Source: Eutreptiella sp. 'Long Island Sound 2002'
Lineage: Eukaryota; Protista; Euglenida
DNA length: 64,000 bases
Reading direction: 5' to 3'
Assembly: GCA_964036045.1 (NCBI GenBank)
Contig: OZ038379.1
Coordinates: 3,286,001-3,350,000, forward strand
Numbering within the stretch: the stretch's first letter is position 1; each line of letters begins with the position of its first letter. The translations under genes were made by a program, and so were the position numbers. Below are positions 1-64,000 of the stretch, piece after piece. The notes beneath the pieces were generated by a model that had not been told where the DNA came from, made no database searches, and worked only from the letters and a program-made list of their open reading frames with translations.

Positions 1-625
1 CCCCAAAATGGGGGACCCCCGTACGGGGGGGGGGGGTCAAAATCCGAAAATTCATCTGGGGACCATTTCCTGTCCAAAAATGATGATTTCACAAGGGGTT
101 GGACTTCCGATAGCACAACTTGGGGTATGCTACGCGAACGAACCCAAAAAGAGTGGGGGCTGGGGGGGGTGCAGGACGGCCGCGCCTGTTCTAACAACCT
201 CTCTTCCAGGCGATTCTACGTTTTACTAGAGACCAGGCAGCGGCCCAGACCGCACACACTGAGTTTTGGCGGCGGCCTGTCCCTCCGCAATGAGGCAGTC
301 TTTTTTTTTTTCAACGAAGTACAGCCTGACGGTGTTGAGTGGCAGGCTTGCCGCCAACCGGTGGCGGCCGCTGTTGGGCAACCCCTTAGACATGGGCGGC
401 CCCTTTTCCTGACCTTCATGGTTCGCCCAATCGCTACGGAGGGAGGGGCCCCGAGCCCTTTCCCCCTGTGCGGCCTTCCGTCCGTTTTGTGCACGCCGGA
501 CCCCCCGACCGCCCCACGCCCTGACTCGTAGATGTAGGGGCATGTGGTACTTGTGTGGCGTGCATGCGCAGACCCTCGGAGCGTGGACCCTTTTCGCAGG
601 GGAGGGGCCACGGGGGGCCACATAC

Positions 626-724
626 CTGTCTGCGATGAGGTCAGTGACGGTGTCATCGTTAGTGACGGTGTCGGTGTTCGTGACGGTGTCATCGTTGGTG
701 TTGGTGTCCAGGTGCAGGGCTCAG
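626..724 (-). CDS. Exon of modular extracellular protein: Thr/Pro mucin-like stalk (AEPCTWTPTPTMTPSRTPTPSLTMTPSLTSSQT)
   Basis: Acceptor ctctcag| and donor ACAG|GTATGT; 99 nt, phase 1-1; joins in frame to the 3420-3875 exon. The gene probably continues beyond the left edge. Confidence 0.75.
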
Positions 725-3419
725 CTGAGAGATGTGCGGAATACATGACGCCAGTGGGGCATGGCGGGGGGGGGGGGGGGGGGGGGCTGGACCCAGTCGC
801 ACTGCGGCCCAACCCCCTGTCTGTCAAAAACCGGGGGCGGGGGGTTCGGCCGGCCCAGGGAGGTGGGGGGGTGGGGGGGCGGGGGGGAGACCCCAACATA
901 CAAGGCCGGAAATGATCAGCGCGGCCTAAGTATCAGTTTGAGGCGCGTGATGTTGGGGGTACCAAATGTTGCGAAAATCGATTGGACCCTTTTTTCGGGC
1001 CAAAGATTGTTTTTCCGGGCCCAAATGAGACCAACTTCGGTCGCGCGTGTCACACCACTGGACGCTATCTTTCATGATCCGGGGGGGGGGGGGGGTCGCA
1101 TGCAACGAGCGGGCCCGGCCGCTCACCATTCTGGGGGTTGGGGGCTTGAAATCTCTTTACGATGAACGAGATAAAGGCAATGCACTCCGTGTTGCGACCT
1201 GAGTGCATCCTCATTCTCCAGATGCAGACCCGGGTAAACCACGATGCATATCATGAATCGTGACGGGTGTCTGTTGATGGATGAAGACTCAGTCTCTTGA
1301 CTACGTGTGCACTACATTACCATGTGCCACATCACACACCACCACCCCACCTTTGCATACAGACATGCCCGTTACCCCTTGTCAGCACAACAACACAACT
1401 GCAACCGCAGGGGGTGGGCCCAGCGGAGAAGGATCGGCGGGTGTCTAGCGGGTTTGGGGGGGGGGTTGGGATAAAGAGGGGGCATTACGGGCACGGCCGG
1501 ATGTGCTGTGGGCGGGGCCTCTTGAAGACGTACCTTTGTTGTTCGCAAAGCCACCCGACAGGGATTCTGGTCGCGGCACGGAGGTGATTAACCCGCTCGA
1601 GGGGGGGCCTGGGGAGCGGAGGGGGTAGGCCGTTAAGGGCACGCACCGCAGCAATGCGCGCGGATCCGCAGCCTCCTCTGCCTGCCTGCCCGCCGCGCAC
1701 CAAGCCGAAGGGCACGCGCTGTACATCCCCGTCTTTGTGGGGGGCTCCGTGGGCGAGGCCACGGCCCCACCATTGAGCGCACGGAAGAACCCGCGACGCG
1801 CTGACAGTGGACACCGACGCGGCGTTTCAAACGCGCGCGCGTGTGTGTGGGGTAGGCTTTGGCCCTGGCTTCCGATGCCGCATCGTCAACCATGCCTCTG
1901 AACGGCGCCACCGCGCGTGCGCGCGGTGAGGGCGGGGGCTGGGGGGGGGGGGGGGGGGGATTGGAATGGGAATTGGAGGAGAGTCCTGCCACCAGCGCGC
2001 CACCCAGGACACTGGCACATGTGCTGTTGGGCGCTGGTTGTCTCTGCGGACCCCCACTGCAGCCTTCGCGATAGACAGGTGAGACAGGTACAGTACAGGG
2101 AAGTCGTGCCTTGCCCCCCACGCCGTACCTAACCGCAGAACACGCGGCCAATGCGCATAACACATGGCAAAAAGACACAGGCATGGGGGACGGAGTGTAT
2201 GGCTCGTAGCAGAGACTGGGGGGCGCGGGGTGAAGATCGTATCTAGTACAAACTATGGCGCTAAAAATCCTGTCCCAAAGCCTAAACGTGATGTGCCAAC
2301 TCTGCCCCCGCCCTCACCCGATCATCAGAGCCCCCCCCCCGCCCCGGGCTGCGGGCGCACAGCGCCGTATGTGGGGCCGAAGACCCCCCTAATGCAAAAT
2401 TGACCATTTGGACTCCGTTTGTGGACACGTGCACACCCCCCCGTATGTATGTGCCATGCAGCGGCGGGGTTGGCGACGTGCAAGGCGGCCGCGGTTTGTG
2501 GACACTGATGATGCGCGGCCGCCAGCGGCAGACCTGTGGTTTGTAGACGCAAGGAGGTAGTACTTGTGAGATAAAAAAAAAACGCTGAGTAACACCGTTT
2601 ACCCGGGCACACCACCGTGGAAGTCGGCGTGCAGTGCCGTGTGCCGCATGGGGGGTGGGCGCTCAAACATCATGCAATTATGTCCATTTCTTGAGAACTC
2701 TGTTGATTGAAACACTGGAGACGCCAAAGGGCTGTGGGGCCTGGGTCCCAAACCTTAAAAATGGGCGAAGAAATTGCGGCGGCAGATTGTTATTGGAACT
2801 TCTTGGTCGGAACCCCCCACCCCCCCCCGGAGCGGTTGTGGAGAGCTGATTCCATGATAGCAGTGGGTGCTGGGACCGTGTCCAAAGAGGCATGCACAAT
2901 GGTAGGCCGGAGCCCACCACGTCACGCTATCTCATGCAACCTTGCCGCGGAATGTTTCGACTGCATCACTGCTGACTGGAGGGCGATGCCTCGGATCCAA
3001 AACCATAGAAAGCCATGTGATTGTCCAATCACGTCATCTTGCCTCCTCCGACCGGAGGCGTGCGCTGCTCTCACTGTGCCGCGGCGAGGCCTCCGTGGGC
3101 CCTTCGAAGGACGTCACCAGAGACTGAAGCCCAGGCCTCTTGACGGCATTCGAGACGCACGCCCCCGGCATTGGCCATCGGAGATCCAACCCCGCGCGGA
3201 ACGCAGGGCACGCTAGCCTTATTTGACAGTGCTTGTCCAAAGTTCGGTTGGGGGGGGGGTGGGGATAGAGGCCGAGTGAGTGTACCAAACTTCCGGGTGT
3301 ACGTACGTGCTCACCTTTTGGGGAGGGCATCCTCCACACAAGTGATGCATGTTCTACCAACGCCCTGCGGTGAGGCATGGGCAGTGATTTGCAAATGACG
3401 GGAGGGGGGGATGGCACAC

Positions 3420-3875
3420 CAGTTGTGGGGCATGTGCAGCCACGGAAGACGTCAAGGCTGACTCCGGAGGTAATGCCCGTCATGGTGAACGTCCCGCCAG
3501 GAAACGTGAAAAACTTGAACGACGACGACCCGGACGGCCCACAGTCCCGCGGGAACCCGACGTCGTTGTCGTTGAAGTTGCAGAACGTCCAGGCGTTCGC
3601 GTCGGCGATGGCGTCGTCCTCACTGCTGTAGAGCTTGAAGTCCGTGTTGAAGGTGTTGTAGGTGTCGGACCAGTAGGACGTGAACAGGGTGTGCGGGTCG
3701 AGGGCGTGGGGCATGCAGGTGAGGCGCTTGTAGATGGCAAACACGGCCCCATTGAGCACCAACCGCAGGACAGGGCACTGGTTGAAGATCTCGTTGAAGG
3801 ACTCGATACCGATGTCCAGCGTCGTGGCACTAGCATCCGAGCTCAGTTGCACGGCTGCTTCCCAGTCGGATCCAA
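3420..3875 (-). CDS. Exon of modular extracellular protein: Cys/Trp-rich module A, copy 2 (FNQCPVLRLVLNGAVFAIYKRLT...WTFCNFNDNDVGFPRDCGP)
   Basis: Acceptor cacaacag|, donor ACTG|GTGTGC; 456 nt, phase 1-1; GC3-rich codons; clear paralogue of 15952-16416. Confidence 0.88.
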
Positions 3876-4785
3876 CTGTTGTGGAACGATGACTTCACAC
3901 CATGGTTGACGCTGAGGCCAGGGATTCGCTTGAAGGGGAGGAGGGCTATGGGGGCAATACCAGAGCAGCTACAGCGGGCTGCAAAGCGGTTGGGGGGGCG
4001 GTTACTGGCGGTTAGAAATGCGGTTGGGGCTGTTGTTTGGGATATAAGAATGCCATTTGGCTAGAGCCAGGGCCGGAGTCTTTCGAACAAATGCGCAAGT
4101 ACGCCTGTGGCGTGCAGTCCGTCCACGCCCGTCCCTGCTCTCTCCATTTCTGGATCGAACCCGACTCACCCACCAGGGGTGCTGCTGCTTGCTGGTTTTG
4201 CTCTTTATGCCCCCGTAGGAAGCCTGTGCTATTGCACGTGCGCACAAGAGGCGATCAGCACAAAAAGTGCAGGAAGAAAATGGCTCGTCAGTGGCCTAGA
4301 AGACCATAGGTACCTTCCTGTTACAAAGAGTGCAACGCGAAGACAACCTGTGGGTGGGACACCGACAAGTAAGCAGGAACTATGCAGCGGTATGCACCTG
4401 ATGCTCTGGCTAAGCACTGGCCCCTGGATCTGCCATATATCATCAAGAGTTCATGTATGGACTGACAGTAATGGAAATGCAGAGCCCCCCCCCCCCCCCC
4501 CGCACAACTCTTACAGCTCTGCTTCGTATCATCTACACCACGGCGCTGCGTACGCCACCCATTACCGGACTTCATCTGATGCATTTGCCTGTCGGCACTC
4601 GTTAGTCTCGCACCTCCCGTCACATGCGCCTCATTCCCTCCCGCTTGTCGCCTGCCCTCACTTTGCCTTTGTGGCTGTGTGTCTCCCTCGCTCCTCCACG
4701 TCTTTGCCATCCCCCCCCCCAAGCCCCTTCCCCACTATGTACCTGGACCCCACAAAAAAATGGACCGGCCACGGGGAGTCCATAC

Positions 4786-5019
4786 CTGACGTATAGCACG
4801 CGGCCGAAGGGACGTAGCTGATCTCATTTGAAGGGGAGGCAGTCAGCGAGGACCCCGCCCGAACAGTACATGCGCCGGAGCTTGAGCACGTCACTGCAGG
4901 GCAAACCGCTGAGCCCAAGTCCAGGCACTTCGCTTTCGCATCTTCCAGGCCATAAATTGTTGAGATTCCATTTGCATAATTGTCGGAGTACTGGTTCGTG
5001 TAAGTGGTCCAAGAGCATG
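4786..5019 (-). CDS. Exon of modular extracellular protein: Cys-rich PAN/apple-like module B, copy 2 (AKAKCLDLGSAVCPAVTCSSSGACTVRAG)
   Basis: Acceptor atccacag|, donor TCAG|GTATGG; 234 nt, phase 1-1; Cys spacing parallels 13881-14090. The fold assignment is inference. Confidence 0.82.
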
Positions 5020-6329
5020 CTGTGGATGTGGTACGTGTGCAGAGCAAGAGGCGCATGGGCCTAGGCTGTGGGCAGGTACCACAAGCAAGTATCCGAATGC
5101 GCTCACACAAATCTGCACCCACCCACCCACACACACACGCAGTTGCTCGCTTACCCTCACTCCCAGCCACACACACACACACACACACAGACACACACAC
5201 ACACACACAGTGAGGGAAACCAGAACAGAAACACCCAATGTGGACGATAAAGCCAGTGAACTGCACACCAGGGCAGGTGGCACACTGGTCTCCAAATCCT
5301 CGTCAGGCCAATGACAACAAAATGTCATCATATCATGAAGGCGAGGCGCCTTTCTGGTGCAGAAAAGAGCAGACGAGAGTGCCGTGTTTATCATTTCATC
5401 TTATAGAGTCATTTATGAATCCACAGCCGTGTTCATTTAAACCCTCCACAACCAGAGAGACAGGGGAAGATGTGGAGAAGTCTGAGGTGCATGCAGCATC
5501 ATTTTCATGCCTACTGTAACATGCCACATGCCTGGCATTGCGCTGACTGGGGCAGATACACTTGCAGGCAGACAAGAGGTAGTACATTAGATCCAGGCGT
5601 AATCAACTGCTCACACACACAGACACACGTACTCCCATGCCGGCATAGCTGGGGACCATGTGTGGCAGTGTAGGACGGCTGATACTTACAGAAAGGACAG
5701 AAGGATGAAACACTTGTGGCTTGAGGGCTTCCGCTTGTAGCATGAACACCACTGCAGGTGGTTGCGCAAAAGACAGACAGACACTACTACGTCTTGTAAG
5801 TGTCCTGCGGACAGGCCCTATAATACCCGAGATATGTGCCCACGGGGAGGCAAAATGCCAGATGTAAACGCTCAAAGTCATGATGCTAGCAGGTGGGGCA
5901 ATTCCAAAATGGGGAGGTTGTCATGCTTGCATCATGAGTGGGCTGCCCACCGCTCAGCCTCTATGGCACCCCCGCCCCCCCCCCCATCCCCTCTGCACCA
6001 AGTGCCCCCCTCCCCACCAACCAAGTCAAGGGATGCCCTTAGGGACCACCCTAGTCAGCGGCACACTGCTATCAGCAAGTTTCGTGTTGCCCTGATGTGT
6101 CAATGCTGCCATGTGACCCATTGCATCAACTGGTTAAGAGAGCACACACACTGGTGTCACCAGAAATACAGCAGCTGGTTTCTCCTAGATGCATTCTTTT
6201 CACATGGTACATCGGGATCCTAGAATCCCAATCGCAATAGGCTGCGCATCCACGCGCACCACCTTGCTGACAGTGGTCACGTCTGCCAGTTTTGTGCTTC
6301 CAATGTGGGCCAGGGGAGGTCCAGCACTG

Positions 6330-7800
6330 TGGTCGGCGGGCAGGGCAACTCCCCCCGTGGGGGCAGGGTGGGCCCGACTTGCGGAACCTTGGTAACATGC
6401 CTCGAGCCACACGGCAATATCCGGTTGCGACAACCATGGTGCAAGGGCTAAAGGCGCGCTTCCGCTTATAGTTCGCAGGGGAGGGTTGGGAAAGGAAAGA
6501 TCCACCACTTTCTATGAAGGTCGAAGACTGTGTGCTTTGGGGTGAGAGAGTAGGACATTTGACTCTCTAGTCACAAGTGCTGCTTCTTCCCTTGTGGAGT
6601 TGTGGCAGATTGGAGGAGGTCCTCCATGTAGCAGCGGGTAGCAGTTTGGCAAAGGGAATCTTCCATACGGCAACGGATGGCTAGAGGTGTGGGCTAAGGT
6701 TGGCTTGGCATTGTGGTCTACAGGCATGGCTGCTCAACCCATGTAGGCATGGCCGATCAACCCATGTAGGTGGGGGCGATCCAACTGGACCTTGAAAACG
6801 TGCCCAAGGCTTTGTTTTTGGTCATCACAAGCTTCCACTTGCCGTCTAGGGTGGGGTTTGGGTGGTCCATGTGCTATGGCTGTTGGGGAGGGTCGCAAAG
6901 CCTCGGGTCATGCCATAGCTACCTTGGTGCTACTGCTGGCTCCCAGTTGGGCCAGCGTGACGTTGCTAGCCAACCCTCTGGCTCCTGGTTGCCGAAGCAA
7001 ACTTGAACGGGGAATTTTGTGGTGCACCAAGGCAAGGGTCCATGCGATAGCAGTTTTGGTGCTACTGCGCACCTCCGCACCCAAAAAATTGTTGGGGTAG
7101 TGGTGTGTGAGGCCGCCGGCAGTCATGCTAGCAGTGGCTCACATGTGGCTGCCCCGCTTTGGGGTGGTGGTGGGGGGGGGGGGGGTCCATCTTAGTCCCT
7201 TTTGCGCCCCCGAAGAGGACATTGAGGCATGGAGGATTGGTGGTGGGATTTGGTGGCGATTAGTGCGGGCTGGCTCGATATTGTGGCCTACAGGCAGGGG
7301 TGCACACTTGTGCAAGAGGGATAGAACCTACAAGACCTCCGAAACCTGCCCCAGGTTGTGCTCCAATGCTCGGCGGTTACAAGCATTGTCATGGGGTGGG
7401 GTGTCTTCACTTACCAATTGGGGGAAGTCTGTCCGCATGCTGTGGTCATGGGGAGGGTTGTAAAGCCTCAGGTCATGCCGTGGCTACCCTAGTACAGACA
7501 CCCATACCCAGAAAATTGTACGGGCAATGGCATGTGAGGTTTCCAGCACTCCAGTAATGCCTCACCCAGTGCCACCAAAAATGAGTACTGCACTTTGTAC
7601 CCCAAACACTGTTGGGGTACCACGCGAGGCTGCCGGCGCTTGTTTTGGTAGCCGCTCACGCACTTACCCCACTGTGGGGTTGGTGGTGGTAGGGAGGAGG
7701 GATTAAGGGGGGGATGGGTAAGAGGGGGTATGGCATGAAGCCTTGGTATTGGTGTTCTTGTTAGTGGCAGTGCCAATTGGCCTGTCGTCACTTTCATTCT
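6330..7800. repeat. Old dispersed repeat (probable degenerate retroelement); homologous blocks at ~26270-27850, fragments at ~3275-3350, ~8640-8700, ~9105-9170
   Basis: Colinear similarity, e.g. gcggaacc..ggtaacatgcctcg.gccacac.gcaata and gctcaccttttggggagggcatcctccac; no intact ORF. Confidence 0.7.
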
Positions 7801-9348
7801 GTGCTATTCTACTGGGCACTCTCTCCATATCCTCCTCTCTCACAGCTATCGCTTAAGCCAGTGATGACTCTGCCTCTCACTCCGACTGCACTTCTAGTTG
7901 TCACTCTCACTGATCATAGCTTGTAACTTGCGTGGTCATGGAGAGCCATGGTGGGGCGCTACACTTATGTGACTGGAAATGCTTGGGCGCCAAGTGCCCT
8001 TAAACATAATACCACCGCCATTGTAACCACGGCAATTCGTACGTCAGTTTTTGGAGGTCCCGTTATGGGAGGCTGCTTTTCCAAGGGGGGGGGGGGGCTA
8101 GCCAAGCAGTTCCCGTGACTCCCCCTCCCCATGGTTTGGCAAAGAATTCCCACGGTGCCCAAAGCGCTTGAGCAGTGTACTAGAAGTGTTCAGACACAAA
8201 TGGATCAAAAGCGACATGCACACCAAAATCACCAAATCCCAAGCCTGAGGCTGGCTCATCTTTGTTGGGGAAAGGGGACTATCCGTTGGTAAGGAGGAGT
8301 TGGACCATAAAAGTTGGAACAAGGCAATACATTTCTGAAACGGCCTTTTCTCACAGATTTCAAAAAGTATACACGGGACGAAATTTTGGCGCATTGGACC
8401 AAAAGTTCATAAAACCTAGGAAAAGTGCCAAAACCCACCGTGTTGGCGCACTCTGAATGATCCCGAGAGATATGGGTATGGGAGCGGGACAGCTGACCCT
8501 CCATTCACATCTGCTGCTTCGGCCCTCGTGGCGTCCACTCTGCGTCACGCGCAACAGGCCTCACACAAAGTCCTCGCCAGGACTGCGAGGTGTGCAATTT
8601 TGCATGGAGGGTGCTCTCCACCACTGATGTGGGAAATGGTACACTGGGCTAGAGGTGTTGTTCCAGATTGGTTCAGTGTGGACGAAGCCCCGGCAGGTCT
8701 TACCTTCTTAAACAAAGCCATCCACCAAGAGCCTGCAGATGGCGAGGGGATGGGGGGTGGGGGCAGACCGGGGCTAGCTGCCCCGTCTGTGCGAAGTCTC
8801 ATTTGTGAACCATAAAGGTCAGGAAAGGGGGCCGCTTAATACGTCCGTGCACTAATTCAGGTTTCGTGGAGGAAACCCTTCATCGCTGTGGATGGCCCAT
8901 GTTGTGTGACACAGCACATGGGCTGCTTGCTGTGCATCGGGTCTCAGTTGTTTTCTGTGCTGACGGGACAAGGGGGTTGGTTCGGGTTGGGTCAAGGCCT
9001 CATCCCGACGCCCGGGACCACGGACCCAGGGGGGGAGTGGGGGCTGGGGGGGTCTGGTGTGGCGCTGTTGTCGCATGTCAGCTCGTGTGCACAAATAGAA
9101 GGAGGCGAAATGTGCTTTGGTGCGTGAGAGTAGAACAGTTGCCCCTCCGCTCACAGGTGCTGCTTGGCCCCCATGGCATCCACACTTGCTTCCTTCGGCC
9201 TCTTATTTCAAAGTGCAGCCTGGGCTGGAAGCCTTTTCCCCTTGGAAGTGCCCCCTCTCCTTGCACTAGGTCCCCGCATACTCTCCCGGAGTATATACCC
9301 AACGATGCCAGGGAGGGGGGATTCTTACAGCAGGACAATCTCACAGAC

Positions 9349-9633
9349 CTTTGGAACAGAGAGTCCAGCCCGTTCCCGTTAGAGTGATCGATGCTCGCTG
9401 GGTCTCAGAATAACACCGGCACCCGTACGAACCACTGGCAGCATTTTGATACATCCAATTGAAGACAGGCGCATTGTGACTCACACAGAGCGCATAGCAC
9501 TTCGTTCTGGTGTCACAGGCGCTGTCACAGCTGGGATACTGGGCGACCACGGCGTTCGCGCCAGTTCCGCCGGCGTTGGTCAGTTCCGTGCCCCAATTGT
9601 CGGAGTATCCGTCCGTACAGGAGTACGCGTCCT
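9349..9633 (-). CDS. Exon of modular extracellular protein: Cys-rich module C (CDSACDTRTKCYALC...YGCRCYSE)
   Basis: Acceptor ttttctgtacag|, donor AAAG|GTCTGT; 285 nt, phase 1-1, open frame. Confidence 0.8.
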
Positions 9634-9753
9634 CTGTACAGAAAAGCGATTGCCAGGCTGTAGAGAGCCTCACAAGCGATGCAGGCAGCGCAACCGCGCT
9701 TCCTCAGAGCCACTGCTGTAGAAGTCCGCAGTACTGCAGTTGCGCATTGCTGC

Positions 9754-12320
9754 AGCCCAATAGTCCCACACCCTCACAGCCCCACCAGCATCGCAGCCCC
9801 ACAGTCCCAAAGCCCAATAGTATCGCATCCACACAGCCCTACAACCCCAGAGCCCCAGAGCCCCACAGTACCACAGCCCGACACCCCCACAGCCCCACAG
9901 CCCCACAGCCCCACAGCCCCACAGCATCACAACCCCACACCCCCACAGTCCCACACCCCCACAGCCCCACAGCCGCACAGCCCCACAGCCGAACAGACCT
10001 ACAGTCCCACAGCCCCACAGCCCCACAGTCCCATAGCCTCGGAGCCCCACAGCCTCACAGCCCCACGGCCCCGGAGCCCCACAGAGCCAGTCCCACAGCC
10101 CAAGAGTCCCCCAGCCCCACAGGCCCACAGGCCCACAGGCCCATAGCCCAAAAGTCCCACAGCCCCACCGCCCCACAGCCCCACAGAGCCACAGAGCCAC
10201 AGCTCCAGTCCAAAAGCCGCAGAGTCCCACAGTCCCATACCCATACCCCCACGGTCCCACAATTCCACAGCCCCACAGGCCCACAGAGCCAAAGCCCCAC
10301 GGTCCCACAACCCCCCAGCTCCACAGAGCCCCAGAGCCCGACAGCCCGACAGCCGCACGTCCCCACAGCCCTTCAGCCCCACAGTCCCACGGCCCTCAAG
10401 TCCCACAGCCCGGCAGCACCTCAGCCCCTCAGCCGTACAGCCCCACAGTCCCACAGCCCAACAGTTTCAGAGCCCCACAGCGCCACAGGCCCTCAGTTCC
10501 AATCTTCATTGTTGTGTCTGGCATTGGGGGAGAGTTTGGTCACCCCCAAGGTGCCATTGTGCAAAAATGACAGGCAAAAAGGCATGTGCTTTTCATGCTG
10601 GTTGGCTACTAAAGTACAAGAAGTGTCCAATGCTGTGTCATTCGTGTCCCACGACCCGCATGCCCAGAGCCCCACAGCCCCAGAGCCCCGCAGCCCCTCA
10701 GCCCCACAGTCCCACAGCCTCACAACCCCGCAGCCCCACAGCCTCACAGCCTTACGGCCCCACAGCCTTAGGGTCATTAGGGTCGGCCAATAGGGGGGTC
10801 ACCGACCGACACCGCCGGCGATCACGTCAATGTCCACTTGGGGGTCAACAGGCACCATAGGGTGGTGGCGCGGCCGACGTGCCGTATCTGCTCCTCCTCC
10901 TTCCCCTCCCAAAGCATCACAGTCCCAGAGCCCAACAGCCCAACAGCCCGTAAGCATCACAACCCACCAAACCCTCAGCCCCACAGCCCCACAGCCCCAC
11001 AGCCCCACAGGCCAGCAGCCTCATAGCCTCAGAGCCCAACATCTGGATGTGCCCTGCATCACAACAGCCCCACAGCCCCACAACGCCTCAGTCCCACAGC
11101 CCCACAGCCTCATAGTCCAATAGTCCAACTGCCTCGCAGCCTCACAGCCCAACTGTCCTGCAGCGCCACATTCCCACGGTCTCACGGCCCCACGGCCCCA
11201 TAGCCCGACAGCCCCACAGCCCCGCAGCCCCACACTCCCATGTGAACACAGCCCCTGACCATGAAAGCCCCACAGCCCGACAGCCCAACAGCCCTAGAGC
11301 ACGAAAGCCCAGAGCCCAATAGCCCCACATCCCCACAGCCCCCGAGCCCCAAAGCCCCACAACCCAACAGCCCCATAGGCCCGCAGCCCCACAGTCCCAC
11401 ATACCCACAGCGCAAAAGCGCTACGGTCCCACAACATCAAAGCCCCGGAGCCCCACATCCCAACATCCCCACAGCCCCACATCCCCATAGCCCCACCGCC
11501 CCAACCCCCATCGCCAAAGCCCCAAAGCCCCACATCCCCACAGCCCCACCTCGCCACAACTCCAAAGCCCCTGAGCCCCACGGCCCCATGGCCCCACAGC
11601 CTAGCCCAGACTCCATAGCCCCACAGAGCCATAGCCCTACATTCCCACAGCCCCCAGCCCCAAAGCCCCACAGACCTGCATCCCCACAGGCCCACAGCCC
11701 CACAGCCACACGGTCCCACAGCCTCATGGCCTCCCAACAATCCCACCGTGCCACAATGCATCCCCGCAAGCCCACACTCCCAAATCCCCACACCGCCTCA
11801 GCCCGAAAGCCATACAGCCCCACAGTCCCACACCGCCAAAGCCCAAGAACCCAGTAGCCCAACATCCCCAGAGCCCCACCTCACCACAGCCCCACAGCCC
11901 CACAACACCTCAAACTCATAGCCCCACAGCCCCAGGGTTCCGCAGTCCCACAGCCCCGTGGCACCAAAGTCCTACAGGGTGCTATGAGTTCCAACTTTCA
12001 TTGTCATGTCTGTCATTGGGGGAAAATTTGGTCATCCCAAAAACACCATTTTGCAAAAATGACAGGCAAAAAGCCATGTGCCTTCCATGCTGGTTGGTTA
12101 CTATAGTATAAAATAGTGTCCAATGGTGTGTTATTCATGCTCCACTACCCCACATTCCAAGAGCCCCACAACCCCACAACCACATAGCCCCATTGCCTCA
12201 CAAGCCCGCTGCCCCATGGCCCCATGGCCCACAGCCTCACAGTCCCACAGTCCCACAGCCTAAAAGCCCATCTCCCGACAAACCCACAGCCTCACAGCCC
12301 CATAGCCCCACACCCTCATA
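9754..12320. repeat. Degenerate (CCCCACAGC)n intronic satellite, ~2.5 kb
   Basis: Very many 8-10 bp variants of CCCCACAG; source of the spurious PHSPTAPQ and CGAVGLWG ORFs. Confidence 0.95.
10494..10670. repeat. ~175-bp unique-like unit embedded twice in the CCCCACAG satellite (second copy ~11988-12165)
   Basis: Both copies share ttccaa..ttcattgt..tgtctg.cattgggg...gcaaaaatgacaggcaaaaa.gc.atgtgc.tt.catgctggttgg.tacta...tgtccaatg.tgtgt.att. Confidence 0.9.
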
Positions 12321-13567
12321 GCCCCAAAGTCTTATGCACATCCCCACAACCCCATGGTGGCATAGGGCCCAATGCTGAATGAGAAGGGGATGTTGGGGGG
12401 GGGGGGGGGGGGCATTGACATGGTGACGGCAAACCCCACAAACCGCTGGGCCGGTTAGACACTTGGACAAAACCGCTTGAGATGATGAATGCGCGTATTA
12501 GACAAGCACACGTTGCACAACTCATTGTTGCATTGGTTCAAAGGCGCTGTGGTCTACACAACCTTCAATGCACACTGAGCACGCACGTAATCCCAATTTT
12601 GGGGCAACACGGTGTCTCCGGTGGTAGCTCCGCTGCCCATGCCCATAATTGTCCATGGCAATTGAATATTGTTCATTGCCTTTTATGGGTAGCACGTAGA
12701 AACCCATATTGCTCAGCAAATGTGGAGTCCTTTTTGAAAGTACTCCCGAGCTTCAAACCCTCTATCCACTGACTGTGGGATGTGGTGGCCTGTAACACAA
12801 CAATTGCTTGGATAGCACGGGCCATCACATTAAAATCTGGGGTTGGATCTTGGGATGGGGTAGCAGATAACTGTGACATGCTGCTGCCCGCTGACATGGT
12901 GCTTGGCTGGGGCATGGTGAACCCAGCGATTGTAGGGCGGTGAGGAGTTGTAGCGCCTGCAACTGAAAAAACCTTCTTCTTGAGGCGACCTTTGACAAAA
13001 GCTAGCCGATAAGCCTCTGCCAAAAGGTTAAAATTGCGCGGGTGTTGCGCAACAAAGCGGGGCTTCACAATGTCAGCACAAGTGGAAAGGGAAGAATGCA
13101 ATCTGAAGAGCTAGCCTGCCGTGTTGCTGCATCAATCACAGAACGGCTATGAGATTGAGGATGGCATGCAAGGAGATTTGTTGCAGCCTTGTGCGCAAGA
13201 TTGTGGGATTGCAAATTCTTCTTGCAAGTAAGGTGGTCTCCATACCTGAAAAATTGGATGGCTAATATTAGCGCACCGGTATCAATGGGCATAGGCAATT
13301 TGACATTAGGCTTCAAAAACTTTTCCATGGGTGCTTGTAAGTCATGGAAAAATGAAGCAACAACCCCAGGACCCCCCACAGAAATTAGTTGACCCTCAAT
13401 GGATGAAATGAACTCATAGTACATCGAAAAATTGTAAATATGTCATCAACCCGTTTCCAGATTTTCCCAGAGCTTGAAGGGGGTGTTGCGGGGGGAGGGG
13501 TCCAAGAGGGGGGGGGGGGCGGGGGGGGGGGGACCATTGCCAAAAACGATATCCTAATTCAGGCCTG

Positions 13568-13768
13568 TCAGGGCCACAGCCCCACAGCCCCACAGTCCCA
13601 CAGCCCAACAGCCCCACAACCCAACAGCCCCACAGCCTCACAGCCCCACAGCCCCACAGTTCCACAGCCCCACAGCCCCACAGCCCCACAGCCCCACAGC
13701 CCCACAGCCTCTCAGCCCCACAGCCTCACCGCCACACAGCTCCACAACCTCAATGCCCCACAGCCTCA
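13568..13768. repeat. Continuation of the (CCCCACAG)n satellite after a ~1.25-kb interruption
   Basis: Same repeat unit as 9754-12320. Confidence 0.92.
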
Positions 13769-13880
13769 GAGACCGATATGGTAAACGGTAAATGGTGAAT
13801 GATTGTGAAGAACTTCAGAGAGGACTACAGGCCCACGGCAGATATAAAGCAAACGGTCATTACGGCTTTCCGAGACATAC

Positions 13881-14090
13881 CTTGTACAACGTAACAATCG
13901 TCCGCAACGGAGCTGGAAGGTCCTTGCCCATCGCGGAGGGTGCATGCCGCTGTGTTGCCCGTAAGGCACACGATGGCAAAGCACGCGACGTTGCTGAAGC
14001 ACGCGGTTTTGGAAGCCGCCAAAGTCCGTACAGTGGTGTCCCCATTGGCGTAGGTCCCGCAGGACATTCCCGTGTGGAGGGTGTAGGAGA
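13881..14090 (-). CDS. Exon of modular extracellular protein: Cys-rich PAN/apple-like module B, copy 1 (SKTACFSNVACFAIVCLTGNTAACTLRDG)
   Basis: Acceptor ttatttgtag|, donor CAAG|GTATGT; 210 nt, phase 1-1. Confidence 0.8.
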
Positions 14091-15951
14091 CTACAAATAA
14101 TAATCAGCAGTGCCTCACAACGGTGGGGAAAAAAAAAAGCGAGAGGGGTCTACATTGCTGGACTTTTGCAGATCCCAGAGGAGTGGGCAAAAGAAACAAC
14201 AGGCCAACCATTTTGGGGACCCGAAAATTCTGTTGCCCCAACCTGGACTGGGTGCATCTGTTTCACCAGTTCCAGGCGGAGTGAGGGGATGGGAGGGGGA
14301 TTCGAATGACTGCGATCCGTTGCCAGCGCGGCCACCATTCAGCTGGACACACGAGCTCTGACCCGTGCAGTCTGTCATCCACCGGAAGCTGAAACACAAA
14401 AGGGCAGCCTTGGGTGGTACGGAGTCGTAAACAGGACTCCGTGCTTAGACAACGCTGTGCTTGTGCATCACAAGCGGGCATTTCGCCACGTGGACTCATC
14501 GCGGTTCCCCCATGCAGCCCAACTTGTGCAGAACTGGGGTGCACTCTGAGGCAACGATGTGGTCATCAACAACAGCAATAACTCTTTGTGGGCAACCCAG
14601 AGACGGTGGTAGCGGGACTCCAGAAGCTGTGTCATCTCCTGTTGACCAGTGCGAGCCACTTCGGGCAGCCGTCGAGCTGCATTCGGGTGATGCAGTAGGC
14701 CCGGGCAGGCAGAGTTTAATGCCAGATGAGTTTGACACAAGGGCCCCGCCTGCCCCGGGGTCGGCTGAAGGCGAGGTCCTGTGCACTGCGCTGCACTCCA
14801 TCAAGGAGTGCCATTTGGAATACTGATGCCCATGCCACCCTGTCTGGAGGTGTGCCAACCCTTTGCCGTGCGGTTCTGGCAACTGGAGGGATGCCGGTGA
14901 AATGTCCCGGCTCAACTTGCACACGTCCGCTGACATGATGCGGCCCTCCAACAGGTATCAATAGTGGCTTGGCTGAAACAGGCGCTAAGGAGTACTCTTT
15001 TGCAGGAGGTTGGGGTACCACAGGAAGTAGGAAGCCCGCAAGTGTAAGCACCGCGGCTGGCCATGGACACCCTGGCGCCTAGCCTAGGACGGTGTGATTC
15101 TGCCGGTTCGTACGGGCAAAATTTCACCGAAAATTGAGGGTCCGTCCGCTGACTGGCTGCCTCCAAGACTCCAAAGCAGAGCAATCATGACCTCCCCATC
15201 CCCTGTGGAATCATCGCCCATCATCTGATGGTAAGTACTAGTGCAAAAACGGAGAGCATGGAAAGGGCGAGAGCAGACATGCAAGGGGACTGCAGCACAA
15301 ATGTGAGACACTGCAATACCACCACCAGTGCCATAACCTTACAACAACGCAGCCCTCATGTGTGGAGGTGTGCCAATCCTTTAAGTCAAGAGGACATTTG
15401 GAACAAAAGGGGTGTTCCTATTCTTGCCAAACAATTTTTTCCCCATGGAAAATGTTGCCTCTCCTTGTATAGGAGTGTGTGAGGGTGGTCGCAGGCTGTG
15501 GCCATGTTTGTGTCGTGCCGTGCCGTGTTGCATGTGTACCCTGGACGGTCCGCAGAGAGGAGTGTGCACCCTCAGGCTAGGGTTGTAGAGAGGTTCTGCC
15601 CAGCTACATGCAAATTCAACACTTCAGGGGCACACATGGTGCTCGCGGGTGCCCCATGTGTCCAGCAGCCCCAAGCACGTTTGTGTTTGTCATAAATTGT
15701 TCTTCACCGGATGGTGGAGCCGGCCGGAGCAATGAATATGGAGCCGCTCACTGGCATTCAAACGAAACATTCAACACACAGACACGCACGCGCACTCACA
15801 CAGACCTCTCCACCCACCCACACCCTCCCCCACCCACCAACCACACACACACCCACACACCCACACAAGCACACAAACACAACCCCCCCCCCACCCCCCC
15901 GCAACACACCCACACACACCAGACAACGATTCTGCGAACGCATGAACACAC

Positions 15952-16416
15952 CAGCGGTCGAGCTCGAGCTGGAGGCCGGACAACCACAAGCGCTGTTGTA
16001 GAGATCAAAAGTAGCACTAGAGGTAATTCCACTCATAGTCTTCGTCCCTCCAGGGAAGCTGAACCACGTCAGGCTCGCGGCAGAGCTGGGATCACAATCC
16101 CTGGGAAAACCAACATCAATGTCATTGTAGTTGCAGTACGTCCACGCATTACTGTCAGCGGTCATATCAGCTTCGGAGCTGTAGAGCTTAAAATCAGTAT
16201 TGAGGAGATTGTTGGCGTCGGACCAGTAGGAGGTGAACAGAGTGTAGGGGTCCACGTCGGTCGGCAGCCGGGTGATCCGCTTGTAAATGGCAAAGACAGC
16301 CCCGTTGCGTTTGTAGCGCAATGTAGGGCAGGCATTGAATGCGCTGTTGAAGGCCGTTGAGCCGACGTCAATTACTGTGTCAGTGGCATTCACCTCCACT
16401 AGTGTCACCCACGAGG
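15952..16416 (-). CDS. Exon of modular extracellular protein: Cys/Trp-rich module A, copy 1 (FNACPTLRYKRNGAVFAIYKRIT...WTYCNYNDIDVGFPRDCDP)
   Basis: Acceptor gcgtcgcag|, donor GCTG|GTGTGT; 465 nt, phase 1-1; paralogue of 3420-3875. Confidence 0.88.
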
Positions 16417-17149
16417 CTGCGACGCATGGTGGCAAAATAATGTAGCAGGTACACAGCCAACACCAGCCATACCCAAACACCGTATGCCATCCCCGCCCCA
16501 TCCCATTCAAACATATCCTGTACCAATCCTATACAAGTCACACGTGCTACACAAAATGCCACACAGGGACTACACAAGCCACATACATCAGGGACGTCAC
16601 CCCAATACCATATCCCCTCGACACGCTGATTTCAAAAATCCCCGTTTTCAGTTTTTGTCAAATCTTGGGTCCGGGTCCCCTCCGGGGCCCGCGGGTCAGT
16701 CTCGGTAGGATTTTGGGGGGGGGTGACCTAATTAAAAACAGACAAATGCAAACCAGAGGTAATGCACTCCACAGTCAGGCATAAGTGCATCTTTATTCTC
16801 TATGCCAAACCTGGTTGAACCTCAAGACACACACTGTGTCTGAAACAGAAAACAGAACATCATGTCTGACTACATTAGTCAGACAATCACAGTCAGTAGC
16901 TGTCAGTCAGACATCAGCAATCAGTGTCGGATAAAGACACCATGCATTACCGGCATGGCCGAAAAGAGCAACCCGCCGCTTGCCGGCTGGAGAAGACTCC
17001 TGGGGGGTGTGACCTAATTAAAAACAGGATTTTGGGGGGGGGGGGGCATCAATTGAGCCCCTTTTGGGGTTGGCCATGAGCAACGGATACTGAGCTTGCA
17101 TATACCCCCGTGAAACAAGCATATGGGCATAGTCACAACTCACAGTACA

Positions 17150-17440
17150 TTGTTTTGCCTTGCTGCACTGCAGCGCAAACCAGATCAGTGCCGAATGTTG
17201 CCTTGAGGTCGCCGCACAAGACGGCTATCAAATGTTCCATGGGCCGTCTGGGTAAGCCCATCCCCCCCCATAGGCGCCGGTTAGCCATAAACCATGGACT
17301 CCAGGGTACACAACCCACCTTAAACTGCAAAAGACAAAAGCGAACGCTCCAGGGCAAGCCAACCGGGGTTCGAACCCGTGATCCGTGATGTGTGTGTGTG
17401 GTGCGTGTCCGGTATGCTACATTGCCGTCACTGTAGTATC
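17150..17440 (-). mobile_element. tRNA-derived SINE-like element, copy 1
   Basis: Minus-strand head gtgacggcaatg...cgggttcgaaccccgg (A/B-box-like), then a body shared with 31955-32200 (ctcaaggcaacattcggc...gctgcagtgcagca). Confidence 0.6.
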
Positions 17441-18696
17441 CGTTTCCCCAGCCACCCGCTCCCAAAGTCATTTCACCCTCTGTTGACTCGATCCACTGAC
17501 CAGTGCGCATCGCTTGCCGAAGACCAAGGGCAAGGCCGGTCCCATCGCCTCCGTGGGACCGTGAGACCTGGCCTCCAACCCCGAGAGCACTGGAGGGGGG
17601 GGGGGGCTGTCTAGCCAGAGGGCTGTCACGGGGGGGGGGCAACTACAATCAGTCCTAATGTGACCCACCCCCCAACTATTTGTCAAAATTTGCGGGGAGG
17701 GGGAGTTGGGGCGGGAGGGGGGGGGGGGTCGGCGGGAGGGTTGGGGGGGGGGGCTATGGGCAGCTCGGCCGGGGGGGGGGTTCCCGGAGGGGGGGGGGGG
17801 GCTGCTTGCAACCTACTACTACCATATGCATACGTCAAGGGGGTGTGTGTGTCTGAGGCATGGGGGTATAGAGGTTGTATGCAGTAGTAGCGATTTCTCG
17901 TTTTTGCAAGGAAGAAAGTCTTAAGGGTCTTGAGGACCAAAGGCATAGTACCCCCTTCAACTAAGCATGGGACAAAAAGTTGGGCGTTGTTGGCGCCATG
18001 GCCCCCGCACCGCTCAAAATATGGGGGGGGGGGGGGGGGCTGGGGGGGTTCGCATACAAGGACCGGGCCCGGCCGCCCCCCCCCCCCGTGCAGGGCTGTA
18101 TCGACCCCAACCCCCTAGTTGAAAGCCCGGTTGGCCTTTACAAATCTCATCCAAATCCAATACAAGGCCCATACATCCGAAAAACGATGCAAGAGGTCAG
18201 GGCCGAACCACCAGCCCACAGGACAACACAACAACGATCTACTGTGTAAGTTGTGAGACTGGGGAGGTTTGCCAGAGGGCAGCTCCTGTTTTAGATTGGG
18301 GAAGGCGGGGGGGGGGGGGGTCATCAGGTTGCCTTCAACCAGGGAAATGTTGGTTTCCATTGTGCCCCCACTGTCCCCCTGCCGCCACTCACGCGATGCC
18401 GCTCTCCTTTTCAAGAGCAGGTGATGAATCCTTTCCATTTTTCAGAAAACATGCTTCGGATAGGCCACAACAAACGCACAAAATCACAAGTGTCAGGGAC
18501 CGAAAACATGGACAGGGCGTGTTTGCTTGGCGTGTGGGCCCCAATCATTATGACCATACGTGCGATACCATGGTCCAATCGGACGCAGTGCGCACCTTTG
18601 GCAAATTTAGGGGAGGTTACGATTTCGGGGCCCATCCGCCAGGTTCAGCAATGAAGCTTGATGCCTACACTCGAGGGCGCCCCCACGCGCCAAAAC

Positions 18697-18727
18697 AACA
18701 AAAACTAACAACAACAACAAGAAAAAG

Positions 18728-18770
<43 letters not shown>

Positions 18771-19223
18771 GAAACAAAAAACAACAACAGAACAACAACA
18801 GAAACAAGAGCAACCGCAACAACAGCAACCACAACCATAACAGCCACAACCACAGACACAACGACAACCACAACAAAAACGCCAACAACAACCACGATAA
18901 TCACAACAACAACAACAAGCACAACAGCAAAAACAACAACAATGACAACAAAAACCACAACCACGGCCACAACCACAACATAAACAACGACAACAGCAGC
19001 AACCACTGCAACAGGACAACAACAACTACAACAACAACTACAACAACAACAATCACACCAGCACCAACAACAACACCAACAACAACAATGACAGCAACAA
19101 AAACAACAATAAAAACAACCACAACAATCACAACAACAACCAAGACAACAACAATAACAACAGCAATAACAACAACAACAACAACCAACACCACCACCAC
19201 CACCACAACAACAACAACAACAA

Positions 19224-19301
<78 letters not shown>

Positions 19302-19306
19302 ACCAT

Positions 19307-19398
<92 letters not shown>

Positions 19399-19570
19399 AC
19401 AGAGTAAGAACAACAATAACAACAACCATAACAACAACAACAACAACAACAACGTTGACAACAACAACAGCAGCAGGAACCACAAGAACAACAACAACAA
19501 CAACAACAACAACGTTGACAACAACAACAGCGGAAGGAACCACAAGAACAACAACAACACTAACACCACC

Positions 19571-19646
<76 letters not shown>

Positions 19647-19820
19647 GCAGCAATAACAACAACAACAAAAACAACAAAAACAACAAACAGAGTAAGAACA
19701 ACAATAACAACAACCATAATAACAACAACAACAACAACAACAACGTTGACAACAACAACAGCAGCAGCAGGAACCACAAGAACAGCAACAACACTAACAC
19801 CACCACCACCACCAACAACA
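18697..19820. repeat. (ACA)n / (AAC)n microsatellite block 1 with higher-order internal duplication
   Basis: Long pure ACA runs; the segment aacaaacagagtaagaac...aacgttgacaac...ggaaccacaagaac recurs at ~19395 and ~19684. Confidence 0.97.
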
Positions 19821-20444
19821 ACCTCTTGCTTCCTGCGGATCCGAGGTGTGAATGGCAGGCCTTTGTAGGGATCAAGGCCTGATCTAGGAAACTCGAGGTC
19901 GCGATGTGATCAGCATGTGCAAGCAACAGACCAGAAAAAGTTCAACAACAAGGTCTTGCACATGGTCTGGGAAGCGCGACAGCGCCTATGGGCGCCCGCA
20001 CATGAAGTAACCGAGGTGTGACCAGCAGGCTGCCACTGTATTGCACACTGTGCCCATGCGACAGCATGAGGCGTGATCTGAGAAACTCGAGGTCGAGATG
20101 TGCACAGCAAGCAACGGGGATCCACGACGGCATCATCAACGATACCGTGCGCTTGGTCCGGAAAGCTCGGTTATGACGTGTCGTTCGAGAGCCCTTGCAG
20201 TGCCGCTTGTGCACCAAGGTCAAAGGCTATGCACCGAGGCAGGTGGCCTCAGTGACCTATACCAATGTTGACCCAAAGCCACCAACTGGCATGCATCCAT
20301 GGCACAAGGTGAGCTGCGGTGAGACGGTGTAGTGTCGCTGTTTGGGTCCAAGGGACAAACAGTGTTCCGAGGATTGTGCTGTGTCTTCCTGGGGGAGGAT
20401 GCGCAGCCGCGCGAGAAAGAACGGGCGCTTCACCGCAACACCGC

Positions 20445-20787
20445 AACACCGCAACCAACAACAACAACAACAATAGCAATAACAACAACAACATCAACAA
20501 CAGCAACAACAACAACATCAAAAACGACAACACAAAGAACAACAAGAACAACAATAACAACAACAACCACAATAATAGCAACAATAACGACAACAACAAC
20601 AATAAACACAACAGCCACAATAACCGCAAAAACAACAGCAGCAGCAGCAACCACGAGAACAGCAACAACGATGACAACAACAAAAACAACAACAAAAACA
20701 ACCACAACAATCACATCAATAACCAGGACAACAACAATAACAACAACAACAATAACAACAATAACAATGACCACCACCACCACCACC

Positions 20788-20884
<97 letters not shown>

Positions 20885-21123
20885 AAATATCAATAGCAAT
20901 AACAATAACAACAACAACAACAACAACATCGAAAACGACAACACAAGGAACAACAAGAACAACAAAAAAAACAACAACCACAATCACAGCAACAATGACA
21001 ACAACAACAACAACAACAACAACAAACAGAATGGCCACAATAACAACAACAATAACAACAACAACGGCAACCATGAGAACAGCAACAACAATGACAACGA
21101 AAACAACAACAGCAGTAGCAACC

Positions 21124-21168
<45 letters not shown>

Positions 21169-21175
21169 GAACAAA
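20445..21175. repeat. (ACA)n microsatellite block 2
   Basis: Directly visible; source of poly-T, poly-N and poly-V ORFs. Confidence 0.97.
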
Positions 21176-21689
21176 ATCCTCGCTCAGGCACACAGCAGAC
21201 CCATGGCTGCTAGTACGGCAAACCAACGAGGAAGCCTTACCTTGAATGCAATTTAGGGGCTGGGTCCTGAGATATCTGCCGTTACGGAGCTGAGTCCCCT
21301 ATGAAAGTATATGGGGCTGGGCCCCTTGTCGATTTATGCCTTCGTGGCCAAGTGGAGGTATGCTATTTTTGGGGTGGTTCCCTTACAGATTTACGCCACT
21401 GTGGGGCTGGGCCCTCAGTGAAGCAATGCACTTGACTGACGGCAGGATCTACTGCAGACACCTGGCTCCCTAGAGCACCCATCTTCCCATGGAGATGCAG
21501 CTGACTGACGGGGGGATCTACTTGCAGATACCTAGCTCCCTGGAGCACCCGTCTCCGTCTCCACTGTGGGGCGAGTCCCCTGTGCAAGGAAACCATCAAG
21601 GGGCTGGGTCCCCGTCCATTTGTGCCATTATGCAACTGTGGGGCTGGCCCCAGTGGACTCATACAAACGTGGGGCTGGGCCCCCTACGG

Positions 21690-21815
21690 ATTGAAGCTAT
21701 TGTGGGGCTGGGTCCCCTGTGGAGCTATGCAACTGTGGGGCGGGGTCCCCTGTGGAGCAGTGCAACTGTGGGGCTGGGTCCCCTGTGGAGCAATGCAACT
21801 GTGGGGCAGAGTCCC
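21690..21815. repeat. ~32-bp tandem repeat TGTGGAGCAATGCAACTGTGGGGCTGGGTCCCC, with degenerate copies back to ~21260
   Basis: 3-4 near-identical units; the core CTGTGGGGC is the reverse complement of the CCCCACAG satellite unit. Confidence 0.85.
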
Positions 21816-21947
21816 CCATGGCAGTGTCACGGTGTAGCAATGCTGTGCCGTGTGTACCTTGATGCTGGAAGCAGATTATACCCTCTAGCATGTCCTGCTG
21901 TGTGATCCTAGAGGGGGGCGTGATGCCGCGCGCAGAATACGCTACAC

Positions 21948-22077
21948 TAGAACAACAAAAACAACAACAGCAACAACACAACAAACAACAGCAGCCAACA
22001 ACAACCACAACAACAACAGGAACAACAACCACACCAACACTACCATCAACAACAATAACCACAGCAACAACAACCAT

Positions 22078-22115
<38 letters not shown>

Positions 22116-22290
22116 GAACAACAACAACAACAACAAGCACAATTGCAACCACAACCACAACCACGACAGCAACAACAAGAACAACTACAATGACCACAAA
22201 AACAACCACAAGCGCAACAGCCACAACACCAACAACAACACCAACAACAACAACAAGCACAACAATAACAACAACAACAACAACAACAAC
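21948..22290. repeat. (ACA)n microsatellite block 3
   Basis: Directly visible. Confidence 0.96.
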
Positions 22291-22499
22291 GTAGGAAGGT
22301 GTTGACCCATGACAGTGCAAACACCGGAAGGCAGTGAGACAGTGCAGCGGCGCCGTCTGGTCAACTGCCAGCAACCACCCACCAGCTCTCAGAAGTAGTT
22401 AGTCGTAGATCATCTGCCAGCATGCCCTGTTGTATGTTCCTAGGAGAGGACGTGCAGCCACGCGTAAACAACAGGCCTGTCACCACTACACCGCTACAC

Positions 22500-22503
22500 C
22501 GAC

Positions 22504-22560
<57 letters not shown>

Positions 22561-23410
22561 CAGCTGCAACATCCAGAGCCAAAAAAAACAAGTACAACAA
22601 CAACAACAACAGGAACAACAACACAGAAACCACAACACCAAGAACCACAACAACCACAACAACCACAATCACAATCACAATCACAACAGCAACAAGAGCA
22701 GCCACAACAACCGAAACGACAAAAACCACCACAACAACAAAAACAACAACAACAGCCACAATGGCCACAACAACAATAACAGCCGCAACAACCAGAACCA
22801 CAAAAAGCAACAACAACAACAGCAGCGTAACAGCAACGACACCGAAAACGACAACACAAAGAACAACCGCAACAACAATAATAACAACCAAAATCACAAT
22901 ACCGACAACAACAACAACAGCAGCAGCAGCCACGACAACCAAAGGACAAAGACCACCACCACAACAACAACAACCACAACGACCGCAACCGCAACCAGAA
23001 CCTCAAAAAACAACAGCAGCAGCAGCAACAACCACAACAACCACAACCACAACCACAACCACAACCACAACCACAACCACAACCACAACCATAAACACCA
23101 CCACCACCACAACAACAACAACAACAATAACAACACCAGCAACGACGACAAAGATAACCACCACCACAACCGAAACAACAACAAAGCAACACCATCAACA
23201 ACCATAACAAGAACAACCACAACAACCACAACAACAATTACCACAACGACAACGACAACAGAAACAACAACAACGACAACAACAACAAAGACAACAAAAA
23301 CAACAAGAAGAACACCAACAATGACAACAACCGCCACGACAACAACCACAACAACAATGACAACGACAGCAATAACCACCACAACAACAACAACAACACC
23401 AACAACAACA
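22500..23410. repeat. (ACA)n and (ACAACC)n microsatellite block 4
   Basis: Directly visible; ends ~170 bp from the donor of exon 23584. Confidence 0.96.
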
Positions 23411-23583
23411 TGCTGTAGTTCTTGTTGTGGTTGTTGTTGCCGGGTTCGCATACAAGTCCAAAACGCGCCCTGAGTTCATGTAGCAAGCACGAACACATCG
23501 CCAAGCCGTTCCTCGCAGCGCAGAGAGGCACTCGCTGTGGGTGCAGTGAAACGTCTGCCACGTGACAAGCAATCGACACATAC

Positions 23584-23877
23584 CGGTGTCCGAGGTCCAA
23601 ATGCGGTTCGAGTTGTAACCACATCCGGTGCCACAGCACAGGCCTGAATCCAGTTCGGCTACCGTGCACAGCCTTCTGCCTTTGTCGGCACAAGCCGTCA
23701 CAGCCTCGCTGTACGTTGCGGCCGAAGGATAGCAGACGTCGCCCGGATCTGTGTTACAGTCGGTCCCAGCGGTGTTGCAGCATCTGACTGCGTGCCGATC
23801 AGACTCCAGAGACAACTCCGCATACTGGTGTTTACCTGTGGTGAGGCATCCATCAGTAGTCATCCGCGCTGCCATCC
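23584..23877 (-). CDS. Exon of modular extracellular protein: Cys-rich module with C-type-lectin-like signature (HAVRCC...EAVTACADKGRRLCTVAELDSGLCCGTGCGYNSNRIWTS)
   Basis: Acceptor ctcatctcag|, donor ACCG|GTATGT; 294 nt, phase 1-1. This is the most 5' exon I could identify; no signal-peptide exon was found. Confidence 0.82.
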
Positions 23878-26800
23878 CTGAGATGAGTGAGTGCATTGCA
23901 GTGAGCGATGCATGGGAGGAAAAAAGCAGATGGGCAGCAGCAGGATGCACGAGGAAAATGGAGACAGACCAGAAGACAAAGCGGCAGAGGAAAAGCGACG
24001 GAGTGGTGGTTGGCAACCTCACATGTTGCTGCCCCAACAGTTTTTGGGGTACGGGGGCGAGCAGTAGCACTAGGGCCAGCTGCAGCAATGCCTGAGGCTT
24101 TGTGACCCTCCCCTATAATCGTAGCACAGTCACAAACCCGAGTCACAGGAGGGAGGGCACCGCCTACCCCGTTATCCAACTCCAACGTTCACCTACTACG
24201 GGACCCAGCCTCACCCAAAAAGTCGGGGTTTTCTCGAGGCAGCTGTACAAAATGTGGGTTCTATCCCTGCCTTGGTAGGTGCATGCCCTTCCCTTGTCCC
24301 TCCTAGTGCATGGAGTGGACACAAACAAAAAAAATGAATAAAAATTTCTCCTTGATTTCTGCATGGCCCTGCATGGCAATGAGAAGCAAGGAACTCACAT
24401 CAGTTTCGCTTCTCACATGTCCGTCATGTGTATTTGATGTCAATACAAAAATTCATTTCACCTCGGTGCCAAGTGTGCACATCGGCTTGCTTATTCTGCC
24501 TTCGTGGCTTACCCCCCTTATCATATTGTATCACAGGCATTGCATCTGCCTTCTGGATGTTTTCTTTTCTGCGTCTTTTTTTTGTCCTCCTGGAAACATA
24601 GTCCGGACGCTGCAAGGGTGAGTTTACGGGTGCTATGCTACACGGCGCGTGCTCCGCCCGGTTCATATAGTATCTTTAAAGCAGGCCTACCCCTCGCAAA
24701 GAGAGGGACACTGCTTTCTCCTATTGATACTACAAAGTATGCCACCTGGCTACGGCCACGCCTTCAAATTGAAGACAAGAACCAGGAACAGTGATGACGA
24801 GAATATGTACAAGCAAACACATGGATGTTTTCTTTTCTGTGTCTGTCAGAGGTTCAACCAGGTCTGGAGAGATATGGAGAATAAAGATGCACTCATATCA
24901 GATTGTGGGGTGCATTGCCTCAATTTGCACCGCCCACATCGATACACTTTACATACATGCGAAAATTCATTTACCCTCTGTGCTGACTGTGCATATAGGC
25001 TTTGCTTGTTCCACCTTCATGCCTTACACCACCCTTGCACAAGCCAATCCCTCACCCCCCACTGGGTCATGCAATTGTAAAGAGTGGTTGCCGCTCATGA
25101 CAACATTGTGCCTCAGAGTGCAACCCATGGCTGCACAAATTGGAGTGGATTGGGAACAGTGATGGGTCCACATTGCGCTTGGAATGTGTGATGAAACACC
25201 TGCTGGGCTCACCAAAGCGCAGCCCCTTCTGAACACGGGATCCCTGCCCTATCATTGTCTGCCATGCTCTTGTGCACGGGTAGGGGGGGGGGGGACCTGC
25301 TTGAAGGGGAGGGGGGTTTGGGGGGGTGTAATTGTCCAGCATCTACAGAGCGGGTACAGGAGACTGTGAAAGCAGTGGAGGGTTGGTCACTAGCGGTTGG
25401 AAATGCGTTTGGGGCTGATGTTTGGGGTACAAAAATGTCTTGGGGTAGAATCACGGCCGGAGTCTTGGCGGTGGGGAGGGGGGGTACCCCCCCTTCAAAC
25501 AATTTTTTTTGGGGAGGGGTGGCAGTGGCTCACATGGGAGGCTGCCAATAACCACTCCAGTGGTGGGTTGTGGGAGGGATGGGTAGCAACTTATAAACAA
25601 TTTATTTCTGAAATATCAACCCATTGTGTGCATCCACAGGTACCAACATACTCACTCAGCGCATTGACTTACAATGCATGTTTTTGTTGGCGTATTGGCT
25701 TGTGAGGTTGCTAGCAAGTGCTGTGGCAATGGCTCACAAAGATGCGCTGCGCTATCAATGTAGGCAGCAGCATGTGAAGTTTCCAGCCACCAGTCTGGCA
25801 ATGGCTCACATGGGAGCCTGCTAGTAACCACTCTGACAGTGGCTCACGGTAGAGGGGGAAGGGGCGGGGTCACGGCTTGAAAAAAATTCATTTCGAAAAC
25901 TCAAGCCAATGCGTGCACTCGGAAGTACCACCATGCTCACCATTGTGACAGTGACTCGCAAAGGGTACCTTGGATTGTGTGGCTAGAGGCATGTGTGTTT
26001 GCTTTTTGAGTATGGGATGGGGGTTGTGGTGATCCCTAAAGGTGCAAAAATTGTTACCTCTCGTGTAACACACTTGTTCAAGTTCCGAGGAAGAAATCCC
26101 CGGGGTACTATGGACAGCCGGTGGTATGTGCCACAGCATATCAGCTTTCCACTGTGTATTGCATGTTAGCTCTTTTTTTGTGCTGGTGCCAGTTGTGGGC
26201 AAACATTCTGGTGTGTTGTTGTTGCCATATGTTAGCTTGTGTTTTGTAAACGAGAGGAGGAGGGGTGCATTTTGGTTGGTGAGAGTGGGACATTTGTCCC
26301 TCTACTCAAAATTATTGCTTCTGTCCCCGTGGCATCCAATCCCATGCCCATACTAGCATGCCTCACATCAAGTCTTCTCTAGGACCTTGAGGTTGGCCAC
26401 AAGGGGACATGTTTGCCCTGACCGTGCCTGCCGCACCATGACATTCATCGCCAACAACATGCTGAAATTCATGAGTGACTGGCTCAGGGTCCACGCTTTT
26501 CTAGATTGCTCAATCGTTCCAAGATTGGGCTAGACACTAGTGCGTTTTGAATTGTTCTCCCTTCTTCATGAGGCCTTAGCTTGATTGCCTCATCCTGATT
26601 TCACTTGTTACTTCAGTGTCCTTGAAGTGGGGTAGACTCCCAGAGTGTCAGACTCAATCTTTGGCCGCCAAACTAGTTGCGGCAGGGCTGGGTCACTAGC
26701 CCTCAAATGGCCTGCTTACATGCTATGGTTTGTGGTGATGTTGTGAGGTTGGACGCGGGAGGGGGGACACTAGAGCCCTTGTTCCAAAGCCCCTCCCCAA

Positions 26801-29800
26801 TCCCTTCGGGGCTACTATGATAGGGGTCAGGGGGTGAGGGGTTAGGAGGGCACAAGGGGGATGCCATAGAGGCTGAGTAAGTATACCGGTCAGAACTTTT
26901 GGGTATACATACATGTTCACCTTTTGGGGAGGGCATCCTCCACGAGGTTGTAGCCCAGTGGTCTAGAACGGTAGTATATATATAGTGAGGGGTAGGGTGG
27001 GGGATGGGGGGCGCGGTTGGACCGGGCCCGCGGAACCGCGGTAACATGCCTCGGGCCACACAGCAATACCCTACAACCATTGTCCGGGGCCCAAAGGCAT
27101 GCTTCCACTAGCCGTTTGTAGGGGAGGGCTGGGAAAAGAAAATATTTGGTGTGTGTGAGCGGGAAACTTGACTCTCTACTTGCATGTGCAACTTCTGCAC
27201 TTCTGGGATTGTGGTAGATTGGTTCAGCGTGGACGCTCAAGTGTCGCGGATGGGTTCATGTTTTGTGGAGGAGGTCTTGCATGTAGCTATGGGTAGCCGT
27301 ATGGCAGAGGGGATAGTCCATACAACAATGGACGGGTAGAGGTGTGGGCTCGTGTTGGCTCAGCATTGTGGTCTTGCGTTGTTGCATCAGAAAATGCCTT
27401 GCTTTACAGCAAATGGACCACCCAAATCCACCCCCAAACGGCAAGCGGAAGCATGCCTTCGGCACCCAAACCAGGGTTGTAATAACCAGAACTAAACCTC
27501 AAGCCTAGGCAGGTTTCCAAGGTCTCGTTGGATGGGCCCCTCTTGCATAGGTTGAAGGTGCCCTGCCTGCGGGGTCCTAGGTGCAATTGGTTGGTCGGCC
27601 ACATGTTGTGCAACGGACTACACAGGTAGGCCCACACGCCGCTACATCCTCCCCTATAATCAAACGGTTCACAGCCTACGAAGGTGAACCGGCCCTCGCA
27701 CGTAGTGCCATATGGTTGACGCACACCTTAAATTGTGTTGTAGCTGCTCTGGTGCTACTGGTGGCCTCCATGCCCCGAAAATAGTTGGGGTAGCAATGTG
27801 CGAGAATGCATGCGGCCGTTCTAGTAGTGGCTCACGCAGCTACGCGCTATGAGGGTGGTGGTGGGGCGCAATCATCATTCAAACTGCAACGGTTCTTGTG
27901 TTCAAAAGGATATGCTATGGACAATCTAGATGAAACACAAAGCATTCATTTGTCATTAAAACCGCATCCATATCTACAATCAAAGGGTGGTGGTGGTGGG
28001 GAAGGGGGGTTTGGGGTACCATCCTAGTCCCTTTGGTGCCCTTGAAGTGGTGGTCCCGTGAAGAGGACGCTTAGGCAGGGGGGAGGGGGGGCTTGGGGGT
28101 CTATTAGGCACATTGATTGAGGCCCTCAAGGATTCTTGTAGTGTGCCTAGGGATACCAGCCACCCTCGGGCTTCTTTAACTTGTGTGAATAGCTTGTGTG
28201 GTGTTCCTTGGCAACTTGTGTTTTGGTCCGGGTGCAATTGCATTTACAAGCATGATGCGGCGATGTCATTGGATGTGGCCAAAGGGTGCAACCCCAACCT
28301 ATTGTGCATGTTGGGGCCTAGGTCGTCGGGGCACTAGTCCATGGGGTTGTTGAATCTGCCGCAAGCCGGGGTGTTGGGGGTCTTGAGGTGTGCAGCCCGT
28401 GCGGTACATGGGCAGGTATGCGTAGTAGTGAACCTCATACTTTATTGCGGTGGTTGTGTAAGTGGGTACTAGTATATAAGATGGATGGATTTCAAAGTGT
28501 TGACTTTTCCTCGTATGATAACATGGTATCTCACTTGTGGTGTCAATTATTAGGGTGGCTGATTTGTGGTCCCAGCAACATTGTTGAGGTGTTTTGATGC
28601 TGTGAGGTTGGTTAGCTCCTGGGCTATCCCTTGTTGATAAGTATCCAGTGGTAGCAACACTAGCACCCCCGCTAATACAGCCTTGGTTGATTCACGGTCA
28701 ACAAGAGCTAGTTGTTCCTAATGGTTACCTGTTATGTAGTCCTATGGATCTCATGGGTGCACAGTTAAACAATGCAATCAACCCATGCAGTCGAGACTCG
28801 CAAGACACGGCCAAGGAACTACTAGCTGTAGGAAGACACATGGAACAAGAAACACACTCACCGGCGGCCCCTCGCACCCTCGGCCCCCAACCAGCAACCA
28901 CACACACACACACACACCAACACTACTATGAAGCATGAATGTCAACACTACACCCACCCACCAGTGTACCATGGGAACCACATGCCCCAAGGCCACCCAC
29001 TAATTAATGGGCTCAAACAATTCACCTACCTCCCCCCAACCCACACCGGCTATGCCAGTTGATCTTGCTAGATGTCCGCACAATGGAATCCTTCACATTA
29101 GGAGAGGAGGACTAGTTGTCCATCCAACCTGGGTGCTTGTCACACCAAGGCCGTGCGGTGGGGCGTAGGCACTCCTTTACAGTGGGCGTTCGTCGCATCA
29201 AGGCCCAACAGTATGGCCTAGGCAATCCTTTGTAGTGGGTGTTTGTATTTTCAAGAAAGTATTTTCAAGAGACCCTAACCCCTTTAGAGAGCTACCTAGA
29301 TAATAACATGTGTGATGCCAAAAAGTTGATCTATGTGACTGCACCATGGTTAGGAGGGAGGGTCACAAGTCCTTAAGTTGTGTCGAAGGTGTCGTGGTGC
29401 TACCGCTCGCTTCTATGTCCCCAAAAATGTTGGGGTAGCAGCGTGCGAGACAGCGTCATGACCAGAGCTAGAGCACAGCCATATGCAAGTTTCCGAGGTC
29501 CCATGGGTTCGGCTCCATTGCATGAGTTGAGCAGTTCAGGCCACAGACCACAATGCCAAGCCAACTGATGCATAACCAAGCTGCTACCAACAACAACCTT
29601 GGACCATCAACCACAACACCGACTGAACTGCGGCTAAATTGCGCCTCGGTGCGCCGGCCCCAAGTGGAAACAACAGTAGAAAAGTGACGGGGAAGGAGTC
29701 AAGACCACGGATTTGACTCCCGACCCAACTGCGGGCACATGTACAAAGGGAGATAGCCAAGAACGCAACCTAACTAACAGCAGGTGCTACATGCATGCCC

Positions 29801-31353
29801 CGGGAGAAAGGAGGGGACAGGGCGCGATGACCCCTCTCCCCCTCCCCTTCCCCCTCCCCATAGCAACACGTTCCACTGCCGCCATTCACCACCCAGGATA
29901 GGGAGAGCCAAGAGGAAATTGGGCAGGGGGAATGGGAAACACAAGGGGGGGTAATAAGGTAGGGCAAGGGCAGGGCAGACCACATTCACCGAAAATGGTG
30001 CAGAGCACAGAAGGAGGCAAAGGACATAGGGAAAGAATCAATGTGGTTGATGGAAGCCCCTATCAGGAAAATTATCCTGTAGATGCACACACCAGCGCGC
30101 ACAAGTCATTGGTCGAATCGGCAAACCAAGCAAGGACTCGAAGTGTGCACCTAGATGCACCTGGTCAATGGCACGGGCAGCACCCCATCTCTAGGACATC
30201 CAAACCCGGAATAGTCAAACGGGACAAGTCATCTCCGAGTAAGGTAAAACAAAACACAATCATGACTTCCTGCCCAGCGACAGCTTGGATATCGGGGCAA
30301 GCAAAAACAAGTGGCTAACACCACCACCCCATGCACACCAATGCTAACACAAAACCCCTTGAACTACATGGCACAGGGAGAAGGCACAAGGAGGGTCCCA
30401 ATGAGCTCGCCAAGAATGTGGAGCACAGCGCACGAAGCAAGGCAACATGACAGAATCATTGCAGTTGTTTAGAGGCTTCAACATAGAAGAGACCCTAGAG
30501 GTAGACATCCCTGGCCCAAATGTCACCGTTGGAGCCGTTCAATCCAACGCTAGCAAGGGAGGTCTATCTGGACACACCTGGCCACTGGTACAGGCAATAG
30601 CCCCTCTGTGATGAAGGATCAGGGAAACAGGGAAACAGGGAAACAGAGAAAGTCTTGGTGTTCCGCTAGCATAACCAAAAACCATGTTGGCTCCATTGGA
30701 ACTAGTGGTGATAGTGGCGAGAGGCCAATTGGCACCGCCACCAGTAAACAACAAAATTCTTCATGCCATACCCTCCCCAATACCACCACCACATGCGTAC
30801 GAAGGGGAACTAGCCCCGATCCCAAATCTTAAGTCTAAAGGGGGTGCTACATGGATGGTCTACCACCGCCGCACCAGCTAAGGCCATCATGCCATCAAAC
30901 AACGTGAAACTAAGCCCCGGACACACTGGGAAATGTGGGGCAGCAGAAGCAAGTGGCCAAAACCACCACCACCATGTACACAGGCACCAACAAGGAGCCC
31001 CCTTGAGCCAGGGTCTACCTCCTCAAGGGCTCCATTGAAACACATTGGGACCAACAAAGGGTCGAAATGTGCAATGGCGAGAGGCCAATAGGCGCCGCCA
31101 AAGGCAAACAAACCAAAACCACGGCCTCGTGCCAAACCCCCCCACATGCACACCAGCAGACCCACCCTGCAAGTGTCCTCTTCACGGGACTGCCTCTTGA
31201 GGGACGTCAAAGGGGCCCAAACGGGAAACCATGCCCCGGATCCCCCCTAGAGCAAACCCTCGTGGCACAAACCCCACAAAGTGGTGGTACAGTCTTCAAG
31301 CCTCACACAGGCGATTCTGGGCACGCTTGCTCCACCCTCGGGGAGGTGGTGGT

Positions 31354-31391
<38 letters not shown>

Positions 31392-31954
31392 TGACTCTCG
31401 CCTTCAACCCTCTAGCAAGCATCTCACACTCTTAACCACAAAAACTGTGGTCAGAAAAAAAAACGGTCAGATGGGGTCACCACGCTTGAACAAGGCGTAC
31501 TTGCACTAGGGGAGGGCGTGGGCATGCAACAGAGCACAGAGGCAGGGCATGCCAGAGGCACGTAGCAAGAAGAATGGCTGAGCAGAATTAGGGCACAGAT
31601 CAAGGGAGAGGGGGGGGAGGACAGAGGTGAGAAGGTGACAAGAATGGCATTCCACTCACAACATTGCGGCTCAGTCGCGGCCCAGATAGAGTGCGGCCTC
31701 TTAGCGAGGCTCTCAATCCAGGGTGCATATTCTGCCTCCCTTTTCCCTTGGCCTGGCGTTCACTTCACGGTTCTACTTAGGTGACGAGTGATATGTGTGT
31801 TGACCATGGCGTGGTCGCGGGTGTTGCACGTGCGTGGTTGGTAACCTCTACCAGCCAATATGTAGTCCTCAGGGGCCATAAAGCAATGGATACAGAGCTC
31901 ACATATACCCCCGCGTCACAGGCATATGGTCATCGCCACAAACCTAAGTTCATT

Positions 31955-32200
31955 GTTTGACCTGCTGCACTGCAGCACACCTCAAATGAGGGCCGAATGT
32001 TGCCTTGAGCTCACCGCAGTCAGCGGCTATTGAATGTTTCTTGGCCCGTTTGGGAAAGAGCTTGTACCCCCCATTGGACCGGTTAGGCGTGTATCCCAGA
32101 AAACAAAAGCGACGGCTGCACGGCAGGCCATCCGAGACCTGGGTCCGAACCCGTGTTCTGTAGTGCATTTCCAGTTTGCTGCTTGGCCGTCACCAGTATA
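31955..32200 (-). mobile_element. tRNA-derived SINE-like element, copy 2
   Basis: Head gtgacggccaag...ctggaaat...cgggttcggaccc; body homologous to 17150-17370. Confidence 0.6.
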
Positions 32201-32227
32201 ACTGTTTCCCTTCCATTATCCATTTTA

Positions 32228-32755
32228 CAGGGGGGGGGGGGCTCACCTGGGGACAACTTTGACGGGGAAAACTTCGTCACACCTCCAGTTTTGATGCAGG
32301 GCCATCAGACACCGGAGGGAAAATGTTCGTTAGGGGAAAATTTCGTCACACCCGCAACCCTTGGTTCCTTGTGGACAATATGGAGTTCCTGGGCCTTGCG
32401 TGCAATTGGGTATTTTTTTGCGGTGGCCCCCCATTCTTTTCATTTCATCGCTGGTGCACATGTCATAACGCGCAGCTGCCCAACATCCAATGGCTGGGAC
32501 AAAAAATAAATAGCATAGCACCATAGCTCTGTACCTAAAACACAGAAACCATAGGCAGGTAACACTTGTGAAAGTCAGGAAGCAAACCATTTGGAGCATC
32601 AGAGAGAGCCCGAGATGGGACAAACAAGACAACCTGTCACTGTCACTGTCAACCATTTGTCAAATTGCGCATTCTGCGGGGGGGAAGTTTGTCACCAATC
32701 TGAAAGGCGAAGTTTTCCCCGCGAGGCTGTCCCCTGGCGAAGTCCCCCCCCCCTG
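32228..32755. mobile_element. Tc1/mariner-type MITE, ~530 bp
   Basis: TA|CAGGGGGG...CCCCCCTG|TA; imperfect ~50-bp TIRs containing GGGGACA and CGGGGAAAACTTCG; TA target duplication. Confidence 0.75.
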
Positions 32756-35700
32756 TAACGCCGCCCCTCCAACAGTCGCCTGGTTGCACTGAGACCGAAG
32801 AGTTACCCAAGGCACAAGCTGGATTAGAAGGCTCAAGAGACCAACTGCGTGCCTGTTTGGCTTTGGAGGCGGACCAGTAGAGAGGCAGCCCACATGTTCT
32901 GTAATGGGGCTTGTGGTGGTGGCATGGAATCGGGAGTGGCTGGCCCAGGTACAGGAACTACGCTGCTGGAGATCCAACGCAGACACAATATTGTCGGCAC
33001 AGCATCTGGTTGTCTATTTACCCACCACGTGCTTGCAGTGCTGCCCATGCCGCATGCTGGGCTTGGGCGAGTCGGCGGTGCCCCAGTGCTGACGCGCCAC
33101 GACGTCTCATCTCAGAGGTTGTGTCTACACGTTGCCTGTATCTGCACACGTCGCCGTGGTGGAGGGAGGAGGGAGGAAGGGCGGGTCAGTGAGGGGGGGG
33201 GGGGGGTTATGTGAGTGAGGCCATCCCCAAGGGAGCAAGGGCATGAAGGGCACACCTGCATGGACGACGGTGCTCAGCAGCAGCCAAACTACTGCCCGGC
33301 CCATGAATCCAAACACGCATGGACTGTGCAAGAGAACAAGGATGGCAAGACCAGGGTCCCAGACCTGTTGTGCGCATATCCAAAACCTCCCAAAACCTAC
33401 CTCGCAGCCTCAGTCCCGCCCCCGCATGTCATGGTACCACCTTAGTTCCCGGCAATAGATGCTTCTACCGTGTCTACTGCATCTTCGTGTGTTGGTGGCA
33501 CAGGTTGGACCATGGGGGGAAAGACTTCTCAGGTTGATATGCGACCCCACTGTCCCCCCTGCAAAAGTAGAGGGGAGGGGGGGGTCAGGGGTCGGCCCGG
33601 GGGGGGGGGGGGTTGCCATAGAGGCTGAGGGGTGGGAGGTCTGGGCCAGATTCCCACATGTAGGTATCAAAATGATGAGCGGGTTGCACTGATCATTTTG
33701 ACCAGATAAGAGGGTAAACATTTTGAAAAACAATTTTTCACCCTGCCAAGTGGGGATCCCAGGGCCGGATGGGGAGGGGGGGGGGGGTTTCATCTTTTTC
33801 ATGCATATTTGAAGTCTTTGTAGAAATCTGAGCATTTTGAGGCTTTGTACATACGTAAAAAAGAAAAATTCTCCTGCACTACACCCCGTGCACATTGCAG
33901 ATGATGAACCGGAAGTTGCGATGTTAAAAAGGTATACCCTAACGCCAGACACACACAGTCTGATACGGCAAGCTCGTTGGCTTGTGCAACCGTATGATGC
34001 ACCTTGCAGCTTCACTGATAAAGCTAATCAGCTACGCGCCGTTGGCATTACACAGTTTGTTCTGGTTGTACACAGGATGATTGGAAAACCGCATTGGAAG
34101 ACATGAAACATGAAGGAAACGCATGGCGCGCCATCCATGGATACAAACTACCTCCACGAATGTTCAGATGCGCATGTATCCCTGTACACGCCAACGCTTT
34201 GGTGCTATACACAAGCAGAGATAGTAACCCAACATAGTCACTCTTGACCGGTGAATCATGGGGGAAACCCATGTTGATATGGGCTGTTGTTTTTTTCCGT
34301 GGGTAGTGAGGAAAAAAGGTATAGGCCCCGGTACAAGAAGACACCATAATGACACGCAACCCAGTGCACCCATGTGCCGGGTGCCCATCCCGTGTTCTTC
34401 CAAGCATGTGCAAAAGGCTGTTGTGCCTTCTCCCATCTACCACTCTGGAGGCAAAGAATTCACATGGAAATCGTGTACTATCTTAGACGCACACTGCAAT
34501 CCTTTGTAATATCATTGGCTTTTGCTTTGCATCTATCTGAGCAGTGCAAGTAGCTTTCAGGTTTCCACAAAACCTCCCAGGGCTCAATTTCGATGGCTTG
34601 CAGCTGCCTGTGCTCTGATCGTTATTTGGAAAGGCACGGGGGAAACACAAGTAGGATCCATGCGTGTGACTGAAAAGGTGACGGTAATCCTGAGGTTGCA
34701 GGCAGACTTGGAAATCACAGATGATGCAGACAAGTCCAAACACAGCACCAACAGGTGTCAAAGAGAAGCGTTGGCAGCACTGGGCTGGACCTCACAGTCA
34801 ATCAGGTTGTCTTGTGAAACAATGTGCGTCCATTATAATAAGTCATGCCCAGCACTGGTCCAAGCATCAGATTATGGTATCAAAGTGACATCGACGAACA
34901 CTCTACGGTACAAGTGCCAACCTGCCCAAGACCCGTGGGAAATACTGGTCTTGGCACACACTTGCTGCCTACGATCTGTATGATGTGTGTGGCCTGTGGC
35001 ATGTGTGACGAGTGTGGCATGTGTCACGCATGTTGACCACTGCATATACGTCTGCATACTTCGTCTGCAATGGAGCAACCCAAAGGGTGGTATCAATCCG
35101 CAGCGCCCTGGCTCCCTGCACTAGACCGCTCAATGTTTTGACGCAAAGATACAACATTGTGGTGCCTTATCGCATCCCATGCGGAGGTTAATAAGAGGCA
35201 TGTTGACCCACCTGTCGGCACTTGAGTAATCCACGGCGGTTGGGGGCCAACCCATGACGGCCGTGGGAGGACTGCTTGACCCAAAAAGCCTCTCGTGTCC
35301 GGGAAAGAACGCCCTCTTCTGAGGGCAAGGGGTGAGCGGGGGATGGCGGGTGGAAAAATTAAGCCAGGGCCTCTAGTTCCCCGTCCTGCCCCCTTGTGGT
35401 GAGCACAGATGCCCGTTCCCTCCTCGTTTTTCCTTTGCACTCTCAACGGAGGGTGTCTTTGTGCCGGTGCCCAAAACGCCCCTTCCCGACGCCGTGCGCG
35501 CCGCAGCCGTGCCTGCCATTGGGGGTGAAGGCGAGCAATGCGCATCGGTGGACGGAGGCGTACAACGTCAGACCACTACAACAGCCGCCATCTTGATTCC
35601 CCGCGTGTCCCTTTCCAGTGCGCCCACGACGTTCAGCACCGAGGGGGAGGCCCGGTGTAGTACTGGACCCCGACACCTGCGGCGTGCAGAGGGGCCGGGG

Positions 35701-38700
35701 GGTTCGTTTTCTGTGGGGGGGGTGGGTGCGGGGGCGCAAGCAGGTCTCAAAGCGCTCTACACATGCACGTCCTGGTATGCATATGCAGCAATGTCCGGCA
35801 GTTCCACAAGATCAATGGTATGATACAAATGTGCTACCATACAATGGTCTGCACCTGATGGCCTTTGTTTTGTCAACACCGCAGTGTTTGTATGCCACAA
35901 GACAGGAAAGGCACCCTAATGCTACCATCTTTCACCCGAGTCACCTTGTGTTTGCTGGCACTCCTTGGCCAAGTAACCTGGATGCGGGGGGGGGGGGGGG
36001 CTTGGATTTCCCAATACATTCTGAGCATTTTGCCCGCACACACGTGGGGGGTGAAGTTTCGGAAATTTTCGGAAATTCAGCCTTGGGCGAAAAACCCGGT
36101 GCTCCCCCAATGGGTGAAGGTCTGGGGGGCTGGAGGCAAGGGTTGCGGACCCTCACCGCTATGTCCTATGTGCTCACCCACTTCACCGCCTCCCACAGTT
36201 CAGCATACCAATCACACCGGCACAGCCCCAGGGCAACATTGAAAAATCTCTGACAGGGTAGCGCCATTACCGCCCATCATCTGCAGCTCCAGTCGATGCA
36301 AGTGGGCATGAGGACAAAACTCGTGAGCCCGCCCAAGAAATCGGTTTTTGTTTGTTGGGGCCACAGGGCAAGACACTGGGGAAAAGGTTCCCATACTCCA
36401 CATGAGCAGTGTTGCCCTCCATCATAATTGCTGCCTTCGGAAAAAAAAAAGGCTCTCGCTGATTTACCATTGGCTGCAGGAATGCAGCACCGGGCGGCAG
36501 TCATCCAGCGCGGAGTCACAGCGGTCAGCAAATAACTGACGACAGTTGGCGGTTGAACGACGAAGACATTGGCCGGTAGGTGCCAGAAATTGGCGGTCAA
36601 CCGCCGGCGGGAGGCGGTACACGCCGGTCGGGGGGCGGTCCTCCGGGGCTGTCCTTTGGGGAAAACAAACCAACACCCGTTGCTTCGGAACGGCCCTGGC
36701 TACAAAAGACCTGCGGCCGGGAGGTTGTGGACAGTTCTGAGATCTGAGACATGGGAATGCAGCCAAGGGCTGCCACGCCGGGTGTTTTTCGGCTTTAAAC
36801 GGCCGTGGCCAGCCGGGTGATTAAAATGGCCACAAGTCGATTTTAGGGGCTCCAAAACGCGCGGTACTTTTGACCATCGGATGCGGAAATTATTGCTCTT
36901 TGTTTTTGTCTCTCGCAACATTTGCTGAAAATGCACGTAGCCCCGGGGAATCACGATTCACCGTCGATCATGTGCAGCTGCGAATCCTGATTTGGAAAAA
37001 GCATCTGGAGCAATGGTACTTAATGCTCCTGCCTTTGATACACAATCTTGTCCAAGCGGTGGCTGGACGGGGGCCAGTCGACGGCAGACCAGAGGTGGAG
37101 ATAAAGCGTAGGCCCGCTGGCACCGGGTGCACATTTTTGTTTTTTGGGACACACACACGATGCAGCCTTTTGACGCTCGGGACACACAGCCCAATCTTCA
37201 AGAGTGCGGACCACACGTGTCCCACAGGCGTTCCCGCTCGCGTGCCTTTCCTACGCCGCGCGTTCCGCAGTCTTTCTCAGACACGAGCAGTTGTCTGTTG
37301 AAGAATCTTCGGTAATGCACCGCGTGTTGTGGGGGATGGCCGAAGGTCTTGTGGGATGCAGTCCGATGCAGTGATTGGGGGGTCTGTGGGATACACTTCA
37401 CCGAGACGTCTGCTGCAAACCCAGAGTTGGGTGGTCTGGGGATGGGGTCTGGCAACGTGGTGGCTCTGCCGCGGACGCGCTGAAAAGCACTGCCCGCAAC
37501 GCAACCACATTCGTCACCAGAGCCCTTCCGTGGCAGCCGACCACGCAGACGTGGCGGGAACACGGCTGCCATTGCGTGTTCTGGAGGCTGGTCACAGTAA
37601 TCCCACCGTTCAATGAGCTGTGCACATGTGTAGCCCCCCTCTGGCAATGGTCCAGGCCACCGCCAGGTCACCGTATGCGCCACGCGCAGCCATGTTCCGC
37701 AGCCCATACAGCACGCCTCTCCGACACATCAATGCACAGCACGCACCCACCTGCTCGGCGGCAGAGGTACACCAAAACAGACCAGTACGGGCCTTGAGGC
37801 ACAACACAGGGGCGGCGGCGCGCAGGTCCGGCCAGGACCTCAAACCCAAAACATTTCCACTTCCAGCACAGGCCAGGGCCTCGGTAATCACCCCCCAGAC
37901 CAAACGGTCCCTTTCCTGGGGCAGAAAAGGCAGTTTCCCCGGGCGGTCGGTCGGCAGTGCTCAAAGGGAGGAAAACCAACGGAACGCCGTTTCATGCGAG
38001 AGGGGCCGCCGAACAGCGCAGTCGTTGCGCAAGGGGGTATTGAAAAACAAGACGGCCTCGACCGGGGGTGGTGGCTTGGACTAGCCGTAGCTTGTGCGGC
38101 GCCCGGATGCATGGCATGCAAACACTAGGCCTCCTCCGAAGGGGACCATCTGCCACGGGGACGGCTGAGCGTAGGAAACTGGTGCAACCACCAGAAACTA
38201 CTCTCAATCTCGATAGAAGATCGTCTGAATTGGAGACCCAGAAGGCAAAAAAAAGAACATGCTGCGGCTCAGAGGGTTTGGTACCACACAACTACGGCCC
38301 CTACGGGTGGTGGCTGAGGTGAGGGATGAGACCACCGGCAATGCGGGGGAATGGCCCGAATGGCCCTGGCACTTGCACTTCAGTGGGCTCGGGGTGGTCT
38401 CTCCTGCGTTTCTGGCCCACCGCTGTCCCTTTATCCCACTTCTCTTCGGTTCGTTCCACCGCAGGAAGGACCAGATATGCGGGACGTTGGCTGCGAGGCG
38501 CGGCGTGGCCAGGCGCCCGTTCGCCGGATCCCACTTCGCCGGTAGAGCAGGAGGCCCCTGGCAGTGAGGCTCAGGTCTGCTCGGAAGCGGCTTGACGACG
38601 GGGCTGTTCTCCGTACCAAAAAGAAGTCGAACACGGCCGGCCTCTGGTACCCCCGGACGTCAGCAGAGCGGCTGCCGGCGTCGGTGGGCCATCAGCTGCC

Positions 38701-38850
38701 GGCGGTCCCGCGCCAAACCTCCGTCGGTTGAGTGTCAACCGCCGTCGACCAACCGAATCCTGCCACCGATGACCTCCGGTCGTGCAGAACAAACGAAAGG
38801 GAACATCTTGTTCCTCAAGGACAGCCCTGCTTGGCCATGCCCCTTGCACC

Positions 38851-39216
38851 CACAAAGAGTTGCGGTTGGAAGCGGACCACAACTCAATTCAAAAGCTGCA
38901 TCCAAAAGTGTCCAGATTCATCACAACGGCCAATATCACTTGCAAATGTGGCCCAAACGCCCGGGGGGGGGGGGGGGGCGGACCACAATGAGAACGAGTA
39001 TGTGGGGGCAGCGGCCACCGTCCTGCAAGACGCAGACGATCGAGAGAACAAAGTCAAGGAGAGAGAGAACAGCCCAAACGAAGGGGAGTATGTCTGTGGG
39101 GCTTCTTTCCCTGCCCTTGGCCCTGCCCCCGTCTCCTGTACACAGATTGACGATGCGTGCCCTGCCCGCGGCACTCCCGCCCGGCTCAGGCATCATCCGC
39201 CCCCGCAGGGGCCATG
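38851..39216. repeat. 366-bp near-identical copy of 40563-40928, flanked by a 43-bp direct repeat (38806-38848 and 39218-39260)
   Basis: Base-by-base match with only a few substitutions; the flanking repeat is tcttgttcctcaaggacagccctgcttggccatgccccttgca. Confidence 0.93.
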
Positions 39217-40063
39217 TTCTTGTTCCTCAAGGACAGCCCTGCTTGGCCATGCCCCTTGCAGCCCATGAGGCCGTCCGGCATCCTGCTCCGTCCGCATCAG
39301 TGCCGGATCAACACACCCCCTCAACGCATCAGCCGTCCGAATCCATTGCGCGCACTGCCCCACGACTGCCACTTTGACTCACCCTTTGCCACAAGCATTG
39401 GAAATGCACCAAACCAATCCCAACGCCGGTCCCGTCACAACGAGCGTCGGGTCCCGGAACCCCGCCGCTGTCGCCTGCACTCCAACCGCCGTCGGTTGCC
39501 CGCCAACCTCGTCGCCCATCCTCCAATCGCCGTCAATTACGCGTCAACTGCCGTCGCCGACTCCCATCAATTTTCCGTCAGCCGCCGTCGATCACCCTCC
39601 CTGGTGCTGCCAGAATCACGTGAGCGTATGGGCTGAGGCCATGCTTTGCGCTCGTGGGGCCATCGTGAGAGCGCACCTGACCAGACGTCGACAGGGCTGT
39701 TCGTAGCGCCTAAAACAAAACCTGCGGGACTCCAGTACACCTGCACCTCAGCAGTGCACCGGCTGGAGCAGTATCTGCTGTCCGTTGCTGGCCAACCGCC
39801 GTCGCTCCAGTCGCTATCGGCCGACCACAATCCTGCCACCCAACACCTCAAGCTGTCGTTTGCGGGGGGGGGGGGGGGGCGGATTCTCACTACTACAGGA
39901 CAGCCCTGGACGTGGTCGATGAGTCAATCTGGCAAACGTGTGGACCTCACCCCCTGTAATCGCACTGCACGGCCCTCCGCTTAAAGAGATTGTTCATTAG
40001 GATTCCGACACAACCCAACCACAGCCTGAAACGTGGCGAAACCCCAACTGCTTGCACTTGAAG

Positions 40064-40259
40064 AGGGCAACCTCCCTTCCAACCCGGGGATGTGGTCACA
40101 CTGTTCCACGAGTCGCTGTCCGGGTGGATGTACGCCACGCGGCTTGAGGGGGCCCTCTACGTTGACGAAACGGACCGCGAGCTGGAGTTCCAGAGCCCGC
40201 CGAACCCACAGGATTGCCTGTTCCGCCTGCACCCACAGCACCGCTTCGCAGCTCTGAAG
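40064..40259 (+). CDS. Exon resembling the N-terminal suppressor (beta-trefoil) domain of an inositol-1,4,5-trisphosphate/ryanodine receptor
   Basis: PFQPGDVVTLFHESLSGW...FQSPPNPQDCLFRLHPQHRFAALK aligns by eye with IP3R FLHIGDICSLYAEGSTNGF...[24 protein letters not shown]. Strongly GC3-rich; donor AAG|GTACCC. The acceptor (ttgaag| or gaagag|) is uncertain by 2 nt. Confidence 0.65.
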
Positions 40260-40337
40260 GTACCCCACAACATCCCTTCTGCTGGGGAGGCGGTCGGGCA
40301 ATTTCTGCGGTGCACAGCCCGAGCCTCAACCCCTCAG

Positions 40338-40397
40338 GTCCCTGCCCACCGCTTCCGTCCACTCCTCACAGCCCTCCAACACATGGGGGTCCACCAG
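40338..40397 (+). CDS. Candidate next exon of the IP3R-like gene (VPAHRFRPLLTALQHMGVHQ)
   Basis: Acceptor cccctcag|, donor CAG|GTGTAC; 60 nt, phase 0-0, in frame after a 78-nt intron; weak resemblance to IP3R 'AVLLNKLHHAADLE'. Confidence 0.4.
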
Positions 40398-40897
40398 GTG
40401 TACACCTCGCCCCACCCGAAGCATCTTGGAGCCCGGAACGCCTGGAGTGGGGGGGGGGGGGGGTGTAGGTGGAGGGAGGGGGGTAGCTTTTGGCGCCGGG
40501 GAGAAGGGCAGGTTCACCACCGAACTGTGACGGCAGGTACCTCGCTCTTGTGTGGCAGTGTGCACAAAGAGTTGCGGTTGGAAGCGGACCACAACTCAAT
40601 TCAAAAGCTGCATCCAAAAGTGTCCAGATTCATCACAACGGCCAATATCACTTGCAAATGTGGCCCAAACGCCCGGGGGGGGGGGGGGGGGCGGACCACA
40701 ATGAGAACGAGTATGTGGGGGCAGCGGCCACCGTCCTGCAAGACGCCCACGATCAAGAGAACAAAGTCAAGGAGAGAGAGAACAGCCCAAACGAAGGGGG
40801 TATGTCTGTGGGGCTTCTTTCCCTGCCCTTGGCCCTGCCCCCGTCTCCTGTACACAGATTGACGATGCGTGCCCTGCCCGCGGCACTCCCGCCCGAC

Positions 40898-41407
40898 TCA
40901 GGCATCATCCGCCCCCGCAGGGGCCATGGGCTCATCGACACTTGCTGCACCGCCAGAGGCCGCAGGCGGTGGTTGCGCAAGGCCAAGCTCGACAAGGATG
41001 GGCCGGATGCGCGCCTCAAGCGCCGCCCGCGCGCTCGGGGGCGCAAGCCCCTCAAGAAACGCGCGCACGCGCTCGCGCTGGGCGGCCGTGCGAGCGCGCT
41101 CGAACACCTCCGGCGACGTGAAGAGCTCCCTCGGCGTCGGGTTGTGCTCGCACCGCATGACGTGCGGGTGGGCGTCGTTGCCGCAGTCCTGCTGGCACCA
41201 CGCGCAGAAGTGGCAGCCACACCGGCCGCACAGCAGCGCCGTGCAGCCCTCGTAGTCGGCGTACGCCGCGCGGCAGCGCGGGCACCGTTGCGTGAGCAGC
41301 TCCTCCTCCACGTGACGCTGCCAGCGCTCCACGTCCGACCCCAGGGCCAGCGATGCGCTGCTGCTCGGGGCCTCGGCCTCGGCGTCCTCCATCTCTTTCA
41401 CACGGAC
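40898..41407 (-). CDS. RBR-like E3 ubiquitin ligase, last exon: RING2/Rcat domain (LTQRCPRC...DYEGCTALLCGRCGCHFCAWC...DAHPHVMRC)
   Basis: Acceptor acgtctcag|GTCCGT; stop TGA at 40898-40900; Rcat-type Cys pattern including the GC-x-A-x-x-C candidate catalytic cysteine. Confidence 0.85.
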   Translation of the reverse strand, partial: VRVKEMEDAEAEAPSSSASLALGSDVERWQRHVEEELLTQRCPRCRAAYADYEGCTALLCGRCGCHFCAWCQQDCGNDAHPHVMRCEHNPTPRELFTSPEVFERARTAAQRERVRAFLEGLAPPSARAALEARIRPILVELGLAQPPPAASGGAASVDEPMAPAGADDA

Positions 41408-41544
41408 CTGAGACGTCGTAAGCGGGGCGTGAATTTTGGGGGGGCGCAGGGAAGGGGATGGCGGAAAAGCAGTCCCGAACCCGGAGAACAAATGCTGGTG
41501 GTTGGAGGGTAACCGGCGGCAGTTGGGAGGGCAATTCGGGCGGC

Positions 41545-41680
41545 CCGTAGTGCATTTGTTTGGCATTTGTAACCCACAGTAACAGCCCCCAACCGCTTTG
41601 GCGACCTGCTGCAACCGCCTGTCTAACCGCTTCCGGGGCCGCCTCTGAGATCCCTTCCCTTCGAATGCATCCCTGCCCCG
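41545..41680. repeat. Member of a GGCGGTT/AACCGCC-rich dispersed element family (related patches ~3950-4030, 36540-36620, 38690-38770, 39480-39590, 48410-48440, 49305-49360, 55820-55900)
   Basis: ggcatttgtaacc...cccccaaccgctttggc...aaccgcctgtctaaccgcttc...aatgcatccctg and recurring aaccgccgtcggtt motifs. Confidence 0.6.
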
Positions 41681-42059
41681 GGGGGTTCCCGGATCACCCA
41701 TTGTGGGAGCCACTGGTGGGGCGCCGCAGTTGCAGGCATTTTGCCCGCGGTGCTGCTTGGCCATCTGATTGCAGCTGAAATGAGTCCCCGTGGTAGCTGC
41801 TGATCAAACACCATGGCGCCCACAAGCAAAGACAAATACACCGAGAATTATTCAATGCCGTTCAGAAAGCAGACAAGAAAACAAGAGATCCTGATAACCA
41901 AGCACACCTTCCTACACCATCCCCGAGAGGGTATTTGTGGGGGTTGGGGGTTGGGGGGGGTGCATGCAGATCTGCCACGGCGGGGGCATTGGTCAAGGAA
42001 TCGGGGATGGATTGGAGGACCGCGGCACATCGAGTCCGCGGCATCGGTCAGGGCATCAC

Positions 42060-43028
42060 CTTCAGCTTCTCGTACTCCGCCACCTGCACCGCGTCCAGCG
42101 CCGCGTGCACCTCCGCGTCCGGGATCACCACCGCGCAGCCCGGGTCCGGGCACTGCAGGCGGCCCCCGTTCCGCCGCAGCCGCGCCAGGTTGTCGGTCTG
42201 GGAGGCCACGTACATCCCGGCGCACCCCCCGCACACGCAGTGCCCATTGGGGCACAGCACCCCGGCCTGGCACGGCTCCAGGCAGATGAGGCAGGGCTTG
42301 GGGGGCGTGAAGCGGCGCCCCTCCCTCTCCCGCTCCTGCTGCGCCTGCGCCTCTTGGCACCCGCGCACGTGCTCGTCCAGGGCCGCCTGCCGCGCCTCGC
42401 GCCCGCCGCCGCCCGGGAGGGGGCGGCCGCACCGGCCGTGCAGCAGCTGCAGGAGCGTGGGGGGTGGGGCCGCCCCCGGCGCCGCTGCCGCGCCTCCCGC
42501 CTCCGCCTTCACCCGCACCGCCCCCTCGTGCGGGCGGCTGCTGTGGTCGCCACCGGCGTCCCCCGCCGGAGTTGGCGGGGGCAGTGCGGGCTCTCCCGGC
42601 GGCTCCAGCTTCACTCCATCGGCTGCTTTGGGCTGCAACGGCGCGGGGGGCGGTGCCTGCCTCAGCGCCGCGGCCGCGCCTCCGGCCTCCGGCTGCGGGC
42701 CCTCTGTCTTCACTCTCACCGCCCCCTCCGGCGTGTCGCTGCTGCTGCGGCTGCGGCTGTGGCTGTGGCTGACGCCAGCGTCTCCCGCCGCCGCAGTGGG
42801 CGGGTGCATTGCCGACGGCTCCAGTTTCACTCCCGCGGCGGCTTCGGTCTTGTTGGGGCCCGCGGGGCCCTGGGCGGGGGGCCCGACCGCCTCCGGGGCC
42901 CGCAGGGCGGCGTCGTGGAACTCGCGCAGGGCCAGGCAGTCGACGCACGCGTCCTTCAGCACGGCGTCGAAGTCCCGGCGGGACTGCTCCTGCCGGCGTG
43001 TGGCCTCGTACACGGCCTGATCGGGCAT
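42060..43028 (-). CDS. RBR-like E3 ubiquitin ligase, main exon: low-complexity duplicated N-terminus plus C3HC4 RING1 (CLICLEPCQAGVLCPNGHCVCGGC...LQCPDPGC)
   Basis: ATG at 43028 lies 3 nt after an acceptor-like ccgccag|; donor CTGAAG|GTGATG; phase 0 join to 41407 gives ~492 aa. An upstream mini-exon MDPMWQ|GT (43571-43588) is a possible alternative start. Confidence 0.85.
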
Positions 43029-44711
43029 GACCTGGCGGGGCACGGCGGATGGCACTCCGCGGGTGGGACCGGACACGCGGCGCAGTCAGCGCCATCCCAT
43101 CGGCGACTCAGTGCCGGGGGAGGGGGAGAGGGGGGGATATTCCGTGTCGAGGAAACCCTGAGTCTACAACTTCGGGCGCGACAAGACCCGCGCCATTGCG
43201 TACAACCGAACGAACAAAGTATGCGGAGTTCGAAACAGTTGCTGACGAGAAAGAGTGGACGGTTGCTGGTATTCGCTGGTGGACTCTGGACGGCTGCTGT
43301 TATTTCCCGGGGGACTCTCCTGGTGCATCGACCCGCACGCTTGTGCGCACCCCATTGAATGCCCCAGGAGCCCTACAAATGAGGGAAGACCCCATCAGCA
43401 CTTCTGCGACTTCCCTGGGAAACTAATGATCATTAACCGAATCCTCAGGCATGGTACAAGTGAGCAAAGGCAGAGCCTAACGTGCACCCGTGCAAATCCT
43501 TAAAAACACCGAACAAACTCCCCCCCTCCGGTAATATTCGCTCCGTCCACGACCAGAACTCAGTAGGAACCTGCCACATGGGGTCCATGGCTCTGCATCG
43601 GATCGGGTCTGACGTGGCGGACGCTGGTGGCGACTCCAGGTGACGCCAAAGCCGTGGCTGGGCTGCGACCCACAAAGGGGGCGACTTGACGTTCGAAACC
43701 CAACGATCTCGCAGTTCGGCGCGGATGGAAACCGAGGCCCCCGTCAACGTTGCGAAAGCAGACGGACCGGGGGAAACACTGCGGGGGACGGGGGGTGCAA
43801 CGCTGGACCCAACCCCCCTGGGCGTGAGATGGGGGTCTGGGGTGGGCGATGGGGACCGGCTTTGAAACGACCCGCAAGCCTCCGCTCGGCTCTCGTCCCA
43901 GACTTGAGCAGCGCGCTGTGGTCCGCCAGTGGCAGTCCACGGAGCGTGGCCTTCGTGCGCCTCTCGTCGCTCCGTCGGGGGGGGAGGAACGGGGACCGTC
44001 TGGCCACCCACGTCGTGAGGGGGCCCTTGTGGGTTGGCGCCTGCCTCCTTCTCCGCCCCCCCTGTGTGACATTCCGTCTGGTTGTTGCTCCTTTACGGGG
44101 CCCTGGACAGTCACCCGTTCTCCCCTTCGCATGTTGCGTCGGGTGGCTGCTTTCTGTCGGCCGCTGCGGCCGGTGCTCTTGCTGGTGTCGTTTCCGCGTT
44201 CGCGGAGCCCAGTGGTTGGTGTGTTGGGACTGTGCTGAATGTGGCGGGATGTGCCGTTTGCGTGTCAGCGGCGCCCAATAATTGGCGTATTGAGGATGTG
44301 CTGGTTGTTGCCGGGGTCGTTTGACTGTTTTTGTTGTCCACACACCTCTGTCCACAGGCCGTCCATAGCCTGCCTCGCTGTGTTTCTGTGCGGTCCAGGT
44401 GCCCTGTTCCTCCACGCGCTGTCCGGGCCGTCCACCATATGTTCTTTTCCCCCTCACGGTTGGTCTGCCCCTGATGGGCTCCCACTCCTGTTGCGCAAAC
44501 AGCCCATCTGGGCTGCAGGAGACACCCCCCACCTGATGCCGGTTGAGCAGGGGTTGGCGCCTGTCTCCTTCTCCGCCCCCCCCCCCCACCCCCCAACAGC
44601 CGCCTTCTGGTGGGATCTGCTCCGTTGCGCTGGGACAGTGCTGTCGTGTTGCTGCGGACCGTGCTCGCATCTCTCGACGAGTGCCTGCGCGAAAGCACAC
44701 GTCCGAGGGGG

Positions 44712-44935
44712 GGCGGTGAGCACGAGGCCATGGTGTTCGTTCGTTTGCCTTTGGCGGCGCCTATCGGCCTCTCGCCACTGCTCATTCTGACCCTCTGTGG
44801 GTCCGAGCGTGTTCTGGTTGTGTCAACGGAGCCCCTGGATGACTTGTCCTGTTTGACTACTTTGGGGCCGGGGGTCCCAGAGACAAGCTGTTGTCCGTGC
44901 CGTTGACCAGGTGCATCCAGATGCACACGCCCGAG
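44712..44935. repeat. Dispersed ~230-260-bp repeat family (near-identical copy 58819-59030; older inverted pieces ~30130-30235, ~30665-30750, ~31030-31135)
   Basis: Shared cacgaggccatggtgttcgttcgtttgcctttggcggcgcc...gttgaccaggtgcatccagatgcacac, including the hairpin GTGCATC-CA-GATGCAC. Confidence 0.9.
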
Positions 44936-45897
44936 GGGGGGAGGGGGTCCACAACATATCATACCTCAGAACGATCACCACGTCGCGCTGATCATTTGTA
45001 GATGTCAACAATGCGGCAACATCCTTTGCACGAAGCAAACACGGCCTCTCCAAACCACGCCCCCCCCCCCCCCACCGGCGCCGTTGGTGCCCGGCTGTTG
45101 TGGCTCCGCATGGTCGGCGCCCCTGGGGGACCATCTGTCAAAAAAGACGGGGGGACGGGGGTCGGTTCGCAGGGGAGGGGGCGATTCAACTCAGTTCTGG
45201 ACCCCAACCCCCGCGGCATGAGCGGTGGGGGGGGGGGGTCCGGGGGGGGGGGGTTCAAACAGACTTCAGCTTTTTTTGTTGGCATTGTTGAATCCCCCAC
45301 CGCTAAGATGACCCGTTCTAGGCATTTGGAACGTTCGCAAGTGGTGGGGGGGCCATTAGCGAAATGGGGCATTTGGGAACAGCAGAAAGAAATTCAGTGG
45401 CCGTGTAGAACAGTGTACGCCTACATGAGGAGCATCTACCCCCCGCCTTCTGAAGAACAACACGGCACTGCAAATGGCCAGACAGGGCTCGGGACCACAA
45501 CCAATGTGTCCTCGAATACCCCACATCACAGGCGTGGTACGTATAACAGGCATTGCGGCAGACACACAACTGAACCCGCGAAGGCACCCAACGAGCACTG
45601 TACGCCACAGGCCTACCCCCTCATTCGCGTGGGGTTGGGGGTCTGGAAGGGGGGAGGGGGGGTATCAACCGGCCCCCCCCCGCGGGGGGCCGCATACACA
45701 GACCGCCCCTCGCCCCGTGACAGGAATTGTGCCGGACATGGAACCCCTTCGACTGCGGACTCAGAAGTTCCCCGGGGGGCGGGCGCAGGATGGGTGCGTC
45801 GGGGGGAGTGGGGGAAGGGGTGAAGCCCAACTCTCCCCACGGGTGTTGGTTCATGGACCCTCCCCCCCTTCACCCCCCGCCACACGGGTGCGGAGTA

Positions 45898-46294
45898 CCC
45901 CGCCCCCCCCCTTGTATAAGCTACGCCAAAGTCCCAAATTAATACGGTCCCTACGCCTACTGTAGCTTAGACACAGGCGTAGCTTGCGCGCGACACATAG
46001 AACTACCAACACCGGGCACCCACGTTCAAAGAGGATTGCATGGTGAGCTGGTGCAAGAAAGGGGCATATAATGCACAAACATCCCCAAAATCAGAGCTAT
46101 CTGGGTCAAGTGGGCAAACACTCACAACAAATGTGTCCATGACTCTATGTGACTCGCAAATCCGTCACCAAACCCATGTCTTATGTGGCTGCACTACGTT
46201 TGGTACCGAATTCAAATTAGGTCCCAAATTAATACGGTCCCTACGCCTACTGTAGCTTGGACAAGGGCGTAGCTTATACAAGGGGGGGGGGGGG
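45898..46294. mobile_element. Tc1/mariner-type MITE, ~400 bp, just downstream of the helicase stop codon
   Basis: TIR C-run-TTGTATAAGCTACGCC ... GGCGTAGCTTATACAA-G-run; TA at 45896-97 and 46295-96; internal direct repeat gtcccaaattaatacggtccctacgcctactgtagctt. Confidence 0.85.
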
Positions 46295-46308
46295 TAGTTG
46301 GGCATCAC

Positions 46309-46965
46309 TCAGGGGCCAGAGCGCACCTCCCACGTCGGCAGCATCTGCGTCTTGAACGCCCTCTGCCGCGCCAGCCACTGCCCCGTCTCCATCCGCAGCC
46401 ACCCCTTCTCCAGCAGCGCCCGGTCCGCCGCGCTGGCCTCCGCCAGCCGCGACAGCTCCGCGCACTCCTTCCGCAGGTGCGCCAGCGCGCACTCCGCGCG
46501 CGCCAGCTCCTCCGGGGTGTCCCCCAGCGCCGCCACCTGCGCCTCCAGCCGCCGGATCTGGTCGCGGTAGTGTTGGAAGTCGCGCGTCTGCTCCTCCCGC
46601 TCGAGCTCCATCTGCCGCTGCTGCCGCGCCCGGCACTCCGCCACCGCCGGGCCGAGCGTCGCGCGGTAGATGCGCGTCGCGACGCGCCACATCGCGGGCC
46701 GGGCCGTCTCGAGGCCGGCGTGGGTGTCGCGCCGCACGGCGCGCCCGGTCGCCTGCACGACCTCGGGCCAGCCCTTGGGGTGGGGCTCCAGCAGGTGCAC
46801 GTGCTGCACCCGCAGCAGCGTCAGGCCCTGGTTGGCGTCGTGGGAGCCGAGTAGGGCCTGCACGAGGGGGCGGCCGTCGGCGCGCCGCAGCCCGTCGTGG
46901 CGGGTGCCGTCGGCGGTGAGGCGCCCGAAGGCCGCGAGCAGGCGGCGGCGTTGGAACGTGGGGCC
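46309..46965 (-). CDS. SF2 helicase gene, last exon: motifs V-VI (QGLTLLRVQHVHLLEP...QATGRAVRRDTH) plus C-terminal coiled coil
   Basis: Acceptor ccgtccgcag|GGC; stop TGA at 46309-46311; motif wording matches NCLDV D11/D6-like helicases (EG+.L..VRQVHILEP...EQ.IGRA+R..SH). Confidence 0.88.
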   Translation of the reverse strand, partial: GPTFQRRRLLAAFGRLTADGTRHDGLRRADGRPLVQALLGSHDANQGLTLLRVQHVHLLEPHPKGWPEVVQATGRAVRRDTHAGLETARPAMWRVATRIYRATLGPAVAECRARQQRQMELEREEQTRDFQHYRDQIRRLEAQVAALGDTPEELARAECALAHLRKECAELSRLAEASAADRALLEKGWLRMETGQWLARQRAFKTQMLPTWEVRSGP

Positions 46966-48028
46966 CTGCGGACGGGGGTCGGTGGCGGGGGACCGCGAGG
47001 AAGCAGAGGGATGGGCGAACGCGTGGCAACCGACAGGAACGAGCAAAAGTGGCGAAAACAGTCAACAGCAATGGCCCAATGGAGACTGGAGGATGCGTGT
47101 TTTTTGGTAGACGTCGATTGTTTCTCTTCGTTTCGGGCATTGGTGTGACATTCTGTGCGTTCTTGGTCTCCCTCGTCCCGGTTTTTGGTGGATCTTGGTG
47201 GATTTTGGTCCATTTTTGGTGGTTCTTTACGCGTTTTTGTCATTTTTGGGTCCTTTTGGGGTCATTTTTGCCAAACTTTGACGCCTTCCGGCCACTTGTA
47301 CTGGGCTTTGGGGGCTTTTGTCCAGGGGTGCATAAAGTGTTGCGGAGTCATGCCTTTCTTGAAAATGCGGGCCTGATGGTGCCTTCCATTCTCCCCACGT
47401 GCGGCACGTGTGGCGTGTGCGGTATGTGTGGCAAAGGTGCCATCGGCGTGTGTGGCATATGCGGCATGCATGTCAAATCGCGTGCTTTTCAGGCCACCGC
47501 TTGGACATATTTCAAGGTCATGCATGGTTCGGCAGGGAGACGAACACACGCACGACGGGAACCGCAGCAATAGCAGGTCACGGTGAAATGGTCGCCCATG
47601 GGATCGGCGTACGGGAGGGTAGACACGGCAGACAAACAGGAGAATCGCTACTCCCGTCCGCACGCGGTATCCCACGTGGCGCAATGTGCGATGACGCACC
47701 TGGAAGCCCCCCAAGTTGCAAACTTACAAACACACACGCGCATGCACATACACACACACACACACACGTACACATGGTGAAGCAGTTTTTTTTGAAACAA
47801 AAAGTGTTCTTGCGCAGACCCCACATGTTAAATCCCAAAATGTCCTTGGCAATTCTGGCCAAAAGACAAGCAATTTGCATTGTGTAATTTTACATTTGCA
47901 ATTTCAAACTTTCTTGCCTTCAAAACGCCATTTTTCAATCGATCGATCGATTTTTCGGTTTTTCGGTTTTTAGGGCAATAGCAAACAAGCACTGAGAACA
48001 CGCGTGCGCGCACACCAACAAACTGCAC

Positions 48029-48322
48029 CTGCAGCACGACAAAAGTCAGTTGGTCCGGGTGGTCCAGGGCACGAGGCGCAATCAGCCTCAGCCCCGTCTC
48101 AGCCACGGGGTCAGCCCATCGGAAATCGTCAGGGAAGAGCTGCTTGGCGATGGGGTGAGCATCTGCCGCTGTGGCGTGGGTCCGTGCGAGACATTGTGCC
48201 AAGCGGGTGATGGTGCATTGGTTGCTGGAGTACACAAAGTGCTTGGTCTCCAGCGCTTCAGTGTCCGGGGGGCTCAGCAGGAAGTTGGCGAGGGCCACAA
48301 ACTTGGGGGACAGATCAGAGAC
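48029..48322 (-). CDS. SF2 helicase gene exon: start of RecA2 lobe and motif IV region (LSPKFVAL...KHFVYSS...FVVLQ)
   Basis: Acceptor cggaacag|GTC, donor CAG|GTGCAG; 294 nt, phase 0-0; the spliced junction reads FVVLQ|GPTFQRRRLLAAFG. Confidence 0.82.
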
Positions 48323-49447
48323 CTGTTCCGGGGGCGTGCGTGAGTCTGAGGTATGGGAGTCCTTGACAAAAGTACCCCCCAGATTTGTGGTCTTTGCGGA
48401 CCGGCTGCTGATCGACGGCGGTTGGCGGTCAACCGACGGCGGCTCGGTTATTGCGGCGCAACGGACGCCGGTGTGGCAAGCCTTGTGCTTACCTCCCCTG
48501 CAGCACGTTTGCGCGTGGAGGGTCGCTGTAAGTCCTCCGGGAGCGCGGCGTGACTTTTCAGCTACTGTTTCTACGGTTCGCACCTGCTGTCTGGTGGGGT
48601 TGACCACTGAGCTACCGAGTGTACGATAGGCGCTGAATGGTGGGGCCTGCGCAGCCCCTCCGGATTCGAGCGCGACCCATCTCAGGGCTTTCTCCGCGTG
48701 TCACTCTGTGGGGCTGACCGGATACGATTCCAGGACCTCCAGGGGGCTCGAACAACCCCACCCCCCCCCACCCCGCGCGCAAACCATTTTTCCCCCTCCC
48801 AGGGCGTCGCATGTGGGTGGATGGTGAAGAGATTGTATGGGGGTGGTAGGAGAAGACGCGGCATGCAAATGGTGCTGGGGTGTGTCGGCGCTTATGCTAC
48901 AGCCTGCACAGGACCTCAACAGGACAGGGGGGGGGGGCATATCCCTTGATCTCTGTACACCCGATGCCTTCGCCGATCTGAAAATTACCCATGCACTGCC
49001 CTTCTAGCACTCGAGCTGTGCTGCTGGTCCCTCTACAACCCATACCGCCTACATACCACCCCAACGTTACCCGCATGCCAACAAGGTACTCCCATTGTTG
49101 TCCATACTGGACCTGGACCCCCTTCAATACCCCTCCAAGTCCCTTGTGACGGGCCCCTATCGTCTCCTGCAAAGCTGCACGTGTCTGATCATGTCCCCTG
49201 CTCCACAAGTTAGACCCGCGCTTGATGGGGTGGAGGGGCCCCGGGCCCTGTGGGATGACAGTGAGTGCGGCCACGACTGCATCGGGCTGCTTGTAACCGC
49301 CAGAACCTGACCCCCAACCGCATTTTCAACCGACAGCGGCCATTTTGCAACCGCGCTTAGAACCCAACTTCAGCCCCTCGCAAGGGCAGCGCGCTGCCCC
49401 CTACGCCCAGCACAGCGCACCTCCGTCAGCACCGGGGCCGGACTCAC

Positions 49448-50014
49448 GTCCAGCCTGGCACATAGCCCGTTCGCCGACCCGCCCCACAGCACCGTGCCGG
49501 CGGCCTGCATGTGCCTCGCGCTCAGCACCGCCAGCTTCCGCGCCGCCCCCCCCTCATCCAGCCCCAACGGGTCGAACAGCTCCGCCGGGGTCTCCACGTT
49601 GGCGGTTCGGACCCGCGGCAGCCCCAACCGGCTCACCAGCGCCACGTGCGGCAATGCCAGGGGGCAGTCCACGACGCAGTGGCCGGTGTCCTGCGGGAAG
49701 TGGGAGTAGTCGTGGCTGCCCTCCACGAACGAGACGAGGCCGCGTGCGTGCGCCGCAAGCCGGGTCTGCCAGCCTGGCGTCTCCTCCAACAGCGGGTGGT
49801 GCGGGCGCCGCGTGCGCGCGGCGCGCACCAGCTCGAGCTGCAGCAGCACCTCCGCTTTGGACCGGCCGGGAGTGCCAGACAAGAGGAAGGTCTTGCCGTT
49901 GGGGCTGCGTGTCAGGGCTTCCAGGACCGTGCCCCAGAGCGCGTCCCGGTCACAGACACGGTCGTTGAAGAGCTCGTGGGACTCGTCGATGATGACGGCG
50001 GCGTTGCGGAGCAC
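49448..50014 (-). CDS. SF2 helicase gene exon: motif II (VIIDESH) and motif III (LLSGTP)
   Basis: Acceptor cggcacag|GTG, donor GAC|GTGAGT; 567 nt, phase 0-0. Confidence 0.88.
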
Positions 50015-50142
50015 CTGTGCCGAGGTGAGGTGAGGTGAGGTGAGGTGAGGTGAGGTGAGGTGAGGTGAGGTGAGGTGAGGTGAGGTGACATGACGTGACG
50101 TGAGGTGACGTGACATGAGGTGGAGGCGAGGTGAGGTTAGGT
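50015..50142. repeat. (TGAGG)n / minus-strand (CCTCA)n pentamer array abutting a helicase acceptor site
   Basis: Directly visible; a related degenerate patch lies at ~59147-59185. Confidence 0.95.
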
Positions 50143-50181
50143 GAGCCGCCTCTCTTGCCGAAGCAGGAGGGCACAGGCTGC

Positions 50182-50281
50182 ACCTGCTCATGCAGTCTCC
50201 CACGGTGTTGTCCTTCCTAGGGACATACACCATTCTGAGGTCGAACTTGGCCAGGGTCTCGTGCTAACGAGCCCTCCGTCT
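50182..50281 (-). pseudogene. Ty3/Gypsy RNase H C-terminal remnant (RRRAR*HETLAKFDLRMVYVPRKDNTVGDCMSR)
   Basis: Matches the gypsy motif R..RW...L..FDF.+.Y.PG..N.VADALSR, with the Trp codon changed to TAG; no flanking RT or integrase seen. Confidence 0.75.
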
Positions 50282-50664
50282 GTGTTCTCTGCTATGTTAT
50301 TGCTGTCGACAACCAGTGGGGCCCATTCAAATCGAAAACTGCGCTGAGGCCTGCGCACTTATTCCGGCGGGAGTCCCCCTGGTGGTCGTGCGACCGGGGC
50401 GCCAGGGCGAAAAACAGGTCGCAAGGCTCAGCGACACCGCGGTGCCCCGTGCGGGGCAGGCCGCACTGGAGGAGCACCGTGCGGTGACATCCAGCAAGGG
50501 GGGGGGAGGGGAAACAGTGCGCGACACAAGGACTTCCGGGAAGGATATTGGAGCCCACCTCCTGCCTCCTGGCCATGAAGCGACATGGCCCGTTTTCGTC
50601 CCCAGGTCACGTGTGTGACCATGAGCCATTTTTTTTCATTCACTGGGATTGTGCGATCCCCCAG

Positions 50665-51063
50665 CCTGGATACCCCCAACCGTGACGCCGTGCGGCTGTG
50701 GACGGCTCTGGGGCCCGGGCTCTGCCGTGTGGCAGCAACTAGACACCAGGTGTGCGCCTACCCCTGCCTGGATACCTCCAACCGTGACGCCGCGCGGCTA
50801 TGGACGGCTCTGGGGCCCGGGCTCTGCCGTGTGGCAGCAACCAGACACTAGGTGTGCGCCTACCCCTGCCTGGATACCCCCAACCGTGACGCCGCGCGGC
50901 TATGGACGGCTCTGGGGCCCGGGCTCTGCCGTGTGGCAGCAACCAGACACTAGGTGTGCGCCTACCCCTGCCTGGATACCCCCATCCATGACGCCGTGCG
51001 GCTATGGACGGCTCTGGGGCCCAGGCTCTGCCCTGTGGCAGCAACCAGACACCAGGTGTGCGC
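50665..51063. repeat. 102-bp tandem repeat, ~3.9 copies
   Basis: cctggatacc begins at 50665, 50767, 50869 and 50971. Confidence 0.96.
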
Positions 51064-51197
51064 TGTGAGCGTCAAGAATAGTGCAGCGTTGGGCTTTGGT
51101 GGTAGCGAAGCCTAGGGCATTGTGTCTCGCCGTGGACGAGGAGAGGGCTAGGCTGGGTCGTCGGGAACGAGACCACTGCCAGCAGCGATGGCCAGCG

Positions 51198-51990
51198 ACT
51201 TTTGGCAGAACTGAAGGCATTGGGCGTGTGCCCATGCAGAATTTATTACTTTTGGCAGAACTGGGAGCATTGGGCGTGTGCCCATGCAGAATTTATTACT
51301 TTTGGCAGAACTGAAGGCATTGGGCGTGTGCCCATGCAGAATTTATTACTTTTGGCAGAACAGAAGGCATTGGGCGTGTCCCCATGCGGAGTTTATTACT
51401 TTTGGCAGAACTGAAGGCATTGGGCGTGTGCCCATGCAGAATTTATTACTTTTGGCAGAACTGGGGGCATTGGGCGTGTGCCCATGCAGACTTTATTACT
51501 TTTGGCAGAACTAAAGGCATTGGGCGTGTGCCCATGCAGAATTTATTACTTTTGGCAGAACTGGGGGCATTGGGCGTGTGCCCATGCAGACTTTATTACT
51601 TTGGCAGAACTGGGGGCATTGGGCGTGTGCCCATGCAGAATTTATTACTTTTGGCAGAACTGGGGGCATTGGGCGTGTGCCCATGCAGACTTTATTACTT
51701 TGGCAGAACTGGGAGCATTGGGCTTGTGCCCATGCAGACTTTATTACTTTTGGCAGAACTGAAGGCATTGGGCGTGTGCCCATGCAGAATTTATTACTTT
51801 TGGCAGGCCTGAAGGCATTGGGCGTGTGCCCATGCAGAATTTATTACTTTTGGCAGAACTGAAGGCATTGGGCGTGTGCCCATGCGGAGTTTATTACTTT
51901 TGGCAGAACTGGGGGCATTGGGCGTGTGCCCATGCAGAATTTATTACTTTTGGCAGAACTGAAGGCATTGGGCGTGTGCCCATGCAGAAC
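51198..51990. repeat. 50-bp minisatellite, 16 copies (TTTTGGCAGAACTGAAGGCATTGGGCGTGTGCCCATGCAGAATTTATTAC)
   Basis: Period 49-50 bp, head-to-tail with no spacers; variants at the GAAG/GGGA/GGGG and AAT/ACT positions. Confidence 0.97.
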
Positions 51991-53011
51991 TGCCGTGGGG
52001 GGCGACGGGGTTGGGGGGGGGGGGGGACGTGGGGGAGACGAGAGCGACGCGATGGGCGTTGCGCCCGCCGCGGTGTGGCGCCGTCCAGCCCGGCCCGGCC
52101 GGGGCAGCCGTATCCGGTGCGTCCGGTGGAATCGGTTCCGGGCACAGCAGACACCAGACACCAGACACTGCGCACTTATTCCAATGCGCATTGCAACACA
52201 TCTGCACTAACCACCTTAAACAGAAATTACAGTACAAAGCAGCGGACGCACAAATACTGCCATTTTATTATTTCGAGTATCCGAAGACAACTGCGAATGA
52301 CAGTTGTCGACTGGTCATCAATTGATCATTGTCAGTCGGAGGTTGGCAATTAGTCATCGACGGTTGAGTTAATCGCCAGCAGTTGGTTACTTATCGCTGG
52401 CGGCGGTGCATGCCCCACCCACTCAATCATTCCTCTCCTATGCCAAGATGCCTTGTTTTGTCGATACTTGGTGTCTGCATGTTACAACAGTCAGGCACTC
52501 TTGGCTTGGTGTTGTCCTTCATGCACAGAGGTAGAGGTGGGAGGCATGAAGCAAGGGGGCAAGGAAGGGGGGGGGGGCGGGTCCGACACATAACACACAC
52601 ACACACACACTTGTGCAGGAATCAAACGATAAAACCACTGATGTTTATCACGAGCACAGCAAATCGGCTCGCACCCGTAACACGTCATCAGGCCAGTGAG
52701 CAATCAAAACAGCACAAAGCAAAGTAAAAGCATTGAAGCTGCCATGAAGTCATAAGGCTAGGCGCCTCTGCAGGGGTGTAACGGACGAGAGTACAGTGTA
52801 TGCATATCATCAGCAGGTGAGTCACAAGCACTTGAACTGACCCTGTTCCTAACACCCCAGCCAGGGAGGGGAGGGAACGAATCTGGACTACGCAGCAGCC
52901 CTTACATGCCCGGAACAACCACTGTTCATTAAACCTTGCTCTGCGTGCATACCTGGGGGCTGGGGACACACACACACACACACACACCGATGCACCACAC
53001 CATCACAACAC

Positions 53012-53205
53012 CTGTGCCGGCCCACGCTCTGTACAAAACCGCGTGAACTGTCGGAAAGTCATGAAGTTGCGCTTGTACACCGCAGGGCCACGGGGCCGAT
53101 ACCGGAACGCCCTGACGAGCCCCGCGACGTCCGCTTCTGTTGGCGCACGGTCCAGCGCAAACGACGGTGCAAACTGCAGCATTGAACGGGCGCACTGGTC
53201 GAAGC
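53012..53205 (-). CDS. SF2 helicase gene exon between motifs Ia and II (GFDQCARSMLQF...NFMTFRQFTRFCTERGPAQ)
   Basis: Acceptor tgtctcgcag|GC, donor CAG|GTGTTG; 194 nt, phase 1-0, exactly bridging the phase-1 end of 55356 and the phase-0 start of 50014. Confidence 0.78.
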
Positions 53206-53361
53206 CTGCGAGACAGAGCGGGCAATGGGGCTCCAGGGGGTTGCTGCGGTGCCTACACGGCTCCTGGCGCAAACGGCTTTGATTCTCGCTGGTGTGAGTG
53301 GCACTGGTGGAGGTCGAGAGACGGGCCGCGTTCGGACCCTGACCAACCCAACCATTGGAGT

Positions 53362-53430
53362 TGTACAGCTGTGTCTCAATGGTGAATCACCGGAAATCCA
53401 GGGGATCCCGGGTTCGAACCCGGTTACTGA
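53362..53430 (+). mobile_element. Degenerate tRNA-like / SINE head
   Basis: gtctcaatggtgaa (A-box-like)...ggaaatcc...cccgggttcgaacccgg (B-box/T-arm); no convincing acceptor stem. Confidence 0.45.
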
Positions 53431-53499
53431 GCTCATCAAGTCACGCTCCACTACTAGGGTGCAGATCTATCGCTCCCCTGTCCATTGCCACATTGATAC

Positions 53500-54655
53500 C
53501 AACCAAAAAAACTGCCCCGTTTAAATTTTTCCTTGCTGTGAGTTGTGTAATTACTGGGAAAAAAAAAAACAGACCGGTGGAAAAAAAATTTGTCGGCACG
53601 TGCAATTTTTTTTGTGGTAAGTGGTGTAAAAAAAAATTGGAAAGTGAAAAAGAAAAGAAAGGCCACTTTTTGCAATACGTACGCAATATGTACAGTTGCC
53701 GGGTTCATACGGCACCCCGCAGCGACCTTAATAATGCACCGTTGAGTCCACAAAGCACAAAGTACTCTGTGTGGCAAGCATTTGATTGGGACTCAGCCAA
53801 TATAAGGATATGGAAAGGGGTGAGAGTGACATCCACTCAGAGTACCTGCCACCATGAAAAATGCAACTCATGTAAAAAAAAATCGTCAAGTTGTGTCTTT
53901 TTTTTGGCGGTAAAGTTGTGTAATAATAGCATGTTCATACACTCCACCTTTGGTACACCAAATAGGTGGAGGAAAAGATAGTAACACGAAAAGTCTGCAA
54001 ACATGCACCCACTACAAGTAGTTGCAAAATGCACGTTCGTAGATGAGGTCAGTCGTTGTATCGGAGGACTTGGGCTTTGCACCAGGACTAGTGTTCCACT
54101 TACAAGCCTTAGGCAAATCAACTACCAACTGCTTGGTCACCTCATTGATGAAGTGCTAGTCACGCTCCAGCTGGCCAGATGCATCTTTGAGGGAGCTATC
54201 TGGCACCTTGCGCCACTCTCCACCGATGAGGCCCTTCAGACGGGTGTCCTCCTCTTTGGTACCAGTGGCCATGGAAGGTTGCGCCCTAGGTTGTGGGCCT
54301 TCCGGGCTTTGCTTGGAGGAGGAATCCTTGCCTTTGAGCGGGGTGGGGGTGGTCTGAACACTCTCATGAGTCTCAGAAAGTGCACCTTGAACTTGGGTGC
54401 TGGGGGGACACAAGAGGGCAAGGAAGCTCAGTCTGCATTTACCGCAAAAAAAAATTGCACAGCGGCACAATTTTGGTTTACTCGTGTTTACCGCCAAAAA
54501 AAAAATTACACGATGGGACAATTTTTTTGTACTCATGTTTTCTGCACAATGGGACGGTTGTTTTGCACTCGCGTTTACCACAAAAAAAAATTACACGACT
54601 TTACTGCCAAAAAAAAATACACAGTTTTGCATTTTTTTTGTACTCGCATTTACCG
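53500..54655. mobile_element. Possible non-autonomous element with inverted A-tract-rich subterminal repeats and a decayed internal ORF
   Basis: gtgcaatt(T)n-g.ggtaa at ~53600 is the reverse complement of ttaccgc(A)n-ttgcac at ~54440; A/T runs repeat at both ends. Confidence 0.4.
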
Positions 54656-55103
54656 GCCCCTTTCCAGTTGGGTATGGACTAGCCCCTTTCCAATGGATAT
54701 GGACCAGCCCCGTTCTAGTTGGGGATATGGATTGGCCACTTTCTAGTTGGGGATAGGGGCTAGCCCCTTTTCCAGTTGGGGATATGGATGGGCTCCTTTC
54801 CAGTTGGAGATATGGACTGGCCCCTTTCCATTTGGGGATATGTACTGGCCCCTGTCTAGTTGGGGATGTGGACCAACCCCTGTCCGATTGGGGATGTGGA
54901 CCAACCCCTTTCCATTTGGGGATATGGACTGGCCCCTTTCTAGCTAGGGATATGCACTAGCCCCTTTCTAGTTGGGGATATGGACTAGCCCCTTTCCAAT
55001 TGGGGATATGGATTGGCCCAGTTCCAACTAGGGATATGGACTGGCCCCTTTGCAATTGGAGATGTGGACTAGCCCCTTTCCAGTTGGGGATATGCACTGC
55101 CCC
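54652..55103. repeat. ~28-bp minisatellite (ATATGGACTGGCCCCTTTCCAGTTGGGG), about 16 diverged copies
   Basis: Directly visible tandem periodicity. Confidence 0.93.
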
Positions 55104-55355
55104 CAAAAATGAGGTGATGGGCTCTCACACTTCGGTGTGGCTCCTTGAGTTGGGGTGATGGACTCCCAAAGCCTCGTTGTGGCCGGAAATAACTCCCACC
55201 AGCCCCAACGGGGAAATAATCATGGGGCATGGGCACAGTGAAACGTCTCCGTTGGAAATGATTGTGTTGCAGTGTGTCGTGTTGCGGTGCGTTGCAATGT
55301 GTTGTGTTGTGGTGCGTTGCAATGTGTTGCACATGTGTTGCACGTGACAGCAGAC

Positions 55356-55575
55356 CGTTGTGCCGCGTGTTCTGCGGCGTGGATACCACGTAGACGTCCA
55401 GCTCCGAGAAGTACAACAGCTCCAGCAGCAGCGCCACCATCACACTTTTGCCGGAGCCCGGGGTCCACCAGTACAGACAGCCACGCACGTCAGGGGTCGC
55501 CAGCACCTTCTGCGCGTGCTTGTACCCCGCCGCCTGCCACGCTGTCAACACCGGGGGCGCCGCGCGTGCATCCAT
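55356..55575 (-). CDS. SF2 helicase gene exon: Q motif (LTAWQ), Walker A (WWTPGSGKS), motif Ia (VYVVSTP)
   Basis: Acceptor ttctctgcctctcag|ATG, donor AACG|GTCTGC; 220 nt. From this ATG the five helicase exons total 1932 nt (643 aa plus stop). Confidence 0.85.
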
Positions 55576-56982
55576 CTGAGAGGCAGAGAAGTCTGGCGCA
55601 GTCTTGGGTTGGGCTTGGAGTGGAATTTCGCACCAGATGGCTTCGCAGAGCACCTCCCATCCAATTGGCTAAATAGTGCACCAGCAGCCCCCAGTCTGCC
55701 CACAGCCCCTGAACCGGTCTCCTCCCACCCACTCTGACGCAGTCGCGGGCATTCTTTGATAGCGCAAAAAAAAAAAATTTCCGGCGTCCAGTACACTGAG
55801 CCTGGCGGTCTGAGGGGAGTCGACGGCACTCTGAGTATAACCACCGGTTGAGAAGGCAGCGATGGCGGTTGGAGCCACGGCGGTTTGAGGGCAACCTACG
55901 GCGGGTGGGAGGGATGTGGGGCGGAGGGGGGGCCTTGAACATAACAAAGGAAAAACAAGACAAAACCTACCGTGTCCGTGCAGGCCAGGCTGCTGTCTTG
56001 ATCTTGGCATGTTACCGGGAATCCATGAAGCCCTGTCCGATTAGGGCACGCGCGCGGTGCAAATACTGGGGGCTCTTGTGGTGGTGGCCATCCTTCCGGG
56101 TGGGGGGGTGTGGGGGCGTGGGGGCCACAGTCCGGGGCATGAGGGCATCGGCACAGCAGGGCAGTCCCTGTTGTGTGTGCCACAAATTCGATTTGCACAC
56201 GTTTCGGGGTCCATCTTCCAGCAAAACTGGGGTCGGTCCGTCCGGACGGTCAGGCCCGTTTGGCACTGCGGCGCGGCAAATAAAAGCCCCCCAAACCAAG
56301 ACGCCACAGGCCCACGGCGACGTCCTCTATTACTGTGGCGTGGTCTGAAACGGGGCGGTCTTTTAGGGGAAGAAATGGGCTCCTTAGCGACCGCCCTGGC
56401 TCGGGCTCCGACATGCCTCAAGGCCTGGCAGCTCCGGAGCAGCGCATTGCGAACCCCCATACCGGGGGGGGGGGGGGGGCTGCAGCGGGAATTTTCGCTG
56501 TGGGATATTTGGCGCTTGGAATTTGTGCGAAATTTCGGACACAATTTTCAGGCCGCTGTGCGAAATAAACCCGCTTCGAAATTTAGCGAAATTTCTTGCA
56601 ACGCATGGTTTTCCGTGCCTTCTCCCACTGTACATGCTAATCACGCTTCCAAGGGCTCCCGCTTTGCATTGTCCACATTGGAAATAGTAGCCCCACAGCC
56701 ACAAACAACCATCATCCAACAATGAGGTCTTGTATGCATGCAGCAGGGGGGGAAACAGCAACCAAAAATAATACATCACTTCATCTTGACCCAGCCACAT
56801 GCAACCCTGAGACCCCCCTGTGTATAACAGCGGGGGCTCCTGGGCCAATAACGCACCAACCAAAGCAAACCCCCACCCACCCAGACCCCCCCCTCTTGCG
56901 AAATAGCTTGATTTCTGAAGCCTGCCCATGGGGGTCCAAATGAACCCCCTGGCCAGCCACAGCTGACCGACCCACCCTCCCA

Positions 56983-57262
56983 CATCAGAAAAATTTTACT
57001 CGTGACGATCAACGGCAGGAGGCTTCAAAAATGGTATTTGACAGCCGGTTACAAGAAATGCGTAGTGAAGTATGGGTAAAACAGTTGCCCATCTGTCATT
57101 TGCGTCACCGGGGCAAAAAGTTGGCCACTCAAGGCTGTACCAATCCAATGGGGCGGCCTGGAAAATTGACCCACGACAGAACCACGGCGTTGAAGAGCTA
57201 TTTTGATGAGGTACGCGCTGAAGGTGCATGTGTAGATCGTGAGTGTATTGCAATTTGGCCAC
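56983..57262 (+). pseudogene. Possible pogo/Tigger (Tc5, CENP-B-type HTH) transposase N-terminal remnant
   Basis: KNFTRDDQRQEA...GRPGKLTHDRTTALKSYFDEVRAEGACVDRECIA resembles the GR...L...E..L..W+...R..G..V....I pattern; no DDE domain follows. Confidence 0.45.
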
Positions 57263-57284
57263 GGATTTGGTGGCAACCCTCCCG

Positions 57285-57470
57285 GAAGTCACAACAACCC
57301 ACCAGGAAGGAACAGCAACCCTCCCAGAATTAACAGCAAGCCACTGGGAAGGGACAACAATCCCCCAGGCCTCACCAGCAACCCATCGGGAAGGAACAAC
57401 AACCCTCTAGGACTCAACAACAAAGCATCAGCAAACAACAGAAACCACCAGAAATTAACAGCAACCACCA
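57285..57470. repeat. Degenerate 21-bp tandem repeat (reads NNPPGRN-like on +)
   Basis: caacaaccc...ggaagg units recur about every 21 nt. Confidence 0.7.
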
Positions 57471-58237
57471 GCAAAGGCAGGCTCACAGCATGTGGGTGCG
57501 AAATTTCCCACTGCAAATTCAGGGCTGCATGCCAAATAAAGCCGCTTTGAAATATCCCACGGGGAAAAATCGAGGTGATTCCCGCCATGAGAGCCCCCCC
57601 TTGTACCACTGCCCTTCCCGCCATGAGAGCCCCCCCCCCCCCCCCCTGTACCACTGCCCTTCCCGCAGACCCGCATCTGCAGCGGCCGCGGTCTACCCTG
57701 CTGTGGCCGTGGCATGAGAAAAAAAAAGGCTGTCGTAAACCCCTTTCCCGTTTGGGCTGCTCTTCACGCGGCAGGTGCACGGTGCAACAACGGCGGCTTG
57801 ATATACCACCTCTTGTCGTCAACTGCATCTCGAGGCATGGCCTTGGGTTTGGGTTTGGGGCTGGCTGAGCGAAGCACGAGCGCACTCGCGCACATGCGGT
57901 GCGGGAAGCGCCTCGAATGGCGTTGGGTGTGCCAGACATCACGGTGCCATTGCGAGATCCTTGGCGACTCCCGTTCTGTATCATCGGAGGCTATTGGCAC
58001 ACATGCACCACTTCTGTGCACTACACGGGACACTGCAGGGGCGGTGACAGGGGGCCCTAAATGTAGCCCAAGTGTGCAGGCGACACAAAAACCCCATTCA
58101 CGGCCACAGAGCCATGCCACAATGGGAAATGCACCCACCCTCTGTTCTGGCAGGCCCAAAGAGCAACAAAAAACCGGCTGAGATCCGTCAAAACCCGCCC
58201 GGATTGCCCTGACGCAACGCATGGACGGGCAGCGCAC

Positions 58238-58631
58238 CGAGGCCTTGCACTGCGGGGCCATCTTGTACGACCCCAGTTCACTCGTCCAGTCGTGCCCCGG
58301 GGCCGCTGCGGCGGAGCCGCGCATGAACGCGCGCAAGAACGCCTGGTAGCCCTCCGCCTGCGGGTGGGGCCAGTCGTCCGGCAGAGGGCGTGGCTGGCGC
58401 CTGCGAGACCCAGGGGCACGGCACGTGTAGCGGTACTGCACCGTCGCGGGCAAATATCCGCAGGGCCCATCCCCCTCGCCCTCTGGGTCTGCCTCCTCGT
58501 CCCCGGCAGCCGGGTCCAAATCCATTCCGTCTGCCTCTTCGTCGGTGTCGGGGTCGTCCGGGGGTTCCGGCTCTGAGTCCGATCCGGACTCTTCGTCAAA
58601 AAGGGACTGCACCACGTCCTCCGTCTTCACC
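58238..58631 (-). CDS. Probable upstream exon of the helicase gene: acidic tract then FLRAFMRG...SYKMAPQCKAS
   Basis: Acceptor ttatctcag|G, donor TCG|GTGCGC; 394 nt, phase 2-0, in frame with 55575; GC3-rich. Confidence 0.65.
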
Positions 58632-60567
58632 CTGAGATAACGGTGAGCTGATGCCAGGGAAGTAGGAGGTTGGGTGCGGGGGGAGGTCTGGGACCCAAAG
58701 GTTTGTGCACCAAAAAAAATAAACAAAAAAAAACAAAAATGGCCCGATCAGATTTTACCCGCTGTAAATTTCGTGTTTCCCCCCGTGGTCACTTTGGTCT
58801 GGCTGGGGGGGGGGGGGGGCACGAGGCCATGGTGTTCGTTCGTTTGCCTTTGGCGGCGCCCATTGGCCTCTCGCCACTGCACACGCCGACCCTCTGTGGG
58901 TCCGAACGTGTTTTGGTTGTGTCAGCGGAGCCACTGGATGACTTGTCCTGTTTGACTACTTTGGGGTCGGCTGTCCCGGAGACGGGCTGTTGCCCGCGCC
59001 GTTGACCAGGTGCATCCAGATGCACACTCCGAGTCCATGCTGGGTTTGCCGACTCCAGCACTCTGGCGGGGGGGGAGGGGGGGGTCCAGGAAGAGGGGTA
59101 GCCCCGTCCTCCTACGGTGTGCGGCCCTTCTAATACTTCCCTGGGTGAGGTGGTGTGATGTGACGTGACGTGAGGCGACGTGAGGCCCAGGATGCGAGCG
59201 TAGTGTTGCCTCCTACGCCCAGCTCAGCCGGGGCTCGAACCAGGTCCCTCTGGTTCCGGCCACGTGCCTTAATAGCTGAGCCACGTGACCTCCTTCCCCT
59301 GAGATGACAGGCCGTGTATTGATGCAACCAATGCTCAATCGGGGGGGATGGGGGGGGGGGGGTGGCACAAGGCCTCGGTATTAGATGTGGGGGGGGGGGC
59401 TGGCACAAGGCCTCGGTATTAGATGTCGGGGGGGGGGGCTTTCCACTGCGGGTTGAGGGTTAGAGACCCCTGACCGGAACGCCCCCTGAAAACAGGCTCC
59501 ATAGGTCGAGCCCCAAATCCAAATCCAAGGCCGCCATGGACGTCACCCGGACCCAAAAAGGGAAAGACTGAAAGTGGTATTTTCGAATTAGCACGAGACG
59601 TGCCAATGGCTCAGGAAAGCCCTCGTCCAACGGGTGTTCAATGAAACAGATTTCTCCGGCCATTCTTAGACGGTTTCCTCGCCGCGGTCAGATTTCCTAG
59701 TGCTGATCAATTGGCCCCTGGCCCTCCTACTACTCGGCCCCACTGTTTTGCAACAACGAAAACCAAAGCACCCAGTTTACCCAGTGTACGAGGATGCAAT
59801 GGGTAACTCGGGTCCCGCATATCAACTGCCAGACAAAATGTCGTATCAGGGGCTTAGAGCCCCCAAAAAAATTGGCTTCAGGTCCCGATGCACCTCTGGA
59901 TATGCTACCTTCGGCCTCTCCTGTTGTCCCCCATCATCGTTGGTGCATACAAGCGGCCTCTCACACTGACTCGTGTGTCACCAGACGCTGTTGTTGATCC
60001 CTCTTCGTGCCTCTTGGGTGCGCTGCTCGGTCCACATTCACATTGCCGGCACCTGATCACCTCCACTCCTTCTATTGCACGACACCGACGTCTTTGAAGC
60101 ACGGCGGCCCCCGGCCAGGAACACTGCAACAAGAGGCCTCAGCACGGGCACACAAGCGTTCATGGCATCCCAAATATCCCCAAACAACAGCTGCGCTTGT
60201 TTACAACAGAATTCAGACTGCAAAGACTTGCACCAGAGGCCTGAGAGAAGCCCGTAACGCAGCCTGTGCTTGGACAAAACTCCTGTGTAGAGGAATCCAA
60301 CGAAAAGAAAAAGACAACAGCCCAGGCACTGTTTGGCACGGCGCCACCCTTCATGTCATTTCTCGGGCCTCAGGCCGGTGCCCTGGTCTCTCGGGCTCTG
60401 GCCGCTCTCCTGCAGGTCCGGTAACGTGGGTATCCCGGGGGGCAGCGCGGCCCCCATGTCTGGTGGCCTACTGGAAGCCACCCCCCCCTCCCCCGGGGCC
60501 CAGATGGTGGGCGAGGTATTCGCCGGGTCTGAACACAGGCTCATCCAATCTAGCACCCGCCGCTCAC

Positions 60568-60881
60568 CCCACTTCCCCAGGCGGACCGGCCCGCTGCCCC
60601 TGCAGGGGGGGGAGAGGTGGGCGTTCGCATGCCCCGGTCCGGGCCTCCGAGGGCCCCTGGCGATCCCACTTCCCCGCAGCCGTGGACGCAGGAGAGGGGC
60701 TGGGGCTGGGTCCGGGGCGGGTACCAGGAACGCCCCCGGGGGCCGAGCGGGGCGTGGCCCTGCGCCGCCCTGGGTCGCGTGCCGGAGAGGTCCGTCGAGG
60801 GCCTGGGGGGTGCATCTCACATGCCATGGGCGGCCGATATGCAGAGTCGTCGCGGACGCCATCGTGCTCCCCCGGGGCGTC
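60568..60881 (-). CDS. Probable upstream exon of the helicase gene: Pro/Arg/Gly-rich disordered linker
   Basis: Acceptor ggctcacag|GAC, donor GG|GTGAGC; 314 nt, phase 0-2, matching the phase-2 start of 58631 (junction reads EVG-VKTED). Confidence 0.55.
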
Positions 60882-61119
60882 CTGTGAGCCTTAAGATCGG
60901 CCACCACATCCAAACCCACTTCCCCACTCCCTCATCTGCCCTCCCCCACCCCACCCCACCCCTTCAGACCAGCCACGTAGACATCCCCCCCGCCCCACTG
61001 CCCATCCCTCCCTCCTTCAATCCCCTCCTTTACTGGAAGGGGGCACACCAGCCACAAGCAGGTCCCATGTCCTCGTTCTTCGGTCCAGGGGGCAGGGGGC
61101 CGGTGTGCCCACTCGGCAC

Positions 61120-61497
61120 CGGAGGCGGCGGCGAATCCTGCAGCTGTGGGCTGCCAGTGGACAGGGGCGTGGGCGCACGCTCCGCCTCCGGCTTGACCAG
61201 CCTTCGCAGCCCAGCCGAGGCTGGCCCAGACGCCCGTTCCAGGTCCTCCGGGGGCTGCAGCGCACAGAGGGCGTAGCGTATGGGGCGCTTGGAGAGCTGC
61301 ACAAAGGTCTGGCGATGGCCGTCGAGCATGCGCTTCAGGAGCTCGCGGGCCCCATCCCGATTCACAAAGACTTGCTGGTACAGCGGCTCCCCTAAAGCAG
61401 CCTCCACGAGCTCGTCCAGATCCGCGCCCTGCGGCTTTCCAGCCAATGCCACAAGCGCAAATTCCTTCAGTGACCCATGCGTTGACGCCGCCTGTTC
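61120..61497 (-). CDS. Probable upstream exon of the helicase gene: winged-helix-like domain (LKEFALVALAGKPQGADLDELVEAA...ARELLKRML...TFVQLSKRPIRYAL)
   Basis: Acceptor gtttgcag|GAA; three-helix plus beta-hairpin pattern; donor uncertain (CCG|GTGCCG is the only phase-0 GT). The start codon is not located. Confidence 0.55.
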
Positions 61498-61655
61498 CTG
61501 CAAACGATACCAGACGGAAACGGTGGCAACGCCCTGTGTGGGGGTGGGCAGTGCTACAGGGGGCCGGATGCAAGCACCGCGTAATGGAGGTGGAGCTTCG
61601 GAATGCTTCATCACGATGGTAGTGATTTGTGGTCAGTGGTCAGTTACAGTCAGTG

Positions 61656-61757
<102 letters not shown>

Positions 61758-62099
61758 CGCCCATATCTTTGAAATCATGCTCAAACTGCGACGTTCAACA
61801 TCTCAGACCTACTACTATGCAACCGAACCATGAGTTCTTGTGTTCTGGTGCCCTGTCATCAGGCTGCAGGAGAACCGGGTTGAGGGACGCTGGCATACAT
61901 GCAACATGGAACAAGAGGGGGTGGTGTCCATGCTCCTACGGCACCCTGCATCCCGCTGCCGTGCGCCCGTGCTTCCCTGTGTGGAGGCCCCATTGGGCAA
62001 GTCCACTGTGCTGTCGGTGGTCGCGGGGGCTGAAGCCCACGGGTTCCGCTGGAGCTCTTGTGCTGGGAGGGCACAGAGGGGGTTGGGGTTGGGGCTATA

Positions 62100-62214
62100 G
62101 TTATGGGAACAACCAACAAGCCAATTGCCCTTCTGAACTCAATAGTTTGAAAATCTGTTGTACCTCTGCACTGCTAAGTGGTGTGTATGGCAGTGGGCTG
62201 AACACTGGTGTTTT

Positions 62215-62251
<37 letters not shown>

Positions 62252-62723
62252 GATAGTGGCAGGGGCAAAGGCCGATTAAAGTCCTTGACGCTGTGCGACG
62301 GGTGAAGCGCGGGGGTTATGGGTCAGGGACTGGCTGCGCCGCCCCGCCCCCGCCCCCCGCCCACCCCTGGTGTCGCGGCGCGACGGAAGGACTGGGCGCC
62401 AAGGGTCAGGTGTCCGCCCCCTCTGCCCTCCCATGGCCCCGTCGCAGGCTCCCCGAGCGCCCTGTGGGTGCCGGCGCGGCGCCCAACCCCTGCGAGCCCC
62501 CCCCCCCCCCCCTCATCATCGTCGCTGCCCCTCCCCTTGGGGAGGGGGGGAGGACACGCATAGGCCCCCCATCCCAAATAGCGTGCGCTGCTATGGGAAC
62601 AACCAACAAGCCAATTGCCCTTCTGATCTGAACAGTTTGAAAATTTGTTGTACCTCTGCACTGCTAAGTGGTGTGTATGGCAGTGAGCTAAACACTGGTG
62701 TTTTGGGTGTGTGTGTGTGTGTG

Positions 62724-62801
<78 letters not shown>

Positions 62802-63080
62802 ATAGTGTCAGGGGCAAAGGCCGATTAAAGTCCAGGCCGATTAAAGTCCTGGACGTTGTGCGACGGGTTAAGCGAGGGGGTTATGGGTCAGGGACTGGCT
62901 GCGCCGCCCCCACCCTTGGTGGCGCGGTGCAACGGAAGGACTGGGCACCCAGGGTCAAGTGTCCACCCCCTCTGCCCTCCCATGGCCCCGTCGCGGGCTC
63001 CCCGAGCGCCCTGTGGGCCGGTGCCGCGCCTGACCCCTGCGAGCCCCCCCACCATCATCGTCATCGCCGTCCCTCCCCTT
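62100..63080. repeat. Tandem duplication of a ~490-bp unit containing a (GT)n of different length in each copy; third fragment at ~63805-63850
   Basis: tatgggaacaaccaacaagccaattgcccttctga begins at 62102 and 62592; downstream sequence is colinear. Confidence 0.92.
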
Positions 63081-64000
63081 GGGGGGGGGATGGGATGGGA
63101 TGGGAGTGTGTCCAACACCTGCCAGACACGTCGCTAGGCCGACCCTATGTGTCCGCGGCTTGTGCCGCAAGCTGCCGCGCGCTGGACTCGGAGCCACGCA
63201 AACCACCACTGACCCAGTCCGAGACCGGCGGGTGAAGTTTCCATACCCACACTCCTTGGGGACCCTGGTCGGCGTCACGTCCGGGGCTTCCGGCCCACAC
63301 TCACGCACACACACACACACCATGTCATTTCATGGTCCTGACCGGGGGGCATGGCGTGCCCCACGCAAAGCAGTCAGTGGAGTATCCACGCTCGCCCGCA
63401 AGCAGTGGCAGTCACTGCAGGTCCCACACCGTGCCGCGGCGGCTGAGGCACACAGGCGGCGGTGCACAATCCGAGACATGATGCACGAGGTCAAGGCTGA
63501 ACCACTAGACCACAGGACCACTAGACCACACCCTATCTCTCCATACCATTTCTTTCGGACACATGCGGACTTGCCCAGGCGGGGGTATAAGCCGCCACAG
63601 AATAAATGAATGAATGAACTAGACCACAGGACCAGGTCTGCAGGTATTGAGACTGGTGAGGTTTGCCAGAGGACATCACACTCACCGCGGCTCCAGGTGT
63701 GTAGCACTTGGTATGGTAGTGGTAGTGCTGCCCCATCCGGATCGCACCTTCCCCAGGGGAGGCATCCGCTAAGCGGTTCCTGGTGGTGGAGGCCCCCTTG
63801 GGGGGGGGGGGGGCACGCACAGGCCCCCCATCCCAAATAGCGTGCGCTGCCGCACACCTCCCGCCCCTGGCACCAATCGAGGGTGCCCCTCGTGGTGCCG
63901 GGAGCAGCAATGCCGCACACCCCGGTGCCCCCTGCATGACTTGCACGCGGGGGCCCTGTGCGCGTCGCACAGGGTCTGCATGGGGCGTTGCTGCCCTACC

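What the first reader, a model, noticed from the sequence alone, without database searches (positions are those of the whole stretch)
40898..61497. Candidate helicase + RBR-ligase module: possible cargo of a large mobile or endogenous viral element
Seen: two unusual genes lie co-directional on the minus strand about 3.3 kb apart. Both have low-complexity N-terminal regions carrying VKxE motifs, and they face an IP3R-like gene whose remaining exons I cannot find. Established: giant viruses and some large DNA transposons carry both D11-like helicases and RING/RBR ligases. Inference: the pair could be a mobile or domesticated chromatin/ubiquitin module, possibly nested antisense in a host intron. 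No terminal repeats, integrase, polymerase or capsid gene is visible in this window, so mobility is unproven.
Basis: inference. Interest (0 to 1): 0.78.

Follow-up and report, generated by a model that had tools for sequence, protein, structure and literature searches.

The report
Virus-type helicase fused to minimal ligase
What looked like two neighbouring genes is most likely one intron-rich protist gene that joins a giant-virus-type DNA helicase to a shortened ubiquitin ligase lacking its usual middle domain; relatives carry an ADP-ribosylating domain in place of the ligase, which points to an apparently undescribed family predicted to tag proteins on the DNA it grips.

Summary
The 'pair' is one gene. 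Nine minus-strand exons (61611/61497-40898) with GT-AG introns join into a single 1,450-residue frame; the 3.3-kb gap is intron 7. An unspliced metagenomic protein, P0006, is colinear across exons 2-9, and the supposed RBR gene begins with the motif that ends the nearest viral helicases. The protein is a poxvirus D6/D11-like superfamily-2 helicase plus RING1 and Rcat (cysteine 1336 kept) with no IBR between them. Relatives are mostly unnamed metagenomic genes, several with introns; some carry helicase-RING-PARP instead. Both halves occur separately in giant viruses, never fused in my samples. No terminal repeats, transposase, capsid or polymerase were found, and the introns are full of host repeats, so mobile cargo is not supported; an old viral origin is likely but unrooted. 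No RNA covers the splice joints, and no activity is shown. Verdict: new variant of known kinds, interest 0.6.

The parts
61049..61611 (-). Exon 1 (aa 1-188), least certain; start at ATG 61611 or acceptor 61497; VKPE
   Evidence: In frame with exon 2 through a GT-AG intron; BLAST to relatives starts only at aa 168-192
58238..58631 (-). Exon 2 (aa 188-319): acidic tract and family motif ahead of the helicase
   Evidence: tblastn of P0006 E 1e-5; alignment
55356..55575 (-). Exon 3 (aa 320-392): Walker A, WWTPGSGKS
   Evidence: 70% to P0006
53012..53205 (-). Exon 4 (aa 393-457): first helicase lobe
   Evidence: E 1e-11
49448..50014 (-). Exon 5 (aa 458-646): Walker B DESH, motif III SGT
48029..48322 (-). 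Exon 6 (aa 647-744): motif IV KHFVYS
   Evidence: E 9e-10
46327..46965 (-). Exon 7 (aa 745-957): motif VI QATGRAVR and coiled coil
43032..46326 (-).
   Evidence: GAG|GTGCGC...CCGCCAG|GTC, phase 0; repeats
42060..43031 (-). Exon 8 (aa 958-1281): helicase tail motif (958-997), Ala/Pro/Gly linker with four VKxE, RING1 (C1204-C1256)
40898..41407 (-). Exon 9 (aa 1282-1450): Rcat from C1323, catalytic-position C1336 (codon 41243-41245), helical tail, stop
38851..39216 (.). 98% copy of the gene's last 31 coding bases and 3' flank (40563-40928)
40062..40259 (+). Lone, weakly IP3R-like (or SH3-like) exon between the two copies; not part of the gene

Best explanation
The region most likely holds one spliced host gene whose protein joins a giant-virus-type superfamily-2 helicase to a RING1-Rcat module without an IBR, and it is predicted to act as an ATP-driven DNA translocase that carries its own ubiquitin ligase. 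Shown: one open frame over nine exons, intact helicase motifs, RING1 and Rcat with the cysteine at the catalytic position, no IBR, and colinear relatives. Inferred from RBR enzymes: RING1 would bind an E2-ubiquitin, pass ubiquitin to C1336 and on to proteins near the bound DNA. Inferred from relatives: the ancestral unit would be helicase-tail-RING with a swappable end (Rcat here and in P0006, PARP in others), working in genome surveillance. Inferred from the tree: the helicase likely came from a giant virus long ago and was domesticated.
For: One frame, eight GT-AG introns, one stop. P0006 matches exons 2-9 in order and runs through the 7/8 joint. The best-scoring IMG/VR helicases end in the motif that opens exon 8; 91 of 108 other viral D6/D11-type ORFs have it after motif VI. 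Module profile: positions 1-76 match ARIH1 RING1 (E 1e-5), 111-175 CUL9/ARIH2 Rcat (E 2e-6 to 1e-5); 66 cysteine-free residues between them. Helicase: Atlas neighbours 93-100% viral, only PDB hit at E 0.01 or better is vaccinia NPH-I, top viral fold hits are Q706L and D6-like helicases. P0029 and P0123 run from motif VI through a RING-like finger to a full PARP domain in one ORF. ORFs upstream of the helicase in related loci, or in the same ORF, carry FHA, WWE, UBA/UIM, WW, CUE or RRM. Other haplotypes keep the frame in exons 8-9: 8 of 17 listed changes synonymous, one 9-nt deletion, no zinc ligand hit.
Against: No transcript spans any joint: the two RNA-labelled runs gave unspliced pieces and the same-species RNA run gave nothing. 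Only one other helicase-RING-Rcat protein was found (P0006); 0 of 149 further hits carry the module. The histidine two residues after the cysteine is alanine. Models are poor (pLDDT 54 and 64; Rcat part under 50) and the module's fold search gave no match at E 0.001. A profile from viral tails alone ranked exon 8 first of 1,354 segments but only at E 3.9. DNA versus RNA substrate is untested: the fold list also holds RIG-I and MDA5. The tree has no root and the rows differ in composition. VKxE is absent from three relatives.
Confidence: 0.62

Rival explanations
1. One fused gene, but the C-terminal zinc fingers bind ubiquitin, E2 or partners and form no thioester; any ligase activity is plain RING-type, as in Rad5/SHPRH.
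For: IBR missing; His replaced by Ala; BRcat and Rcat share a fold (PMC3940038, passages); PARP-type relatives keep the RING-like finger without Rcat.
Against: The extra cysteine is kept in the window and P0006, which were not selected for it; best sequence matches are Rcat domains of CUL9, parkin and ARIH2.
Confidence: 0.2
2. A decaying, intron-invaded relic of an endogenous giant virus with no present function.
For: Both halves have giant-virus relatives; no expression evidence; 9 of 17 haplotype changes alter the protein.
Against: Unbroken 1,450-codon frame, GC3 0.86, all catalytic motifs intact; no other viral gene in 260 ORFs; the family recurs with introns in other eukaryote-like contigs.
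Confidence: 0.1
3. Two separate genes carried by a large mobile or endogenous viral element.
For: A stop follows five codons into intron 7 and an ATG follows the acceptor; one giant-virus bin has both genes on different contigs; flanks beyond the window are unseen.
Against: The helicase's terminal motif lies in exon 8; P0006 is continuous; no element ends or genes; exon contigs sit at background depth while intron repeats reach thousands (depth is only a hint).
Confidence: 0.05

Closest known systems
Poxvirus D11 (NPH-I) / D6 and ASFV Q706L helicases of Nucleocytoviricota
   Same: SF2 motifs I-VI and the C-terminal VDC tail; nearest by features, sequence and viral fold search.
   Different: Those are viral transcription factors (PMC10965686, PMC3493329, passages); this is a nine-exon host gene with a coiled coil, RING1 and Rcat; the family forms its own clade (support 99-100).
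RBR E3 ligases (parkin, ARIH1/2, CUL9, HOIL-1)
   Same: RBR-type RING1, helical linker, Rcat with the catalytic-position cysteine.
   Different: No IBR/BRcat; no histidine at +2; fused to a helicase.
Rad5/HLTF/SHPRH helicase-RING ligases (recalled)
   Same: DNA translocase and E3 in one chain; Snf2-type ATPases lead the PDB fold list.
   Different: Their RING sits inside a Snf2 ATPase and has no Rcat; here the ATPase is viral-type and the ligase is C-terminal.
Animal antiviral ATPase-E3 and PARP proteins such as ZNFX1, RNF213, PARP9-DTX3L (recalled)
   Same: Logic only: nucleic-acid or pathogen-sensing motor coupled to ubiquitin or ADP-ribose transfer.
   Different: Different motor and ligase families; no homology was tested or is claimed.

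Membership tests
RBR E3 ligase | RING1 with eight zinc ligands | tested here: met
   C1204, C1207, C1217, H1221, C1224, C1227, C1251, C1256; profile match to ARIH1 RING1, E 1e-5
RBR E3 ligase | Central IBR/BRcat domain | tested here: not met
   No cysteine between 1256 and 1323; same in P0006 and five viral proteins
RBR E3 ligase | Rcat with catalytic cysteine | tested here: met
   C1336 aligns with CUL9 EGC; His at +2 absent
RBR E3 ligase | Thioester-based ubiquitin transfer | not testable with these tools
   Needs an assay
D6/D11-like SF2 helicase | Walker A, DExH, motifs III, IV, VI | tested here: met
   GSGKS, DESH, SGT, KHFVYS, QATGRAVR
D6/D11-like SF2 helicase | C-terminal VDC tail and nearest relatives among viral D6/D11-types | tested here: met
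D6/D11-like SF2 helicase | Orthology to D11 and role in viral transcription | tested here: inconclusive
   NPH-I only E 0.01; separate clade, unrooted
Endogenous giant virus, Polinton or large DNA transposon | Capsid, polymerase B, packaging ATPase, integrase or transposase nearby | tested here: not met
   0 such hits in 260 ORFs scanned; only within the window
Endogenous giant virus, Polinton or large DNA transposon | Terminal repeats or target-site duplication | tested here: not met
   None enclosing the gene in 30-64 kb; output showed 20 of 21 direct families and 25 of 71 inverted pairs
Endogenous giant virus, Polinton or large DNA transposon | Paralogous copies and empty sites | not testable with these tools
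   No genome held

The most novel reading that the evidence does not exclude
Protists turned a giant-virus transcription helicase into a sensor of viral DNA, wired to interchangeable outputs (a minimal IBR-less RBR ligase or a PARP): an antiviral system paralleling ZNFX1/RNF213/PARP proteins of animals, while giant viruses carry the same minimal ligase on their side of the conflict.
Probability: 0.25. Interest if true: 0.85.

Novelty: new variant of a known kind. Interest (0 to 1): 0.6.

Why it matters
Two things become testable. First, a 2014 review calls the role of the IBR/BRcat domain unresolved (PMC3940038, passage); natural RING1-Rcat proteins without it, here in a protist gene and in five giant-virus bins, allow a direct test of whether it is needed for ubiquitin transfer. 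Second, D6/D11-like helicases are treated as viral (PMC3493329, passage); a eukaryotic clade that fused one to swappable ubiquitin or ADP-ribose effectors would be a case of domestication and a candidate for the poorly known anti-giant-virus defence of protists. It is also a warning for this scan: multi-kilobase introns split such genes into false pairs.

Tried and rejected
No genome held, so no paralogue, synteny or empty-site test. RNA: X1 and X2 gave short unspliced pieces, some intronic; X7 behaved as low-depth DNA; X8 gave nothing. Word-index searches: exon 9 found nothing; one search covered only 2,261-5,000-residue proteins and was uninformative. Peptide-pattern scans for the family found nothing in viral contigs or, at first, in metagenomes; 0 of 20 prokaryote loci were relatives; P0034 and P0052 alone found no viral locus. 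The model was one base out of frame and was redone; its tblastn table is unaffected. Alignment A4 misplaces exons 8 and 9, so the C-terminal part of the first structure model was not used. The wide structural search never ran (queue). P0030, P0032, P0039 and P0126 are the window's own ORFs, not paralogues. The cysteine's invariance in the five viral proteins is not evidence: the search pattern required it. Earlier findings: none. No complex prediction: no eukaryotic E2 was available.
Full report
Observation. The coding pieces are real, but they form one gene. Nine minus-strand exons (61611-61049, 58631-58238, 55575-55356, 53205-53012, 50014-49448, 48322-48029, 46965-46327, 43031-42060, 41407-40898), separated by eight GT-AG introns of 652-3,295 nt, give a 1,450-residue frame with one stop and GC3 0.86. 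The 3.3-kb gap is intron 7; its splice sites look like the others, and it holds high-copy host repeats, one shared with intron 1. Exon 1 is the weakest part: BLAST to relatives begins at residues 168-192.

Proof of the joint. A search with exon 7 found three proteins. P0006 is a single 1,291-residue ORF that matches exons 2-9 in order, including residues 729-936 on exon 7, 923-976 at the start of exon 8 (E 2e-5) and 1163-1284 on exon 9; it is 42% identical over 920 columns. The first 40 residues of exon 8 (DQAVY...KDACVDCLALREFH) are the helicase's own tail: the 15 best-scoring viral helicase ORFs printed end in such a motif, and 91 of 108 other viral D6/D11-type ORFs have it after motif VI. 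Against: a profile built from viral tails alone ranks exon 8 first of 1,354 window segments but only at E 3.9, and no RNA spans any joint.

Helicase. Motifs I, II (DESH), III, IV and VI are intact. The nearest Atlas clusters for P0006 are 93-100% viral; the best PDB sequence hit is vaccinia NPH-I (E 0.01); a model of P0006 (pLDDT 54) hits ASFV Q706L and D6-like helicases first among viral folds, and Snf2 remodellers, NPH-I and RIG-I among solved ones. In trees the family is one clade (support 99-100) lying between two groups of IMG/VR helicases, with the window next to P0006 at 84-93. The sister group has full-length relatives at about 40% identity in viral contigs. Rows were thinned (29 of 67 viral cores; 45 of 69 other hits; 16 of 77 loci), the root is only a midpoint and composition differs, so virus-to-host transfer is likely, not shown.

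Ligase. RING1 (C1204-C1256) is followed after 66 cysteine-free residues by an Rcat (C1323 onward). A profile of the module matches ARIH1 RING1 and CUL9/ARIH2 Rcat; C1336 aligns with the CUL9 Rcat cysteine, but the +2 histidine is alanine. RBRs are defined as RING1-BRcat-Rcat (PMC3940038, passages), so this is not a member, though it likely works like one. The same IBR-less module is a stand-alone gene in 5 of 5 viral loci that matched an Rcat pattern, all giant-virus bins; its nearest Atlas clusters are unnamed eukaryotic proteins, the few with records mostly haptophyte. A model of a viral copy (pLDDT 64, Rcat under 50) gave only weak hits, with RBR ligases on top (best E 0.045).

Family. The motif WWTPGSGKS matched 30 metagenome loci, 11 of them relatives, 20 prokaryote loci, none related, and no viral contig. 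Several relatives are interrupted by intron-like inserts. L023, L028, L003 and L019 have a PARP domain downstream (Pfam E 6e-16 and 6e-23 for the first two, weak for the others); P0029 and P0123 join motif VI, tail, a RING-like finger and PARP in one ORF. FHA, WWE, UBA/UIM, WW, CUE and RRM domains lie upstream, some in separate ORFs whose joining I did not prove. The full-library search gave 35 proteins at E 1e-30, four of the listed hits being the window's own ORFs; none of the 149 new hits has RING-Rcat, and none of 20 looked up has an informative name. Host lineages are therefore unknown. No viral helicase was fused to Rcat or PARP (0 of 34; no module in the loci); one of three giant-virus bins with the module has a D6/D11-like gene on another contig.

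Mobility and nesting. Pfam scans of 260 ORFs (124 plus-strand ORFs of 75 aa or more from 36 kb on; 136 others of 110 aa or more, the 18.6-23.5 kb arrays left out) found no capsid, polymerase, integrase, transposase or second IP3R exon; sensitivity is limited, since the known exon scores only E 0.023. No terminal repeats enclose the gene. Exon contigs lie at background depth, repeats at thousands; depth is only a hint. The IP3R-like exon matches residues 12-71 of IP3R weakly, sits between two 98% copies of the gene's 3' end, and one contig leaves the window after 40317, so it may be a displaced copy. Other haplotypes keep the frame in exons 8-9.

Mechanism. Most likely an ATP-driven DNA translocase carrying its own E3: RING1 would recruit E2-ubiquitin, C1336 would relay it, and proteins on the bound DNA would be tagged (0.62 overall; about 0.93 for one fused gene). 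The VKxE motifs fit the SUMO consensus (recalled) but are not conserved. Repair or chromatin work versus antiviral sensing cannot be separated here.

Novelty. Ten literature searches showed no paper on such a fusion or on IBR-less RING1-Rcat proteins; I saw listings and abstract starts only, plus passages of PMC3940038, PMC3493329 and PMC10965686, no supplements. The library omits most subscription papers. Comparisons with Rad5/SHPRH, ZNFX1, RNF213 and PARP9-DTX3L are recalled. Verdict: new variant of known kinds; interest 0.6.

Noticed in passing
window 38806-40928: Local rearrangement: 367-nt 98% direct repeat of the gene's 3' end plus a 46-nt repeat, enclosing the lone IP3R-like exon; contig depths hint that it is on one haplotype.
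   Followed up: partly
window 3037-3894 and 15761-16528 (-): Two ORFs carry closely similar copies of one domain with no Pfam match; probably exons of a repeat-domain gene.
   Followed up: no
window 50180-50263 (-): Short peptide in intron 4 that by eye resembles the RNase H end of LTR retrotransposons (recalled, untested).
   Followed up: no
window 9753-12326, 18694-23410, 50659-51989, 54656-55103: Large tandem arrays: 8-mer, (AAC)n, 102-mer x4, 50-mer x16, 28-mer x16.
   Followed up: no
L051:2503-3996, L052:2359-3474, L053:90-878, L054:2182-3831, L055:2587-3930: Stand-alone IBR-less RING1-Rcat genes in giant-virus bins, almost invisible to Pfam.
   Followed up: partly
L023:1651-3579, L028:1118-2344, P0029, P0123: Helicase-RING-PARP branch of the family; the PARP domains appear by eye to keep the H-Y-E residues.
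   Followed up: partly
P0034: Unnamed 921-aa helicase, sister to the family (support 87), shares the pre-helicase motif but ends soon after the tail; origin unknown.
   Followed up: partly

Follow-up and report, generated by a model that had tools for sequence, protein, structure and literature searches.

The helicase gene and its exons

On sequence evidence, the minus strand of the window (the whole 64 kb stretch of DNA analysed here) carries an intron-split nuclear gene of protist type, encoding a D6/D11 (NPH-I/VETF)-type helicase with a RING finger and a RING2/Rcat-type finger. The eight-exon model specifies 1271 amino acids and stays open, without a stop. Its exon structure is backed by homology, and the domain order and family membership likewise come from sequence comparison. 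The features are as follows.

61258..61497, minus strand: putative upstream exon, possibly helix-turn-helix (good acceptor, coding-like codon score, GC3 0.72; 91 open joins)
58238..58631, minus strand: exon with acidic linker and the family's pre-helicase signature (tblastn of P0001-P0005, E 3e-8 to 4e-17; junction best of 17)
55356..55575, minus strand: exon with Q-like motif, Walker A (TPGSGKS) and motif Ia (57-72% identity to homologues)
53012..53205, minus strand: exon with the middle of RecA lobe 1 (homology and junction scoring)
49421..50014, minus strand: exon with Walker B (IIDESH) and motif III (LSGTP) (donor moved from 49448, +17.7 bits)
48029..48322, minus strand: exon with SPKF and motif IV (KHFVYS) (homology and junction scoring)
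46327..46965, minus strand: exon with motifs V and VI and, after them, a coiled-coil insertion (donor at 46327, ahead of the originally predicted stop)
42060..43031, minus strand: exon with the terminal D6/D11 helix (LKDACVDC), a low-complexity linker and the RING finger (0 of 2000 shuffles for the helix, 0 of 2000 for the RING); within the linker one unit is duplicated and VKxE occurs four times
42135..42293, minus strand: RING finger, RING1-like (Pfam zf-RING_UBOX E 0.0008, under cut-off; TRIM25 RING E 0.018; aligned in 6 family members)
40898..41407, minus strand: last exon, with RING2/Rcat-type zinc finger, helical tail and stop (Pfam IBR_2 E 0.0011, under cut-off; match to P0001, 0 of 2000 shuffles)
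41150..41284, minus strand: Rcat-type finger (Parkin RING2 2LWR E 0.0025, CUL9 E 0.0028, cysteine aligned)
41245-41243, minus strand: predicted catalytic cysteine of the Rcat-type finger (in register with parkin and CUL9)

The original prediction had recognised five exons, each preceded by AG and followed by GT, which splice into 643 amino acids and one stop with all of the quoted helicase motifs present and in order. Every open GT/AG pair up to 60 nt from each junction was scored by a profile of 17 homologues only, and on this scoring the junctions 58238|55575, 55356|53205, 53012|50014 and 48029|46965 were the best of 17, 26, 3 and 8 candidates, respectively. The third of the five exons had been given a donor at 49448; the donor at 49421 scores 17.7 bits higher and is the best of 18, with the alternative intron-4 junction 49444|48345 lying 2.7 bits below 49421|48322. 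The proposed protein end at 46309 also gave way, as the donor at 46327, before the TGA, joins exon 43031-42060, which is followed by exon 41407-40898; the exact site of this last junction, 42060|41407, is tied among 23 candidates. These two exons, absent from the earlier model, supply the last helix of the helicase, the RING and the RING2/Rcat-type finger.

The in-frame TGA at 46311-46309 would suit a stand-alone helicase of 643 amino acids, with the RING and Rcat exons belonging to a separate gene. However, such a protein would be devoid of the terminal helix common to the viral copies, five unspliced homologues continue past the equivalent of 46309 straight into the RING, and the junction 46327|43031 is the best of 6 candidates. 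We consider two separate genes very improbable.

Three further exons had been suggested upstream. One of them, the acidic-linker exon at 58631-58238, is upheld by homology, whereas the other two are without such backing, and since 91 open joins are possible for them their phase compatibility is no evidence. The winged-helix-like character proposed for the upstream exon is weakly supported, as its likeness to the N-terminus of P0001 was equalled by 83 of 3000 shuffles; Pfam gave no helix-turn-helix match. When the 1047 six-frame ORFs of the window were compared with a profile of 78 viral helicases, family members excluded, there were two matches, both to exons of the helicase (E 2e-5 and 1.2e-3, with the next at 0.24). 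An Rfam search gave no match.

The codon composition of the gene is host-like. GC3 is 0.88 in its exons, 0.92 and 0.88 in two other putative host exons, and 0.22 in a viral copy, and the GC content of the region is 50-77%. One report describes giant endogenous viral elements as frequent in protists and as acquiring introns (PMC12455990), which is what might be expected if the locus were a pseudogene or the decaying relic of a giant virus that had integrated. However, the same report gives the Euglena viral elements a low GC content, from 25%, and the 1271 codons here run without a stop, with all motifs intact and a host-like GC3. A search for viral hallmark neighbours, covering 27 of the 344 other candidate ORFs within the window, gave no Pfam match. 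We regard a remnant or pseudogene as highly unlikely.

Affinity with giant-virus helicases

The window protein contains SF2 motifs I-VI in order and in D6/D11 wording, followed by the terminal helix D..+Y...LK[DE].A[VI]DC (in short, LK..A.DC), which is found in 54 of 78 viral helicases and has the same spacing here. Single-sequence and first-profile searches of the PDB found no helicase. The family profile gave vaccinia NPH-I as its sole significant PDB match (E 3.3e-7), and neither SNF2 nor DEAH proteins were among its five matches at E up to 10. Profile scores fall from 65-143 bits for the nearest D6/D11 subfamily to at most 36 for other giant-virus copies and below 1 for SNF2; the best score of SNF2-rel_dom was 20.3 bits, under its cut-off of 24.9. 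Identity to the nearest viral subfamily is approximately 25-30%, and the closest proteins outside the family are P0102, P0114 and P0124, sequences without a name or taxon label. P0001 gave no match to the NPHI_C domain (PF08469) with E as high as 0.5, and NCBIfam and PHROGs returned generic helicase matches or none. In the Atlas, a query with exon 3 alone ranked a bacterial SNF2-like cluster first, and with a longer query the 9 matches listed were all viral clusters (6 Nucleocytoviricota, 3 Uroviricota).

Fold searches used the model of a relative, P0034, whose RING and PARP parts lie below pLDDT 50. Against a viral fold library the model favours D6/D11; of its best 22 matches 15 carry a name, in every case one from Nucleocytoviricota. 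Against solved structures, Mot1, Chd1 and ISW1 rank above NPH-I, the top Z score belongs to SNF2h (19.7, with VETFS at 16.6 and NPH-I outside the top 50), and Rad5 is also among the matches. In this second comparison NPH-I and SNF2 are tied or SNF2 comes first, a point against the D6/D11 reading, and over both libraries the predicted fold decides for neither.

In a rooted tree of 41 rows and 447 columns (bacterial SNF2 root, LG+G4 without mixture), the family nests inside the giant-virus D6/D11 helicases with support of 100/99, and three nodes (100/99, 99/97 and 98/94) place non-family D6/D11 proteins outside the family. Exclusion of the family from the viral group, i.e., with all 29 held together, was rejected by an AU test (p-AU 0.0007) of a group chosen after earlier trees had been viewed. 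The phylogeny proposed with the original prediction, run against bacterial SNF2 only, puts the family with viral D6/D11 and not with SNF2. An old cellular SNF2-like ATPase lineage that is parent or sister of the viral D6/D11 proteins, with no virus-to-host transfer, would account for the long family stem (0.73 in this tree and 2.05 in another) and could draw on an outgroup of only three cyanobacterial SNF2s, two of them nearly identical, on uneven sequence composition, and on the model without mixture. Against such a lineage stand the three strong nodes and the AU result, the stepwise drop in profile scores, and a report, in its available text, that D6/D11 is ancestral and monophyletic in NCLDV (PMC3493329); we judge it improbable. 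Profile, terminal motif, viral fold matches and rooted tree agree with the NCLDV D6/D11 (NPH-I/VETF) identity and viral origin first proposed, and the helicase is likely an ancient acquisition from a giant virus.

The window gene thus shares motifs I-VI and the terminal LK..A.DC helix with vaccinia NPH-I (D11), the VETF small subunit (D6) and NCLDV D6/D11 helicases. In contrast to the NCLDV proteins, it is nuclear with at least 7 introns, has a coiled-coil insertion, and is fused to RING and Rcat fingers, with PARP in relatives.

A eukaryotic family, and the RING and Rcat module of the window protein

The gene had been taken for a one-off intronised viral gene, but it belongs to a conserved eukaryotic family of 25 proteins, one named member of which is from the cryptophyte Baffinella frigidus. 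An unspliced relative of 1291 amino acids, P0001, matches the eight-exon model end to end in the same domain order (42% identity over 907 columns and 28% over 371); quick trees paired the two proteins (83 and 91), a grouping that the careful tree did not recover. The intron-bearing loci L003-L005 have introns at sites other than those of the window gene. The ends of the family are swappable: some members terminate in RING and PARP (PARP E 2.9e-21, 1.7e-14, 5.6e-16 and 2e-14), FHA is found at E 4.4e-15, SAM, UBA and CUE matches are weak, and the N-termini are variable. P0085 and P0089 have no RING after the helicase. In word-based scans, which miss distant copies, no close relatives were found in viral contigs (one distant match), prokaryote genomes, phages (best E 0.2) and plasmids (best E 0.01). 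A search of the full-text literature, covering few subscription papers and no supplements, found no published description of this D6/D11-RING family.

The Pfam score of the RING1-like finger is weak, below cut-off, and its metal ligands are aligned across 6 members. The catalytic cysteine of RING2 is present in both the window protein and P0001. With the RBR ligases parkin, CUL9, HOIP and ARIH1 the window protein shares a RING and, after it, a RING2/Rcat-type finger whose catalytic cysteine is in register. Unlike them, it contains no IBR between the two, where a cysteine-free linker measures 66 amino acids in the window model and 58 in P0001, and the active-site histidine is replaced by alanine (methionine in P0001). 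RNF216 is active without this histidine, which is not universal among RBRs, according to the available text of one study (PMC7458406). The predicted fold of the RING-Rcat stretch of P0001 has a pLDDT of 51.7 with the RING rows misaligned, and comparison of the Rcat exon with viral sequences found no relative. The window protein is a predicted ubiquitin ligase with a RING and Rcat module at its C-terminus. Because of this module, the probable function shifts from the transcription ATPase first suggested to a motor-coupled ligase.

Proposed function and significance

Our favoured reading, held tentatively, is that a virus-captured D6/D11 motor works as a DNA-gated ubiquitin ligase. The helicase would bind DNA or a protein-DNA complex and hydrolyse ATP as it translocates, in the manner of NPH-I at the vaccinia polymerase; the coiled coil inserted ahead of the terminal helix would relay the state of the motor; and the RING would recruit E2-ubiquitin and pass ubiquitin to the Rcat cysteine, so that DNA-bound proteins nearby are tagged. 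In the sister clade, PARP would take the place of Rcat as the output. A surveillance role, directed at foreign (giant-virus) DNA or at the transcription complexes of such DNA, may be the likeliest setting. ZNFX1, described as a helicase-E3 immune sensor, offers a precedent for combining motor and ligase. It likewise joins a nucleic-acid motor via a stalk to a ubiquitin ligase, but its motor is an SF1 RNA helicase and its ligase domains are RZ and Miz-like, making this an analogy and not a homology.

The same gene, of the same origin, could instead have a housekeeping role as a Rad5/SHPRH-like motor and ligase that removes or labels transcription or replication complexes stalled on host chromatin, which we hold to be possible and only somewhat less likely than the favoured reading. 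The SNF2-like predicted fold, the FHA and PARP domains of relatives, and the VKxE motifs, of which the window model has five and which match the SUMO consensus, would fit such a role. However, the family is patchy, with swapped ends and variable N-termini, features that are commoner in conflict genes. Rad5, HLTF, SHPRH and the plant helicase-RBR ligases also combine an SF2 ATPase with a RING or RBR ligase in a single polypeptide, but their ATPases are of the SNF2 or DEAH type, not D6/D11, and the RING of Rad5 lies within its ATPase. The plant proteins, among them a Helicase RBR subfamily (PMC2904391), are described with a full RBR. NPH-I itself is reported to be a termination motor acting on RNA polymerase (PMC10965686), which would also suit housekeeping. 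In likelihood, a role in repair or chromatin comes close to foreign-DNA surveillance, and the results do not favour defence over repair; FHA, RING and PARP would also suit DNA-damage work.

More speculatively still, the captured giant-virus transcription motor may define an antiviral sensor-effector family of microbial eukaryotes, in which the motor would recognise viral DNA or transcription complexes and fire a swappable output, either PARP or an IBR-less RING-Rcat ligase that would be a minimal new RBR form. The D6/D11 helicases are regarded as part of the core gene set of large DNA viruses. In the present case, a D6/D11 gene appears as a eukaryotic family that is conserved, contains introns and has host signalling domains at its two ends, which would make it a clear case of lasting giant-virus gene domestication and not a decaying insert. 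The family is a natural setting in which to ask whether a RING and Rcat pair can function without an IBR, and it may provide a candidate, open to testing, for the defence of protists against giant viruses.

Gene model and family architecture

The five exons of the original prediction were all found on the minus strand, each preceded by AG and followed by GT, and they splice into 643 residues and one stop, with every quoted helicase motif in the product. Of the three further exons predicted upstream of these five, the two most distal are putative. The predicted extent of the gene proved too short. Two more minus-strand frames were found downstream of the 643-residue model. The exons added to the model are as follows.

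58631-58238, minus strand: upstream exon, joining 55575
43031-42060, minus strand: exon joined from the donor at 46327
41407-40898, minus strand: exon spliced after exon 43031-42060

The corrected model comprises 1271 residues in eight exons. P0001, an unspliced open reading frame of 1291 aa returned by the first homologue search, matches all eight in the same order, at 42% identity across 907 columns and 28% across 371. The terminal helix, the RING, and the Rcat-type finger each scored against P0001 above 2000 of 2000 shuffles. Each open GT/AG pair no more than 60 nt from a junction was also scored, and with a profile built from 17 homologues only, the called junctions of introns 1, 2, 3, and 5 ranked best among 17, 26, 3, and 8 pairs, respectively, while donor 49421 of intron 4 was the best of 18 (+17.7 bits). 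Against full-length homologues, the junction of intron 6 was the best of 6 and that of intron 7 tied among 23. The introns (652-3295 nt, 49-61% GC) contain tandem repeats, and the region is eukaryotic in style, perhaps euglenozoan. Intronic arrays of 102 nt x4, 50 nt x16, and 28 nt x16 lie at 50659-51989 and 54656-55103.

Other features were observed elsewhere in the window. A coding-like stretch on the plus strand (40062-40250), which ends about 650 nt from the stop of the gene on the opposite strand, has a weak SH3_9 match (E 0.0012) and wording that we take to resemble the N-terminus of an IP3 receptor. Two similar coding-like exons with high GC3 on the minus strand (3475-3828 and 16214-16285; YKR.T...DP.TLFTSYWSD), for which no Pfam match was found, probably belong to a repeated-domain host gene. 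Degenerate CAA-type triplet repeats extend over several kilobases at 18600-24100.

A profile search gave a family of 25 proteins, among them the fragment from the window itself and KAJ1483366.1 from the cryptophyte Baffinella frigidus, and four metagenome family loci were recognized among 109 candidates. A deeper search of 1.84 billion representatives returned 32 matches at E<=1e-30, 203 at 1e-10, and 803 at 1e-3. Loci L003-L005 are intron-split at positions other than those of the window gene; in the member at L003 (950-3404), two of the junctions seem to have GC donors. The alignment of eight proteins breaks off at one common point (model residues 633-636), from which we infer a shared intron. 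In the six aligned members with a C-terminus, a RING directly follows the helicase; it is followed by an Rcat-type finger in the window gene and P0001, and by a PARP domain in P0014, P0015, L002, and P0100. No RING was found in P0085 and P0089. The N-termini are variable: L004 has two FHA domains, and SAM, UBA, and CUE gave weak, below-cut-off matches in the family.

Helicase type and probable direction of transfer

The helicase of the window gene is of the D6/D11 type. Searched against the PDB, the helicase-only family profile matched vaccinia NPH-I (E 3.3e-7), and the other four matches at E<=10 were not helicases; weaker queries gave no helicase match there. The terminal motif occurs, spaced as in the window gene, in 54 of 78 viral helicases. 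D6/D11-type proteins came next after the family in the deep search (65-143 bits), and SNF2-rel_dom was found in none of the 33 such proteins scanned (for three, among the matches listed). The predicted model of a relative, P0034 (mean pLDDT 59.8, helicase mostly 70-90), matched viral folds with E down to 2.5e-18, and all 15 named among the best 22 were from Nucleocytoviricota. Against solved structures, the same model did not separate NPH-I from SNF2. SNF2h had the best Z, and among the best 50 matches VETFS had the longest alignment (453 residues).

The closest non-family relatives (P0102, P0114, and P0124) carry the pre-helicase signature of the family, and neither RING nor PARP was found in them by Pfam. 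L092 and L093, two confirmed viral contigs (82.6 and 66.6 bits), fall in a neighbouring subfamily. D6/D11-like helicases are also encoded by Pseudanabaena phage PA-SR01 (L089, 823-2619) and Salmonella phage Arash (L090, 1406-2824), in the latter after the RNA polymerase beta subunit gene. In a giant-virus D6/D11 helicase (L007, 2746-5706), Walker A is split by some 300 inserted residues that resemble an intein.

For a careful tree (41 rows, 447 columns), 14 of the 51 rows of an earlier one were removed because their branches were long or redundant, and four were added, namely P0124 and three SNF2s from cyanobacteria; P0085 and P0089 are labelled eukaryotic from clustering only. Rooted on SNF2, under a model without mixture, with uneven composition and two outgroup SNF2s that are near copies, the order was phage D6/D11, one giant-virus clade, and then a 100/99 node joining the L092/L093 subfamily to a 99/97 clade of the three bridging proteins and the family (100/100). 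A tree constrained to keep the 29 non-family D6/D11 rows in one group, which was chosen after the earlier trees, was rejected (p-AU 0.0007). According to Yutin and Koonin (PMC3493329), D6/D11 is ancestral and monophyletic in NCLDV. The helicase very probably moved from a virus to a eukaryote. That GC3 is host-like, the motifs are intact, and the intron sets differ speaks for an old domestication rather than a recent insert of the kind described in PMC12455990. P0114 (1538 aa) is encoded on a very long contig (554,427 nt), which may be the genome of a giant virus and the most promising route to the lineage of the donor.

A predicted ligase module and its possible role

The RING of the window gene is a weak match. 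The last finger has matches in parkin RING2 (E 0.0025) and in CUL9 (E 0.0028); in these the catalytic cysteine lines up, and the histidine is replaced by alanine. RNF216 is active without that histidine, according to PMC7458406. The same paper defines RBR ligases by RING1, IBR, and RING2; lacking an IBR, the window module is not RBR by definition. The RING-Rcat linker contains no cysteine in either protein (66 residues in the window model, 58 in P0001), and since P0001 is unspliced, no IBR is hidden in an intron. The module is nevertheless predicted to work like an RBR ligase.

Each separate part is already known, as are helicase-ligase fusions. In the literature searched, which lay outside supplements and subscription papers, no description was found of a eukaryotic family derived from D6/D11 and ending in RING-Rcat or RING-PARP; an earlier record might sit in a supplementary table that lists viral gene transfers.

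The stretch between helicase and RING (42400-42850, minus strand) holds an internal duplication (about 70 residues) that P0001 lacks. Four VKxE motifs lie in this duplication and a fifth stands at the start of exon 58631; we take these to fit the SUMO consensus. The SUMO-like motifs, together with FHA and PARP, speak for a role in chromatin or repair, which we consider somewhat less likely than defence. A defence role, favoured because the family is patchy, its outputs are swapped, and its motor is viral, is the leading but tentative reading, with ZNFX1 (bioRxiv 10.1101/2025.10.14.682297) as a parallel. Vaccinia NPH-I is described in PMC10965686 as an ATP motor for termination and promoter escape. 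In the simplest reading of the family, every step of which we infer, the motor would detect DNA or a DNA-bound complex, the coiled coil would connect it to the ligase or PARP, and the sensed DNA or complex would then be tagged.
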